A stretch of DNA of 61,146 nucleotides, filler included, from 9 parts of 9 records of this genome joined end to end with filler, not necessarily neighbours in it; one strand, 5' to 3'. Shown: positions 1 through 61,146, numbered from the whole stretch's first letter. Numbers and translations: made by a program. Notes: generated from the letters alone by a model not told the origin.

Positions 1-833
1 GCTTAGAAACGAAGAAACAATCTGATTGTAATAGCCGTATAGGACAAATAGAAAGGAGTATCACGAAAAACACAAGCCTGAATATTCTTAAGAACAAAAG
101 TGCAGAGATTGAAAGAAAGAACAATGAAATTGCGAAGGTTCAAGTAAAGAAGGCAGACCTGCATAAAAAACTCTCTGATAAGGAAAGTAAGTTATTAAAG
201 TTGAAGCAGGACTTACAAAAGGAAGAAGAAAAAGAGCGTAAGAAACAAGCTGTAGCTGAAGAAAGAGAGCGGAAAAGGCTGGTTGAGTTAGAAAAAAAAC
301 AACGAAGAGAGCAGCTATCCTACCAAAAACAATTGCAAGCAGAGATACAGAAAACAAACGATATTGCGGCTGATATTCAGAGCTCAAGAAATCACTCATC
401 AGTGGCATCGAATGCTGAATATGACTTATTTATTTCTCATGCATCAGAAGATAAAGATGGATTTGTACGACCTTTGGCAGAAACACTCGAAAATATGGGT
501 GTCAAGGTCTGGTATGATGAATTTACCCTAAAAGTCGGAGATAGCCTACGTAAAAGTATTGATCATGGTCTTGCAAAATCCAGATTCGGAACAGTGATTT
601 TGTCTTCCGCATTTTGTTCCAAAAATTGGACACAATATGAGCTGGATTCAATGGTTGCAAGAGAAATGAATGGTCATAAAATGATTCTACCTATATGGCA
701 TAAAATCTCCAAAGACGAAGTTATAAATTTTAGCCCTGCGCTTGCTGACAAGGTGGCACTGAATACATCTATAAGTAGTGTTCAAGAAATTTCAGGTGAA
801 CTTGCCAATGTGATTTTGGGTGTTAAAGAATAA
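1..833 (+). CDS. Coiled-coil + C-terminal TIR domain protein (AbTir/TcpB-like putative NADase), 5'-truncated by the window edge
   Basis: The frame is open from position 3 (LETKKQSDC...). A Lys/Glu-rich coiled coil is followed by YDLFISHASEDK, VWYDEF, GDSLRKSID and WTQYELD with the putative catalytic Glu. The TAA stop overlaps the attC R'' box. Confidence 0.9.
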   Translation, partial: LETKKQSDCNSRIGQIERSITKNTSLNILKNKSAEIERKNNEIAKVQVKKADLHKKLSDKESKLLKLKQDLQKEEEKERKKQAVAEERERKRLVELEKKQRREQLSYQKQLQAEIQKTNDIAADIQSSRNHSSVASNAEYDLFISHASEDKDGFVRPLAETLENMGVKVWYDEFTLKVGDSLRKSIDHGLAKSRFGTVILSSAFCSKNWTQYELDSMVAREMNGHKMILPIWHKISKDEVINFSPALADKVALNTSISSVQEISGELANVILGVKE

Positions 834-885
834 CAATAAAATTCAGGGTTCGCAAAAAAAAGCGCCCCTGATTTAAGCGTTCTGT
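828..885 (+). mobile_element. attC-like integron recombination site 1
   Basis: GAATAAC (R'') - 6 nt - ATTCAGGG (L'') ... CCCTGAT (L', one base shorter, giving an extrahelical base) - 6 nt - GTTCTGT (R'); 58 bp. Confidence 0.8.
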
Positions 886-919
886 TTCAATAGATATAAA
901 CTAAATCCAAGGAGTAACA

Positions 920-1927
920 ATGACTGACAACGTAAAAGAAGAAAGTGATGAAGTTACAAAAACTGGAACGCCACTTGTATTCATAAGTCATGATACTCGA
1001 GATGCAAAACTTGCAGAGGCATTTAGTGCGCTTCTTAAAAGTGTTAGTGCAGGGGTTTTAAAGTCATTCCGAACATCAGACAGAAAAGGAAATCAAGGTA
1101 TTGAGTATGGTGTAGAATGGTATCCAGAAATTATTAAAAATATCCAAAATGCTTCTGATGTTGTTTGTCTTCTTACTGAGAGAAGTGTTGATAGACCTTG
1201 GATTCTTTTTGAAGCAGGAATGGCAAAAGGCAAGTTGGAAACTCCTATACTTGGAGTTGCATTAGGCCTATCGTTAAATGATGCTTCTTCTGGTCCATTT
1301 GCTCAGTTTCAAAATTGTGGCGATGATGAAGATTCATTGACAAAATTAGTTTTCCAATTGGTGGATCGTATCCCAAACTCAGAGCCGGATGAAGCTACAA
1401 TAAAATTCCAAGTTGGTAATTTCAAAAAAACTATTGCTGAGATACTACAATCAACCAAAACAGAGCCAGAACAAACATCAACAGAGATTATCAGTAAAGA
1501 CAATTCTTCTGCTAAACTATTTGAAGAAATTAAAGTAATGTTTCAAGATTTACCATCACGTATTGAAAACAATATACGCCCAGATTTTCGAAATAAAAGA
1601 AAACGACGTTTTCATCCAATGATGTTAGAAGAATTAATGCATATGTCTAAAAATAGAAAAATTGGAATTTTAATAGGCTTAAGTTTTCTGAGAGAAGGAA
1701 TGCCGTGGCTGTATGATGTTGGTCTTGAAGCTTTGAATACAATAGATTCAAACTGCAATATAGAAGAAAAAGAACAAGCTGTTTTTGACTTTCAGGAGGT
1801 TGTGAAACTTTCGTCAGGCCCCATAACGGAAGAGTTTTTGGAAACTAAAGAAGATTTTATACTATATGAAAAAATGCCTCATATACTTATTCGAGGAATG
1901 AAAAGATACTTGGAAAGGAAATTATAA
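920..1927 (+). CDS. N-terminal TIR (TIR_2-like) domain protein with an unassigned helical C-terminal region
   Basis: VFISHDTRD, GIEYGVEW, VVCLLT and PWILFEAG (putative catalytic Glu); RBS AAGGAG upstream. Confidence 0.85.
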   Translation: MTDNVKEESDEVTKTGTPLVFISHDTRDAKLAEAFSALLKSVSAGVLKSFRTSDRKGNQGIEYGVEWYPEIIKNIQNASDVVCLLTERSVDRPWILFEAGMAKGKLETPILGVALGLSLNDASSGPFAQFQNCGDDEDSLTKLVFQLVDRIPNSEPDEATIKFQVGNFKKTIAEILQSTKTEPEQTSTEIISKDNSSAKLFEEIKVMFQDLPSRIENNIRPDFRNKRKRRFHPMMLEELMHMSKNRKIGILIGLSFLREGMPWLYDVGLEALNTIDSNCNIEEKEQAVFDFQEVVKLSSGPITEEFLETKEDFILYEKMPHILIRGMKRYLERKL

Positions 1928-1980
1928 AAAGCATTAAGTGCGACGGCAAACGCCGCCACTCCTTATGCTTGGCGTTGGGC
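1922..1980 (+). mobile_element. attC-like site 2 (degenerate R'')
   Basis: AAGCATTAAG...CTTATGCTT inverted repeat with one unpaired base and an internal GC stem, ending in a canonical R' GTTGGGC (1974-1980). The expected AAC of R'' is not intact. Confidence 0.65.
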
Positions 1981-2076
1981 GGCTTGTAGAGACGCCTTCG
2001 AACAACGCCACAACAAGACTAAAGACATCAAACAAGCAATGTTGCAGTAACTGATTACCGGCAAGACGAGGTTAAA

Positions 2077-3858
2077 ATGAACGGTCAACAAATATCTTTG
2101 AAAACTGTAGATGAATTACGAATGGGAGTATCCGGCGAGATCCTGAAGTTTTTTATTCCCGCTTACCAGAGAGGTTTCCGGTGGTCGACGCTTCAAATTA
2201 CACAGCTTCTGGAAGACATCCGTGAGTTCAATAATCGTCGAAATCCACAGCCAGATGAGTTTTACTGTTTACAACCCCTCGTCATCAAAGTTCGCGCAGG
2301 TGGCGATTACGAGGTTGTGGACGGTCAACAAAGATTGACTACCCTGCTTCTTATTCTCCGCCACTTTAATGAACGTCTTGCTGAAAAATACCGGCAGAAG
2401 CTTTTTACATTGGAGTACGAGACTCGTCCAAGCCTATATGGCTTTCTTGATACGCCAAGTGAAGAAGTTGCTAAAGAAAATGTGGATTTCTTTCATCTCC
2501 ACCACGCCATTCAAGCCATCGAGGACTGGTTTCAGCAACGACCAAGTGAAGTTGAGGCAATTAAGGACACCCTACTCAACAAGACAAAGGTAATCTGGTT
2601 CCAGCTCTCCGATTCAGACAATCCGGTGGAAGCATTCACAAGACTCAATGTCGGTAAAATTCCCTTAACGAATGACGAATTAATACGAGCTCTTTTCCTT
2701 CGTCGGTCCGGACCGGAAGAGAAGGAAACCACAAACCAACAACTGCGAATTGCTTATGAGTGGGACCAACTGGAAAAAGCTCTCCAATTCGATGCTTTTT
2801 GGTACTTCTTGAGCAATCAGCCAGGGAAGGTACAAAACCGCATTGGATTTCTTTTTGAACTTGTGGCCAAGGCCGATGGCTTGGCTCCGGGAACGGAAAA
2901 TGACACCTACGGAATATTCTACACATTTAACCAACGTCTGAAAGCGCCTGGTGTCAAGATAGAAGATGAATGGCTTAAGATAAAAAGAAATTTTATGATG
3001 CTGGAAGAGTGGTTTGAGGACCGCGTATTGTACCACATGGTCGGCTTTCTTGTTAGCAAAGGTATGGATATTAACGATATCCGCGAACTATCCATGGATT
3101 GCACTAAAAGTGCATTCCAACAACTCTTGCGCAGTGAAATATTTCGGAGAGCTGTCGGCGATGAAATGCCTTATCCACCGAATGAGCAAGTCATTCGAGA
3201 GCACGTGGAAAACTTATTGGATGATCTTTCTTACTTATCGAATCCATACAAAATTAGATTCATTCTCCTTCTGTTCAACCTGTCAACTTTGCTTCAAAAT
3301 ACATGTTCAAATATGCGTTTTCAATTTGACAGTTTTAAAAATGAGAGGTGGGACATCGAACATATCCGTTCCGTAACCGATGACAGACCCGAGCGGCACG
3401 ATGCGCGGAGGAACTGGCTTAGCAACGGTCTTGAATACCTTAAATCAAAAGGGACAGAAAAAGATTTGTGTTCAGAGATTGATGCCTTTTTAGAGTTATC
3501 ACAGGTTGAAGCGACTAACGAGATTTTTGATCCTCTTTACGAAAAAATACTGGTTTTTTTCAATGAAGAAACGGAGGCTACGGCCGAGCATGGTATATCC
3601 AACCTTACGTTGCTCGATGAACGAACGAATCGAAGCTATAAAAACGCTGTTTTTGCCGTTAAACGTCACCGTGTTTTGACGCTTGACCAAGCTGGGATAT
3701 TCATTCCTCTCTGCACACGAAATGTGTTCTTAAAATGTTACAACCCCTATGTGGACAATCTGATGTTTTGGAGCGAGGAGGATCGTGAAGGGTATGAAGA
3801 GGCGATAACAAAAGCTCTGGTAAACTTTTTTTGCGGAAAAATAGAGGGAATCCAATGA
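2077..3858 (+). CDS. DUF262 + DUF1524/HNH protein (fused GmrSD-like, type IV restriction-like)
   Basis: DUF262 motifs IPAYQRGFRW, VVDGQQRLTT and FTRLNVGKIPLT; C-terminal HNH-type motifs WDIEHI and SNLTLLDERTNRSYKN. Confidence 0.85.
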   Translation: MNGQQISLKTVDELRMGVSGEILKFFIPAYQRGFRWSTLQITQLLEDIREFNNRRNPQPDEFYCLQPLVIKVRAGGDYEVVDGQQRLTTLLLILRHFNERLAEKYRQKLFTLEYETRPSLYGFLDTPSEEVAKENVDFFHLHHAIQAIEDWFQQRPSEVEAIKDTLLNKTKVIWFQLSDSDNPVEAFTRLNVGKIPLTNDELIRALFLRRSGPEEKETTNQQLRIAYEWDQLEKALQFDAFWYFLSNQPGKVQNRIGFLFELVAKADGLAPGTENDTYGIFYTFNQRLKAPGVKIEDEWLKIKRNFMMLEEWFEDRVLYHMVGFLVSKGMDINDIRELSMDCTKSAFQQLLRSEIFRRAVGDEMPYPPNEQVIREHVENLLDDLSYLSNPYKIRFILLLFNLSTLLQNTCSNMRFQFDSFKNERWDIEHIRSVTDDRPERHDARRNWLSNGLEYLKSKGTEKDLCSEIDAFLELSQVEATNEIFDPLYEKILVFFNEETEATAEHGISNLTLLDERTNRSYKNAVFAVKRHRVLTLDQAGIFIPLCTRNVFLKCYNPYVDNLMFWSEEDREGYEEAITKALVNFFCGKIEGIQ

Positions 3859-6260
3859 GCCTTGGCAGCAAACTCATATACAAGGAATTACTTCGGCGGC
3901 ACAAGCGCATCCGGGTTCCAATGATTCAGCGAGATTATGCGCAAGGACGTCCGGAGGAGTCAGAAGTTCGGGAAGAATTTTTGTCTGCTTTAAAAGAAGC
4001 TTTGCAAAAATCGACCGATGATCCGACATTGCCAATGAATCTCGACTTCATTTACGGTAGCGTTGAGGGCGACGAAGAAACCCGTTTCCTTCCTCTTGAT
4101 GGCCAACAAAGATTGACGACTCTATTTCTTCTTCACTGGTATCTTGCATGGAAAGATGACCAGTGGGAAGTCTTTGAGGAACTATTCCAAGCCGATGGCA
4201 AGGCGCGATTTGCCTACAGTGTTCGTCCAAGTAGCAACGAATTTTTTGACGAGTTGGTGAGCTTTCAACCGTCAGTGTCCACGAGCGATGTAGATGATTT
4301 GATCCAGCTGATTACTGACCAGCCTTGGTATTTCCGAAACTGGCGGCTCGACCCGACGATACAGGCCTCACTTTGTATGATGGGGAGTATTCATTATAAG
4401 TTTAGGATGTTATCGGGATTGTTCTCCAGATTGATAGATGAAGAAAAGCCTGCTATAACATTCCAACTGCTTGATTTGGAAAATTTCGGTCTCTCAGACG
4501 ATCTTTACATCAAAATGAACGCACGAGGGAAACCCCTAACAGCCTTTGAGACCTTCAAAGCTCGTTACGAGTTAGAGCTAAAGACGCTATTAGAAGACAC
4601 CTCCTTTAAACTTGGCGGGCAGCATTTTAATGCTTCGGAATATTTCGCTCGTCGAATGGACACAACTTGGGCCGATCTTTTTTGGAAACTACGGGATGAT
4701 GCTAACGACCTTTACGATGATGCTATCATGAATGTCTTTCGGGCCGTAGCGCTTGTTTCTCGCCAACCAAATCACCAAGAATATATTAAGGATGTAAATA
4801 TACTAAGAAATAGGGCTCCCTCATACACCGAATTTAATTCACATGGTTGGCTTGATAAACGCTTTACAATAGTACTCATTTATTTGTTAGATTCGTGGAG
4901 TGGAGATAACAGCAAACTAAATCGTTTACTACCAAATGATCAATTTTTTAATGAAGAATCATTTTTTCAAAAGGTTGTTTCGAATGGAGCAAATCTTGTT
5001 TACACGGAAATTGTTCAAATCGCAGCCTATTCAGCATTCATTGTCAAACATCAGCCCGCCGTTGATTCAAATGTTTTCCAGGAATGGATGCGAATCATCC
5101 TTAATCTTTCCATTAACACTGACTACAACCGTCCATCTGACCTCCAACGCAGTATCCGCGGTTTTGATGAAATGCTTGAGATTTCGGGGGATGTCCTTCT
5201 GCATTTTGAACAAACTGAAAAACCTGCCAGCGGATTTAGTGCTCAGCAAATTGCTGAGGAAAAATTGAAAGCCGAACTGATACTGGCCAATGATGATTGG
5301 AGAACTTTGATAAATCGTGCTGAAGGTCACGGCTACTTTCGAGGCCAGATAGAATTCCTTTTGGACTTTTCCGGGGCGATTGCTGCCAGAAAGACATCAG
5401 AACCAGGGCGATGGGAGGCAGAGAAACATTCGGCTATTCAGGAGAGTTTTTTAAGATATCTTCGCTTGGCAGAAATGATGTTTTCGCCCGATGGCTTAAT
5501 AAATCCCGGTGAATATCGCTGGCAAAGGGCACTGCTTAGTATTGGAGACTACCTGCTGCCTAAAGGTCGTAATGTTTCTTTTCTTGTGAATCCTGCAACC
5601 GATGAGGCGAGTTGGAAACGGCTGCTAAAAGGAACTCGGCGAGGACTCATTGATAAAAGAAAAGTTTTACAGCAGCTATGGGACTGTTTGACGCCGGATG
5701 ACGATATATCTGATCAGCTTGACAAAATCATTAAAGCATCTCAACTGATTAATCCTTGGCGAGATGCATTAATAAATTGTCCTGAGGCTATCGGGTTTTG
5801 TGAGAAAAATTATATCCGTATCGAGAGAGTTAATAAGGTTTATTTACTCAAGAAGACACAGATGAATGGGTATCATGCGGAACTTTTTACTTTTTGCTTG
5901 TATGAAAAGACGCTAAAGAATCTTAAGGAGACTGGGAGGCTGAAGTCACTGAAACTTCTGTCTTATCAGTCGGTTGTTGGTTCTGATATTGAGCCGGGTG
6001 TTTCTATTGTATTTCGTCATGACGACAATGATCTTCGCTTTGAAGTTGAGTACCGTAATGGTCGCTTTCTCATCGAGATACAAAGCGAAAAAGTTACCCC
6101 TTTCCCCATAATCGAATCAATATTGACTAAAAAACTAAATTTCTCAAAGAGGGATTCTTACTACACTCAGGAATCAAGTCCAGATGGTATTGAGGGTTCA
6201 ATCCTTAAATTTGCTGAAGAACTATCAAATTTTCAAAATTTGGAGGAGAATGATGCCTAA
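3855..6260 (+). CDS. DUF262 domain protein with a long unassigned C-terminal region
   Basis: VPMIQRDYAQG, PLDGQQRLTT and YIKMNARGKPLT; the ATG at 3855 overlaps the upstream stop (ATGA); no HNH motif seen. Confidence 0.85.
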   Translation: MSLGSKLIYKELLRRHKRIRVPMIQRDYAQGRPEESEVREEFLSALKEALQKSTDDPTLPMNLDFIYGSVEGDEETRFLPLDGQQRLTTLFLLHWYLAWKDDQWEVFEELFQADGKARFAYSVRPSSNEFFDELVSFQPSVSTSDVDDLIQLITDQPWYFRNWRLDPTIQASLCMMGSIHYKFRMLSGLFSRLIDEEKPAITFQLLDLENFGLSDDLYIKMNARGKPLTAFETFKARYELELKTLLEDTSFKLGGQHFNASEYFARRMDTTWADLFWKLRDDANDLYDDAIMNVFRAVALVSRQPNHQEYIKDVNILRNRAPSYTEFNSHGWLDKRFTIVLIYLLDSWSGDNSKLNRLLPNDQFFNEESFFQKVVSNGANLVYTEIVQIAAYSAFIVKHQPAVDSNVFQEWMRIILNLSINTDYNRPSDLQRSIRGFDEMLEISGDVLLHFEQTEKPASGFSAQQIAEEKLKAELILANDDWRTLINRAEGHGYFRGQIEFLLDFSGAIAARKTSEPGRWEAEKHSAIQESFLRYLRLAEMMFSPDGLINPGEYRWQRALLSIGDYLLPKGRNVSFLVNPATDEASWKRLLKGTRRGLIDKRKVLQQLWDCLTPDDDISDQLDKIIKASQLINPWRDALINCPEAIGFCEKNYIRIERVNKVYLLKKTQMNGYHAELFTFCLYEKTLKNLKETGRLKSLKLLSYQSVVGSDIEPGVSIVFRHDDNDLRFEVEYRNGRFLIEIQSEKVTPFPIIESILTKKLNFSKRDSYYTQESSPDGIEGSILKFAEELSNFQNLEENDA

Positions 6261-6386
6261 GAAAGTTCGACCGGGAACATTACGTGATTCTTAATAATTC
6301 TGGTAATAAGTTCGATTTATGGCCTGTAACAAAATATACTGAAAAATTATAATTCAACTGAATGAGATTTCATAATAGAAAAAATA

Positions 6387-6444
6387 TGCCAACCTATAAA
6401 TCCAGCGGCCCCAAAGGATCGGGCCGCTGATTAAATCGTTATAT
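6387..6444 (+). mobile_element. attC-like site 3
   Basis: TGCCAAC - 6 nt - ATCCAGCGGCCC ... GGGCCGCTGAT - 6 nt - GTTATAT; one extrahelical base in the L boxes; 58 bp with the same geometry as site 1. Confidence 0.85.
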
Positions 6445-6465
6445 GAAACCAATAGGTAATGATGT

Positions 6466-7698
6466 ATGAGAATTTCGACCAATGCTAAAACAGAAAGAAT
6501 TGGTGTTCAAATTGTTGGAGAAAAATTTGAACGATATGGATATATTTTTCGTGAGCAACCGATAAGTGATTATGGAATTGATGCACATATCGAAGTTGTT
6601 AAAGGTGATATCGTAACAGGTCAATTGATTGCAGTTCAAATCAAATCTGGTTCATCTTGGTTTAAGGAAGAAGGCGATGACTGTTACGTTTATAGAGGTG
6701 ACAAAAAGCATCTTGATTATTGGCTTGAGCACTCACTACCTGTAATAGTTGTTTTGTGCGACATCTCGGGTTCTCGATGTTACTGGCAGGCAATAACTCC
6801 ATCGAACATAATCCCAACAGAAAAGGCTTGGAAAATTAACGTACCAAAACTGCAACTTATCAACCCTGGTATGAACATTGATATAGAAAGACTTGTTAAT
6901 AAACTACCTGTTTATAAAAGTTACACAGTCGTTTCTACAGGAGATGTAAGCCTTGGTGCTGCAAAAAGGTATTCCCTTAGAATTATATTAAACCGTGAGC
7001 ACACTCAGGCTGAAATACTAGATGTTATCAAGTCTGCAACATTTGAAGCAATTAACTGTGAATGTCATAGAAATGAAATTAATAGAAAATATTGGCGAAA
7101 AACACCGGCACATGTGGTGTGGCTATTAATTTATCCATCGGCAGAAGATGAAAAAAACAATAATTATATTTGTCGATCTGAATGGTTTTCAGAAATTTTA
7201 AATCCAAAATTTCTTCCCGTATCAAATGGAGGAGAAGAAATTTACCCCAACCTAAGGGTTGATTGGAATAACAACTACCTAACATGGTCAAAGACTCAAG
7301 CAAGTAATACTTCTACAAAAGAATCATTTATCTGTAGAGTAACATCTCTCACAAATCAAACCATGCCTTTAGTTCATCAAGCGGTAAAAACTTTAGACCA
7401 ATATGAAAAATATGAAATAGACTTTTCATATTTAACAAGAATTTTAACTAAAAATTTCAAAAAAATAGACAAACTATATATGAACGGTATTAACATGGGC
7501 CTTGCATCTTATGAGTGCAAAGACCTAAGCACTAAATTTCAGTTAATTATCGCCCATGCTCATAATGTTTATTTGCCATTCAGTGGCATTGGTAAAGGTT
7601 TTGGTTTGGAACAAACAATATTCAATATCAAGAGCCAAGCAAAGTATTATTATGAAATAATTAAAGAGTTTAATTCTGAATTAAAAAAAGCTCAATAA
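6466..7698 (+). CDS. DUF4365 (PD-(D/E)XK-like) N-terminal domain protein with an unknown C-terminal domain
   Basis: TERIGV...FREQPISDYGIDAHIE...AVQIKSG...HLDYWLEHSLPVIVV pattern. Confidence 0.8.
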   Translation: MRISTNAKTERIGVQIVGEKFERYGYIFREQPISDYGIDAHIEVVKGDIVTGQLIAVQIKSGSSWFKEEGDDCYVYRGDKKHLDYWLEHSLPVIVVLCDISGSRCYWQAITPSNIIPTEKAWKINVPKLQLINPGMNIDIERLVNKLPVYKSYTVVSTGDVSLGAAKRYSLRIILNREHTQAEILDVIKSATFEAINCECHRNEINRKYWRKTPAHVVWLLIYPSAEDEKNNNYICRSEWFSEILNPKFLPVSNGGEEIYPNLRVDWNNNYLTWSKTQASNTSTKESFICRVTSLTNQTMPLVHQAVKTLDQYEKYEIDFSYLTRILTKNFKKIDKLYMNGINMGLASYECKDLSTKFQLIIAHAHNVYLPFSGIGKGFGLEQTIFNIKSQAKYYYEIIKEFNSELKKAQ

Positions 7699-7700
7699 CG

Positions 7701-7831
7701 ATTTAACAAACGATTGTAGGGACAGCAAAGGCTTACCTTTTTGTCTGTTTAATATTTTTCAGTCAAACAAAACATTAAGGTCATTTAAAAATATTCGTTT
7801 CCCTTGCTACCCCACAGCTCATACGTTTAAG
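7701..7831 (+). mobile_element. attC-like site 4 (long type)
   Basis: ATTTAAC - 6 nt - TTGTAGGGACAGCAAAGG ... CCTTGCTACCCCACAG - 7 nt - GTTTAAG; 131 bp, starting 3 bp after the gene stop. Confidence 0.65.
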
Positions 7832-7921
7832 CCAGGACTAAAGGATAAATAAGGCCATGGGACATGAAAGTGAATTGTTTTACAATTTTGAATGTGCTGG
7901 TGGAATAGGCTGATAAATAAT

Positions 7922-10288
7922 ATGCAACTTCTTACAACAAAATTTCATATTCCTGGGTTTAATGTTGATGCGACTATTTCCAGGGAGCGGCTAAGCCGTC
8001 TTATTGGTGCTAATTGTTCCATTGTCATTATTTCGGCCCCGGCGGGGTTTGGAAAGACCACATTGTTGAGTGAATGGGTGGGCAATTGCAAGAGCCCGGT
8101 GGCATGGGTGTCCCTTGAAAAAAGTGAGGATGTGCCCGGGGTGTTCTGGAGCTATTTGATCACGGCGGTTTCTTCTGTTTTGGGCGGTTGCGGCAGGAAT
8201 GCCCTTGAGCAGATCAAGTCTTCCGGCGTATCTTCCATTGAAAATATCCTGATCGGTCTGATCAATGAGATCGAGGCGGATGGAACCGGCTTTACCCTTG
8301 TTCTGGATGACTATCATGTTATTTCGGATGGTTTGATTCGTACGGGGATCGAATTTCTGATCGATCATCTTCCTTCCAATATGCGGATCATCATTTCCGG
8401 GCGGGAAGATCCCCGGCTGTCGCTTTCAAAATTCCGTTTGTCGGGGAAGCTGGCCGAGATCCGGGCGGGGCAGTTCCGTTTTAGTGCCGATGAAGCGGAA
8501 GCCCTTTTGAATACGGTCCATGGCCTTGATCTGAACAAGGAAGATATTGCTTCTTTGCGGGATAAGACCGAAGGGTGGATTGCAGGTCTTGCCCTTGCGA
8601 TTCTGTCCATCAAGGAGCAGAAGGACCGGCGGTCGTTTATCAATGCTTTTACGGGAAGCCACCGGTATATCATTGATTATCTGGTGGAAGAGGTGTTGTC
8701 CGGGCTTGGGGCGGATGTCAGGGAGTTTATGCTGAAGATCGCGATCCTTGAGCGGTTTTGTCCTGGGCTGTGCGAGGCTGTTACGGAGAATCCCGAAAGC
8801 TCCGGGATTCTGATGGATATGGAGCAGAGCAATTTGTTTCTGATTCCATTGGACGACCATCGGGAGTGGTTCCGCTATCATCATCTTTTCAGGGAATTCC
8901 TTTTGAAAAATCTCATGGAAACCCATGCCGGTGAAGTGAAGGGGCTCCATGGGAAGGCGTTTCTCTGGCTGAAGGACGAGGGGGGCGGTACGGAAGCTTT
9001 TAACCATGGGGTGCTGGCTGAACAGTACGAGGCGGCGGCGGAGCTTCTGGCGGAGAATGCGCCCGGCTTGATCACGGAATCCGGCGGATATCGGCTGAAG
9101 GGGTTTATTGACCGGTTGCCGGAGGAGAATGTCCGCAATCATCCTGAATTGTGCTGTTATGCCGTGTGGCTGGATGTTCTTGCCGGTGATTTTGGTTCCG
9201 TGGATTATCTTCATCAGGAGGGCTTCAAGGGAAATGAAACGGTTGCCGGGTTTATCTCCTTGATAAAAGGATACCGGTATTTTTACCAGACGGGGGAGTT
9301 TGGAAAAAGTATCAATGAGATAAAGGTGTGTCTTCGGTTGCTGCCGGAGAAAAATGGTTTTGCCCGTGACATGGGAGAACTTGTACTGGGGCTTTCTTTG
9401 CTGTACAGCGGCGATATGCGGTCTGCGTTCGAGTATATTGAAAAAATATCACTGGACGATGAGATGCCTGTTTTGAGGGCCATCTGTTATGCGGACGTGC
9501 TCTATGTGATGGGGAAACTTGGGAAGGCGCTCTCTTTTATCGACAGAACCATTGAAAACGGAATTCGGGTGTATGGGGAAGATCTTATTTCGGAATATGG
9601 TTTCCTTTATATCTTCAAGGGCGATATCCTGCGGGAAATGAATGATATCGGGGGGGCGTTGAAGGCCTGCCGGAGGGGATTGTACCTTGCCCGGAACAAT
9701 GAGTATATCGAAGTCGTTTTTCTGGGAAATCTGATGTATGCGCGGGTGCTTGCGGCGGACAATAACCATGGGGAAGCTGAAAGGGCCATGGCGGTGTCCG
9801 TTGAGGCCGTAAGGGGCAGTTCCAAATGGGCAGAGTTCATGTCAAGGGCCCATGAGGTCAGGATCAAACTTGCCAGTGGCAATGTGGAGGGGGCCGAAGA
9901 ACTGCTGAAACGGATGGTGGATTTCTCAGCCACGGAAGTTCCTTATTATGAATTTCACCAGTATCTGAGCTTTTGCCGGTATTGTCTCCTTAAAGAAGAT
10001 TTTGGGCGGGTGCATGGGATTACGGATGCCATGATCCGGGAGGATCTTCCTGTTAAACGGACCGGGCGGCTGATTGAATGCTATGTGCTCAAGGCGCTGG
10101 CCTTTCATGGGGAGCAGGAGATGGACCGGGCCATTGAAGTTTTGGGGAAAGCCTTTGAACTTTCTGAAAAGGAGGGGCATGTCCGGGTTTATATCGATGA
10201 GGGGGAGGGCATCCAGGCGTTGTTTGCGGAAGCGTTGAAACGGGGGCTTCTGCCGGAGTATCTGAAGAAGTATGTTGACGGGGGTGAA
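7922..10288 (+). CDS. MalT-like ATP-dependent LuxR-family transcriptional regulator, 3'-truncated
   Basis: LLTTKF, SAPAGFGKTT, LVLDDYH, TEGWIAGL, DYLVEEVL and WFRYHHLF motifs; the HTH lies beyond the contig end. Confidence 0.9.
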
Positions 10289-10388
10289 NNNNNNNNNNNN
10301 NNNNNNNNNNNNNNNNNNNNNNNNNNNNNNNNTTAATTAATTAANNNNNNNNNNNNNNNNNNNNNNNNNNNNNNNNNNNNNNNNNNNN
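10289..10388. other. Artificial contig spacer (N44-TTAATTAATTAA-N44). Identical spacers at 17956-18055, 24402-24501, 30276-30375, 35508-35607, 44245-44344, 49640-49739 and 56006-56105.
   Basis: An identical 100-bp linker with stops in all six frames occurs eight times, and genes are truncated at its borders. Confidence 0.98.
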
Positions 10389-10618
10389 TGAAACAGCGGG
10401 TCAAGAGCCGAAAGGGCCACCTCTCCAACCAGGAGGCGGCAGCCCTTGTCTGTGATGTGAGAACCCCTGTTCTGGACCATGTGATCCTGGCCCATCTAAG
10501 CGAACAGAACAACCGTCCCGAGATGGCGCTCCAGGCCATGACCGGAGCCCTGGACGCCCCCCATATCAAGGTTGAGGTGGCACGGCCGGATCTCCCGGGT
10601 TCCCTTATCGAGTTGTGA
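10389..10618 (+). CDS. C-terminal fragment of an MBL-fold metallohydrolase (YycJ/WalJ-like)
   Basis: Translated by hand from 10391: KQRVKSRKGHLSNQEAA...VILAHLSEQNNRPEMA...IEL*. Confidence 0.75.
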
Positions 10619-10631
10619 TCGGGGCCATCTC

Positions 10632-12860
10632 CTAGGACAGGGTTTTCTTGTCGTGGAGCATGGCTTTTATCTTGTCCAGAAAGTCGGTGGCGGCATCCCC
10701 TGTGGCAATGGAGTCGGTCTCATTCAGGGCTTCAAGCATCTGAATGGCGCTCAGCCGGTTTTCCGCTCCCCGTATCAGCTTGGGAATGGCCGCGATGGCC
10801 CGCTCCTCGTCAAACTGAAGCAGCTTCACCTGCTCGTGCATTTTTTCCTTCAGGTCCACCTCGCTGGTTTTGGTCATGATGTTGTGGATGGTGACAAGTT
10901 TCCGGATATATTTCAGTTCCTCCTGGGTGATGGTGTGGTCCTTTCCGATCAATGCGGCCATCAGCCGGAAGAGTCCCTTGACAAAGCCGCCCTTATCCAT
11001 GGCGGCACGCATTTGCCGCTCCTCCTCTTTCTTTTTTTGCAGGCTCTTCTCCTGCATTTCCTGTTTCAGGGTTTCCTCTTTTTCCGTGATTTCACTGATG
11101 CGGTCTTCAAAGGCATCCCGGATAAAGGGGGTGCCGTAGAGGCTCCTGAAGCAGAACTCCTGGGCGTCGTCCCGGATATCCCGGTAGCTGTCCAAAAGAC
11201 CTGCCCAGGCCTTGGCGTTGCTCTTTTCCAGGGATCGAAACAGGTTGTCCTCGGAGACCTCCCGGCGGCTCTCCTTCACCAGGGGCGCCCAGGCCTTGAA
11301 CGGGGCCATCCAGGGATTTTTGTCTGAAAAGAGATACCGGGACCAGCGAAGGGGGTTGGCCTGCCGCAGCATTTCAGCGGAATATTCCGTTGTCCATAGT
11401 TTGACCCAGGGACTCACAAATGTCTGGTAGCACTCATCGTTGAAGTCTGACACCGCCGATACCACCCGGAAATCCTCTTCCTCCAGGGTGCCGTCGTCCA
11501 GTTCGAGGATTTGGTCCATGGTGCGCTCTTCGAATTTGACGTCGTAGTCGCCGGTTTCAACCGTTTTCTCTCCTTCCGTGATGACCATCTCGTAGAGGCC
11601 CGGGTTCAGGTAGTGCATGAGGTCGATGCTGCCGATGATCTCCTTGTGCTCTTTTTTCGACACCTTGCTCGACACAAAGATACCCAGATGGCCAATGGTC
11701 TGGTGGACCAGGTAGACCACCACCTGACCCTGGCGCTTGATCTCCTCCTCGGATTCCCACACCTTGACGATCCAGTTGAGGGCCTGCTGGGGCGGGGTGA
11801 TGTTGTCGCCGCTGGAGGCAAATACCAGAATCGGTTCCTTGATGTTCTTAAGGTCGATCCGGGTGTTCTCGTCCAGTTCCAGCAGCCCCTGCTCCAGCCG
11901 GTTGCCCACAAAGAGGTTGGCCACGATGAAGTGGATCTCCTCGGAGGTCATGTAGTAGTAGCCGTTCCACCATTTTTCGAAATCCAGGTAGCGTTTCTCT
12001 TCGGTATCCACCTTGGAGTAGACGTTGTACTGTTTGGTCCAGAAGGTGTTGGCCGGGTTCAGATCTTCAAACCCCGCCACCAGGTTGGCCCCGTCAAACT
12101 TACCGTCGCCAAGGTCGCTCCACAGGGAGGCCATCCAGGTGCCGCCGGTAAGGCCGCCCTTGTAGCGCATGGGGTTTTTGCCCTCCACACCGGCCCAGTA
12201 GGAGAGGGGGGAGCCGTTGAACACCAGGGGGCCGGTGATATCGGGCTGGTCGGCTGCGATCAGGGCCGAGGCCCATCCCCCCTGGCAGTTGCCGATGAGG
12301 GCGGGCTTCTCCGCCTCCGGGTGAAGGCGGCGGATCTCTTTGATGAATTTGACCTGGCTGCGCTGGACATCGGCCAGGGTCTGGTCCGGCTCCGGATCCG
12401 GGCGGAAGAGAATAAAATAGACGGGATGGCCCAGGGTCAGGGCGATGCCGATCTCCGAGTCCCGTTTGGACCCGCCGATGCCGGGGCCGTGGCCCGCCCG
12501 TGGATCGACGATGACAATGGGGCGCCGGTTCAATTCGGAAGGCGCTTCGTCCACCTGAACGGTCCGGCGGTCCTCCTCAGTTCTTTCTTGCTTGAACACC
12601 TTTTGTTTCCGGCGATCCCGGATCTTGGCCAGGAGAAAGTTGACAGGCCGGTCAAAGGTCCTTCCATCCATGACCACATCGTAGTCAAAGGTGAGAACCG
12701 GAGGGTTGCCCTTGGCCATGTGCTCATGATAGATGTCCCCCCGTTTTCGCAGGACGTCCATGAACAGGATCGATCTCTGCCATGCATCATCAAGGTATTC
12801 CCATGCGTCGCTGAGAAGGGTTCTGCCTGACGCCTCTGTGCCTGATTGCTGCTGCTCCAT
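10632..12860 (-). CDS. DUF3141 family alpha/beta-hydrolase-fold protein (PHA synthase/depolymerase-like)
   Basis: DPRAGHGPGIGG, GNCQGGW nucleophile box, GSPLSYWAG, GDNITPPQQAL and GHLGIFVS; start placed at the ATG after AGGAGG. Confidence 0.85.
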   Translation of the reverse strand: MEQQQSGTEASGRTLLSDAWEYLDDAWQRSILFMDVLRKRGDIYHEHMAKGNPPVLTFDYDVVMDGRTFDRPVNFLLAKIRDRRKQKVFKQERTEEDRRTVQVDEAPSELNRRPIVIVDPRAGHGPGIGGSKRDSEIGIALTLGHPVYFILFRPDPEPDQTLADVQRSQVKFIKEIRRLHPEAEKPALIGNCQGGWASALIAADQPDITGPLVFNGSPLSYWAGVEGKNPMRYKGGLTGGTWMASLWSDLGDGKFDGANLVAGFEDLNPANTFWTKQYNVYSKVDTEEKRYLDFEKWWNGYYYMTSEEIHFIVANLFVGNRLEQGLLELDENTRIDLKNIKEPILVFASSGDNITPPQQALNWIVKVWESEEEIKRQGQVVVYLVHQTIGHLGIFVSSKVSKKEHKEIIGSIDLMHYLNPGLYEMVITEGEKTVETGDYDVKFEERTMDQILELDDGTLEEEDFRVVSAVSDFNDECYQTFVSPWVKLWTTEYSAEMLRQANPLRWSRYLFSDKNPWMAPFKAWAPLVKESRREVSEDNLFRSLEKSNAKAWAGLLDSYRDIRDDAQEFCFRSLYGTPFIRDAFEDRISEITEKEETLKQEMQEKSLQKKKEEERQMRAAMDKGGFVKGLFRLMAALIGKDHTITQEELKYIRKLVTIHNIMTKTSEVDLKEKMHEQVKLLQFDEERAIAAIPKLIRGAENRLSAIQMLEALNETDSIATGDAATDFLDKIKAMLHDKKTLS

Positions 12861-13086
12861 GTCTTCCTCCTGTGATCTCGTGTTGGCCGAAACTTTAAAC
12901 GTCGTCCATAGCCACCCGGGGCTGACGCTGTGCCCGGCTGTTGACAATAACAAAAAGAAAATCCACGGCCCATGGAAATGCCATGAAACCGGTTCGATGG
13001 TGGTGTGTGCGAATTGTTGGTTATAATTTACGGATTTGATCTGGATGCTTTAATCCTGAAAACTATAGCCAAATTGTGATTTTAAA

Positions 13087-13145
13087 GTCAAGCAAGAACT
13101 CAAATAACTTGTTTGCTTGACACTCCGGTCTGGTTTGTATAGAAG
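13087..13145. promoter_or_regulatory. Putative back-to-back promoters with a 9-bp inverted repeat (GTCAAGCAA...TTGCTTGAC)
   Basis: TTGACA on + at 13117-13122 and TTGACT on - lie inside the inverted repeat, between divergent genes. Confidence 0.4.
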
Positions 13146-13219
13146 TCTAGTCTATTGGTTCCCGGACAGCAGCCCTGCCGGGGAGCCGAGGTCATTTTAA
13201 CCAATCCGGGAGAGTTGTT

Positions 13220-14128
13220 TTGAACCTTGTCGCCCTGATCCTGATCACCGTCTCCGCCGTGATGCATGCCGGCTGGAATCTCCTTGGCAAGCATGAGCAT
13301 CCGGATGCCGCATTTTTCCTGGTTGCCACCTTTTTTGGCAGCCTCATGATGGTGCCCGTGGTGATGTTCTGGTTTCCCTTTCTTCCCGGGATTTCCGTCT
13401 ATGCCTGGCTGCTCACCGCTCTTGGGGGCTTGTTCCAGGCCCTTTATTACGTCACCCTGGCCTTTGCCTATCGCCATGGCGAGATGTCCGTTGCCTATCC
13501 CATTTCCCGCTCCTTCCCCCTGGTGTTGGTGGTGCTGGTCTCCCTGGCCCTGGGCAAGGGGGCGGAGATCTCCGGGCTTTGCCTTGCAGGGGTGGCTGCC
13601 ATTGTGGCAGGAAGCGTTTTGCTGCCCATGGCCCGGTTCCGGGATGTCCGGTTGAAGGCCTACGCCAATCTTTCCTCCCTGATGGCCCTGGTGGTGGCCT
13701 GCACCACGGCCGGCTATTCCGTGGTGGACGATGTTGCCCTTTCCATCCTTGTGCCTGCCCTGGAGGGGGATCTTCAGTTTTGCAGCATCTCTTTGCTGTA
13801 CCTTTTTTTTCAGAACGGTTTTGCCATTTTGTTTCTTGCCCTCATGACCCTTCCCAAGGAAAACGGGCGCAAACGGGTCCGGGAGATCTGGCGCCATCGG
13901 CTCAGGAATACGGTGATTGCCGGCATTGGTGTCACCGCCACCTACAGTCTGGTGTTGATGGCGATGACCGTTGCCGACAACGTCACCTATGTGGTGGCTT
14001 TTCGCCAGATCAGTATCCCCCTTGGCACCGTGCTCGGGGTGCTGGTGCTGAAGGAGCAACGGGCCATGCCCAAGCTGGTTGGGATCTCCGTCATCTCCCT
14101 GGGGCTTGTGTGCGTCGCCCTGGGATAG
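13220..14128 (+). CDS. EamA/DMT family transporter
   Basis: About 10 hydrophobic segments; MHAGWNLLGK, AYRHGEMSVAYPISRS and GVLVLKE motifs. Confidence 0.9.
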   Translation: MNLVALILITVSAVMHAGWNLLGKHEHPDAAFFLVATFFGSLMMVPVVMFWFPFLPGISVYAWLLTALGGLFQALYYVTLAFAYRHGEMSVAYPISRSFPLVLVVLVSLALGKGAEISGLCLAGVAAIVAGSVLLPMARFRDVRLKAYANLSSLMALVVACTTAGYSVVDDVALSILVPALEGDLQFCSISLLYLFFQNGFAILFLALMTLPKENGRKRVREIWRHRLRNTVIAGIGVTATYSLVLMAMTVADNVTYVVAFRQISIPLGTVLGVLVLKEQRAMPKLVGISVISLGLVCVALG

Positions 14129-14154
14129 TTCCCGGGAGCGGCCAAAGGGATTCC

Positions 14155-15636
14155 CTAGGCGTCTAAAATGGCCTTGAGCTCCTGGTCGATGCCTGCCCCC
14201 AGGGCGTTGATGTCGCCGTCGATGTTGCCCCTTTCCGCCCGGTCCAGGAGTCTGAAGAAGAGATCCGTAAGATAGTCGTTGGCCCGTTGGGAGACGCTTG
14301 TTTCCGCCTTGGCAAAGTAGATGGGCGACCCGGGATCCCCCATGCTTCGGAGAATGGTGTGGCAGGCCGCCACCACAAGGGTTGACATCCACCTCACCCC
14401 CTTGTCCACAAAGGTCACCTCTCCCTCGAATCCGAACATGCCGCCTTTGACCAGGCGGCCGGCCTGTTCAAATTCGGTATAGGCCGCGGTGCCCTTGAGC
14501 ACGATTTGGCAGTGGCACAGGAGGTTGGCCGTTCTTTCCAGGCGGTCCAGGAGGGTGTTTGCCATGAGAAAGTCGATGTTGTTCCTGAGGTCCGAAAGGG
14601 TGGCGTCCTGGACAAACATGAGAAACCCCACCTCCGGCTCGATGCCGTGGCGCCGGCACAGCTCGATGGCCCGGGTGCCCTGGGAGGGCCCGCTACTCTT
14701 GTTGATTTTTCCCAGCACCTGGGCTGATCCGCTCTCGATGCCCATGAGAAGCGAGGTGAAGCCCGCTTCCACCAAGTGGTGGAGGAGTTCGTCGTCCAGG
14801 TCCGAGGGCCGGGTTTCCATGCCAAAGGTGATCTTCATGGGCTTGATCAGGTCCATGAGTTTGAGTATCCGCTCTTTTCCCCGTTTTCCGGGCCCGATGA
14901 AGTTGGGATCCGTAAAGTAAAAATCCCTTGCCCCCTTGTCCACAAGGGATTGCATCTCCCGTGCGATCGCTTCCGGGGTGCGGCCCCGCCATAGGGGACC
15001 CTGGTTGTAAAACGAGGGCACGGGACAGAAGCTGCAATGGTTGTAGCAGCCCCGGCTGCCAAGGATGGAAACCGTGCCGTCAAGGGAGGGCCGCAGGGGC
15101 ACCGGGAAGATGTCGGGATTTTTTTCCGGCGGCCGCATTTGGAAGGCGCCGGGCGTCGGGGCGCTGTTCAGGGCCAGTCCCGGAATATGGGTGAGGGACC
15201 CTGTTTTTTCAAGGGTTGCGGCAAGTTCCACCAGGGTGTGTTCAAATTCTCCCACGGCAATGGAGTCCACCGCCTTTGCCGTGGCGAGGATCTCCCGGAA
15301 AACCAGGGTGGGAAAGAAGCCGAACAGGTTGATGTGGCCGGAGAATCCCTTGCTCTTCAGGCGGGTGAAGAGATCGAACAGCTGCGGGGTGTGCTCCCAG
15401 AAGTAGACGGCGTTGACGCACAGCAGGCCGGGATCTAAAGCAAGTATTTCCTGTTCGGCCCTGTCAAAGCTCCATCGTTGGCCGGCAGCGTCCATGAAGC
15501 AGGTGTCAAACCCGTTGGATTCAAGCATGGATGCGGCATAGCCGCCCATGAGGCAGGACCAGAGGGGGGTGTTGGCGATGTCGTTGAACCGTTTTTCCGA
15601 GAGTATTCTTGGGTGTTCGAGTACCAGGATGTTCAT
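14155..15636 (-). CDS. B12-binding domain radical SAM protein
   Basis: SRGCYNHCSFC motif with an N-terminal cobalamin-binding-like region; the start overlaps the upstream stop (ATGA). Confidence 0.9.
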   Translation of the reverse strand: MNILVLEHPRILSEKRFNDIANTPLWSCLMGGYAASMLESNGFDTCFMDAAGQRWSFDRAEQEILALDPGLLCVNAVYFWEHTPQLFDLFTRLKSKGFSGHINLFGFFPTLVFREILATAKAVDSIAVGEFEHTLVELAATLEKTGSLTHIPGLALNSAPTPGAFQMRPPEKNPDIFPVPLRPSLDGTVSILGSRGCYNHCSFCPVPSFYNQGPLWRGRTPEAIAREMQSLVDKGARDFYFTDPNFIGPGKRGKERILKLMDLIKPMKITFGMETRPSDLDDELLHHLVEAGFTSLLMGIESGSAQVLGKINKSSGPSQGTRAIELCRRHGIEPEVGFLMFVQDATLSDLRNNIDFLMANTLLDRLERTANLLCHCQIVLKGTAAYTEFEQAGRLVKGGMFGFEGEVTFVDKGVRWMSTLVVAACHTILRSMGDPGSPIYFAKAETSVSQRANDYLTDLFFRLLDRAERGNIDGDINALGAGIDQELKAILDA

Positions 15637-16964
15637 TGTGCCTCCAGGGGAAGTTTGAGCCGGGAAAAGACCCCTGCCTTGTGGCACCGGGCCTCGAGTT
15701 CGTGGAGAAGATGGGCATGGGGTTCCGGGTTGTGGTACACGGGGTAGAGCAGATCCGTGTCCGGGGAAAGCGCCCCGGATTTGATCAGCCGTTTGGTCAT
15801 GGGCGCACCGGGATAGAGCCGTACATGGTTGAAGATCACCGCCCCCAGGTTACCGGCGTTGGCATGGATCGAAAGGATCCGGTCCAGGGTCTCGATGGTT
15901 TCGGTTCTCTCCAGGTCCCCCTCTCCGGGCAGGTTGAGCAGAAAGTGGCACATGGTGAGGATGCCGTTGTCCGCCGTGACTTTCGCGGCGTCAAAGAGGT
16001 CCTGTTTGGTCATTTGTTTGTTCAACAGTTTCAGGCCGTGGTCCGTGAGGCTGTCCCCCGAGAAATAGATGGCCACGCAGCCTGCCTTTTGGGCAAGCTC
16101 AAGATTCTCCCGGGTGAGGGAGTCCTCCCGGAAGAATCCGGTCCAGGAGAGGTCGAGATTCCGGTTCACAAGTTCCCGGCAGAGGGCCTCAAAGTGCTCT
16201 TGGGGCCGGTTCACCACCGAATCGGTGAAGTGGAAGAGCTTGATCCCGAAGTCCCGGTTCAGGGACGCCATTTCATCCGCAATCTTGGAAGGGCTGCGCA
16301 GGCGCATGCCGCACCCCCCGAGGAAGGGGTAGAGACAGTAGCCGCACCAGAGGTCGCATCCCCGCTTGCCCTCGATACCCACGGCGGCAATATAGGCGTT
16401 GCCCTGGGTGTAGGAGAGGGGCGGGAAGGCGTCCACATCCATGGGCGGCAGCTCGTCCATGGAGAGCCTGGGACCCATGGGGTTTTCCACGATGGCGCCG
16501 TTGTTGCGCCACAGGATTCCGGGGATGGTGCCCGGATCGATCTCCGGTTCAAACAGGCGGGGAAAGATCAGCTCCCCTTCCCCTTTCAGGCCCATGTCCA
16601 GCTCGGGCACCTCTTTCATGAGCCGTTTTGCAAACAGGGAAAAGGCAGGACCCCCGGCCATGATTTTGGCTTCCGGGGCCAGGGTCCTTGCCAGGGCCGC
16701 CCCGGTTTTGAGGGAGGAGAGATAGGAGGCCTGGTGCCCGGCCAGGGGGTCGAGGTTCCGAAACGAGAGGGCAATGGCGTCGGGCCGGAACCCTTGGATT
16801 TTTTCCTTCAGGTCGGGCCAGGGGTCCATGGCGATGTTCATGTCCAGCACCTGCTTGTCGTGATGGGGGGGCAGGGTGCTTGACAGCCTGGACAGGCCTA
16901 ACGGATATACCTTTTCCCCGGCTCCCAGGTGGGAGGTGGGAAGTTGTACCAGCAATATTTTCAT
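15633..16964 (-). CDS. B12-binding domain radical SAM protein
   Basis: YPLGL, MAGGPAFS, KRGCDLWCGYCLYP and FTDSVVN motifs. Confidence 0.9.
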   Translation of the reverse strand: MKILLVQLPTSHLGAGEKVYPLGLSRLSSTLPPHHDKQVLDMNIAMDPWPDLKEKIQGFRPDAIALSFRNLDPLAGHQASYLSSLKTGAALARTLAPEAKIMAGGPAFSLFAKRLMKEVPELDMGLKGEGELIFPRLFEPEIDPGTIPGILWRNNGAIVENPMGPRLSMDELPPMDVDAFPPLSYTQGNAYIAAVGIEGKRGCDLWCGYCLYPFLGGCGMRLRSPSKIADEMASLNRDFGIKLFHFTDSVVNRPQEHFEALCRELVNRNLDLSWTGFFREDSLTRENLELAQKAGCVAIYFSGDSLTDHGLKLLNKQMTKQDLFDAAKVTADNGILTMCHFLLNLPGEGDLERTETIETLDRILSIHANAGNLGAVIFNHVRLYPGAPMTKRLIKSGALSPDTDLLYPVYHNPEPHAHLLHELEARCHKAGVFSRLKLPLEAQ

Positions 16965-16970
16965 CTATGA

Positions 16971-17955
16971 TTACTCCAGGACCAGAAGCCCGATATATTT
17001 GACATAGTTATGTTTCTCTTGAACAGGGGTGAGACTGAAGCCTGCGTTCCGGGCCGTGGTATACACATCGATGCCCGAGGCTTCCATGGCCGGCCGGGCC
17101 CGGTCCGGGTGGCGGCAGATGCCGGTGTCCGGGCAGGATGGGCAGACCGGGCAGGGGCCGGCCCCGAACACGAACGCCTTGTGAAATCCCGCCAGGAATG
17201 CGGTTTTCTCAAGGTTGAGCAGCCGTTGGTGGAAGTCCTTGCCCGGGGGCGCCCCCTGGACCAGGACCGCCCTGGTGTAGGTGTCGAGCATGGCCCGGGT
17301 TTCCTCGTGGTCCACGGTCTGGGGCGGGCACTGGAGGTTGTTGCCGAACCCGGCGCATCCGAACCGGCACTTCATCCGCACCCAGGGGGCCGTGACCACC
17401 TGGTCCGGGGAAAGGGGAACGGCCCTGTCAAATCCCAGGGTCAGGGCCATGTCGCACAGGTTGGCCCGGCCGCTCTTGAGGGTGCCGCTGCCCCGTACCA
17501 CCATGACGGCGGTGTCCGTGGTAAGATCGATGGTCTCCACGGGTGCCACCCCCATCCCTGCCAGCCAGGCCTCGATGGTGGCGGCCTCGTGGCAGGCGCC
17601 GTTATAGGTGTTGAGCATCATGGTGATATCGTAGAGCGCCCCTTTTTGGGGGGATCTGCCGGAACGGTCCGGAAAATAGTCGTGGATCACCAGCATGCCG
17701 TCGGGGGCGAGCAGGGAGATCGTCCTGTGGAGGAGCTCTTTTGCCTCATCCGGGCCATAGGCGTGGAGGAAGTTGCTCAGCACGATCAGGCCGAATTCCT
17801 GATCAAAGTCATGGCTCCTGAAGTCCCCGGACATGGGGGTGATTCTTTCCCAGGCACTCTTGTCCGGGTAGATTTCTTGGGCCGCTTCAATTACCTCTTC
17901 AAGGTCAAATAGCACGGCTTCCGTGTCCGGGCTCTCTGCAAGGATCGCCCGGGCA
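16971..17955 (-). CDS. SAM-dependent (O-)methyltransferase fused to a C-terminal DUF2284 Cys-rich domain, 5'-truncated
   Basis: LFDL...GDF...LSNFLH...PDGMLVIHD methyltransferase motifs, then KCRFGC...NLQCPP...GPCPVCPSC...ARPAMEASGIDV. Confidence 0.8.
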
Positions 17956-18055
17956 NNNNNNNNNNNNNNNNNNNNNNNNNNNNNNNNNNNNNNNNNNNNT
18001 TAATTAATTAANNNNNNNNNNNNNNNNNNNNNNNNNNNNNNNNNNNNNNNNNNNN

Positions 18056-19357
18056 CTCCTCCCATGCATCAAGGGAAATATTCTTGATGTAATTGCCCCG
18101 CCACAAATCCTTTCGGGCATGAAGTGCCGTGTGGGTTTGGGTGAGATACATACCGCTTCCCACACTCTTGATTAAATCTATGGCAAAATCGTCGTCATCC
18201 ACGGGTATGCCGCGCCAGACCCGTCTCGCCATGCTGGCCAGTTCATTGGCGTAAAGGGTGGCGAGGGGTGAATTTAACAGCCCCGTATCCACGGCGCCGA
18301 TGGCCAGAAAGGAATCAAAAGAACAGGTGGCCAGTTCACCGAAATCCCATGTGATTTTTGCCATGGCGTCCTGGTTGAATTCCGGCGTTATGGCTCCGAA
18401 TGCGGAGAGCTGACCCACGAGAGGACCCAGTTTCCGGCACACTTCAAGTTTTGCCATATCCGTCAGCGCGTTTTCGGGGATACCTCTTATGGCGGCGGTG
18501 GCGGGATCCATGAAGGACGGGGTGGATGTCTCCGTGCAGGGAAGACCTTTCTTCTGTAACTGGGCCAGTACAATCCCAGGGAAAGTGGTGGCAAGACACA
18601 TGACAAGCGTTCCCGCCATGGTGATGGGGCTCGAAAGGCCTCCGATCCCCATGGTGGCGATGAAAATGGGGATATTGTTTTCGGCGCACAATTGAATCTG
18701 TTCACTGATGGCGCTGGGATAGCGAAGCAGTTCCGGATTGATGTGAAGGCTGAAATAAGGTTTTTCTTTGAGCGCGTCAATCCCTCCGCGAATGGCGCTC
18801 CCTAATTCGATCAGTCCTCTCAAGGCATCGGCATTTTCACCCGCACCAAAATGAACCGGCTTTGTGGTATTATTCATCATGGTGGCGCCATCAGCCACGA
18901 AATCGCCCGTTGTGATGGGGATACCGCTGATATCGATGTCGGACAGCGCATCGCTCAATTTTGTGAGAACGGCGATCCCCTCCTGGTCGCCCGTTTTTTT
19001 CTCCCCCGTATGGGGGTCCATATAATTGGGCGCCCAGCAGGAAGAGATAAAACAGGTGTTTCCGGCACCGTATTCCACATATTCGGTCCCTTCCCGGTTC
19101 CACCACTTGTAGCTGTCGGGGCATTGTCCCAGGCACTCCTTCACGAGCTCGGGCGGAAACTTCACCATGCCCTCTTTAGAAATGTCGCAACCGGCCTTGG
19201 ATAAGGTATCGTATGCCTGTTCGTGACTGTCAAATTTTACGCCGGTGTCTCCGAGGTACCCAAGGGTAACGTCTATGATTTTGTCCACCGCCCGGGGAGA
19301 CATGATTTCCATCCTGTTGGGGAAAGCACGGCCCCCGTTATTATTTTCTGAACCCAT
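18056..19357 (-). CDS. Trimethylamine methyltransferase (MttB) superfamily protein, non-pyrrolysine, 3'-truncated
   Basis: VKFPPELV, SPITMAGTLV, VLAQL..KG.P and GIPVDDDDFAIDLIKSVG..G.YL...HT motifs; no in-frame TAG. Confidence 0.8.
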
Positions 19358-19408
19358 GATCAACCTCCTTCACCATAAAAGTTTGAAATGCATCATTGAA
19401 GCATCCGT

Positions 19409-20326
19409 TCATTCCAATGTCAGTTCCCTTTGAAAATGGCCGGACCAGCTTGATTGAACCATCTTCCTGATTTCATGGTCGGCCGGTCCCAGCACAATGA
19501 GAAAATTCTCCCGTGAGTTATGGTCCAGTTCGGACACGCGCACGTCATCGTGAACCGCCTGAATGTAAAATTGTTTATTATTGTCCCAACAGAATCCTTT
19601 GACCCTGTAGACCCGTTCCGTCCATTCCTTCAGCCAAATGACCAGCTGATCCATGGGAATCGGATCAAATTTCAAAACAAATTTGTCAATCCCGGGGGTC
19701 TGTTTTACAAGGAAACCTTTCATGGTCCCCCTGTGCCAGCGTAGTGCTTGTATCTGTGCGTCATCGGAAATACGCGCAAAGGAAGTCCTGATGATCGGAA
19801 CTTCGCCGTTGAGTTTCCGAATGGCCTTTTCAACCTTGCCGACCTCCTCGGGCGTTACCAGATCGGTTTTGTTGATGAGCAACAGATCCGCACCCTGTAC
19901 CTGTTCCATGAGCACCGGAACCAGATCGGAAAGTTGACTGAAATGTTTGGCATCGGCAACGCAAATGGAACCGCTGTAGTGGAAGGTATCCGGAGACAAC
20001 TTATGAAGCATGGCGGTCACTTCATGCATCCCGAAGGGATTTGCCAATCCCGAACTTTCCACCAGGAGACTATCAATCCCCATCTCCTTGGTTTTCAAAA
20101 TGGCGTCGATAAATTTGTCCGAACGGCATACGCAGAAAATGGATCCATCAATGATCTGTTCGATGACCATCCCGTCTTTTTCCAGAACAGCCCCGTCCAC
20201 GCCTTCCTGTCCGAATTCGTTTACGATTAGCCCCACTTTATCATTTTCAAAAACCTTTATGAGGTTCTTCATCAGGGTCGTTTTACCGGCCCCTAAAAAA
20301 CCGGTGACCAGATAAATGTCAATCAA
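19409..20326 (-). CDS. CobW/P47K (COG0523) metallochaperone GTPase
   Basis: VTGFLGAGKTT, VNEFG, GSIFCVC, VESSGLA, INKTDL and RVKG. Confidence 0.9.
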   Translation of the reverse strand: MIDIYLVTGFLGAGKTTLMKNLIKVFENDKVGLIVNEFGQEGVDGAVLEKDGMVIEQIIDGSIFCVCRSDKFIDAILKTKEMGIDSLLVESSGLANPFGMHEVTAMLHKLSPDTFHYSGSICVADAKHFSQLSDLVPVLMEQVQGADLLLINKTDLVTPEEVGKVEKAIRKLNGEVPIIRTSFARISDDAQIQALRWHRGTMKGFLVKQTPGIDKFVLKFDPIPMDQLVIWLKEWTERVYRVKGFCWDNNKQFYIQAVHDDVRVSELDHNSRENFLIVLGPADHEIRKMVQSSWSGHFQRELTLE

Positions 20327-20335
20327 GGTTTCCTC

Positions 20336-21685
20336 CTACAGAAGCGCCTCTACCTTTTTAAAGAGTTCATCCCGGCTGGGAATAATGGAGCTGTAAGCCA
20401 GCTCTCCATTGATGTACATGCTGGGGAGTTTTCCAACCCCCATCTTTTTACACCGCGCAATGGATTCCTTTTCAGTGTATTTGTACTCCACCACATCAAT
20501 GGTATCTCCAAAATGTTCTTTTGCATCGGTTGCCGCACCCATCATATAGGTGCAGGCGGCACAGGATATGGAATCGAGTGTAAATACTTCGATGAAAGGC
20601 TTTTCGAGGTTGTCGTAATCGGGAATCTCAACTTCGATGGGCTCTTCTTCCGCCGCAATGTATCCTTTCAGCATTTCTTTTACTTTTTCCGTATCCGCAA
20701 TGGCCTGCTGTATGGCGATACTGTTCTCTATGGGCAGGTCATAGGGCATATCGCAACCCGGTGCGATGATCAGCTTTTCATGACCCACCTTGTCCAAAAG
20801 TTCAACAACATATTTCATGTTATCCTGTTGGGTACCGTGGAGCATGACCGTGGTAAGCGGAATGTTGCCGCCGATGACCATGTCATATTTGTCCGTTATT
20901 TCCTTTGCTTTAACCATGTCCACATTTTCGTCAACGGAAATGGAATCCGGGTTTGTGTTACACATGTTTTCAATATTGGGGCCGGCGTTTCCGCATACAA
21001 AGAAGGAAGATAAAGCGCCTTTGCCGCGGATGTGATCAAAGACCTGCTTGTAAGGCTCCAATAATAATGCCCCGAAATGTTTTGGGGATACCTGTGAGAC
21101 CAGGGGGCAGACAATTGAGATTACATCCATGCCGGCTTCAATAAAATAATCGGACATGGCTTTGGCGACCCGGGCGGTATAATTGAGCAGGTTTTTGCAG
21201 TATTCAGGATCCATGGCCATGTCCATGAAAAAGGACTGGCCTCTCAAATGGCTTGCCAGGGTAAAGGGGCCGGTAAAGAGACCGTAAAGGGCCGTGTCAT
21301 CGCCCACTTTTTCCTTCACTTCCCCCATGGCGCCCAGAATCATGGGAAGCCTTCCATCACCCTTTGAAGGAATCTCGGACGGAATGTCCTTTGTTTGCGC
21401 CAGGGGATGGCTTTTGACGGAAGGGGGGTTGTTTTCCGCCCATAACAGTTCGCAGCCTAAGATTTCCGCTTCTATCTGTAAGTCAAAGACAACCGGCATT
21501 CCGTCCGGCTGATAGATCTTTTTGACCTCAAGAAGCGATTCCACCAATTTGTCTTTGTCCTGCAGGACTTCTCTGGCTGTATACCCTTTCAGTTTCCCCG
21601 CGTGTACGCCGGCAAAGGGTACCCACGGGACCCGGTCCACCTTTTCTTTCCTCAGAAGCCTGGTGATTCTTTCTTTTCCGGTCAT
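20336..21685 (-). CDS. Uroporphyrinogen decarboxylase-fold (MtaA/CmuA-like) methyltransferase with a C-terminal thioredoxin-like domain
   Basis: FDLQIEAEILGC, GPFTLA, CGNA, GGNIP and APGCD motifs; C-terminal SCAAC...LPSMYING. Confidence 0.85.
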   Translation of the reverse strand: MTGKERITRLLRKEKVDRVPWVPFAGVHAGKLKGYTAREVLQDKDKLVESLLEVKKIYQPDGMPVVFDLQIEAEILGCELLWAENNPPSVKSHPLAQTKDIPSEIPSKGDGRLPMILGAMGEVKEKVGDDTALYGLFTGPFTLASHLRGQSFFMDMAMDPEYCKNLLNYTARVAKAMSDYFIEAGMDVISIVCPLVSQVSPKHFGALLLEPYKQVFDHIRGKGALSSFFVCGNAGPNIENMCNTNPDSISVDENVDMVKAKEITDKYDMVIGGNIPLTTVMLHGTQQDNMKYVVELLDKVGHEKLIIAPGCDMPYDLPIENSIAIQQAIADTEKVKEMLKGYIAAEEEPIEVEIPDYDNLEKPFIEVFTLDSISCAACTYMMGAATDAKEHFGDTIDVVEYKYTEKESIARCKKMGVGKLPSMYINGELAYSSIIPSRDELFKKVEALL

Positions 21686-21731
21686 GGCATCTCCTTTCTG
21701 TGTGTTGTGTTTTATCCATCATCCTTTTCTT

Positions 21732-22292
21732 TTACGACAAAAGGTCTTTTACTTGGCGAAGGAGGATATGGTTTTTGACAGGTTTAACCAGGTAGCCATC
21801 GGCGCCCTCCGCAGTGATTCGATCTTGATTCTTCTTGCTGCCAAAACCGGTTATGACCAGTATCTTTATGTGAGAGGTGGCAGGGTTTTGCTTGATCTGT
21901 CTGCATACCTCAAAGACGTCTATCCCGGGCATATGGAGGTCCAGGATAATCAGGCCCGGCTGAAATGTCGGGACCTTTACACCCGCCTCAAAACCTTCCG
22001 CGGCTGTTTCCGTTTCGTAATGACGCGCTGCGAGAATCTCCACGATCATATTCCGAATCGCTGTGTCATCATCGACGATGAGAATCTTTTTTTCCGATGG
22101 CCTGTAGTTTGCCAGGGGATACATTCCCTTAAGACGGGCAAAGACTTCAAGGTCCTTTCTATTGATTCTATAATGACCTCCTGGAGTTAGCGATGCTTTT
22201 AGTTCTCCTGACTTGACATATTTCCATAAGGTAACCCTGCCGATGGCGCAGTACTTGGCCGCCTGAGGCACAGTAAATATTTCTTGACTCAT
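21732..22292 (-). CDS. Response regulator with an N-terminal excisionase-like (HTH_17) DNA-binding domain
   Basis: FTVPQAAKYC...TPGGHYRI, then receiver motifs ILIVDDD, LDLHMPG and LVKP. Confidence 0.9.
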   Translation of the reverse strand: MSQEIFTVPQAAKYCAIGRVTLWKYVKSGELKASLTPGGHYRINRKDLEVFARLKGMYPLANYRPSEKKILIVDDDTAIRNMIVEILAARHYETETAAEGFEAGVKVPTFQPGLIILDLHMPGIDVFEVCRQIKQNPATSHIKILVITGFGSKKNQDRITAEGADGYLVKPVKNHILLRQVKDLLS

Positions 22293-22330
22293 ATTCCCGG
22301 ATCTCCCCTGCAATACCTGGCTGAAACAGA

Positions 22331-22357
22331 ATGAATAATATGAACATAATGAACATA
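22331..22357. repeat. Three tandem 9-bp direct repeats (ATGAATAAT-ATGAACATA-ATGAACATA)
   Basis: Seen directly, about 40 bp upstream of the HTH_17 response regulator start. Confidence 0.6.
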
Positions 22358-22485
22358 TTCCGGGGAAAGCCGACAGTCAATCAAAAGTTGTGCGATTTCC
22401 CAAAACGGACATATAAATAGTAAATATACTGACTGAACAGTATAAACTTTATTATCCGAATTCAAGCTGATGGAGGTTTTTCAGT

Positions 22486-23154
22486 TTAACTTTTGCGGGT
22501 TTTCATGAACTGCTGCACGGTTCTGGAGATGCAGCCCACCGGTATGAGGAGCAGCCATCCCAACGTCCAGATGAGAGGGCCCAACCATGCAAGGGGAAAG
22601 GTGAGCAGGGAGACAATGGGTTCACTCATCAGTTTGATGTACATCCTGTCTTTTTCCAGTTCCGTGGGATCGTCACTTACCAGTCGATTCCTGATGGCAT
22701 AATGCCAGCTTCCCACGGCAAAGATGCCTGCCAGGGCAAGGAACAGGCTCTGTAGCTGCATCAGTGCTGTCTCGTTTCCAAATTGCAGGTCCAGACGGAC
22801 AAAATAGATGTAAAGCATCAAAGAAAAAACCTGCAATATGGAGAGTGTGGCATGCCACCCATCGGTCCGTTCCAGGTTTCCGAACTGCAGGTTGTTCATT
22901 CCCCAATAAAGGATAACGAGCACCAGCCCAATGATGATGACGCTGTAATTGAGATAGCTTTCGGAGAGCACTCGGAGTATTTCGTCACTGCCGAACCCAT
23001 CCACATTCGGATTGGGCATGAAGGCAAACAGCTTATAGATCATCAATGCAAACAGTACATCGATCATCACCTCCAGTCGAATCAACTGCCTGGCGCCTCT
23101 GGCTCTGGATGCTTCCGTGGCTTCTTCTTTTAATCTCAGGTATTTTTTGATCAT
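22486..23154 (-). CDS. TMEM175/DUF1211 family membrane protein (K+ channel-like)
   Basis: RLEVMIDVLFAL resembles the RxxxFSDGVFAI helix; about 6 TM segments. Confidence 0.65.
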   Translation of the reverse strand: MIKKYLRLKEEATEASRARGARQLIRLEVMIDVLFALMIYKLFAFMPNPNVDGFGSDEILRVLSESYLNYSVIIIGLVLVILYWGMNNLQFGNLERTDGWHATLSILQVFSLMLYIYFVRLDLQFGNETALMQLQSLFLALAGIFAVGSWHYAIRNRLVSDDPTELEKDRMYIKLMSEPIVSLLTFPLAWLGPLIWTLGWLLLIPVGCISRTVQQFMKTRKS

Positions 23155-23162
23155 AAGGCGTA

Positions 23163-23645
23163 TCAGGAGGCGAGGAGTACCAGGTCCAGTTCATTTTCCT
23201 TTTTTCTGAGACGTTTGATCAGAATATGAAGCATATTGCGGTAAATGGTTTTGGCCATTTGGCTATCGGCCAGAATCTGATCAAAGTAGCTCTTCGGTAT
23301 TTTGAGGGCTTCTCCGGGTTTTTTGGCAACAACTGAAGCGGTGGTACGGGTCTTTTCAAGTAGGGAGTACTCGCCGAAACAATCCCCCTCATTGAGCACA
23401 TTCAAATTGATTGAACTGGCCCTGCGTTCCCTCCTGCCGTCCATCCGTTGGGGCAGCAGAACGCTGAGTTGACCCTTGACCAGAATAAATAACCCGGATG
23501 GCTCCCGGTTTATGCCGATCAGGATATCGCCCTTTTCGAAACTTATTTTTTCACAGTGTTTCGAAATGGTTTTGAGTTCTTCTTTGGTCATGTCTTCAAA
23601 TACTTTCGTCTTCGACAGAATCTCAATGATTTTGCTTTTAAACAT
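23163..23645 (-). CDS. Stand-alone cyclic nucleotide-binding domain protein
   Basis: GDCFGEYSLL...RTTASVVA cNMP motif; no HTH. Confidence 0.85.
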   Translation of the reverse strand: MFKSKIIEILSKTKVFEDMTKEELKTISKHCEKISFEKGDILIGINREPSGLFILVKGQLSVLLPQRMDGRRERRASSINLNVLNEGDCFGEYSLLEKTRTTASVVAKKPGEALKIPKSYFDQILADSQMAKTIYRNMLHILIKRLRKKENELDLVLLAS

Positions 23646-23786
23646 AGTCTAACTCCGTTGATTGTTTTCTACCTTCCCAAGGTAACTCTAGCCGTTGCGG
23701 GGAACCCGGGTCAATTTGTTTTTTGGCTTTCAAATGGACTTGACAATGTTTTCACAACAAAACCATAATACAGATGGGAAACAGCT

Positions 23787-24401
23787 TTGTTTCCTGCACC
23801 CGCTGCAACCCTATGGGAGGTTTTTTTGTATTTCCCGACAGCCGGCATCGAAGTTTCCATATGGATTCCCCCGGTAGTGGCGTTTGTCATATCCTTTTTT
23901 ACCTCCATGGGGGGGGTATCCGGGGCTTTTCTGCTGCTCCCATTTCAAATGTCCTTTTTAGGATACACGAATCCATCCGTCAGCGCCACCAATCAACTCT
24001 TCAACATTGTGGCCATTCCCAGTGGTGTGTATCGGTACTGCAGGGAAGGGCGGATGGTTTGGCCTCTCACGTGGGTGGTGGTGGCGGGGACCTTGCCCGG
24101 GGTTTTCATCGGAGCATTTGTGCGGATCAGTTATCTGCCGGATCCGAAAGCCTTCAAACTCTTTGCGGCCGGGGTGCTGCTCTGGATCGGGTTGAAGATG
24201 GGGATGGAGTTGCTGAAGAAAAAGGGAGGGGCTGAAAAAGCCGCCGCCGAAAAGCAATTCCAGCATCTGGTGCATCATTATGAAAAGACCTCGACGGCGG
24301 AAAAGACGACGGATCAACCGTTTACGCCAGCGGTAAAGGTAACCCATTTCAACCTGTCGCGGCTGGGCTACACCTTTTATGGAGAACAGTTCGATGTTTC
24401 A
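23787..24401 (+). CDS. TauE/SafE family sulfite exporter-like membrane protein, 3'-truncated
   Basis: SMGGVSGAFLLLP, SATNQLFN and GTLPGVFIGA. Confidence 0.85.
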
Positions 24402-24501
24402 NNNNNNNNNNNNNNNNNNNNNNNNNNNNNNNNNNNNNNNNNNNNTTAATTAATTAANNNNNNNNNNNNNNNNNNNNNNNNNNNNNNNNNNNNNNNNNNN
24501 N

Positions 24502-25501
24502 GCCAAACGCGCGGACTTTCCATACACATGTAAACACATGCATCCGGGTCGCATTTTCTGATTGCATTCAGAACAAGTTTATACATTTCAACCCTGATAG
24601 GCCGCAGATACCTCATTTTGCCGTCCGGCGCCAGGATAAATTCCTCGTCCGTAATATGGCTTTGTGGGTGTCTTTTTCTGATTATGGGTTTAAGTCCGGG
24701 CAGGTAACGGAATGCGCCCAGGCTGATCCAGGCGATTTTATCCGGGGGGACAACTTTGTAAATATCTTCAACAGTTTGCCTGTATCCGTCCCGCCAGTCT
24801 TCGTGGATGATCAAGGGATCAAAATGAAAGCCGACCCGGTAACCATTCTCTACCGCCCGCCCGGCCGCTTCAATACGTTTTTTCAGGGGCACGGCCCTTG
24901 ACTCCTCATTACGGGCCACGGCCGGCGCATTTACGGAAAAGCTGATTATGGTCCGGCCTCCATGGTCAAGGTCCAGGAGCCCGTCGATATTTACGGTTTT
25001 GGTTTTTAGCTCCAGGACCCTGTCCCGGGATTTTGAAAACAGTTTGACCAGTCTCGCACCCAGGCCGGTCATTTCTTCAAGAAGAAGACTGTCCGTGAAT
25101 TCACCGGTGCAAAATCTTTTGCGCCGCGTCGCGGGGCGTGATAACAGATCTTCCAGTTCTTCAAATGCTTCGTCGACATTGCCGAACAGCACCAGTGAAG
25201 AAGTATCCAGGTAACTTTGCAATATACAGTATGAACAGTCGAGATAGCAGCCTAGTCCGAAATGGATTATTTCAAGGTCGCAGCAGATATAATCCTTTGT
25301 CCCCGGGCACCTTTTAATGAAGCTGCCGAAATGGCGGGCCAATAACAGGTCGTCCGGTTCAAAGTCCGGATAATCCACAGGGCTGATCCGGGGCCGGGTT
25401 TCCACACAAGAAATCGTTCTGGTCAAGGTTTGACCCAATTCGGTTTCCAGCAAGGATTCTTCCGCAACCAGCCGTCCGGGTCTTTTGGCGCCGGTCATCA
25501 C
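24502..25501 (-). CDS. Spore photoproduct lyase (SPL)-like radical SAM protein, 3'-truncated
   Basis: CPGT..YICC, GCYLDCSYCILQSY, TGEFTDSL, ELKTK, FHFDP and YMCMES. Confidence 0.85.
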
Positions 25502-26454
25502 CCCAACTCCAAAAGGGCGGCCATGTCAGGGTCTTCAGCCAGGCGGGCGATCATGCCGGCGCCGTCGGCCAGAGTCTTCATATTGGTGAAATCAAATTCC
25601 AGCCTGCAGTTTAATCCTTCAAAATTATCGGGTATGGCCAGTTTGACCGAAAAAGGTAAATTAAGTTTTTTCAGAAGAATTGCTTTTTCATCTTCCAGCC
25701 TGGTCAGTTCCGGATAACGTCTTCGCCGGATCAGGTCCCGGACCGCATTTTCCTTCATGGGGCGATTAAGGTTTTCAGCTTGCAGCGCTTCCGTAATAGC
25801 CGGAGAAGCTAATACATCCTTGATTGATATTTTTTCCCGCCTTCCGATTTCCTCTAGCCAGGTTATGAGCAGGCGTCGTTTATTCCTTCCGGGTTTTAGC
25901 TGATCGAAAAGCTCCATTACCGCATTTTTATCTTCCTCGGGCAGGCCGAGCAGTATTTCAGCGGTTTCCGGGTCGAGTTCTCCAGCAGCCAGGGCATTCA
26001 TTTCATTTTCATTAAGCCGGTTCATTTTTACATAGCGTTCAAGAAATGTTTGTCGAGCCGGCAGGCCAAGCCGTTTCATATAGCGATCGAGAATTTCGGC
26101 CGGCTCCATTTGCCTGGCCAGGCGCCCGATTATCAATGTTTTTTCCGCGTCGTTCAGCGGCCGCCCAAGGTTATCTTCCACGGCAATGACCAACGCTTCT
26201 TTTTCAAGGACTCCTTCCGGCAGAATAAAGGCCTTAAACTTGCTCATGCCTATCTTTCGCATGGCATTCCGTCGTCTGCTCCCGCAGAGTAAATATAAGG
26301 ATTCATCCCTGGGCCATAAAACCAGGGGAGAAATCTGGCCGGCGATTTCAAGAGATTCAACCAGGCCGGCGTCGTCAAAACCCCAGCTGAGTTGAAAGGC
26401 CGGGATTTCCTCAATGTCCGAATCATCTACAATACAATATTTTGAAATATTCAT
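25498..26454 (-). CDS. ParB/Srx N-terminal domain protein
   Basis: LVESLEIAGQISPLVL...LLCGSRRRNA...EDNLGRPLNDAEK; 4-bp overlap with the SPL-like gene. Confidence 0.75.
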   Translation of the reverse strand: MNISKYCIVDDSDIEEIPAFQLSWGFDDAGLVESLEIAGQISPLVLWPRDESLYLLCGSRRRNAMRKIGMSKFKAFILPEGVLEKEALVIAVEDNLGRPLNDAEKTLIIGRLARQMEPAEILDRYMKRLGLPARQTFLERYVKMNRLNENEMNALAAGELDPETAEILLGLPEEDKNAVMELFDQLKPGRNKRRLLITWLEEIGRREKISIKDVLASPAITEALQAENLNRPMKENAVRDLIRRRRYPELTRLEDEKAILLKKLNLPFSVKLAIPDNFEGLNCRLEFDFTNMKTLADGAGMIARLAEDPDMAALLELG

Positions 26455-26497
26455 ATGTTAAACCTTCATGTCGTCGGCCCGGGAATAGGGCGCCTGA

Positions 26498-27688
26498 TTA
26501 CAGCCGGGAAATTTCCGGTGATGCCGCAAAACACGGACCTCCAGCGAGAGCGCGTTCCAGGGGCTCATTTATATTGAATCCGGCTAAAAATGCAAATTTG
26601 CCCGGAGTGATCCTTCCGATCCTGTTTTCTAATCCAAGCAATTCAGCGGCATCGTGCGTTGACGCGGCCAGGACCTCATCGGGTGAATACCCGGCTTTCA
26701 TCCATAAATCAATTTCCCTGAACAGGCTCGATCCGATGTCATTTCCGGGAGAACCGGCGTCCGTACCCATAACGGTCCACACGCCCATTTTTCGGGCCAG
26801 GGCCAGTTGTTCGACCTGGTCGTCAATTGTTCGTTTTAGAATTTCGCGTCGAGCTTTATCCTGCTCACTAGCCAGTAAAGCCGATAGAGGTTCAATTGTC
26901 GGAATCCAGGCGGCCTGAGAATCCGCAAGCAACTTCAGGTTTTCCCGCCCCATAAAATAACCGTGCTCAATGGAAGCAACCCCGGCCTTTAAGCAAATGT
27001 TTACTGCTTCCGGTCCATTTGCATGGGTCATAACCGGCAGACCCGACTTTTGAGATAATTCCACAATACCGGCCATTTCATTTTCATTGAACTGAGGAGG
27101 ACCCACCCGGCCGAATTCGGACAGACTGACCGGCCCCGAGGCCAGAACCTTGATCTGGTCGGCGCCGTTAGCAGCCATTTCCCGAATCGCCTCTTCAATC
27201 TCTTTTCTTGTTTTAACCGCACGGCCTATAAAACTTCCGTACCTGCCGGGGGAGTACAATGCCGCGCCGGATGAAGAAATAAATATTTTTGAGGAAAATT
27301 CAGCTCGCCTGTGCAATACGGTGGAATTTTTATCACCGCCGTCCCTGACAGCCGCCAGGCCCCGGGACAAGGCCTGGTCTACTCTTTCTTCCAAGAGGAG
27401 GCCGGCGCCGGAATCCAGGTCGAGGTGCACGTGGGCGTCCACGAATCCCGGAGTCAACAGCAGTTCGGGATGATCAAGTCGTATACAGTCATGATGCAAA
27501 GGCGTCTCGCCGTCTCCAATATTCCGAATCCGGCCGTTAGTAATATACAACCAGGCAGACTGCATCAAGAGGCCGTCCCCGGACCATAATCCTCCGGCGG
27601 TCACAAAATATTTTTTATCCTTTCCAAATTTAAAAGGAGTATTTGTCGCCAGGGATGACAATATCCCGCGGCAATTTTCATTTTTCAT
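26498..27688 (-). CDS. Amidohydrolase family protein
   Basis: PGFVDAHVHL, VRDGG, GADQIK, HANG, SIEHG and GTDAG. Confidence 0.9.
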   Translation of the reverse strand: MKNENCRGILSSLATNTPFKFGKDKKYFVTAGGLWSGDGLLMQSAWLYITNGRIRNIGDGETPLHHDCIRLDHPELLLTPGFVDAHVHLDLDSGAGLLLEERVDQALSRGLAAVRDGGDKNSTVLHRRAEFSSKIFISSSGAALYSPGRYGSFIGRAVKTRKEIEEAIREMAANGADQIKVLASGPVSLSEFGRVGPPQFNENEMAGIVELSQKSGLPVMTHANGPEAVNICLKAGVASIEHGYFMGRENLKLLADSQAAWIPTIEPLSALLASEQDKARREILKRTIDDQVEQLALARKMGVWTVMGTDAGSPGNDIGSSLFREIDLWMKAGYSPDEVLAASTHDAAELLGLENRIGRITPGKFAFLAGFNINEPLERALAGGPCFAASPEISRL

Positions 27689-28539
27689 ATTGGATTTTCC
27701 GTCAGGCGGTCGAGAAAAGCCTTAAAGCGCAGGTAGTATTCATCTCCGCCCACAATAAAAGTATCGTTATGGCCGGCCCGGGGAATAGAATAATATTCCT
27801 TTGGTCCTCTGTAAGCATCGTAAAGGGCGCGGCCTTGCGATTCGGGAATGAGTTCGTCCTGCCGCCCATGAATAAACAGGGCGGGATAAGGCAGACCGTC
27901 AATCTTGGATGCGGATTCAAACATGGGCGCAACAAGGCCGCGTGGGACGATGGGGAACAATACCCGGGCCATATCCCGCATGGAGGTGAAAGTGCTTTCC
28001 AGGATCAGGCCTTGGATGGGAAAAGCGTTCTCATGACACCAGGCGGCCAGGTCGACAGCGGCTGCGCCTCCGAGAGACCGGCCGAAAATCACTATCTTTT
28101 CGGAATCGACATCCGGCCTGTTGCTTAAGTAATCCAGTGCGCACCTTGAATCAATATAAACTCCATTTTCCGTCGGCCGGCCGGTGCTATGGCCGAACCC
28201 CCGATAATCTATAATGAAAACAGCAAGATTTAATCGGGCCAGGCCGGCCAGGTTATCAAGGCGATGAGATATATTACCGGCGTTTCCATGGAGGAATAGC
28301 ATCCAGGAGCGGGGTTTAGATCCTTTAGGGTACGGTTGAATAAACCATCCATGGATGCTTTGACCGTCGGATGTCCGTAGATTTACATCCTCATATTCAA
28401 GGCCCAGGTAGTCGGGCAGAATATCAATGGTTTTTTCAGGGTAGAAGATGAGCTTGTTTTGCAGAAAAGGAAACAATGCCAAGGCGGACGCTCCGATCAA
28501 AATTCCCCATATGAGCTTACGGGTCCAATAATATCTCAT
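27685..28539 (-). CDS. Alpha/beta hydrolase (ABHD13/BEM46-like)
   Basis: HGNAGNI, DYRGFG, GRSLGG, HGRQDELIP and AGHND; start position uncertain. Confidence 0.9.
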   Translation of the reverse strand: MRYYWTRKLIWGILIGASALALFPFLQNKLIFYPEKTIDILPDYLGLEYEDVNLRTSDGQSIHGWFIQPYPKGSKPRSWMLFLHGNAGNISHRLDNLAGLARLNLAVFIIDYRGFGHSTGRPTENGVYIDSRCALDYLSNRPDVDSEKIVIFGRSLGGAAAVDLAAWCHENAFPIQGLILESTFTSMRDMARVLFPIVPRGLVAPMFESASKIDGLPYPALFIHGRQDELIPESQGRALYDAYRGPKEYYSIPRAGHNDTFIVGGDEYYLRFKAFLDRLTENPI

Positions 28540-28774
28540 CTCATTTTGGGTCTTCTTCCGGCGTGGAGGCCGAATCAGGAAAAATTCGGCCAAACCAAAA
28601 AAATTATTGTCAAATCATAAAAAAACCAATAAAAAGCTGTCTCGATTCAATTGTGCAGCCCAATATTTTTGTCAGTATGGAAAGGCAATCAAGGCAATCC
28701 CGGGATTATTTCGATAAGGAACAAACTGCTCCATCCTTGCATTAGGCCGACGCGGATATATTTCCGTTCCTATT

Positions 28775-29005
28775 TCAACCCTGTTGAAAATCCATCATCA
28801 GGTTGCGCAAATCCTCGACAAGCGAGTACATTTTTTCAGCCTGCTCGCGCATCTGGTCTACAGCCTTGTAATTTGGATCTTCTTCCGTAATCTTTAGCAG
28901 CAGCAGTTCACTTCTGGCCAGTATGACTGTAAGGGGTTGGTTTATGTCATGTAGTATTTTCCTGGACTGCGCGATCAGATCGTCCACATCTCTTCCACCA
29001 GTCAT
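28775..29005 (-). CDS. Small stand-alone HisKA (DHp) domain protein
   Basis: LHDINQPLTVILARSELL H-box with no ATPase domain; ATG preceded by GAGGAG. Confidence 0.7.
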   Translation of the reverse strand: MTGGRDVDDLIAQSRKILHDINQPLTVILARSELLLLKITEEDPNYKAVDQMREQAEKMYSLVEDLRNLMMDFQQG

Positions 29006-29238
29006 TTTACTCCTCTTCACCGACAAAACGTGAGCCGTCCGAAAAACGTCCGGCAATTATTTTATTAGTAACTTTTTGCCTTTAACCGGTCAAGGCGTTA
29101 TTTAAAATATAAGGATTTTATTCAGGCGCGGCCTGCCGGGTCCGTATATATTCCGTTTTCTCCACTGCTGTTAAAGCCCCCGATTTTTAGCAGTGGTTAC
29201 CGGAGAAAAGCCGCTTTTGTAATATTATTATTTATAGA

Positions 29239-29260
29239 GCCCCGCGGGCGCCCGCGGGGC
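29239..29260. terminator. Perfect 22-bp GC palindrome downstream of the CBS gene (possible terminator)
   Basis: GCCCCGCGGGCGCCCGCGGGGC is self-complementary and lies 7 bp past the stop. Confidence 0.5.
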
Positions 29261-29267
29261 GCCTATA

Positions 29268-29912
29268 TCAATCGCTTTCCTTAAAGCCGGCTTTTTCCAG
29301 CGCTTCCAGAAGACTTTTGGTATTTTTTGTTTTTACCCGGACATAAATGCAATTGCCGCCGGTATCCCTTAAGGGCAGGATAAACATACCGAGATTCGGG
29401 ACGCCCTGTTGTTCAACAACTTCGGCTATGCGACGAAGCTCGCCGACGCTGTCTTCATCTCCAACGGCTTCAAGAGCGATTATGGAAGATTGCTCCCTGG
29501 TGCCGAAAATATGAATCATGGCGCTGGTAATTTCGGTTTCGGTCACAATTCCGACAAGCTTGCCTTGCTCCACCACGGGGAAAGATCCGATTCCCTTCTT
29601 ATGCCCTTCAAGTATTACGTCTATAACCGAATCATCGGGACCAACCGCTATTGGACTTTTGCGCATCACGTCTTTGACCTGGAGTTTGAGAATGAGATAG
29701 TTGAGCTCATGAATGGATAGGGATGTCGCGGCTGATGGTGATGCTTCAATGATGTTGCGGTAGGTGACAATGCCTAGCAGCTTGCCCTGTTCTACAACCG
29801 GCAGCCTTCTGATGTTGTTTTCTTTCATTATTGACTTGGCGTCAATAATAAGAGTGTCGGGCGCAACAGTAATGGGATCGGGCGTCATCCAGTGCTTTAT
29901 TTTCATCGGCAA
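29268..29912 (-). CDS. acuB: CBS-pair + ACT-like domain protein (AcuB-like)
   Basis: WMTPDPITV, IRRLPVV, ASPSAATSLSIHELNYL and LVGIVTETE. Confidence 0.75.
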   Translation of the reverse strand: MPMKIKHWMTPDPITVAPDTLIIDAKSIMKENNIRRLPVVEQGKLLGIVTYRNIIEASPSAATSLSIHELNYLILKLQVKDVMRKSPIAVGPDDSVIDVILEGHKKGIGSFPVVEQGKLVGIVTETEITSAMIHIFGTREQSSIIALEAVGDEDSVGELRRIAEVVEQQGVPNLGMFILPLRDTGGNCIYVRVKTKNTKSLLEALEKAGFKESD

Positions 29913-30250
29913 CCTCCTGCGGGGCGGAATCCCCTGTGAAAAGTTAATAAGCGATTTTGAAAGGAATTATATACAAGTGTAAGCAAATACTAAAGAGTGG
30001 TCAAGGGAAACCACATTTTATGTGGTTTAAACGGCCTTTGCGTGTTAATAAAAACGATGCGCGCTTGTGATATTTTTATCAATGAAAATTCTGGAAAAAC
30101 ACTTTTTCATGTGACATACTGAGCGCGTCGACAGGTTGCTTTTTTACATATTATTGAATAGATACTGATTTCGAGCTTTGAAATCGATCAAACATCACGC
30201 CTGATTAAATCGAAATGCCGATTTCACAAAGATGATTTACAAAGCAATGA

Positions 30251-30275
30251 AGCTCCCCGCAGCAAGCTACGGGGC
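30251..30275 (+). repeat. Hairpin at the contig end resembling an IS200/IS605-type terminal palindrome or MITE
   Basis: CCCCGCAGC-AA-GCTACGGGG imperfect hairpin right at the assembly break. Confidence 0.4.
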
Positions 30276-30375
30276 NNNNNNNNNNNNNNNNNNNNNNNNN
30301 NNNNNNNNNNNNNNNNNNNTTAATTAATTAANNNNNNNNNNNNNNNNNNNNNNNNNNNNNNNNNNNNNNNNNNNN

Positions 30376-30447
30376 CCGTATGACGGGAAACTGTCACGTA
30401 CGGTTTTGAGGGGGCTTGGGGCCGGCAACGGCCCCCGGCTACCCGAT
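30376..30447 (+). mobile_element. 3' end of a group II intron (domains V and VI)
   Basis: CCGTATGACGG-GAAA-CTGTCACGTACGGTT (DV with GNRA loop and AC bulge, first bases cut off), followed by DVI GGGGGC...GGCC-GGCAAC-GGCC...GCTACCCGAT with a bulged A and an AY end. Confidence 0.9.
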
Positions 30448-30494
30448 TTATAGAAATTACAATCTATTTAAATCCTGATTAGGAGCAATGATTT

Positions 30495-33400
30495 ATGACC
30501 TCCAATGAACAGACTAATAACCGTTCTTTTTCTAATAGAGATGATAAAAAAGTTGATTTCGATAAATTTTTGAAAAAAAAATCTGATAAGTCGTCTGTCT
30601 ACTATGTTTATGGTGCTGGTGGAATCGGAAAAACAAGCCTTCATAAAGAACTGCAAAAAAGAATTGAAAAAAAAAAACTAAATGACATCCTTTGGTGCTA
30701 TTTTGATCTCAGAGGGACAGAAGGGAAACTTGCTAAAAAAAGTTCCTTTTTGCTCAAATTGAGTCTCATCTTACATAATAGCTATAAAATAAAATTCGAC
30801 TGTTTTAAGTTAGCTTACTCAACATATCATGGGATTTGTAATCCTGGTGTTTCTTTTGATTTAGATTCTTTATTTAGGTACCTCGAATCCGCAGATGATG
30901 CTCTTGCAATAATAAAAGAAGCTTCAGATTTTGTTGGAGAATGCAGCATTCCAATCGCCGGCACCGCAGTTAAATGGGGAAAAAGTTTTAGGCGGATCAA
31001 GGGAGTATTTTCAAACAAAAAACTTGAGAAAAAGTATCCTGATTTGGAAAGGATGCGGAATTTAAGTAGCGCTGAAATAGAAGAAGGAGATTACCTTTCG
31101 AAATTCTTTTATATCGATCTGGAACAATTTCTCAAAGAAAAAAATAAGAGACTTGTGGTTTTTATAGATACCTACGAAGCTCTTTGGGGAGATAGCTCAA
31201 ATACTGACTACAAATCTATCAATATGGATGACTGGGTTAGAGATCTAATTCTAAATTCTCCAGGCCTCTTATGGTATATAAGTGGGCGCGAACGTTTGCT
31301 CTGGGAAAGGCGGGATGAGAAATGGTCTGAGTTATTAACCCAAGATGAACTTTTTGGTTTGAATGAGTCCGATATGAAATCTTTCCTGTTCGAGGAGGGC
31401 GTTACAGATCAGAAAATTATAGATCATTTGATATCAAAATCTAAAGGGTTACCATATTTTTTAGCCTTATCGCTTGAAACTTGGGATAACATAATTAAAA
31501 AGGGGGAAAAGCCGAAAATAAAAGATTTTGCTGACACATATGCAGATCTTCATGATCGTTTCTGGAGACATATAAATAGGGATGAGCAGCAAATACTGGA
31601 AGCACTATCAATACCTCACTTTTTTAATTATGAAATTTTTAAAGATATAATTAAAGCTTTTACGATACCCTATTCTTCTCTAAATTTTGAAGCTCTTTGT
31701 AAGTATTCCTTTATTAACCAAACAGATAAAGAAGGAACGTTTGAGCTACATAACCTTATGCGTGCCAATATTCAAAAGTATATGGATGAATCTGTTAAAA
31801 TTAGAGTGAATAAACATTTATTTAAATACTATTCCGCCAGAATTGAAAATTTTAATAAAAAAAGCATTACTGATGAAAACATCAGTGATTTTGAGCTAGC
31901 TTTATATCATGGCATCCGGAGTGATGATGATATTGATCATATACTTAACTGGTTTAATACCAGTATTAAACCGTTCTACAATACAAATAAAAATCTTGAA
32001 ATAGAACCACTATACAATGAACTAAAACAGCACCTTGACAAAATCAGTCATAGTGAATCAGTCGAATATGGATATTTTTTATATAAACTTGGTTACCTTT
32101 CGTATATTTTGGGGAAAGATGAATTCGCCGATTCTTGCTACGAAAAAGCATTAAAAATTTTTCATTCTAATCGGCAAAATAGTGTTATAGCCAATAAGTT
32201 AAAGGGAAAAACAATTCATAAGCAAAGTTTGTCTTGCGCAAGAAAAGGTAACGATAACGAGGCATTATCAAAAATACAGCTTGCATACAAAATCAGTATA
32301 GAATATGGCACCAAAAACGATTTAATCACTAATTTAATCACTTTTGTATCTCTTCTTAATAAAGTTCGTGAGTTTAAAAAAGCTATAAAGTTTGGAGAAA
32401 AAGCTTTAAAAGTATCAAGGAAAATTGGCAATAGAACCACTGAGGGTCGCAGCCTTCATATATTAGGAGTAGCTTATAAAAATCTTTTTGATCATAAAGC
32501 CGCAATTGATCATTTTAAAAAGGCATTAGTAATTTCTAAAGAGATTGATGATCTGATTTGTGAGCGTAATACTCTTCACTCATTAGGGAGGTTCTTTAGT
32601 GAGACTGGTGCTTTTGAAAAAGCAATTGACTCTATTACAAAAGCTCTAGAAATATCTCAAAAAATGGGGGATCCTTATGGTGAAAGTTCAGCTTTGGTTT
32701 CTATTGCGACTATTTACGATAAGCTTAATGAATTCAATTTAACTCTTAATTATTATAATAAATCATTAGCAATTTGTCGACGGTTGGGTCTCTCGGATCG
32801 TGAAGGAGACCTTTTAAAGAAGTTGGCAAACTTACATATCAAAATTAACAAGGATGAAGAGGCGATTGATTATTTTTATAAAGCCGTAAAGGTATATAGA
32901 GATGCTTCAAATAAAAAATCTGGAGCAATTGTTTTGGGGCTACTTGGTGAGCTTTATGGGAATTTTGGTGAGCGTGAGAAATCCATTTCTCATTTCGAAA
33001 AAGCAGAAAAAATTCTAAAGGAAAACGATGATCAAGAGTTAGCATTAATGTGCTTGGGGGAGCTACATAAAAAAGATGGAAAGTATAAAAAAATGCTCGA
33101 TTGTTATGAACAAGCTGTGGAAATATGTAGACAGAAGGGCCGCCAGGAACTTGATAAACAAAAAGTCCTCCACGCAAAGATAACTGAAGGTACTATTCTA
33201 TCTGAATTAGGATCGGCTTATACCGATCAAAATGAATTTGAAAAGGCCATTGATTGCTATAATCAGTCTCTGCAAATATTTAAAAAGCTTCATGATAAAA
33301 AGAATGAGGTATTTGCTTTGGATGGTTTGGGAAAGACTTATCAGACACTTGGGGAACATAAGAAAGCTCTTGAATTTTACGAACGATCTTTGAAAATATC

Positions 33401-35411
33401 CAGACAAAGTAATGACCTAGAAACGGTATGTAATACTTTGTATAACACTGGCCTATTTTATGCTGATATTAACGAAACTGAAAAAGCAATACACTTATAT
33501 GGACAAGCCTTAAAATTAGCTAAAAAGATTGGTAATCGAGAAAAAGAAAGTAGATGTTTGCAAGATTTGGGAAATGCTTATGATGAAGATAACGAGACTG
33601 ATAGAGCCATTGATTGTTATGAAAGAGCCTTAGATATATCCAAACAAATTAAAAACCGAGAAATAGAAAGTGGCGTTTTGCATAATTTAGGAACTATATA
33701 TTTCAAGCTACAAAAGAACAATGAATCAATTGTTTTTTTTAAAAAATCTGCAGAATTATTTGGGCTCATTGGCGATAAAGAAAAAGAGGAATGGAGTATA
33801 AATGGCCAGGGATTAGCCTATCGAAAAATAGGAAATTTTGAAAAAACTATTGAATGTTTTGAAAAATCCTTGAAATTATCTCTAGAAATTGGCAACCGAC
33901 AAACTGAGCTTTCAAGATCAAACAACCTGGGACAAGTATATCTCAATATTGAAAATTATAAAAAATCCATTGAATATTTTGAGCAGACTTTAATAATCAA
34001 TCGAGAGTTCGGCGATCAAAATATTGAAGCTGATACTCTATCGTTTTTGGGAATTAGCCATTCAGGAGGTAAAGATTATACAAAAGCCACTGACTATTTT
34101 AAACAGTCTCTGGATTTATTAAAAAAAATTGGGAATCGCCAAGGAGAAGCACACCAGCTACGTTGTTTAGGACTTACCAATAACATGCTTCTAAAGTATA
34201 AAGAAGCCATTGAATATTTCGAGCAAGCCTTAAAAATTTATCGAGAGATTGGTAGTCAGGAAGACGTATTATTTACTCTAAACAAATTAGCGGAGACTTA
34301 TTGGAATCTCAACGAATATAAAAATGCGATTCAATATTATGAACAGGCCTTGAAAATAAACAGGGAAATTGGCGATCAAGAAAGCACAAGATTGTGTCTT
34401 GTTGATTTGGGTGATGCATATACAAATCTCAATGACTACAAAAAAGCTCTTGATTACTATGAACAAGCTTTCGAAGTAAGCAAAAAAAACGATAACCAGA
34501 ATGGAAAAATATTTGTTTTGGGCAAGTTGGGATGTGCATTTAACTCACTCAATGAGCATGATAAAGCCATTTGTGTTTTTGATAAAGCCATCAGATTGGC
34601 TAGGAGCATTGGTGATGAAGCTTATGAGGAATGGATATTAGGTGACATGGGAATCGCCTTCGAAAATCTCGGTGATTCCATAAAAGCCATTGATTGTTAT
34701 AAGCAATCAATGAAAATAAGTAGAAAAAAAGGTCATCAAGGTGATGAACAGTGGGCATTGTACAAAATCGGGCATGCCAACAATGGACTGAAAAAGTATA
34801 GTATCGCTATTGAATATTTTCAGAAAGCATTAGAAATAAACTTGAAGATGGGCAGCCGAAAAGGTGAATGCCAAAACTTATGGGATATTGGCGTTGCTTA
34901 TCAAAATATTGGTGAGTATCAAAAAGCTATTGAGTTCGCTAATCAGGCACTAAAAATATGTAAAGACATTAATGATAAATTCGGAGAAAGAGCTAATCTT
35001 GGGAATTTGGGGAATAGTTATATCGGTCTTAAAGAATATGAAAAAGCGATTGGCTATTATGTAAAGGCTCTTGAAATATCTAAAGAGACTGATGACCTCG
35101 ATGGTGAAATATGGAATCTATTTCGTTTAGGAAGTGCATACAAAGATCTTAAGAAGTACAAAAAGGCCATCGAATATTATGAAGTGTCCCTAAAAAAATG
35201 TAGGCAGATTGGCAACCAGGAAGGCGAAGCTGAATGCCTATGCGAAATAGGAGTTAATTATAGAAATCTTAATGATAAAGATAAGGCCACAGATTATCTT
35301 GAACAAGCTCTTGAAATTTTTATAGAGATCAAATCTCCAACAGCCGAATTAGTGAAAAATGATTTGGATGAAATAAAAAAAACTCTTGGAATTATTGTCG
35401 GACCAAGCTAA
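30495..35411 (+). CDS. STAND-like P-loop NTPase with a very long TPR array (1638 aa)
   Basis: FSNRD pre-P-loop motif, Walker A YGAGGIGKTSL, Walker B VVFIDTYE, GLPYFL, FELHNLMR, then more than 20 repeats of about 40 aa (LG..Y.......AI.Y..QAL.I...IG). Confidence 0.9.
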   Translation: MTSNEQTNNRSFSNRDDKKVDFDKFLKKKSDKSSVYYVYGAGGIGKTSLHKELQKRIEKKKLNDILWCYFDLRGTEGKLAKKSSFLLKLSLILHNSYKIKFDCFKLAYSTYHGICNPGVSFDLDSLFRYLESADDALAIIKEASDFVGECSIPIAGTAVKWGKSFRRIKGVFSNKKLEKKYPDLERMRNLSSAEIEEGDYLSKFFYIDLEQFLKEKNKRLVVFIDTYEALWGDSSNTDYKSINMDDWVRDLILNSPGLLWYISGRERLLWERRDEKWSELLTQDELFGLNESDMKSFLFEEGVTDQKIIDHLISKSKGLPYFLALSLETWDNIIKKGEKPKIKDFADTYADLHDRFWRHINRDEQQILEALSIPHFFNYEIFKDIIKAFTIPYSSLNFEALCKYSFINQTDKEGTFELHNLMRANIQKYMDESVKIRVNKHLFKYYSARIENFNKKSITDENISDFELALYHGIRSDDDIDHILNWFNTSIKPFYNTNKNLEIEPLYNELKQHLDKISHSESVEYGYFLYKLGYLSYILGKDEFADSCYEKALKIFHSNRQNSVIANKLKGKTIHKQSLSCARKGNDNEALSKIQLAYKISIEYGTKNDLITNLITFVSLLNKVREFKKAIKFGEKALKVSRKIGNRTTEGRSLHILGVAYKNLFDHKAAIDHFKKALVISKEIDDLICERNTLHSLGRFFSETGAFEKAIDSITKALEISQKMGDPYGESSALVSIATIYDKLNEFNLTLNYYNKSLAICRRLGLSDREGDLLKKLANLHIKINKDEEAIDYFYKAVKVYRDASNKKSGAIVLGLLGELYGNFGEREKSISHFEKAEKILKENDDQELALMCLGELHKKDGKYKKMLDCYEQAVEICRQKGRQELDKQKVLHAKITEGTILSELGSAYTDQNEFEKAIDCYNQSLQIFKKLHDKKNEVFALDGLGKTYQTLGEHKKALEFYERSLKISRQSNDLETVCNTLYNTGLFYADINETEKAIHLYGQALKLAKKIGNREKESRCLQDLGNAYDEDNETDRAIDCYERALDISKQIKNREIESGVLHNLGTIYFKLQKNNESIVFFKKSAELFGLIGDKEKEEWSINGQGLAYRKIGNFEKTIECFEKSLKLSLEIGNRQTELSRSNNLGQVYLNIENYKKSIEYFEQTLIINREFGDQNIEADTLSFLGISHSGGKDYTKATDYFKQSLDLLKKIGNRQGEAHQLRCLGLTNNMLLKYKEAIEYFEQALKIYREIGSQEDVLFTLNKLAETYWNLNEYKNAIQYYEQALKINREIGDQESTRLCLVDLGDAYTNLNDYKKALDYYEQAFEVSKKNDNQNGKIFVLGKLGCAFNSLNEHDKAICVFDKAIRLARSIGDEAYEEWILGDMGIAFENLGDSIKAIDCYKQSMKISRKKGHQGDEQWALYKIGHANNGLKKYSIAIEYFQKALEINLKMGSRKGECQNLWDIGVAYQNIGEYQKAIEFANQALKICKDINDKFGERANLGNLGNSYIGLKEYEKAIGYYVKALEISKETDDLDGEIWNLFRLGSAYKDLKKYKKAIEYYEVSLKKCRQIGNQEGEAECLCEIGVNYRNLNDKDKATDYLEQALEIFIEIKSPTAELVKNDLDEIKKTLGIIVGPS

Positions 35412-35964
35412 TAGGCTGATGATATGGAGCCCCGAAAAACATCGAGAATAGCGTCTTAGGTTGACGCTTTGGGCTTCCCCCCTGTGTCAGCATAGATGTC
35501 GCCTCAANNNNNNNNNNNNNNNNNNNNNNNNNNNNNNNNNNNNNNNNNNNNTTAATTAATTAANNNNNNNNNNNNNNNNNNNNNNNNNNNNNNNNNNNNN
35601 NNNNNNNGGAGAGCATTTCTACTACATTTATGGGGCTTTGGGGTTGGGTCGGGCCGCGATCGGACAGCCAGGGCTGGGTGGTCCTGAAGCCGCTGATGGT
35701 CGGGTCTTCCCATATGGCATGATTGCCCACGGCCACGAACACCCTGCCGGGCAGCCCGAGGTCTTTTCCTGCCGGAGGCAGGCGGATCAATAATTCATCC
35801 TCGAAGAGCTGCCAGTAGGGACTTTCGTCCAGGGTCTTTCCCTGGAACCCGAAAAGTGGGATGCTGCAAATCCATGATTTCACGGGCATTGATCTTTTCG
35901 GGCCGCCACACTGGGGCGGATTGCCTCCCCAGGCCCCCTCCCGGTTCAGGAGATATCCAGCTTC

Positions 35965-36288
35965 CTACCGGATGTTCTGAACAATGGAAGGGGACCGTTT
36001 TAAATCATCGCTGACGGCAACCCAGTAGTTGGTATCAAGCTGAAACACACGCATTGTGCCGGTTAAGGTTTTACGGCCGTTGATCTTTAGAAAATAAACC
36101 GTATAACTGTTATCCTGATTCTTGTGTTTCCCGATGGTTTTCAAGAAAGAAAATTCTGAAGAATAATCAAATGCTTCAAAATGCTTGTCCGACGGAAAGG
36201 CGGCGCCGGTGTAGGGTCCCGCAAAAGCACTGTTAGAAAAATAAAGAACGATCAGAAAGATAAGGCCTGTCAGAAATGTTTTTTTCAC
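35965..36288 (-). CDS. Hypothetical secreted protein
   Basis: Signal peptide ending in AFA; RBS AGGAGG. Confidence 0.65.
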   Translation of the reverse strand: MKKTFLTGLIFLIVLYFSNSAFAGPYTGAAFPSDKHFEAFDYSSEFSFLKTIGKHKNQDNSYTVYFLKINGRKTLTGTMRVFQLDTNYWVAVSDDLKRSPSIVQNIR

Positions 36289-36342
36289 AATTGCCTCCTT
36301 ATAGAATAAATGAGTGTCGTATGGAAAGGGGTCACCATGGCG

Positions 36343-36906
36343 TTATCTTCTGACTATCAGCCCCCTGGCCTCTCCGATCTGGTCTTTCAGCCGGTCCATG
36401 AAATCAGGCGCCTTGACCGTCAGCTGATCTTCAGCCACAGAATCATAATTCAAACTTTCAACCTGAACAATATACACGCCTTCATCGATGGGGGGGGAAT
36501 CCAGAATGACAATGGGTTCCATATTGTCGTTCAATGTGACATCCGCTTTGAGTAGTTCGGAAATTTTGATCAGTTTTTCGATTTTTGTTGAAAATTTGCC
36601 TTCTTTGTCCGTGTAACCGGTAGCAATCGGGATTCCGTTCTCTGCCCCTGTATTGTAAGAATTCAATGGGCGTAATTTAATGTTGACCGAATCCTGGGGT
36701 CTGAACCCCCTGCCCCTGAAGACCACTTCCGTATCCAGCAATGTGGCGACCCCGAGGCTGATGGACGCGGGGTCAACAATTACCTGGGGAGAAGCGTCAT
36801 AGATGCTGAACAATGCATGCCTTGTTTTTCCTGTTGAACATCCCGACAGTGAAATCAGGGCGAGAAACAAAATCAGGTAAGAAAGCTTACTTTTCATCAG
36901 ATTCAT
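36343..36906 (-). CDS. Hypothetical lipoprotein
   Basis: Lipobox LSGC; RBS AGGAG before the ATG at 36906. Confidence 0.65.
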   Translation of the reverse strand: MNLMKSKLSYLILFLALISLSGCSTGKTRHALFSIYDASPQVIVDPASISLGVATLLDTEVVFRGRGFRPQDSVNIKLRPLNSYNTGAENGIPIATGYTDKEGKFSTKIEKLIKISELLKADVTLNDNMEPIVILDSPPIDEGVYIVQVESLNYDSVAEDQLTVKAPDFMDRLKDQIGEARGLIVRR

Positions 36907-36944
36907 TTTAATATCTCCTGCTGTTCGGCGGGTTAAAAAAAAGT

Positions 36945-38192
36945 TTAATTGGTCAGTATTTTTATTTTTCCTCCCCGCAGACACTGCACCAGGTGTACAT
37001 CCTCGGTGCCTTGTCTGCATGTGGGATCGTGGAGATCAAAGGGTTTGTAACTCAGCAGAGGCCCAATCCCCCGAAAATCGTTCAGCCCTTCCAGCTCCTG
37101 GATGAACCGTTCCCTTGTCACATCCCTGCCGCACCGCTTGAGCGCTTCCACGACGGGTTCGGCAAATGCGATGCCTGCATGAAAATTCATTCCCCAGCTG
37201 AAACCATTGGCTTCCATCAGCTGGTCCTTGCCGTAGTCTTTCATCTTGATATCGATGTATTCATCATCCCCCCCCGTGGTTTGGGACTGGTAGTAGGTCT
37301 CATAGGCATTTTGATATTTGCTCAGCAGGGCCTTGTTGGAATAATCCGCGAAATTGGCCGCTATCAGGCCTTTTATCAACCCCCGGCTGATCTTGTACAT
37401 CTTGCCGAAGTCCGACAATGAACTGGACGCCATCCATTGGGTCGACAAATCCATGTTTTTTGCTTTGCTCAGCACTTGAAGCGCATGAAAAGGGGTCAGC
37501 CATAAAAGAACCGTATCGGCCGGGTCCTTTTTCAGCTGAGAGATTACGGATGCCATATTGGTTTGATTGATATCCACTGGTATCGCTCTATGCAGATCCA
37601 TGTTCCGGAGGGCCAATTCCTCAGCGGCCCCTTTTAAACCGCTTTTTCCGTAGGCGTCATTCTGATAGACGATCGCAACCCGATTTTTATCCAGTTCATC
37701 GATGGCATAGGCGCAAAGGGTCTTGGCTTCGAGGTAGTAATGGGGATATATGGCAAAAACGTTTTCCCGGGGGGGCGTCACCCATAGATCCGATCCTGAT
37801 ACCGGGCCCACCCAGGGAACGCCGTTGTTCGACAGATAGTCAATAATCGCAAGCCCGGTCTCGGTTCCCACGCCCCCCTGCCAGGCAAAGATGCCGCTGG
37901 TTTCCATGAGCTTTTTCACGGTCGCCTGGGTCTTGGCGGGATTATACCGGTCGTCAAACCAGTGAAACACCACCTTTCGCCCATGAATGCCCCCTTCGTC
38001 ATTGACCATCTTGAATACAAGCTCGGAGCCGCGGATCACATCCCCCCACATTGCGGCGGGGCCTGTCATCGGGCCGAAGGAACCGATATGAATCTCAGTA
38101 CCGGTCACCCCTGTTTCCGCCATGGCCCCAAATGAAAAGACAAAAAACAAAAATAGCACTGCAATTAAATCAGAGATAATTTTCTTCCCCAT
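36945..38192 (-). CDS. Branched-chain amino acid-type ABC substrate-binding protein
   Basis: Signal peptide; GVT..EI.IG..GPMTGPAA, VNDEGGIHGRK, DDRYNP and YQNDAYG. Confidence 0.9.
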   Translation of the reverse strand: MGKKIISDLIAVLFLFFVFSFGAMAETGVTGTEIHIGSFGPMTGPAAMWGDVIRGSELVFKMVNDEGGIHGRKVVFHWFDDRYNPAKTQATVKKLMETSGIFAWQGGVGTETGLAIIDYLSNNGVPWVGPVSGSDLWVTPPRENVFAIYPHYYLEAKTLCAYAIDELDKNRVAIVYQNDAYGKSGLKGAAEELALRNMDLHRAIPVDINQTNMASVISQLKKDPADTVLLWLTPFHALQVLSKAKNMDLSTQWMASSSLSDFGKMYKISRGLIKGLIAANFADYSNKALLSKYQNAYETYYQSQTTGGDDEYIDIKMKDYGKDQLMEANGFSWGMNFHAGIAFAEPVVEALKRCGRDVTRERFIQELEGLNDFRGIGPLLSYKPFDLHDPTCRQGTEDVHLVQCLRGGKIKILTN

Positions 38193-38761
38193 TGTTTCCC
38201 CCTTTTGAAATGAAATTTGGTTGTGCCGGTGACCCTTGGTTGTGTCTGAAATCCATGCCCCTTTCAACGGTGTTTGTGATAAGTAATTACTTGTATGAAC
38301 GTCGAATGGGTGTAATGAACAGTGTTTATCTTGGTCGCGTACGCATCCACCCCATGGAAATCCAAATTCCGTGGTTTTAAAAAAACAAAAATGTAAACCG
38401 GCAAATGAAGGATGTTGAACGTTGATGGCGTTTCGTTTGCCGTGGCAACCTGAACGTTAAATCCGGGATTTGATCATCCCCTGGGCAAGGAGGGGGGCGT
38501 TTGATTTGCGATGGAGATCAAGAGCGCTTTAACCGGTCTTCAGAATGTTATCAGTTGCCCAGGTTCGCAAAATGAGCGAAACGATGAAAAAAACCTGAAT
38601 TCCAATTCATCGCTATTTGTAAATTAGATATGGGATAATGTAAAGAATTTATTTGAATGGAATTCCATAAAATTTCATCCCCTGGTCATGGGGTTGGCAT
38701 TTCGCTGAAAAGAGGTTATGGTGATGGCATTGTATCTTCCGGGAATAATTCTCCAAGGGAA

Positions 38762-40069
38762 ATGGTCATGATGATGGGACGCCTTGTCATTGGTTGGGTG
38801 ATGGTGGCAGGTTTCATGCTTGCGGTGGCGGCCGGTCCCGTCCCGGCCCGGGAGGGCGGGGTGATTACCCTGGGGCAGGCCGTGGCCCTTGCCCTCAAGC
38901 ACAATCCTGAACTGAAGCAGGCGGCCGGACAGACCCGGTATGCGGCCTTTGCCGTTGAGAAGAGTGAAGACGCGTTTTTGCCGGTCGTCACTGGGGATGC
39001 CTCCTTTTCCCAGCGGTCCGCAAAAAATTCTCCCCATCCCCGGCAGGCGTACGGCAACCTGGGGGCGACCATCGATTCCCGGGTGAACCTGTACAGGGGA
39101 TTTGCCGACACGGCTGCCCTTGAAGAGAGCCGTCTGACCCTTGCATCCCATATGGAAACCCGGAACAGAAAGGAGCAAACCGTGGTGTTTGATACCGTGT
39201 CCGCCTATCTTGACGCTGTGTTGAAACAGGAGCGCATCGGGGTGGCGGAGCAGAACCTTACCCAACACCGTCTGTTGCTGGAACAGATCAGGGCTTTTGT
39301 CGCGGCGGGAACCCGGCCGGTCACCGACCTTTACCAGCAACAGGCGGAAATGGAGGATTCCCGTTTCAATCTCCTGGACGCCCGTAAAGCGTTCAGAGTG
39401 AGCAAGATGCGGCTCCTGGAGACCATGGGTACCCCCGGGGAGGTCCGGTTCTTTGTGAGGGTGCCGGATGACGCCCTGTTTTCCGCGGATCCGGATGAAG
39501 GGATCCTGTTTGACCGGGCCGACCTCAGGGCCCAGGAACACCGGATGCTTGCGGCGGACCAGCAGATTGTCCAGGCAAGGGCGGGACTTCGCCCTGTGGT
39601 GGATCTTTTTTTAACGGCCGGGTCGGCCTATTCCGGCCTGGACGAGGGAAGCGTGGCGGAGCAGATGGAGGCGTTCTCCGCCAGCATCGGCATTGCGGTG
39701 GCCATTCCCATCTTTGATCGTCACCTGACCCGGCACACCCTTGCCCAGTCCGGGATCACCCGGGAGATTGAAGCCCTGGAACTTGAGCGCCGTCAAAACC
39801 GGGTGCGGACGGAGGTGGGGGAGGCGGCCGAGAATTATCGGACCACCCTTGCCCAGGAACGGGTGGCCAGGGCGCGGTTAGCCCATGCCGCAAAGGCCCT
39901 GGAGAGCGTTGAGCAGCGGTACATGGTCGGGGCGGCCACCCTGACCGAGCTGACCCGGGCCCGGGCCACCCATGTGGAAGCAAGTTACGGCGCCCTTGGG
40001 GCGAACATCAACCGGATGATCCAGGCCGCGGCCCTGGAATATGCAAGGGGAAGAGGGTTTCAACCATGA
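38762..40069 (+). CDS. TolC family outer-membrane efflux protein
   Basis: ITLGQAVALALKHNP, IPIFD and RYMVGAATLTEL repeats. Confidence 0.9.
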   Translation: MVMMMGRLVIGWVMVAGFMLAVAAGPVPAREGGVITLGQAVALALKHNPELKQAAGQTRYAAFAVEKSEDAFLPVVTGDASFSQRSAKNSPHPRQAYGNLGATIDSRVNLYRGFADTAALEESRLTLASHMETRNRKEQTVVFDTVSAYLDAVLKQERIGVAEQNLTQHRLLLEQIRAFVAAGTRPVTDLYQQQAEMEDSRFNLLDARKAFRVSKMRLLETMGTPGEVRFFVRVPDDALFSADPDEGILFDRADLRAQEHRMLAADQQIVQARAGLRPVVDLFLTAGSAYSGLDEGSVAEQMEAFSASIGIAVAIPIFDRHLTRHTLAQSGITREIEALELERRQNRVRTEVGEAAENYRTTLAQERVARARLAHAAKALESVEQRYMVGAATLTELTRARATHVEASYGALGANINRMIQAAALEYARGRGFQP

Positions 40070-41241
40070 TCAAATCAATCCTTGTCCTGATAAAATGGGT
40101 CCTGATCGTTGCGGGCATGGTCTACCTTGTCTCCCTGGGGATGGAATTTTTTGCTTCCCGTCCGGGGAAAGGGAACCGGGCGCAGGATCAGTTCAAGACC
40201 GGGGTGATCACCCGGGGCACCCTTGAAAACCTGGTTTCCAGCACCGGCACCCTGGCCGCCGTGGGCACGGTCAATGTGGGCACCCAGGTGTCCGGCACCA
40301 TCGAGCAGGTGCTGGCCGATTTCAATGACGAGGTGAAACAGGACCAGGTCCTGGCCCGGCTGGACCTGGCCCTGTTCCAGGCCAGCGTCATGGAGGCAAG
40401 GGCCCGGGAGGTCCAGGCCCGGGCGACCCTGGCAAGGGCCCGGGCGGAATATGACCGCAACAGGCCCCTCATGGAGCAGGGCCATCTTTCCGCCCAGGAA
40501 TTTCTGATCATGGAAACCGATTACAAGACGGCCCAGGGGGTGCTCATGGCCGCCCGGGGGGGGCTGAAACGGGCCCGGGTCAACCTTGACAACGCCATTA
40601 TCCGGTCCCCCATCAACGGCAAGGTGATCGAGCGGAGCATCGAGGCCGGTCAGACCGTGGCGGCCAGCTACAGTACCCCCACCCTGTTTGTCATTGCCGA
40701 AGACCTTTCCAAGATGCAGATCGAGGCGGATGTGGACGAGAGCGATATCGGGCGGATCCGCAGGGACCAGGAGGTGCGGTTCACGGTGCAGACCTTCCCG
40801 GACCGGGTGTTCGGGGGCCGGGTTTCCCAGATTCGGCTCAACCCGGTCGTGGTTTCCAATGTGGTCACCTACACCGTGGTGGTGGCTGCGTCCAATGATC
40901 AGGGCCTGCTGTTGCCCGGCATGACGGCCACGGTGGATTTTGTGGTGGAGCGGGTGGCGGATGTGCTCCTCGCCCCTGCCGCGGCGTTGAATTTCAGGCC
41001 CGCAGGCGGCAACGGTTCCACGGCGTCAACCGGGAACGCCCTGTTTATTTCGGATGATGGGGGGGCGCCCCGGCGTGTTCCGGTGACCCCGGGTGTTTCC
41101 AACGGTACCCTGACCGAGATCCGGGGGCCGGGGGTGGCCGAGGGCTTGGTGGTCCTGGTGGGGATCAACCGGGTAAAGGGGGAGGCGAAAAGAGGGTTTT
41201 TCATGCGGCTCCTGGGCAGGCGTCCCCCCAAAAAGCGGTAG
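40066..41241 (+). CDS. Periplasmic adaptor subunit (MacA-like)
   Basis: VGTQVSG, IRSPINGKVI, GQTVAAS..PTLF and DVDESDIG. Confidence 0.9.
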   Translation: MIKSILVLIKWVLIVAGMVYLVSLGMEFFASRPGKGNRAQDQFKTGVITRGTLENLVSSTGTLAAVGTVNVGTQVSGTIEQVLADFNDEVKQDQVLARLDLALFQASVMEARAREVQARATLARARAEYDRNRPLMEQGHLSAQEFLIMETDYKTAQGVLMAARGGLKRARVNLDNAIIRSPINGKVIERSIEAGQTVAASYSTPTLFVIAEDLSKMQIEADVDESDIGRIRRDQEVRFTVQTFPDRVFGGRVSQIRLNPVVVSNVVTYTVVVAASNDQGLLLPGMTATVDFVVERVADVLLAPAAALNFRPAGGNGSTASTGNALFISDDGGAPRRVPVTPGVSNGTLTEIRGPGVAEGLVVLVGINRVKGEAKRGFFMRLLGRRPPKKR

Positions 41242-41271
41242 GAGGCATTGCCCCGGGCAATGCAACAAGTT

Positions 41272-41300
41272 CCCCCGGTCTTTCGGATGGAGACCGGGGG
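41272..41300. terminator. Hairpin between convergent genes
   Basis: CCCCCGGTCT...AGACCGGGGG stem; a second hairpin GCATTGC...GCAATGC at about 41245-41263. Confidence 0.55.
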
Positions 41301-41334
41301 GATGGTGGTCGGGAGTCTGCGGGCAATCCAGGCG

Positions 41335-42975
41335 TTACCAGGACAGGGTGTCCGGATCGGTTACGTCATTTTCGGGCGTCGTGGCCACGGTGGTTGAAGC
41401 CGGGGGAAGGATCTTCTTTTCCACCCAGTCAACGAGATAGTCAAAACTTCTCTGGGCATAGGCCTGCATGGGGGTGAGTTCCTTCGCCGCGTTCTCGTCC
41501 CCGGCCTGGCCGTTGAAATCATAATCCAGGCCGCCGTCGGCATGGGCGTCAACGTGCCCTGCGTTTTCGATGAGGTAGAGCCGGTGAAGGTCGTCATTGC
41601 CGGAGGTTTTCACGGCATTGCGATAGGCAGTCCCGTTGAAGAATGTGCCAAGCAGGCCGTCCGCCGTGCCGTGGAGGCTGATCATGGGAACGGAGAATTC
41701 GCCGGTATTGGCATTCTTCAGGGCGTATTCAATGCTCTCTTCGGTCCAGTTCCCCTTGTCGGAGGCGGCCAGCCAGGCGTAGACGGGCGGTTCCTCGTTC
41801 GGGGCGGCGGGATCGCTGTAGCAGCTGTAAGCCGTGGCCGCAGCGGCATCGTTCCCCCGAAGCTCGGCCCGGTAGACATGGGAGATGAGGTTGTAATACC
41901 CCACGCCTTTAAAAATTTCATAGTTGGGGATGGTCTTGTAAGCGTCCGAGATGGTGTTGTAGGCCCCCCAGAAAATTGCAGAATCCAGGGAGAAACCACC
42001 GACTGTCATGCCATCCCAGGCATCGGCGTACCGGGGGATACTGTTATACTGGGTGGCCGTGATGCTGGTGGCCGTGGGGTAGGCCCAGCCCATTGCCAGG
42101 GTGGCCCTGTCAATTGCCGGAACCAGGGCTGTGGATGTCCCATATTCTGCAGGGGACACCTGGCCGTCCTTGTCCGTGTCCAGAACCCTTTTATCCGGAC
42201 AATAGGTGCCGGACCAGTCAAGGCCGCCGTCAAAGAGTCTATCCGCGCCATTGTTCACCGCTTCGTGGTCCAGCTCCAGGGCCCGGCGGACCTGGTAGCC
42301 GCCGTTTGAAAGCCCCATGGCGTAGGTGCGGACAAGCACCCGGACCTGGGACGCTATAAGGCGTTTCCGGGCCCAGGCCGCCATGTCCAGCATCATCATG
42401 CCCCAGTGCCGGGATGGATGGTGGCCACTGAGCATGTCAGCGATGCCGCCGGGGATGCCCTTATTGCCGCTGACAACGGCGAACCCCTTCTCCAGGAGCC
42501 AGGGGGCCAGGATGGCCCAATTGGCATACTCGTTCCGCAGCCCCGGGGTGCCGGCAACCACCAGGTCCCCGTTCCAGTTGTCCGGGACTTTGAGGGAGAT
42601 CTGCTGGACCCGGAGGTCCGAACCATCCTGGACCGTCAGGGTGCCGGTGGCTTCGTGGCCGGCGATGAGCTGCTCCGGGGTGAAGGCCGAGGCGTGGAGG
42701 GTGTTGGCCTTGATCTTTGTCACCTTGGCGGTCTCGCTCTCCGGAAGCGCCTTGTAAGCGTCGCTGTTCGTGGCCAGGGCTAAGTAGGTAATCTGGGCGA
42801 GGTCATCCCCCCTTTCCCCGGAATAGCGGATCAGATTTGAAGACGTGAGTCCTTCTGTCAAGAGACTGGGATTCTCATTGTAATCGTTGTCGTCGTCGTC
42901 ACAACTTGCCAAAATAAACACGGATAGCAAAAGGGCCATAATCAATGCAACCTTCACATGATGACGCTTTTTCAT
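41335..42975 (-). CDS. Lipoprotein alpha/beta hydrolase (tannase/3-hydroxybutyrate-oligomer hydrolase-like)
   Basis: Lipobox LASC, VPDNWNG, GLSNGG nucleophile, FDGGLDWSG, LHGTAD and NAGHVD. Confidence 0.75.
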   Translation of the reverse strand: MKKRHHVKVALIMALLLSVFILASCDDDDNDYNENPSLLTEGLTSSNLIRYSGERGDDLAQITYLALATNSDAYKALPESETAKVTKIKANTLHASAFTPEQLIAGHEATGTLTVQDGSDLRVQQISLKVPDNWNGDLVVAGTPGLRNEYANWAILAPWLLEKGFAVVSGNKGIPGGIADMLSGHHPSRHWGMMMLDMAAWARKRLIASQVRVLVRTYAMGLSNGGYQVRRALELDHEAVNNGADRLFDGGLDWSGTYCPDKRVLDTDKDGQVSPAEYGTSTALVPAIDRATLAMGWAYPTATSITATQYNSIPRYADAWDGMTVGGFSLDSAIFWGAYNTISDAYKTIPNYEIFKGVGYYNLISHVYRAELRGNDAAAATAYSCYSDPAAPNEEPPVYAWLAASDKGNWTEESIEYALKNANTGEFSVPMISLHGTADGLLGTFFNGTAYRNAVKTSGNDDLHRLYLIENAGHVDAHADGGLDYDFNGQAGDENAAKELTPMQAYAQRSFDYLVDWVEKKILPPASTTVATTPENDVTDPDTLSW

Positions 42976-43317
42976 CAGGAATCCTCCTGTTTATAAGGTT
43001 TGATGCTGCTGAAACGGAAACGATCTTCCCTTGCGATAAGGAAAAAACGCCGGGGAAGAGGGGAATGACTTGCTGATCCTCCGGGGCAAAGAGGGGCGAT
43101 GGCTTACGACCGTCTGCCTGATTCGGCAAACCGGATACCATCGGTTCTTTTTAAGCCATATTTGTAACTTTAAATGATTGATGGTTTCTTTTCAATCGTT
43201 TTTTCGTCGGTTTGCGAAAGTACGCCCAAGGAATAACCTGTGTCGCGGTTGACAAGGGGGGGCATTCATAGGAAAAGAGGGTATGAGCCGGGCGTTTCCC
43301 GGGAAAGCGGTAATGAT

Positions 43318-44037
43318 ATGAAAATCATCGAGCTGACGGACGTGTCAAAGACCTTTGTGCTGGGAGATTCCCCGGTCAAGGCCCTGGACCGGGTGACCCT
43401 GATCATCCGCCGGGGAGAGTTCGTGGCGGTCATGGGCTCTTCGGGATCGGGAAAGTCCACCCTCATGAATGTGATGGGCTGCCTGGACCGGGCCGACAGC
43501 GGCGAGTATCTCCTGGAAGGGGTCAATGTGAGCCGCATGGACAGGGACCGGCTGGCCCATGTTCGGAACCGGCGGATCGGGTTTGTGTTCCAGGGATTTA
43601 ACCTGCTGCCGCGGACATCGGCCCTTGAAAACGTGGAGCTGCCTCTGCTTTACTCACCCCTGGGCCTGGGCAGGGAATCCCGGCGACGGGCCGTTGAGGC
43701 CCTGACCATCGTGGGGCTTGCGTCACGGCTTGACCATGAGCCCAGCCAGCTCTCCGGGGGCCAGCAGCAGCGGGTCGCCATTGCCAGGGCCCTGGTCAAC
43801 GATCCGGCCATCATCCTGGCGGACGAGCCCACGGGCAACCTGGACTCCGCCACCACCCTGGAGGTGATTACCTTGTTTCAACGGCTCAATCAACGGGGAA
43901 TCACCATTGTCCTTGTGACCCACGAAGCCGAGATGGCCCGGTTCGCCAACCGGATCGTCGAGCTGAAGGACGGCCGCATCATCCGGGACAGTGGGGGGAG
44001 CGCCCCTCCGGGTAGGGGGGAGGAGGGCTTGCCGTGA
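43318..44037 (+). CDS. ABC transporter ATP-binding protein (MacB/LolD-like)
   Basis: [24 protein letters not shown] and ADEPTGNLD. Confidence 0.95.
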
Positions 44038-44244
44038 AATGGCTCAAATTCGTCAGGGTCGCCCTGAAAAGCATTGCAAAGAACCGGTTGCGGAGCTTGT
44101 TGACCATGCTGGGCATCATCATCGGGGTGGGCTCGGTGATCTGTCTTATCTCCCTTGGTAAGGGCTCCCAGGCGGATATCCGGCGCCAGGTGGATTCCAT
44201 GGGCACCAATCTTCTCATCATCCGTTCGGGCAGCGCCTCCAGGA
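44034..44244 (+). CDS. MacB-type ABC permease, 3'-truncated
   Basis: NRLRSLLTMLGIIIGVGSVI...MGTNLL. Confidence 0.85.
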
Positions 44245-44344
44245 NNNNNNNNNNNNNNNNNNNNNNNNNNNNNNNNNNNNNNNNNNNNTTAATTAATTAA
44301 NNNNNNNNNNNNNNNNNNNNNNNNNNNNNNNNNNNNNNNNNNNN

Positions 44345-45513
44345 CGGGTAGAGGAGGACTCGGGGCCGTTATGGGCAGCAAGGGACTCAAGGCCATTGTT
44401 GTAGACCGCAACGGCAAGACTCCGGACGAACTAGCCGATCCCGCGGGATTCAAGGAAGCGGCCAAGGCGTTGGCCGAAGCCATACAGAGTAACGGTTTTA
44501 CCGGCGTAATGCTCCCTTCCATGGGCACGGCGGCGCTCGTTTCGGTTGTTAACGGCATGGGGGCTTTTCCGAGCTATAATGCAACCAAGGGCGCGCTTGA
44601 AGGTTCCGAAAACATAAGTGGCGAAACCCTGGCCAAGACCTGTCAGGAAAGAGGCGGCCAAGTAGGCCACCAGGGTTGTTCCCAATGCATTATCAGGTGC
44701 TCGAACGTGTACGTGGATAAAAAAGGCGAGTATGTCACTGGTTCGCTTGAATATGAAACGTTGTGGTCCATGGGCGGCATGACCGGAATTAATGATCTGG
44801 ATGCAGTGGCCAGATTGGACTTTTTATGCGACGATATCGGATTGGACACCATGAACACGGGTGCGGCCATTGGTGTGGCCATGGATTGCGGTAAAAGTGA
44901 ATTTGGAGACGGCGCCGCGGCTGAAGGAATGTTGGAGGAAATAGCGGCCGGCACTGCCTTCGGCAGCCTGCTTGGCAACGGACCTGAAGCAGTCGGTACT
45001 AGTTTCAATCATTCACGGATTCCGGTGGTTAAAGGTCAGAGTATTGCGGCGTACGACCCAAGGGGCATGCCGGCCAACGGAGTCACTTATGCCACGTCGC
45101 CCATGGGCGCCGATCATACCGCCGGCAACCTGGTGGGCTCGTACCTGGCCGGCGCCCTGGACCCAAGCGACGGCAAAGCACAGGTCCAGGCATCCAGGGA
45201 GGCCCAAATCAGCATGGCCGGTCTTGATTGCACCGGCTTGTGCCTGCTGGCCGGCAGCGCTCTCGGAACGCCCGAAGCCGGCGCCGCCTTTGTCAAAATG
45301 CTCAGCATCAGGCTTGGAGTGGAACTGGGGCCGGATGCAATGAATGAAATGGGTGTAAGGACACTCAAGGCTGAAATAGAATTCAATAAAAAGGCGGGCT
45401 TTACCAGCAAAGACGATCGCCTGCCCGAATTCTTCAAGGAAGAGGCCCTGCCTCCCGGCAACAGCAAATTTTCAATAAACGATGAAGATCTGGATGGAGT
45501 CTTTAATTTCTGA
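44345..45513 (+). CDS. Aldehyde:ferredoxin oxidoreductase (tungsten AOR family), 5'-truncated
   Basis: GRGGLGAVMGSKGLKAI, GCSQCIIRC, EYET, CDDIGLDTM, YDPRG, SPMGADH and DDRLPEFF. Confidence 0.92.
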
Positions 45514-45526
45514 TCCGATTTATATC

Positions 45527-45553
45527 AGGCGCCGTGGTTTTACCATGGCGCCT
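45527..45553 (+). terminator. Putative terminator hairpin after the AOR gene
   Basis: AGGCGCCGTGGT-TTT-ACCATGGCGCCT. Confidence 0.5.
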
Positions 45554-45599
45554 CCCCTACCCTGCTTAACCGGCATGGCAAAACATCCTGCAACGCAAA

Positions 45600-46205
45600 A
45601 TGAAAGTTCCTTTTTTTCTGGCCATAACAGGCAAGTCAGGCTCCGGGAAGAGTCTGCTGGCTAACACCCTGCACGAAACGCTGCCCTTAAACCACGCACA
45701 GGTGTTTACAATCGACAGTTATTACCATGATCTTTCCTATTTGGCCCCACCGGATAGATACACAGTCAATTTCGATGTTCCGGAAGCAATCGACTGGGAG
45801 CTTCTCACCGGGCAACTGAAGGAATTAAAGCAGGGGCAAAGAGTACATAAACCTGTTTATGATTTCAGTATTCACTGCCGGTCAAAGAAAACAGATCCGG
45901 TCGATCCATGCAATGTTTTAATTATTGAAGGATTGTTTTCACTGGAAAAAAGAATCAGAGATTTTATGGATGCCAAGATATTTTTGGAGGCGCCGGACGG
46001 TTTGGCCCTTGAAAGACGCATAAAAAGGGATCAAATTGAGCGAGGCAGAAATAGAGGGGATATCCGGAGGCAGTTTTGGAACCAGGTGGCGCCGGCTTAT
46101 GAAAAGTATATTAAACCCTGTAGGGGATACGCCGACCTGGTATTAGACGGCGGTGCGCCGATCGAGACGTCTGTTGCAAAAATTATTGACTTCTTTTCCC
46201 TATAA
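45600..46205 (+). CDS. udk: Uridine kinase
   Basis: ITGKSGSGKS, DSYYHDLS, NFDVPEAID, PVYDF, IIEG and RRIKRD..ERGR. Confidence 0.85.
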   Translation: MKVPFFLAITGKSGSGKSLLANTLHETLPLNHAQVFTIDSYYHDLSYLAPPDRYTVNFDVPEAIDWELLTGQLKELKQGQRVHKPVYDFSIHCRSKKTDPVDPCNVLIIEGLFSLEKRIRDFMDAKIFLEAPDGLALERRIKRDQIERGRNRGDIRRQFWNQVAPAYEKYIKPCRGYADLVLDGGAPIETSVAKIIDFFSL

Positions 46206-46387
46206 CGACCAAGCCTTGGCTTTTGGCTTAATAGCGGAAACAAACCTTATTCTTACTGCGAAACCAATGCTGATGATTCTGTCCTTAATCCATCTTTCAT
46301 TCTATTCCCGACTGTTTTTTTGTAAAATCCTTAAGTGATGATATCCTTATTATTAATATGAGGCCGCCTGGCGTGAGGAGGTAGACG

Positions 46388-47551
46388 ATGAGCGTGGACA
46401 AAGAGAATACTGACGGCAAATGCGGGCTCATATATCCTCAATCCCTGCTTACAGACATGTCTTTATTTGAAAATATTATCGCTTCCATGAGCGAAGGCGT
46501 GATGTTTATCAACCGTTTGGGGGAAATTGTCCTGGTTAACAAAGCCATGTGCGGAATTCTGGGCATGCCGGCGGACAGGGTAAGAAGCAGCGGATGGGCT
46601 GAACTTTTTTATGGAGACCCCGGGAACGATGAATTCAATCAATTGATTATAGATGTAATCGACCAGAAATTGGAGCACTGCCACCGCCAGGTTAAGTATA
46701 CTGAGCCTTCGGGTCGCCAAAAAGAGTTGGTAGTGACGTCCGCATATATGGCCTCGACGGACGACGAAGATCGAAAGAGCGGAGGCGTACTGTTTGTTTT
46801 ACACGACATCACGGAATTTGTTCAACTGCAGAAAAGGGAAAAAGAGTTACTGCTGAAAAGCCAGCAGTATTTAAAAGACAAGATAGAGAGCCTGGATATT
46901 CTCGCCCGAGCCGTGGCCCACCAGATTAGAAACCCAATCGTAGTTATCGGGGGACTGGCTAAAAGGCTTATGAGTCTTAGAAAAACAAGCGATCAGGAAA
47001 AGGAGTCCCTTAATTTTATTCTTTCCGGAGCCGTTCGGCTGGAAAAAATTGTCAAGCAGGTTCGCTGCTATGCGGATCTGCCTCCTCTTGACCTGATATC
47101 TGTTTCCCTTCCTGAATGGGCGGCTCGCAGCATCAATGATTACAAGGTGAAAGCCGTTAAGAAAGGAGTAAATCTGCTTATTGATGCGGAAAGCGCAAAA
47201 GAAGAAGAACTTATGGCTGCAATCGATGAAAAGCAGTTTCTTACGGCGGTTGCGGCGATATTGGATAATGCATTTGAAGCCATGCCTGACGGCGGCGATC
47301 TTGTTATCGGTTTTTCCGCTGATTTCGATACTGTGAAATTAATAATTACCGATTCCGGAAGTGGAGTCGAATCATCAGACCTTCCCCATTTGTTCGATCC
47401 CTTTTTTACAACAAAGGCTGACGCCGTCGGCATGAATCTGGCCATTGCCAAGAGAATCATATCGGAGCACCATGGTGAAATCACCGTATCAAGCCATCCC
47501 GGCCAAGGGGCGTCTTTTGCATTGTCAATACCCCGAATCCAGGGAATTTGA
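46388..47551 (+). CDS. PAS-domain sensor histidine kinase
   Basis: PAS domain, H-box AHQIRNP, NAFEAM, DSGSG and FDPFFTTK. Confidence 0.9.
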   Translation: MSVDKENTDGKCGLIYPQSLLTDMSLFENIIASMSEGVMFINRLGEIVLVNKAMCGILGMPADRVRSSGWAELFYGDPGNDEFNQLIIDVIDQKLEHCHRQVKYTEPSGRQKELVVTSAYMASTDDEDRKSGGVLFVLHDITEFVQLQKREKELLLKSQQYLKDKIESLDILARAVAHQIRNPIVVIGGLAKRLMSLRKTSDQEKESLNFILSGAVRLEKIVKQVRCYADLPPLDLISVSLPEWAARSINDYKVKAVKKGVNLLIDAESAKEEELMAAIDEKQFLTAVAAILDNAFEAMPDGGDLVIGFSADFDTVKLIITDSGSGVESSDLPHLFDPFFTTKADAVGMNLAIAKRIISEHHGEITVSSHPGQGASFALSIPRIQGI

Positions 47552-47670
47552 GGATGAAGCTTCCAGCGGTAAGCTACTGAGCAGGCCGTTCGAAAGTCGT
47601 ATCAAGCTTCGGCGAATTAAACAGCCATTGGGGGATTTAAATTCCTTTTTGGGAAGGATGAGGTTTCGGA

Positions 47671-49545
47671 ATGTCTTCTTACTTAAAAGTACTGCTTATT
47701 GATGCATCCACGGGTTTTTACCGTATAAAACGGTACCGTGTGGGAGATTTTTTCGGCCCGGTCGACCTTGGTCTGCATATTTCGGCGAAGCATGGCAGTT
47801 TAAATATAGGGACGGGCCTTTTGGCCGGATCCATATTTCCCGGTTCGAACAGGTTGATATTCAATGGATTTTCGCCTTGCTGGAGAGGGTTCTATATTTC
47901 ATCCATGGGAGGCGCCGGCCTGGTTTTCGACAACCTGGGGATTAACCTGATATCAATTATCGGCAAGTCCCCGACGCCTGGCATACTATATTTAAACAGG
48001 GTTCATGGAGAAGAGATCGACCTGCAAATTATCCCCATGGATTTACATGGAGTCTGGCGTCAAGGGCGCGGGGGCGTGTATGCCGTAATGGAGCATGCTC
48101 TTGACCGCTTCGGCGAATCATATCATTCCGATCCAAGAATACTGGCTGTCGGCCCTGCATCCGAATCCACGGATTTCGGCGCAATCGCTTCGGCGCCGAT
48201 AAAAAAGGGAAAAATAACTTACGTGGATACCTGGGCCGGCCGCGGAGGCATGGGTTCAAAGCTATTGCAGGAGCATGGATTGGCCGCGGTGATTTACGGC
48301 GGAACCGGTGTGGAAGACGATTTTCTTGATAGAAAAGTAGCCGACCAGTGGTTTGAAAACAGGTATCAAAAAAAGTTAATGGCCAAGGATTTCGAGGCCA
48401 CGACCAAGTACAGGTTTGATCCCAAGTTCGGAACCGGCGGCACTTTCGGAGTTAATTACGCCACCCTGGGCGGGCGGATAATGGCTTTCAACTACCGGAC
48501 CATATACATGGACGAACAGGAGAGACTGGATATTCATGAAAAGCTTATAGTCAATCATTATTTGAAACAGTTTAACGAAGAAACAATTGAAACAAAGGCC
48601 TTCAAGCATTGCGGCGAACCTTGTCCGGCCGTATGCAAGAAAATGCATGGGGAGTATAAAAAAGATTACGAGCCTTACCAGACCATGGGGCCGATGTGTG
48701 GAATTTTTGATCAACGCGCAGCTGAAAACATTAACCATAAGGCGGATATGTACGGCTTTGACGCCATTTCTGCAGGGAACGTATTGTCCTGGTTAATGGA
48801 ATGTTTGCATGAAAGGCTTATAAAACCAGAAGAGTTGGGAGTGAAAGAATATCCGGTTTTTTCGCCGGCCGGTTTCAGCGTCCGGGAAGATTCGCGCCGT
48901 AATGCAGAGTTGGGCATGGGATTGCTGGATTCGATTGTGGAGAAGAGAGGACTTTTGGATCTTCAGCAAGGGGCGCGCAAACTGGCCAGGCGCCTGGCCA
49001 GGGAAAGAGGCAAAAAAGTTCTCGATCTGTTTGTTTACAATTCCAATGCCCGCAAAGGCTGGGTGACGCCGAATCAGTATTGGACTCCGGGGGCTATTTC
49101 TCCAATGGCCATAATGGGAAAATACTATATGGTTTACGGAAATGAATTTCATTCTCCCAGGGTATTAGGCCAAAAAAACGCTCAAAGGATGATCAAGGAG
49201 TTGATGCTGGACAATCTGGGTATTTGCCGTTTTCACAGAAAATGGGCTGAGGAAATGATTCCTGAAATAATGGATTCTCTTTTCGGCCTGAAAGACGCGT
49301 ACATTCAAAACGCCCTTATGACCGCCAGCAGAATTAATTCGAGAAATGCCGCCGTATTTTGGGAGTCCAGGCGAAACAATGATTTTTTACACACTTTTCT
49401 AAAAAGAAAAAGGGATGTTGAAGACGACAATAGTGCGGAGTTGTCCAAATGGCTGGACTATTTTGAGCGCGACCAGGATGAAGCCGCGCTTGATTTCTGG
49501 TTTGAAACATTGAAGGGAATAAATGAATCTTTACGGGAATTCTAG
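47671..49545 (+). CDS. AOR-family oxidoreductase of the GAPOR-like branch (glyceraldehyde-3-phosphate:ferredoxin oxidoreductase-like)
   Basis: AGSIFPGSNRL, SSMGGAG, KYRFDPKFGTGGTFG.NY, CGEPCPAVCKK, YEPY and DNLGICRFHR.W resemble motifs I recall from archaeal GAPOR. Confidence 0.75.
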   Translation: MSSYLKVLLIDASTGFYRIKRYRVGDFFGPVDLGLHISAKHGSLNIGTGLLAGSIFPGSNRLIFNGFSPCWRGFYISSMGGAGLVFDNLGINLISIIGKSPTPGILYLNRVHGEEIDLQIIPMDLHGVWRQGRGGVYAVMEHALDRFGESYHSDPRILAVGPASESTDFGAIASAPIKKGKITYVDTWAGRGGMGSKLLQEHGLAAVIYGGTGVEDDFLDRKVADQWFENRYQKKLMAKDFEATTKYRFDPKFGTGGTFGVNYATLGGRIMAFNYRTIYMDEQERLDIHEKLIVNHYLKQFNEETIETKAFKHCGEPCPAVCKKMHGEYKKDYEPYQTMGPMCGIFDQRAAENINHKADMYGFDAISAGNVLSWLMECLHERLIKPEELGVKEYPVFSPAGFSVREDSRRNAELGMGLLDSIVEKRGLLDLQQGARKLARRLARERGKKVLDLFVYNSNARKGWVTPNQYWTPGAISPMAIMGKYYMVYGNEFHSPRVLGQKNAQRMIKELMLDNLGICRFHRKWAEEMIPEIMDSLFGLKDAYIQNALMTASRINSRNAAVFWESRRNNDFLHTFLKRKRDVEDDNSAELSKWLDYFERDQDEAALDFWFETLKGINESLREF

Positions 49546-49589
49546 TGTCGTGTCTTAAAAGTATGATGTAAATTCGGACATGCGGTCTT

Positions 49590-49639
49590 GCAGGTTGGGT
49601 TAGCGAAGTGTAACCCAAAACCTTGAAATTGTTGGGTTA
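49590..49639 (+). repeat. REP-like palindromic element at the contig end
   Basis: GCAGG-TTGGGTTA-GCGAAGTG-TAACCCAA hairpin, followed by a second GTTGGGTTA copy at the break. Confidence 0.55.
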
Positions 49640-49739
49640 NNNNNNNNNNNNNNNNNNNNNNNNNNNNNNNNNNNNNNNNNNNNTTAATTAATTAANNNNN
49701 NNNNNNNNNNNNNNNNNNNNNNNNNNNNNNNNNNNNNNN

Positions 49740-50014
49740 AAAAGGGTGGCCGCATTGGCCGAGGTCCCCGGCGTATTGATAAGCACGGCCGTGATGGAGC
49801 CGCCGTAGGTGCCACCGCAGTAGAGGGCCAGGCAGGTCAGGATGGCGGAGGTGGGCTCCATGCCGTAGGTCAGGGGGATGCAGAGGATGATACCCAGGTC
49901 GGAGGTGAGGCCGGGGATGGCGCCCACGATGATCCCGAGCATGATCCCCACGGGGATCAGTATGAAATTCTGCCAGATAAGCAGTTCTTGCAGTCCTTGT
50001 AAAAAGAAATCCAT
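49740..50014 (-). CDS. tctA: Tripartite tricarboxylate transporter large permease, 3'-truncated
   Basis: GIIVGAIPGL and YCGGTYGGSITAVLINTPGT. Confidence 0.9.
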
Positions 50015-50022
50015 AAAAGCTC

Positions 50023-50487
50023 CTAGGGAAGATTGACGTCAAGCAGAAGGGCGAAGACGCCGTAGACCACTCCGATGGTAAACAGGGAGAGGACGTAGTA
50101 GTACCACTTGCGGGCTCCGTAGTAGAGGAGAATGCCCGCCGAGAGCAGAGCGGTGGATACCACATAGCCCGCATAGGTCAGCAGGAAGCCGTAGATGACA
50201 AAAAGGGAGGCAAAGAGGACGCTGCGCATCTCCTTGCGAAATACGGCTGATTTAAAAGATTCCGAGCCGATCCGGACCGTCTTCTTGGGCGTCTTGATCA
50301 GACCCTGCAGAAAAAGGCAGCAGCTGAAGATAAACAGTCCCGCCGTAACGATCCGGGGGATGGTCTGAGCCGTGACTGCCGTTGTCTCCATCGTCTGGAT
50401 CTGGGAGGGGATCAGGGCGTAAAGGATTCCGGCCAGGACAAGAAAGAGGGCGCCGGATATGATGTCGGAATTGTACTTGATAACCAT
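50023..50487 (-). CDS. tctB: TTT small membrane subunit
   Basis: 4-TM protein ending in LLDVNLP, located between tctC and tctA. Confidence 0.85.
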   Translation of the reverse strand: MVIKYNSDIISGALFLVLAGILYALIPSQIQTMETTAVTAQTIPRIVTAGLFIFSCCLFLQGLIKTPKKTVRIGSESFKSAVFRKEMRSVLFASLFVIYGFLLTYAGYVVSTALLSAGILLYYGARKWYYYVLSLFTIGVVYGVFALLLDVNLP

Positions 50488-50544
50488 GGAAGATTCCTCA
50501 TCAAAGGCTCCCCCGCACGGGCGGGGAAGCCGTATAGAAATAGA

Positions 50545-51507
50545 TTACTTGATCAGATCAACATATTGAGTCATATCTTTGCTCTGAGCGTCAATGATGG
50601 CGAACAGCTCATCGGCGCCGATGCCGTAGCTCTCCATCTTCATCTCGTTCATAAAGGCCTTGAATTCCTCGTCGGCGTATACGTCCTTGATGTACTGGGT
50701 CAGCACTTCCTGCTTCTCGGGGGCCACGGAAGAGCGGACGGCGAAGTAGTCCAGACCGGTGAACTCAAGGTCTATGCCCTGGCTCTTGAAGGAGGGCTGA
50801 ACATCCAGTCCCTCCACCTTGATGGAATCGGGAGTGAAAACGCCCAGGGAGACGAGCTTGCCGCTCTTAACGTAGTCGGCGTATACGGGAGGAGAACCGA
50901 TGCTGATGTCCACATGACCGCCCACCAGGGCGTTGATGGCGTCCAAACCGCCGTTGAAGGGAACGGCCTTGGCCTCGATGCCCATCTTCTCGAAAAGCAC
51001 TGCCAGCAGGGTGTAGCCGTCGTTACCGGGGCCGCCGGTGGTGGCGTACTTGATCACGTTGCCCTTGGCGTACTCCTTCAGAGCCTCCATGCTGTCGATG
51101 CCGGAGACGGCGGGATTGGCCAGGCAGACGAACTCGACCGAGCGCATTCCGATAAGAGGGGTGATATCCCCAAGCTTGTAGCTGACTTTCTGGAAGTGAG
51201 GGGTCAGGGAGAAGAGAGGGCCGTTGGCCACGATCATGGTATAGCCGTCGTCCGCAGCCTTGATGGCGTCGGTCATGGCTATGGTTCCGGCTCCTCCGGT
51301 ATGGTTCTCAACGATTACGGGCTGGCCGAGATACTTTTCACCATAGGACGCGACCTTACGGGCGATAACGTCCACACCGCCGCCCAGTCCCCAGGGGACG
51401 ATGATCGTCACCTTCTTCGAGGGGTAGGCCTCCTGCTGTCCTTCTGCAGATACGAAACCGCCCAATACGGCCAGCAGCAGGAAAAGGGAAAGAACTTTCT
51501 TCTTCAT
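50545..51507 (-). CDS. tctC: TTT substrate-binding protein
   Basis: YPSKKVTIIVPW..GGG.D..AR, ENHTGGAG and ALVGGHVD; Spirochaete-style N-terminus (SAEGQQE). Confidence 0.9.
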   Translation of the reverse strand: MKKKVLSLFLLLAVLGGFVSAEGQQEAYPSKKVTIIVPWGLGGGVDVIARKVASYGEKYLGQPVIVENHTGGAGTIAMTDAIKAADDGYTMIVANGPLFSLTPHFQKVSYKLGDITPLIGMRSVEFVCLANPAVSGIDSMEALKEYAKGNVIKYATTGGPGNDGYTLLAVLFEKMGIEAKAVPFNGGLDAINALVGGHVDISIGSPPVYADYVKSGKLVSLGVFTPDSIKVEGLDVQPSFKSQGIDLEFTGLDYFAVRSSVAPEKQEVLTQYIKDVYADEEFKAFMNEMKMESYGIGADELFAIIDAQSKDMTQYVDLIK

Positions 51508-51532
51508 ACAAAACTCCTTTATAAGTTTCTAT

Positions 51533-52597
51533 TTATACCAGAGCCTCGGCTCTGCTATTCTCTACATCAATGCCCCCGCAGTCAAACAATTCCACGCTGC
51601 AGCCGCCTCCGGGAGCCAGGGAGACGATCAGGGCGTTAAAGGGAGAGTCCGCCTGAAAATAGGGTTCATAGCGGAGCTCGTCGGTGAACAGAAAGACCGT
51701 CCCTTCCCCGCAGACATCCCTGATCAGCCTGTAGCATTCGGGTCTGGAACTGCTGTTCCGCCTGTCCGAGGCGCTGGAAGTGACCACGACGGAGGGGTGG
51801 ATGGCTTCAGCGGCTTCGGCGGTGATGCTGTCGATCTGCCCGTGATGGGGCAGTTTGAACAGATGGATGTCCTGAGACCGCAGCTCGTCCAGCAGGGAAG
51901 CCGGCCATGCCTCAGGGCAGGAGTCGCCTGTCAGGAGGACACGGGCTCCCTTCCAGTCGAGCAGGAGAGCCAGACTGGTCATATTGCAGTCCCTGTTCAG
52001 AAGCACCAATTCGTCTCTGACCCGCTCCTCCGAAATAGGAACGTTCCCATTTTCATCATAAAGAGAGATAAGCCGGGAAGCAAAGCTTTTCCCCTCTTCA
52101 GTCAGGTTGTCCAGAACCTTGAACTCAAAGCCCGGGACCGGTCCGAGGACCTCCCCTTTGTCATCCAGGGCGCGAACGGATATGCCCTTTCGTTTGCAAC
52201 AGGCCAGTAAGGAACCGTAAATCTCCAGAGACTCCAGCAGGAAACCGGCCTCCGGAAAATCGGAAGCCGAAGGTCCCTTGCCCCAGATCCTCTCGGGGAT
52301 CAGAAAATTGACGAATACCTGCCCGATCTCCAGCTCTTCCGCCAGGGCCTCTGTCATAGCGACATGATCATCATGGGGGTGGCTGAGGATAAGCATATCC
52401 AGAACCCCCACCCCCCGGCTCTTCAGATAGCGGGTTACGGGGATGCGGGAACTGTCGGCCGCGTACTCCGAGGCATCGGCGCTGCCCGTATCCACAAGGA
52501 TCCTGCAGGGTTCCCGGTCCGCCCCCTCAGAGGGGATCTCCAAAAGCACGGCATCGCCGTAGCCAACATTTATAAAGTGTACATTCATCTGCATCAT
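51533..52597 (-). CDS. MBL-fold metallohydrolase (ComEC/Rec2-like catalytic domain)
   Basis: FINVGYGDA, VDTG, SHPHDDH, LLTGD and KLPHHG. Confidence 0.85.
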   Translation of the reverse strand: MMQMNVHFINVGYGDAVLLEIPSEGADREPCRILVDTGSADASEYAADSSRIPVTRYLKSRGVGVLDMLILSHPHDDHVAMTEALAEELEIGQVFVNFLIPERIWGKGPSASDFPEAGFLLESLEIYGSLLACCKRKGISVRALDDKGEVLGPVPGFEFKVLDNLTEEGKSFASRLISLYDENGNVPISEERVRDELVLLNRDCNMTSLALLLDWKGARVLLTGDSCPEAWPASLLDELRSQDIHLFKLPHHGQIDSITAEAAEAIHPSVVVTSSASDRRNSSSRPECYRLIRDVCGEGTVFLFTDELRYEPYFQADSPFNALIVSLAPGGGCSVELFDCGGIDVENSRAEALV

Positions 52598-52613
52598 TAC
52601 TTTCCTAAGGTAT

Positions 52614-53612
52614 TTAACCCGACTGACGAACCATAAGCTTCGTCTTTGTCACGATGGGACCGGGGGCGACGTTCTCACCACCGATCAGGCGGAACAGGGT
52701 ATCCACGGCCTCTCGTCCCATGGCGTCCTTGTCCACGTGCACCGAACTCAGTTCAGGCTCGATAACCTGACAGTAGTCGCTGTTGTCATAGCCCACGACG
52801 GCCATGTCTCCCGGAATGGAGAGCCCCGCCCGCAGCAGAACCTTCATCACCGAAACGGCGATCACATCGCTGTTGCAAAACAGGGCCGTAGGCCTTTCCC
52901 GCAGCGTCAGAATACGATTCGTAACCGCCATGATCTCATCAGGCCGGGGCTCCACATTCAGATCGATCCGCTCGTCATACCCCAGGCCACGCTCTTTCAG
53001 GGTATCCAGATAGGCCTGATGCCTTTTGGTGCAGAGAAAGGGACTGTAGAGTCCGGAGATCATGCCGATCCTCTCATGCCCCTGGCGGATCAGGTGCTCC
53101 ACCGCATCCCGGGCGCCCCGGTAGTCGTCGTTGATCACGCTGACGATGCCCTCTTCCGAGCCGACCAGATTGTTCAGCAGCACCACGGGTATCCCCTTCT
53201 CCCGGAAGGAGCGGATCATCTCCGGGCCGATCTGGCTGGCCAGGATGACGCCGTCCACCTTCTTCTCCATCATCATGCGGCTGCTGGGCAGGCTCATGTC
53301 GATATCGGAAGAGATGAACAGGCTGTTCCCTCTTCTGTTCACTCCGTCCACAACGGCCTCCACGATGGGAGCGTAGAAGGGGTTGGAGATCAGGGGCTTC
53401 TGCTTGTCGCAGATAATAAAACCGATATTGCCGGTTCTCTTCGTAATCATGGCCCGCGCCAGGGCATTGGGCGTATAGTTGATCGAGGCGGCTGCCTCGA
53501 AGATGCGATTACGGGTCGGTTCCTTCACCTTGTCGGGATCGGCATAGGCCCGGGAGACGGTGGATTTGGATACCCCGGCAATACGTGCTACATCATGGAT
53601 GGTTGGCCCCAT
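52614..53612 (-). CDS. LacI family transcriptional regulator
   Basis: TIHDVARIAGVSKSTVSR, YTPNALAR and IPGDMAVVGYD. Confidence 0.95.
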   Translation of the reverse strand: MGPTIHDVARIAGVSKSTVSRAYADPDKVKEPTRNRIFEAAASINYTPNALARAMITKRTGNIGFIICDKQKPLISNPFYAPIVEAVVDGVNRRGNSLFISSDIDMSLPSSRMMMEKKVDGVILASQIGPEMIRSFREKGIPVVLLNNLVGSEEGIVSVINDDYRGARDAVEHLIRQGHERIGMISGLYSPFLCTKRHQAYLDTLKERGLGYDERIDLNVEPRPDEIMAVTNRILTLRERPTALFCNSDVIAVSVMKVLLRAGLSIPGDMAVVGYDNSDYCQVIEPELSSVHVDKDAMGREAVDTLFRLIGGENVAPGPIVTKTKLMVRQSG

Positions 53613-53639
53613 GTCCGCCTCCTCTGATTCATCCCGCCA

Positions 53640-53661
53640 AAAATGGGAACGTTCTCATTTT
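53640..53661. promoter_or_regulatory. LacI-family operator palindrome
   Basis: AAAATGGGAACGTTCTCATTTT is a near-perfect palindrome with a central CG, 28 bp upstream of the lacI-family start. Confidence 0.7.
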
Positions 53662-53704
53662 CAGTAAAATAAAATAATTTCCGGGAAATCCGGATGCTGA
53701 AATC

Positions 53705-53734
53705 ATAATAGAAGCGCTTTTATCCAGTTGTCAA
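53705..53734 (-). promoter_or_regulatory. Sigma70-type promoter with a second operator-like site in the spacer
   Basis: TTGACA-N18-TATTAT on the minus strand; AGAAGCGCTTTT palindrome in the spacer. Confidence 0.6.
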
Positions 53735-53845
53735 GATTTTTTTCGATTTTATTTCCAGCCCGCCCTTCTCCCTGTCTATCCGGTAACGGAGGACCGGGCA
53801 CCGGCGGCCCCGGAGACAGAGAAGCTCCGCACTATGCTCAGGCCA

Positions 53846-54697
53846 TCAGGTCTCGGACAGGATGTGACGATCAGCCGCCGCCCGGCCCATGCGGTACCCC
53901 TCCCGCAGAACGGCGCTGTCCCGGGTGGTCCTTCCGACGGAAAAATCATCGGGAGGACTGATTACGGAGATGCGGCAATCCGCTGGAGGCGATTCGATAA
54001 AGTCGACCGCCCGGTTATAATGGCGCCCCCTTTCGCCCATCACCCTGCGGATCGCGGGACGGTCCCTGAGCATCAGGTCGTTCAGAAGGCTCTTCTTCTC
54101 CTTTTTACGGTATCCGGACGGGCGGGAAAGGATCACCGTAATATCCCGGGCGCCCATCTCGTAGGCCTTGATCACCGGGATGGAGTCGGACACGCCGCCG
54201 TCCGTCATAGGCCGCCCCAAAAGCTCGGGATATCCCCTGTAAAAAACGGGCAGGGCGCTGGAGGCCTTCAGATGATGCTCCAGGCTGCCGGCCTCGGCAG
54301 GGAGGTACAGGGCTTCCCCTGTAAGTGCATCTGTGGTAACGACATAAAAAGGTGTATCCTGTCGGGAGAAAGCGGCAAGGTCCAGACGGATTTCCCTGAT
54401 CGTGATGTCCCAGAGCCAATCAAGGTCAAGGACATGTCCCCCCGTAAACAGCCGACCGAATGATATAAACTCGGGGCGGCAGGAATAATCTGTGAAGACC
54501 TTCAGGTTCCTCTCCTTCTGACCGCAGAGCCATGCCGCCAGATTGACCGCTCCGGCTGAAACGCCGATGCAGAAATCATAGGGATTGAAGTCCTTCTCCA
54601 TAAAGCCGTCCAGCACCCCCGCAGCGAAGATGCCGCGCATGGCGCCGCCCTCGACCACAAGGGCCCGGGCATCGTTATAGTCCTGAGTAACAGCCAT
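53846..54697 (-). CDS. Patatin-like phospholipase (YjjU/DUF6363-like)
   Basis: EGGAMRG, GVSAG and DGG motifs. Confidence 0.9.
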   Translation of the reverse strand: MAVTQDYNDARALVVEGGAMRGIFAAGVLDGFMEKDFNPYDFCIGVSAGAVNLAAWLCGQKERNLKVFTDYSCRPEFISFGRLFTGGHVLDLDWLWDITIREIRLDLAAFSRQDTPFYVVTTDALTGEALYLPAEAGSLEHHLKASSALPVFYRGYPELLGRPMTDGGVSDSIPVIKAYEMGARDITVILSRPSGYRKKEKKSLLNDLMLRDRPAIRRVMGERGRHYNRAVDFIESPPADCRISVISPPDDFSVGRTTRDSAVLREGYRMGRAAADRHILSET

Positions 54698-54708
54698 CTC
54701 TTTCCCCC

Positions 54709-54934
54709 TTATGCCGTAATCTCGATTCGGTTCCCCTCGGGATCCAGAACGCAGCTCTCGAAGTAGCCGTCACCGGTCCGCCGGGGCTCCGCCTTCAAAG
54801 CTCAGAAAATATGACTCGAAGCCCTTTTCGGAGTTAATGTACCTGTCACTGGAAAGGGCCCCGAAATAGCGGCAGTAAAAATCCCGCATACCCTCAAGAT
54901 CCCGACACCAGAGCGCCGCATGTTCTATCCTCAT
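54709..54934 (-). pseudogene. VOC/glyoxalase family pseudogene (internal deletion + frameshift)
   Basis: MRIEHAALWCRDLEGMRDFYCRYFG...GFESYFLSFEGGA, then a frame switch to RRTGDGYFESCVLDPEGNRIEITA*. Confidence 0.75.
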
Positions 54935-55052
54935 GGTTCACAGGTTACAGCATCTTCCGCCTCCGAACCAGTACCGGATGCGATCAGTCAGACCACGGCC
55001 GCAGAGGCATTCATTCTTGCGCCGGAAGGAAGGGCATCTTAAGATTAATAAC

Positions 55053-55772
55053 ATGAAGCGCCGCAATCAGAACAGGACTCCCCACAAGCCTCCCGACCTT
55101 ATGCGCTACAGGATCGTTTTCTCTGTGACCGTTGTTACCTGCTTCCTCTTCATCCTTTTTGGGTTCCTGAATCTTCTGAAAGGCAATAGAACCGTAGGCT
55201 ACACCGAAGGGCTGGTCGGCCTGTCGGTCCTTATCTTCAATCTCTATTTTCTCAGGATAAAAAACAGGTACAAGGTCCCCAGGACGATCGTCAACGCCAT
55301 CACCATTGCCATGTCTCTCTACCTCTATCAGAACGGGGGATTCTCCGGAACGGGAATCTTCTGGCTCACCGTTCTTCCCGGCCTTTACATATCGACCGGG
55401 GGCCTAGGGAAGGGAAGTTTCTGGATCGCCCTGCAGCTTTCCCTTCTGGCACTGCTCTACCTGCTGGCGCAGTTTCAGGTCATAGAGATCGCCTACAGCG
55501 GGACACAATCCCTGGCTTCCCTGGCGGTTTATGTCTTCTCCGCCTCCATCTTCTACTCCTATGAGATCAGCCGGAACATCTATAAAAGGGAGATCAGCGT
55601 CCTACAGGGCCTCCTCCCCATCTGCTCCTACTGTAAGAAGATAAGAGATGAAGAGGGGCGATGGCACCAGATGGAGCACTACCTCAATGAGGAAGCGGAC
55701 ATAGACTTCAGTCATGGGATCTGCCCCGAATGCCTGAGCTTGCACTTCCCCGGTTTCAAGAAGAAAAAGTAA
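55053..55772 (+). CDS. Membrane protein with a C-terminal LPICxxCKKIR...SHGICPEC Cys-rich domain
   Basis: 5-6 TM helices plus a Cys motif typical of signalling-protein C-termini; start uncertain. Confidence 0.7.
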   Translation: MKRRNQNRTPHKPPDLMRYRIVFSVTVVTCFLFILFGFLNLLKGNRTVGYTEGLVGLSVLIFNLYFLRIKNRYKVPRTIVNAITIAMSLYLYQNGGFSGTGIFWLTVLPGLYISTGGLGKGSFWIALQLSLLALLYLLAQFQVIEIAYSGTQSLASLAVYVFSASIFYSYEISRNIYKREISVLQGLLPICSYCKKIRDEEGRWHQMEHYLNEEADIDFSHGICPECLSLHFPGFKKKK

Positions 55773-55879
55773 GGGGCGCCGAGCGGAGAGCTTTGATTCT
55801 CCCGTTCCCCACCCGCACTCCATAACGGATGAAGCCGGCCACAGGGCCGGCTTTCCTATCTCAACGAAAATCAGAAGGC

Positions 55880-56005
55880 TCAGGCGACTCCGGATTTTTT
55901 CCTGGTATAGATATCGTACCATACGGCCAGAAGCAGAACCGTAGCCTTCACCACATACTGCCAGTCGGCGCCGATATTCATCAGGGACATACCGTTGTTG
56001 ATAAC
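55880..56005 (-). CDS. C-terminal fragment of a sugar ABC transporter permease
   Basis: Translated by hand: VINNGMSLMNIGADWQYVVKATVLLLAVWYDIYTRKKSGVA*. Confidence 0.8.
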   Translation of the reverse strand, partial: VINNGMSLMNIGADWQYVVKATVLLLAVWYDIYTRKKSGVA

Positions 56006-56229
56006 NNNNNNNNNNNNNNNNNNNNNNNNNNNNNNNNNNNNNNNNNNNNTTAATTAATTAANNNNNNNNNNNNNNNNNNNNNNNNNNNNNNNNNNNNNNN
56101 NNNNNAGAAAATAGATAAACAATCAAAAAGCCAATGCCTCTCAGCATTTTGCGGTTAGTAATAGTGGTTTGATCCAATGGCTAAGAGCTAAAAGCTAACA
56201 TTGGTGCCGGTGGGCGGCGCAAGAACCAT

Positions 56230-57990
56230 ATGCAATTAAACAACCTTAGATCCAAGCTCAACACCCTGAAACCCCATCTGCCCGGCAGGGTTCTGGTTTT
56301 CGAAAGCACCGGTTTCGCCCTGTACGGCGTTCTCGCCCAGGGGCATGTGACCGCCTCCATTTTTCTCAACCCACCGGCAGTTTCCCATAATCCTGATTTT
56401 TCCACGGCCATCGGCGAAGTGCTGAAACAGCTTCGTGCACAGTCTCGATTTCCGCTGCCTAAAAAATCCGTTCTGGTCACCCCCTCGGCGGCCAGCGACC
56501 TGCTGTCGCTGCCGGTGAACCCCAAAAAGCCACGCCCGGCCGCCCAGATGGGCGAAATGGTGCGTTGGGAGCTGGAAGAGCTGTTTGTACGCCAAAACGA
56601 CCTCTGGCCCGTGGGGGCGCTCCTCCAGGGCCGGGGGCACATCACCGCCGAGCAACGGCGTGCCGCCGAATCCGGGGGCGGGGCCACGACCAGTGTGGAA
56701 TCCTACAGGGAGCTGGTGGCCGTCGAGCAGATAGACGCGTGCCTGACCCTGCAGGAGCAGCTTACCGCCATGGACGAAGATCTGTCCGTGGGCTGGCGAT
56801 CCCAGCCGGACAGGGAGGCGGTGGAGCAGTTCACCTGGTACGGGTCCGGCATCGACGGCGGTGTCCGCAATACATGGGTGCAGGCCTTTCAGAAGAACGG
56901 ATTGAATCTGGCTCAAATCTATCCCCGATTGGGTGCAGCCCTGCCCCTGGTCGATACCGGCGAAGACGGCTGGCTGCTGATCGATGTGCAACAGGAGCAG
57001 TGGGGCCTTTTCCAGGGCAAAAATGGCCGGATTCGATCCATAAGCCGGCAGCCCTGCCCCTTCGGCTCCCCGGTGCCTGAGGAAATCGCGGACATCGCGT
57101 TCAGATCCGTACTGCCGGACATTAGCGGCGTTTTCATCTCCGCGCCCGGTCCCCTGGCCGCATCCACCGCCGCTGCCCTGGCGTCGAAACTGATCGGCCG
57201 GGAAATCGCCGTCTCTCCGATTACGGAAAACCTCGATATCGGTTCGTCCGCCATGCCGCCTCAACCGGAAATCGCCGGCGCCGAACCGGATTGTCCGGCG
57301 CCGGTTCTCGCCGTCTTGCACGGGGCGGCAAAACACGCGCTGAAGCGCAGCCGGTCCACCATTTCGGCTCCCATCGCGGCCCAGGCGCCCAAACCGCCGA
57401 TCCTGAAGCGCAAGGAGCTCTGGCCCTGGGCCGTCATCGCCCTGCTGGCCGTCGGCATCGTGGCTGTCGACACCACCATGCGCATGCAGATCGAAGACAA
57501 ACAGTGGGAACTGGACAAGCTGGATATCGAATACGAGCGCCGGTTGAAACTGAAGAAACAGGCCGAGGTGCTTGCCCAGGAAGCCAACGGTTTAAAGATC
57601 AAACTCGCCGGGAAAGAGGCCGAACTCGCCGAACTGCAGCGGCAGAAGGAGATCCTCGACAAGGTCATCCGCCACCGCCAGCAGATGGTGCCAGGGATTC
57701 TGGAGGCCATCGGCGAGGGCGTGACCGACGAGGTTGTGCTTGATCGCCTGGAGGAGAACGGGAACCGCAGTGGCTTCAGCCTGGCGGGGTGGGCCCTGCG
57801 CAGCACCGACGGTCAGCGGTTCGGCCAGCGCCTCAATGAGGCCCTGGCCCCCTGGAATTACAAGGTCGACGATCTGCAGATGGTGCGGGGCAAGGGCCGG
57901 CTCGACATCGAAGGATATGTCTTAAGCATCCGAATTACGGCAATGCCGGTCAGTGGAATGAATTCGGCCCCGAAAAAAGAGAAGCCATGA
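56230..57990 (+). CDS. Type IV pilus/T2SS alignment protein (PilM-PilN/GspL-like)
   Basis: Large cytoplasmic domain, a single TM, a coiled coil and a PilN-like tail; first gene of an operon with PilT and PilB/GspE ATPases. Confidence 0.6.
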   Translation: MQLNNLRSKLNTLKPHLPGRVLVFESTGFALYGVLAQGHVTASIFLNPPAVSHNPDFSTAIGEVLKQLRAQSRFPLPKKSVLVTPSAASDLLSLPVNPKKPRPAAQMGEMVRWELEELFVRQNDLWPVGALLQGRGHITAEQRRAAESGGGATTSVESYRELVAVEQIDACLTLQEQLTAMDEDLSVGWRSQPDREAVEQFTWYGSGIDGGVRNTWVQAFQKNGLNLAQIYPRLGAALPLVDTGEDGWLLIDVQQEQWGLFQGKNGRIRSISRQPCPFGSPVPEEIADIAFRSVLPDISGVFISAPGPLAASTAAALASKLIGREIAVSPITENLDIGSSAMPPQPEIAGAEPDCPAPVLAVLHGAAKHALKRSRSTISAPIAAQAPKPPILKRKELWPWAVIALLAVGIVAVDTTMRMQIEDKQWELDKLDIEYERRLKLKKQAEVLAQEANGLKIKLAGKEAELAELQRQKEILDKVIRHRQQMVPGILEAIGEGVTDEVVLDRLEENGNRSGFSLAGWALRSTDGQRFGQRLNEALAPWNYKVDDLQMVRGKGRLDIEGYVLSIRITAMPVSGMNSAPKKEKP

Positions 57991-58628
57991 TCGAAAGATG
58001 GAAAAACATGTCCCGCGGGGACCGGCTGCGGCTGCAGCTCGTGATTATCTTCCTGATGATAGCCTTATACGGCCTGGTGCTCTACCTGCCGAGAAAAAAC
58101 AAGCTGGACGATGTTAAAAAAATGCTGCACCGCCGCCAGGACCGCATCGAGAAACGGGCCGATATCAGCAAGTTAGGGGATGACGGGCTCAACGCCAAAA
58201 CCATTTCCAAGAAAATCGCCAAGGTGGAAGCGGAAATCGAGGCGCTTCAGGAGACCTTTAATGAACTGGACACCGGCTTCGCCCCCATGGACTCCAGCGA
58301 GATGCGCCAGCAGCTCATGCTGGAGATTTCAACTCTGGCCTCACGAACCGGGGTCACCCTTTTTTCCGTGTCCAGAAAGGGCGCTTCTGCCAACAAGGCG
58401 TCCGCTTCCCAGGTGTTGGATTTGGCCATCGGCCGGCCCCTGCTCAACATTAAGGCGGGAGCTGGTTATTGGGACATACTGGCCTTTATCCGCGGCCTCA
58501 ACGACCTCTCCTTTTACGTGGCGGTGATGAACCTGAAAGTGTCCACCACTCCGCCTCGAGAGGACCAACGCTATGGGGACCAGATGTCCGTCAACACTCT
58601 TTTCGTCTCCCTCGAGTTATCCATGTGA
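57987..58628 (+). CDS. PilO/GspM-like protein
   Basis: N-terminal TM, coiled coil and GYWDILAFIRGLNDL motif; operon context. Confidence 0.6.
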   Translation: MIERWKNMSRGDRLRLQLVIIFLMIALYGLVLYLPRKNKLDDVKKMLHRRQDRIEKRADISKLGDDGLNAKTISKKIAKVEAEIEALQETFNELDTGFAPMDSSEMRQQLMLEISTLASRTGVTLFSVSRKGASANKASASQVLDLAIGRPLLNIKAGAGYWDILAFIRGLNDLSFYVAVMNLKVSTTPPREDQRYGDQMSVNTLFVSLELSM

Positions 58629-58641
58629 GGAAACTGGGACC

Positions 58642-59745
58642 ATGACCGTTAACGACCTTTGGGAAGACTTGCTGCACACCTGTGTGGTATTGGACGCTTC
58701 TGACATGCACCTGACCAGCGGCGAGCCGGTGCGGTTCCGGGTTCACGGCAAGTTGTGCCGCAACGGCGATGCGCCTATGGATGAGGGGACACTCGCCGGG
58801 ATGGCCGCCGGTATCATGTCCGAGCAGCAACAGATTGAATTTGACAAATGGCAGACCGTAGATTTGGGTTATTCTGCAGCTGACGGGAGCCGGTTTCGGG
58901 TGAACTGCTACCGGGAGCGGGGCAAACCGGCCATCGCCGTCCGCCACCTGGAGCAGAATCTGCTCTCTTTGCATTCGCTGGGGCTGCCCCTGCAGCTTCG
59001 GGACCTGGCCTACCTGCCTTCCGGCCTGGTGCTGGTGACCGGTGCCACGGGCAGCGGCAAGTCCACCACCCTGGCCGTTCTTCTGGATGAGGTCAACCGC
59101 CACCGGGAGTGCCATATCCTCACGGTGGAGGACCCGGTGGAATTCGTCCATGCCAACAAGAAAAGCCTGGTCCACCACCGGGAAGTAAAAACCGATGTCC
59201 CCGGCTTTGCCGAGGCGGTGCGTGCCGCCCTGCGCGAGGATCCTGACGTGATCATGGTGGGGGAGATGCGCGATCTGGAGACCATGCAAGCCTCCATCAC
59301 CGCGGCGGAGACCGGGCACCTGGTCTTTTCCACCCTGCACACCGGCGAGGCTGTCGGGGCGGTGGACCGCTTCATCGGCCACTTTTCCGGCCCGGAGCAG
59401 GAAGTGGCCCGGCACCGCATCTCCATGGTGCTGCGGGCCGTCGTCGCCCAGCGGCTGGTGATACGGGCAGACGGACAGGGCCAGGTGCCGGCCACCGAGA
59501 TGCTGAAGATCACGCCGGGTGCGGCCAACCTGATCCGAACCGCGAAAACCCGCCAGCTCTACGCCATGATGGAGGCCGGGGCCAGGAAGGGCATGTGGAC
59601 CCTGGATCAGGACCTGGCCCGGCTGGTGAAAACCAATCGAATCCACCGGGAAGACGCCATTCGGTTATGCCAGAATCCGGCGGGCTTCGACCAGCTCGTT
59701 CTCGTGGCCGGCAGCGGAAAGGTGAAGAACCATGCCGGTCACTGA
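58642..59745 (+). CDS. pilT: PilT/PilU family type IV pilus ATPase
   Basis: ASDMHL, GATGSGKSTT, TVEDPVE, ALREDPDVIMVGEMRD and AAETGHLVFSTLHT. Confidence 0.85.
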   Translation: MTVNDLWEDLLHTCVVLDASDMHLTSGEPVRFRVHGKLCRNGDAPMDEGTLAGMAAGIMSEQQQIEFDKWQTVDLGYSAADGSRFRVNCYRERGKPAIAVRHLEQNLLSLHSLGLPLQLRDLAYLPSGLVLVTGATGSGKSTTLAVLLDEVNRHRECHILTVEDPVEFVHANKKSLVHHREVKTDVPGFAEAVRAALREDPDVIMVGEMRDLETMQASITAAETGHLVFSTLHTGEAVGAVDRFIGHFSGPEQEVARHRISMVLRAVVAQRLVIRADGQGQVPATEMLKITPGAANLIRTAKTRQLYAMMEAGARKGMWTLDQDLARLVKTNRIHREDAIRLCQNPAGFDQLVLVAGSGKVKNHAGH

Positions 59746-61146
59746 AGCCACCCTCATCGATGCCGGCGTGCGGGTCGGCCTGGTCACGACCGAGTTCGTC
59801 GACGGGCTGCGGCTCCAGGCCAAGCGGGAGCGGCTTCACCTGTTGGAAGTGGTTACCCGCGCCGGCCGGTTTCCCGAGACCGCTTTGTATCAAGCCCTGG
59901 CCGATATCCGGGGTATGCCTTTCCTGCAGCCGTCAGAGCTGATCGCCGATAGCGATGCCCTGAAACGGCTGCCGCGCATCCTCCTGCAGAAACGGCTCCT
60001 GCTGCCCATACGGCAGAAGAACGGCACCCGCCTGCTGGTCCTGGCCGATCCCGACGACCGCATCAGCCTGGAGCGGACGGCCCAGGCCACCGGTGAAAGC
60101 TGGCAACCGGCCCTGGCTTATCCCGAAGACCTCAGGGCGGCCGTCGCCAAGGCCCGCAGTGCCGAGAGAACAGGTGGTCCGGCCGGTATAGCCGATGTGA
60201 AGAATATGGAATCCGCCGATCCGGTCAAATTGCTGAACGACATCATGAAGGAGGTCTACCTGAGACGGGTCTCGGACATTCATTTAGAACCGGGAGAGGG
60301 GGGCATGCGCATCCGCCTGCGGGTGGACGGCCAGATGCAGCCATTTCAGCGCACCATGAGCCCGGCCGACGAAGAGGCCCTGGTCAACCGCATCAAGGTG
60401 CTGTCCGGCCTGGACATCGCCGAGCAGCGCATGGCCCAGGACGGGGCCATGAAATACGGTATCATGGATTGGGACGTTCCCGAGAACGATATTCGTGTTG
60501 CCACCATCCCCACCCGCTGGGGCGAACGCTGCACCATGCGGATCCTGGGCCAGGACACCGAGCATTTCTCCCTGGAGCAGCTCGGCATGCCGGCCGCCAT
60601 GCTTGGGGAGTTCCGTGACGCCATTACCCGGCCCCACGGGATGATCCTGGTCACCGGCCCCACGGGCAGCGGCAAATCCACCACTCTGTATGCCGCCATC
60701 CGCGAGCTGGCCATCGACGCCGTCAACGTCCTCACCGTGGAGGATCCGGTGGAGCAGACCATCGACGGCATCAGCCAGGTGCAGGTGAGTTCCAAGGTCG
60801 GATTCGCCCAGGCCCTGCGCTCGTTTCTGCGCCACGATCCGGACGTGATCCTGGTGGGCGAGATCCGCGACCAGGAGACCTCCGACATCGGCATGCGCGC
60901 TGCCATGACCGGCCACCTGGTCCTCTCAACACTGCACACCAACGACTCGGTGGGGGCGGTCACCCGTCTGGCCGACATCGGCGCGGAGCGCTTCCTCATC
61001 GGCGCTACTGTCATCGGTGTGATGGCCCAGCGCCTGACGCGACGTCTGTGCCAAAACTGCCCTAAAAAGCGGCCGGCCCGGCCCGAAGAGCTGCAACTGC
61101 TGGGCAGACCGGCGGACAGCACCGTTGACCTGTACGAACCGACGGG
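59732..61146 (+). CDS. GspE/PilB family assembly ATPase, truncated at the window end (absent from the ORF track)
   Basis: From the ATG at 59732: SDIHLEP, RLRVDG, LDIAEQRMAQDG, TGPTGSGKSTTLY, LRHDPDVILVGEIRD, TGHLVLSTLHTND and RRLCQNC. Confidence 0.9.
   Translation, partial: MPVTEATLIDAGVRVGLVTTEFVDGLRLQAKRERLHLLEVVTRAGRFPETALYQALADIRGMPFLQPSELIADSDALKRLPRILLQKRLLLPIRQKNGTRLLVLADPDDRISLERTAQATGESWQPALAYPEDLRAAVAKARSAERTGGPAGIADVKNMESADPVKLLNDIMKEVYLRRVSDIHLEPGEGGMRIRLRVDGQMQPFQRTMSPADEEALVNRIKVLSGLDIAEQRMAQDGAMKYGIMDWDVPENDIRVATIPTRWGERCTMRILGQDTEHFSLEQLGMPAAMLGEFRDAITRPHGMILVTGPTGSGKSTTLYAAIRELAIDAVNVLTVEDPVEQTIDGISQVQVSSKVGFAQALRSFLRHDPDVILVGEIRDQETSDIGMRAAMTGHLVLSTLHTNDSVGAVTRLADIGAERFLIGATVIGVMAQRLTRRLCQNCPKKRPARPEELQLLGRPADSTVDLYEPT

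Follow-up and report, generated by a model that had tools for sequence, protein, structure and literature searches.

Defence-type gene cassettes in a probable integrase-less integron array at a chromosomal site of an uncultured Desulfobacteraceae bacterium

Clusters of attC sites lacking an integron integrase have been described as CALIN (Cury et al. 2016, PMC4889954), and the portion of that paper drawn on here discusses an integrase located elsewhere in the genome as a possible sign of secondary-site insertion or of exchange in trans. Sedentary chromosomal integrons have been presented as antiphage "biobanks" (Darracq et al., Science 2025; Getz et al., Nat Microbiol 2025; both as covered in PMC12614218); those treated in the part of that source used here are Vibrio integrons, in which IntIA lies next to the array and the cassettes, mostly small, number in the hundreds. 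Bacteriophage resistance integron cassettes (BRiCs) are carried by mobile integrons (Kieffer et al., bioRxiv 10.1101/2024.07.02.601719; Science 2025), and the sections of the preprint on which we rely describe phage-tested cassettes taken from plasmid-borne class 1 mobile integrons of clinical bacteria. The locus reported here very probably is an attC-bounded gene-cassette array. Its best explanation, which we regard as probable on balance, is the distal part (at least 7.8 kb) of an integron-type defence array without an integrase (a CALIN) in a chromosomal hotspot of a Desulfobacteraceae bacterium; this grading applies to the explanation as a whole, the integrase-less reading included.

The window, that is, the whole 61,146-nt stretch of DNA that was analysed, comes from an uncultured, anaerobic Desulfobacteraceae bacterium of the sulfate-reducer type, in whose chromosome the array lies. 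Positions 1-7831 are rich in AT and contain four cassettes, whose five defence-type genes all point the same way: two encode TIR proteins, two form a GmrSD-like DUF262 pair and one encodes a DUF4365 protein. The window edge falls within the first cassette; the beginning of the array, with any intI ahead of it, lies outside the window. The features are as follows.

start beyond the window edge, to 879, plus strand: cassette A, TIR1 gene and attC s1
3..833, plus strand: TIR1, coiled coil and TIR domain; 5' end (about 26 residues) beyond the window edge
828..885, plus strand: attC s1, R'' GAATAAC 828-834, R' GTTCTGT 879-885, crossover G at 879
880-1974, plus strand: cassette B, TIR2 gene and site s2
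920..1927, plus strand: TIR2, N-terminal TIR domain (Pfam TIR_2, 30.4 bits, cut-off 28)
1922..1980, plus strand: incomplete attC s2, hairpin at about 1929-1970, R' GTTGGGC 1974-1980, no AAC R'' core
1975-6438, plus strand: cassette C, two GmrSD-like genes and attC s3, 4.46 kb
2077..3858, plus strand: GmrSD-like gene 1, DUF262 and DUF1524-type nuclease (Pfam, motifs)
3855..6260, plus strand: DUF262-only gene 2 with a long C-terminal region (Pfam GmrSD_N, 1.3e-20)
6387..6444, plus strand: attC s3, R'' TGCCAAC 6387-6393, R' GTTATAT 6438-6444, crossover G at 6438
6439-7825, plus strand: cassette D, DUF4365 gene and attC s4
6466..7698, plus strand: DUF4365 protein, N-terminal restriction-endonuclease-like domain (Pfam DUF4365, 7e-37)
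7701..7831 (131 nt), plus strand: attC s4, R'' ATTTAAC 7701-7707, R' GTTTAAG 7825-7831, last site of the array
7832..10336, plus strand: conserved chromosomal flank outside the array, forming its right border
7892-10336, plus strand: MalT-like regulator gene (Pfam TPR_MalT, 6.4e-34), where GC rises to 50%

The original prediction had located four attC-like sites, each directly 3' of a co-oriented gene, and the sequence bears out both their coordinates and this arrangement. The domains it had named were recovered with Pfam and PADLOC profiles (TIR_2 twice, GmrSD_N/GmrSD_C, DUF4365 and a MalT-like TPR region), and the turn towards higher GC that it had noted at the MalT-like gene is equally present, GC content being 33-44% up to position 8000 and 50-65% over most of the remaining window.

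TIR1 matched Pfam TIR_2 (1.1e-19) and, over profile positions 27-280 of 282, the PADLOC family PDC-S66 (8.2e-102), and its C-terminus matched a ThsB-like profile (5e-51). Identification of TIR1 as the ThsB of a Thoeris system was rejected, since none of the six proteins scanned matched a ThsA profile and PDC-S66 is the better, full-length fit. PDC-S66 is itself a single-gene candidate family rather than a validated system. TIR2 matched the PADLOC profile TIR-TM (3e-11). The first gene of cassette C displays the fusion of DUF262 and DUF1524 typical of GmrSD (GmrSD_N 3.6e-30, GmrSD_C 3.4e-06), its translation contains DGQQR and WDIEH motifs, and its N-terminus returned PADLOC matches of the Orf5, HEC-06 and SspE type. 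The second gene probably starts at the ATG at 3855, overlapping the stop codon of the first as ATGA, the start given by the ORF finder being a TTG at 3831; because it has the N-terminal domain only, the pair is regarded as a GmrSD variant. The order of the two genes is kept in two other genomes at 31-37% identity. The cassette D protein has an N-terminus of the Aga_REase type (PADLOC, 6.5e-26) and a further, uncharacterised C-terminal part. As with the BRiCs described in the consulted sections of 10.1101/2024.07.02.601719, one- and two-gene defence systems, among them a ThsB-like TIR protein, are found in attC-bounded cassettes, and homologues of these systems are likewise found away from integrons, in some cases with pseudo-attC sites; unlike those plasmid-borne, phage-tested cassettes, the array here lies off plasmids and is known from sequence.

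The recombination sites themselves were expected to show AAC...GTT cores, one extrahelical base and complementary cassette ends. Inverse AAC/GTT cores flank an imperfect palindrome in three of the four (s1, s3 and s4); the expectation failed for s2, which has R' only, the TIR2 coding sequence ending where its AAC core would stand. The extra base is present on the 5' (R''-L'') arm of all four sites. Complementarity between cassette ends was borne out for the pairs originally quoted (GTTGGGC against TGCCAAC, 5/7; GTTATAT against ATTTAAC, 6/7; three positions in each being fixed core) and not for cassette B, whose ends match no better than chance. The purine/pyrimidine pattern of RYYYAAC/GTTRRRY is loosely kept, with the R' of s4, GTTTAAG, departing from GTTRRRY. 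The bottom strands of the four sites fold as DNA with energies of −9.1 to −13.3 kcal/mol: s1 at −9.1 (z −2.2), s3 at −12.2 (z −2.95), and, unremarkably, s2 at −11.8 (z −1.5) and s4 at −13.3 (z −1.2), the R and L boxes of s4 pairing in its fold. In a structure common to the window sites and bona fide attC sites, 83.9% of cells were paired, against 25-43% when the partners were slid, and seven pairs show compensatory changes.

A strict scan for AAC...GTT sites with at least 8 bp and one 5'-arm bulge found s1 (9 bp) and s3 (12 bp) on the plus strand of positions 1-8000, nothing on the minus strand of the same region and one match in the other 53 kb of the window; in 200 dinucleotide shuffles the mean was 0.28 matches, and two or more were obtained in five. 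Sites s1 and s3 are each about 70% identical to an attC of the related genome G002 (s1, to that of the Gabija cassette, at 41 of 59 aligned positions; s3 at 41 of 60), and s2 is about 67% identical (48 of 72) to an attC of another genome, G395, that has an intact R'' (ACATAAC); in each comparison none of 500 shuffles scored as high.

Covariance searches were less telling. Rfam gave no match at the four sites at the gathering score. Two home-made attC models, R1 (built from 13 attCs) and R2 (from 29 matches), are both too narrow to be decisive: R1 found none of the four at E≤10, and R2 ranked s1 first among its matches in the window (14.4 bits, E 0.48) without detecting s2, s3 or s4. Since both models also miss clear attCs elsewhere (0/5 found at locus L010, 0/3 at L067), they are weak tests of the window sites. 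One attC at the corresponding locus of the relatives scored 59-60 bits with models made from unrelated metagenome attCs.

The strongest evidence for an array is comparative. Homologues of TIR1 with up to 78% amino acid identity sit within canonical multi-cassette arrays; downstream sequence was read for 24 of 65 metagenome loci, and in 11 of these a canonical RYYYAAC...GTTRRRY site lies directly 3' of the TIR1 homologue. Loci L001, L004 and L010 are chains of cassettes, the first bases of each cassette being the exact complement of its own R'', and L004 and L005 have an attC in common and part directly after its GTT. A TIR2 homologue in G395, cut by a contig end to about 55 residues (82-87% amino acid identity), is preceded by an attC; cassette starts in G395, L001 and the relatives G001 and G002 are complementary to their own R'' at 7/7 positions. 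In G002, a complete integron opens with a DUF4365 cassette whose product is 39% identical to that of cassette D over 206 residues. In the source sample, a low-depth contig of 151 nt aligns with positions 1927-1976 and departs from the window sequence directly after the GTT.

The locus itself differs between relatives, G001 and G002 being Desulfobacteraceae as well. Homology to G001 (90% nucleotide identity across the flank and MalT-like gene) and G002 (81%) begins in blastn at 7831-7840, at the R' of s4; synteny breaks on the right within about 12 nt of the GTT of the last attC, and the sequence upstream is unrelated to either genome. At the same place G001 carries a 9.0-kb low-GC array with PDC-S06 (1e-252) and an Mrr-type enzyme (6e-65), and G002 a 5.5-kb low-GC array with a dGTPase (1e-75) and GajA/GajB (5e-223, 7.5e-135), the defence cassettes being separated by attC sites in both; the window and these two genomes have the right flank in common and no cassette. 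The left flanks of G001 and G002, beside a formiminotransferase gene, align up to ...ATTG|TT, after which their first cassettes begin GTTATGT and GTTCTGC, with 7/7 complementarity to their own R'' (ACATAAC and GCAGAAC). From these two relatives, the array of the window most likely fills a conserved hotspot that has a formiminotransferase-cyclodeaminase gene on its left and the MalT-like gene on its right. In a third relative, G003, whose MalT-like protein is 62% identical in amino acids, chemotaxis genes and no array lie upstream of the MalT-like gene. The same location in relatives, with variable cassettes and related attC sites, is the mark of a sedentary integron, and the locus resembles the "biobanks" of PMC12614218, so far as the portion used describes them, in its lineage-conserved chromosomal place, variable cassettes, related attCs and defence cargo. 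It differs from the Vibrio examples there in belonging to an anaerobic Desulfobacteraceae bacterium, in its shortness (four visible cassettes), in the integrase, which a sedentary integron would be expected to have beside its array and which was not found there in the relatives, and in its large cassettes (the 4.46-kb GmrSD-like pair; a 2.9-kb Gabija cassette in G002).

It is because of this independent evidence, from homologues in arrays and from the relatives' locus, that the genes can be regarded as cassettes. An ordinary defence island, in which the hairpins are terminators or chance palindromes, is very improbable. Defence genes do cluster in integron-free islands, the DUF262 pair occurs in two other genomes without visible attC sites, the narrow home-made models gave no significant match, and positions 1-8000 contain promoter-like (24 against 20.2) and terminator-like (9 against 6.1) elements in numbers close to those of their shuffles. 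Such an island does not account for sites that lack a T-run, none of the four qualifying as terminator-like, and that have AAC/GTT cores, 5'-arm extra bases and a likeness to attCs of real arrays; nor does it explain why homologous genes are cassettes of canonical arrays, why homology breaks at an R' core on the right and why, in the relatives, the start of the first cassette pairs with its own R'' at 7/7 positions on the left. Relatives that kept the same genes in fixed synteny without the repeats would have spoken for an island; G001 and G002 instead carry other cassettes, and the original reading of the block as an integron or CALIN defence array is supported by the cassette homologues, the synteny break and the exchanged defence cassettes.

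An array with the same anatomy could also be a fossil, built by a past integrase and now a fixed, non-shuffling island with decayed sites; the difference concerns present-day mobility only. The lost R'' core of s2, the aberrant R' of s4, window cassette ends that pair at only 5/7 and 6/7 positions and a 61-kb window free of integrase all fit such a history, as do source-run contigs devoid of rearranged forms or excision joints, although contigs cannot reveal rare excision. We consider it unlikely, given that s1 and s3 are intact and close to a relative's attC, that a relative has a full-length IntI, and that genomes with 81-90% nucleotide identity in the flanking gene carry wholly different sets of cassettes, from which recent cassette turnover is deduced.

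Whether the array has an integrase of its own was judged mainly from the relatives. No integron integrase was found at E≤0.001 on the array contigs of G001 and G002 (63.6 kb and 333 kb), nor any within 53 kb downstream of the array in the window; tblastn with the IntI of G002 gave a best E of 0.39 in the 61-kb window and nothing better than 0.9 in the 41-42 kb around the G001 and G002 arrays. A full integron integrase does occur in G002 (366 bits against a cut-off of 265); its gene lies on a contig other than that of the hotspot array and adjoins a second array, which consists of the defence genes DUF4365, Lamassu and PDC-M60. At least two co-oriented attCs with no integrase nearby, the CALIN trait, are therefore found in both G001 and G002, and the window has three good sites and one partial site on the plus strand. 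In these respects the locus agrees with CALIN as treated in the cited portion of PMC4889954: at least two co-oriented attC sites bound promoterless-looking cassettes, and the relatives have no nearby intI or intI pseudogene, with an integrase elsewhere in one. It departs from that description in its cargo, which as far as visible is all defence-type, and in its location: three or more related genomes have an array at this one chromosomal position, where the GTT of the left junction is conserved, and this is closer to a sedentary integron than to a scattered CALIN. Because s2 and s3 lie about 4.46 kb apart, more than the 4 kb within which IntegronFinder groups sites, that program would probably split the array into two small clusters.

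Alternatively, the block could belong to a complete sedentary chromosomal integron, as its distal end, with intI and attI upstream of position 1. The window edge does lie inside the array, a contig of the source run continues for another 11,815 nt beyond that edge, G001 and G003 each have a partial intI gene where a contig begins, their arrays being broken by assembly, and G002 shows that complete integrons with defence cassettes occur in the lineage. We hold this to be rather doubtful, as the array at this locus in G001 and G002 adjoins the formiminotransferase gene on contigs without an integrase, and the intI of G002 belongs to another contig and another array; judged from these relatives, a CALIN appears more likely.

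For such a CALIN we envisage an array that would begin at the conserved GTT junction, without an integrase of its own, and on which an integron integrase would act in trans from another place in the genome. The enzyme would use the folded bottom strand of the attC sites, cutting between G and TT, and cassettes would leave as circles and then reinsert; excision and reinsertion would therefore place different anti-phage sets at the same site in related lineages. With the R'' core of s2 lost, cassettes B and C are probably now locked together. What the sequences show is how the array is built, where it ends and how it varies among genomes; beyond this, we infer integrase action in the host genome, expression of the genes and activity in defence. 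Each gene product would act alone: the TIR proteins would consume NAD as effectors of abortive infection, the GmrSD-like pair would be a restriction enzyme acting on modified DNA and the DUF4365 protein would be a nuclease.

Integrons were published as defence banks in 2025, and the array is a further example of this known kind. Tentatively, it may be more: the GTT site that separates the formiminotransferase gene from the MalT-like gene could possibly be an orphan attI, a docking site without an integrase, at which IntI supplied in trans would build and renew an all-anti-phage array that includes multi-gene systems such as the GmrSD-like pair and, in a relative, Gabija, cassette C keeping a fragment of its former genomic context upstream of the first gene. 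If this is true, integron machinery would build a defence island in trans, and cassette C would be a snapshot of large-cassette formation.

The window opens inside cassette A, and the array has five genes in positions 1–7831, all on the + strand and distributed over cassettes A (to 879), B (880–1974), C (1975–6438) and D (6439–7825):

3–833, + strand: coiled-coil/TIR gene of cassette A (TIR1), cut at its 5' end; PADLOC PDC-S66, 8e-102
920–1927, + strand: second TIR gene, in cassette B (TIR2); PADLOC TIR-TM, 3e-11
2077–3858, + strand: GmrSD-like gene of cassette C (gene 3), with both GmrSD domains
3831 (ORF finder) or 3855 (ATG) to 6260, + strand: DUF262-only gene of cassette C (gene 4), with the N-terminal GmrSD domain only
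6466–7698, + strand: DUF4365 gene of cassette D, with an Argonaute-associated REase-type N-terminus; PADLOC 6.5e-26

Every domain named in the original prediction was confirmed with Pfam, and PADLOC profiles match all five genes, those of the DUF262 pair being Orf5, HEC-06 and SspE-type N-terminal matches. The ATG of gene 4 at 3855 overlaps the stop codon of gene 3 as ATGA. Both TIR domains keep, as read in translation, a tryptophan-to-glutamate stretch that we take to be the NADase catalytic region. Identification of TIR1 as a canonical Thoeris ThsB was ruled out, since no neighbour of TIR1 matches a ThsA profile. Homologues of the cargo are rare among the 401 genomes of the class searched (TIR2 in three, DUF4365 in two, the second DUF262 gene in two). 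Gene functions are inferred here, and a defence role is plausible for all four cassettes.

GC content is 33–44% up to position 8000 and mostly 50–65% thereafter. The remainder of the window is unremarkable chromosomal DNA of an anaerobic Gram-negative type, with genes for corrinoid methyltransferases, B12/radical-SAM enzymes, an aldehyde:ferredoxin oxidoreductase-like protein, TolC/RND efflux components and type IV pilus ATPases. Promoter-like sites in 1–8000 were no more numerous than in shuffles. Two further features were noted in the chromosomal part. An Rfam group II intron match (domain V/VI; 30371–30447, + strand; 48.6 bits, E 1.6e-06) borders another AT-rich island (30000–35500, GC 32–35%) that encodes a 1638-aa TPR protein; no reverse-transcriptase ORF was noted close to the match. 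At 16971–17915 on the − strand, a DUF2284-type protein is best matched in NCBIfam by models of selenoproteins (2.6e-28, well under the cut-off), a likeness that would fit a selenocysteine-using anaerobe.

Each cassette ends in an attC-type site (s1–s4). Sites s1 (828–885), s3 (6387–6444) and s4 (7701–7831) consist of AAC/GTT inverse cores flanking an imperfect palindrome with an extra base on its 5' arm. Site s2 (1922–1980) has the hairpin, the extra base and the R' box GTTGGGC, and lacks the AAC core; the TIR2 coding sequence extends to its hairpin. Between s2 and s3 the distance is 4.46 kb. A strict scan of 1–8000 returned s1 and s3 on the + strand and nothing on the − strand, with one other match in the 53 kb beyond; across 200 dinucleotide shuffles the mean was 0.28 matches, and 5 of the 200 contained at least two. 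None of the four sites scored as terminator-like. On its own, the evidence of the sites suggests attC but does not compel that reading. Crude scans also gave attC-like scores to two AAC...GTT palindromes, one intergenic (38380–38462) and one inside the aldehyde-oxidoreductase-like ORF (48216–48377); neither was matched by the covariance models described below, and both are taken as chance matches that mark the limits of such scans.

Within the window, Rfam gave no attC family match at the gathering score. Two covariance models were of our own making: R1, from 13 attC sites of metagenome arrays, all outside the window, and R2, from 29 matches of R1 in the loci compared. Because RNAalifold gave no consensus structure on the 13 known attCs, theirs was written by hand from column counts. 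Both models are narrow and recover one attC sub-class, for example L066:3145–3216 (59–60 bits), L109:8026–8096 (35.5) and L111:3098–3168 (31.4), while missing sites that are plain to the eye (none of 5 in locus L010, none of 3 in L067). Within this narrow reach, R1 matched no site among s1–s4 at E ≤ 10; the best R2 match in the whole window, on both strands, is exactly s1 (828–885; 14.4 bits, E 0.48), and s2, s3 and s4 were unmatched. Two ad hoc procedures, anchored alignment and a PWM-plus-stem score, failed to discriminate and were abandoned; the latter gave s1 25.5 and the intergenic control 38380–38462 25.4, s3 and s4 failing its PWM pre-filter. MAFFT alignments of more diverse attCs fell out of structural register.

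When the three short window sites were aligned with five bona fide sites on a common R-box/L-box structure, 83.9% of cells were paired versus 25–43% with slid partners, a control that is somewhat flattering in that the structure was chosen from the aligned sequences themselves; the same alignment contains compensatory changes in seven pairs. Sites s1 and s3 are each identical to the attC of a Gabija cassette in the relative G002 at 41 of 59–60 aligned positions, a value reached by none of 500 shuffles.

That relative was one of three identified through the conserved right border of the array, a MalT-like gene (7892–10336). A genome scan with its protein found G001 (88% aa identity), G002 (78%) and G003 (62%), whose record titles name Desulfobacteraceae or Desulfobacterium MAGs. 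Compared with G001 and G002 at the nucleotide level, the window is homologous from 7831–7840 onward, at the R' of s4, and no match to either was found upstream of that point. In both genomes the MalT-like gene is preceded by an attC and a low-GC array (9.0 kb and 5.5 kb, respectively), bounded on the left by a conserved intergenic region of about 400 nt and then a divergent formiminotransferase-cyclodeaminase gene. The array of G001 encodes PDC-S06 (1e-252), a 323-aa unknown protein, a 1071-aa ResIII helicase and an Mrr-type type IV enzyme (6e-65); that of G002 encodes a defence dGTPase (1e-75), GajA/GajB (5e-223, 7.5e-135) and an 8xMP membrane protein. In G003, chemotaxis genes lie upstream of the MalT-like gene and the array is absent.

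The left flanks of G001 and G002 align up to ...ATTG|TT and diverge beyond it. The first cassettes start GTTATGT and GTTCTGC, respectively, and are complementary at 7 of 7 positions to their own R'' boxes, ACATAAC and GCAGAAC. In the Gabija-cassette attC of G002 (L067 8938–8996), R'' reads GTGTAAT, with AAT in place of AAC, and is complementary to the cassette start GTTACAC at 6 of 7 positions. This is a naturally occurring core mutation in a site whose other parts are intact, a precedent for core decay of the s2 kind. In G001, the genes for the 323-aa unknown, the 1071-aa ResIII helicase and the 587-aa Mrr-type enzyme lie between two clear attC sites (L066 3217–9932) with no attC seen between the three, and may form a single 6.7-kb cassette. 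The anatomy and boundaries of the array, its domain content and its variability between genomes are matters of observation.

A metagenome scan with TIR1 returned 65 loci, none of them on the contig of the window itself (best match 78% aa identity), at 24 of which the downstream sequence was read; a canonical RYYYAAC...GTTRRRY site lies directly 3' of the TIR1 homologue in 11 of these 24, with L004/L006 and L009/L011 being near-duplicates. At loci L001, L004 and L010 several cassettes stand in an array, the start of each being exactly complementary to its own R'', and comparison of L004 with L005 shows the TIR gene and attC in common and divergence immediately past GTT. A close TIR2 homologue lies at a contig end in another genome, G395 (87% over residues 6–57; 82% over 56 residues in another comparison). 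The hairpin of the attC upstream of it matches s2 at 48 of 72 aligned positions, and that site has a proper R'', ACATAAC, complementary at 7 of 7 positions to the preceding R' GTTATGT. The end of this contig (G395:C135; L112 about 1640–1696) looks like what we take to be sequencing-adapter sequence, so that the TIR2 homologue there would have been cut by an assembly artefact. In G002, a complete integron has a DUF4365 homologue (39% identity, 206 residues) as its first cassette, adjoining the integrase. The DUF262 pair is kept as a two-gene module at 31–37% identity in two other genomes (G067 and G338), where no attC sites were seen at the pair.

To the left of the window, sequence exists in the probable source run, one contig of which corresponds to window 1–8400 at its positions 11816–20215, with 11.8 kb more upstream. 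A 151-nt contig of the same run (depth 2.1) matches 1927–1976 with four differences and departs from the window immediately past the s2 GTT, a hint, from the same sample, of an s2-type site in another context with its break at the crossover. The source-run contigs, which are blind to rare excision, showed no joints and no variants, and a second run gave no cover. One frame of the cassette C leader (1981–2076, from the R' of s2 to the start codon of the GmrSD-like gene) reads as a short TAA-interrupted peptide whose end, by eye, presumably resembles the C-terminal stretch conserved among HsdS proteins, the specificity subunits of type I restriction systems. Should that likeness hold, the leader would be a fossil of the former context of cassette C; the DUF262 pairs of G067 and G338 are neither beside hsdS nor embedded in type I restriction loci.

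The original prediction placed the array at the distal end of an integron or in an attC cluster without integrase (CALIN). The lineage possesses integron integrases: IntI is partially matched at the starts of contigs in G001 and G003, and contig C52 of G002 (L109) encodes a full integrase (469-aa ORF; TIGR02249 366.5 bits against a cut-off of 265). The latter belongs to a complete integron (G002:C52 100–14770), with intI divergent from an array of DUF4365, an unknown, LmuA/LmuB of Lamassu (3e-117, 3e-194), two unknowns and PDC-M60A/B/C, and with several attC sites, two of them matched by R2. In G003:C33 (L111), integrase matches in two pieces (23–852) at the contig start, possibly a frameshifted or cut gene, are followed by co-oriented genes and an attC match (3098–3168, 31.4 bits) on the same strand.

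At the MalT-like locus itself, a six-frame TIGR02249 search found no match at E ≤ 0.001 on G001:C973 (63.6 kb) or G002:C15 (333 kb), and tblastn with the G002 IntI gave best E values of 0.39 in the window and 0.9 in the 41–42 kb around the G001 and G002 arrays. The arrays at this locus in the relatives thus look integrase-less. The attI region of the complete G002 integron, aligned with the left flanks of the two integrase-less arrays, gave no convincing homology, agreement being confined to the GTT core and a scatter of columns. In the terms of Cury et al. 2016 (PMC4889954), such arrays are CALINs, and that text discusses as origins secondary-site insertion by an integrase elsewhere, loss of intI, or rearrangement; the present data do not separate the three. 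We consider that the block is very probably a real attC-bounded cassette array, and lean towards its being a CALIN and not the terminal part of a complete integron.

From established integron biology, we infer that IntI supplied in trans would bind the folded bottom strands and exchange strands between G and TT. Cassettes would be excised as circles and inserted either at the junction or into an attC. With no R'' in s2, the segment made up of cassettes B and C (880–6438, 5.6 kb) is probably mobile only as one unit, if at all.

Integron cassettes as carriers of phage defence have already been published (Kieffer et al., bioRxiv 10.1101/2024.07.02.601719, and Science 2025), as have links between integrons and phage defence by Darracq et al. 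(Science 2025) and Getz et al. (Nat Microbiol 2025), as cited in PMC12614218. Particular to the present case are a hotspot with full cassette turnover between close relatives, a GTT left junction without an adjoining integrase, all-defence content and large cassettes. The four cassettes offer compact, delimited candidates for phage-defence assays: PDC-S66, the second TIR protein, the two-gene DUF262 module and DUF4365. The large multi-gene systems in the arrays, together with the lack of an adjoining integrase in the relatives, bear on the origin of CALINs and on the limit of cassette size. At one locus, between what are probably the same two flanking chromosomal genes, three related genomes carry wholly different defence cassettes. 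The case takes the 2025 view of integrons as banks for anti-phage genes beyond Vibrio and clinical plasmids, to anaerobes of the sulfate-reducer type.
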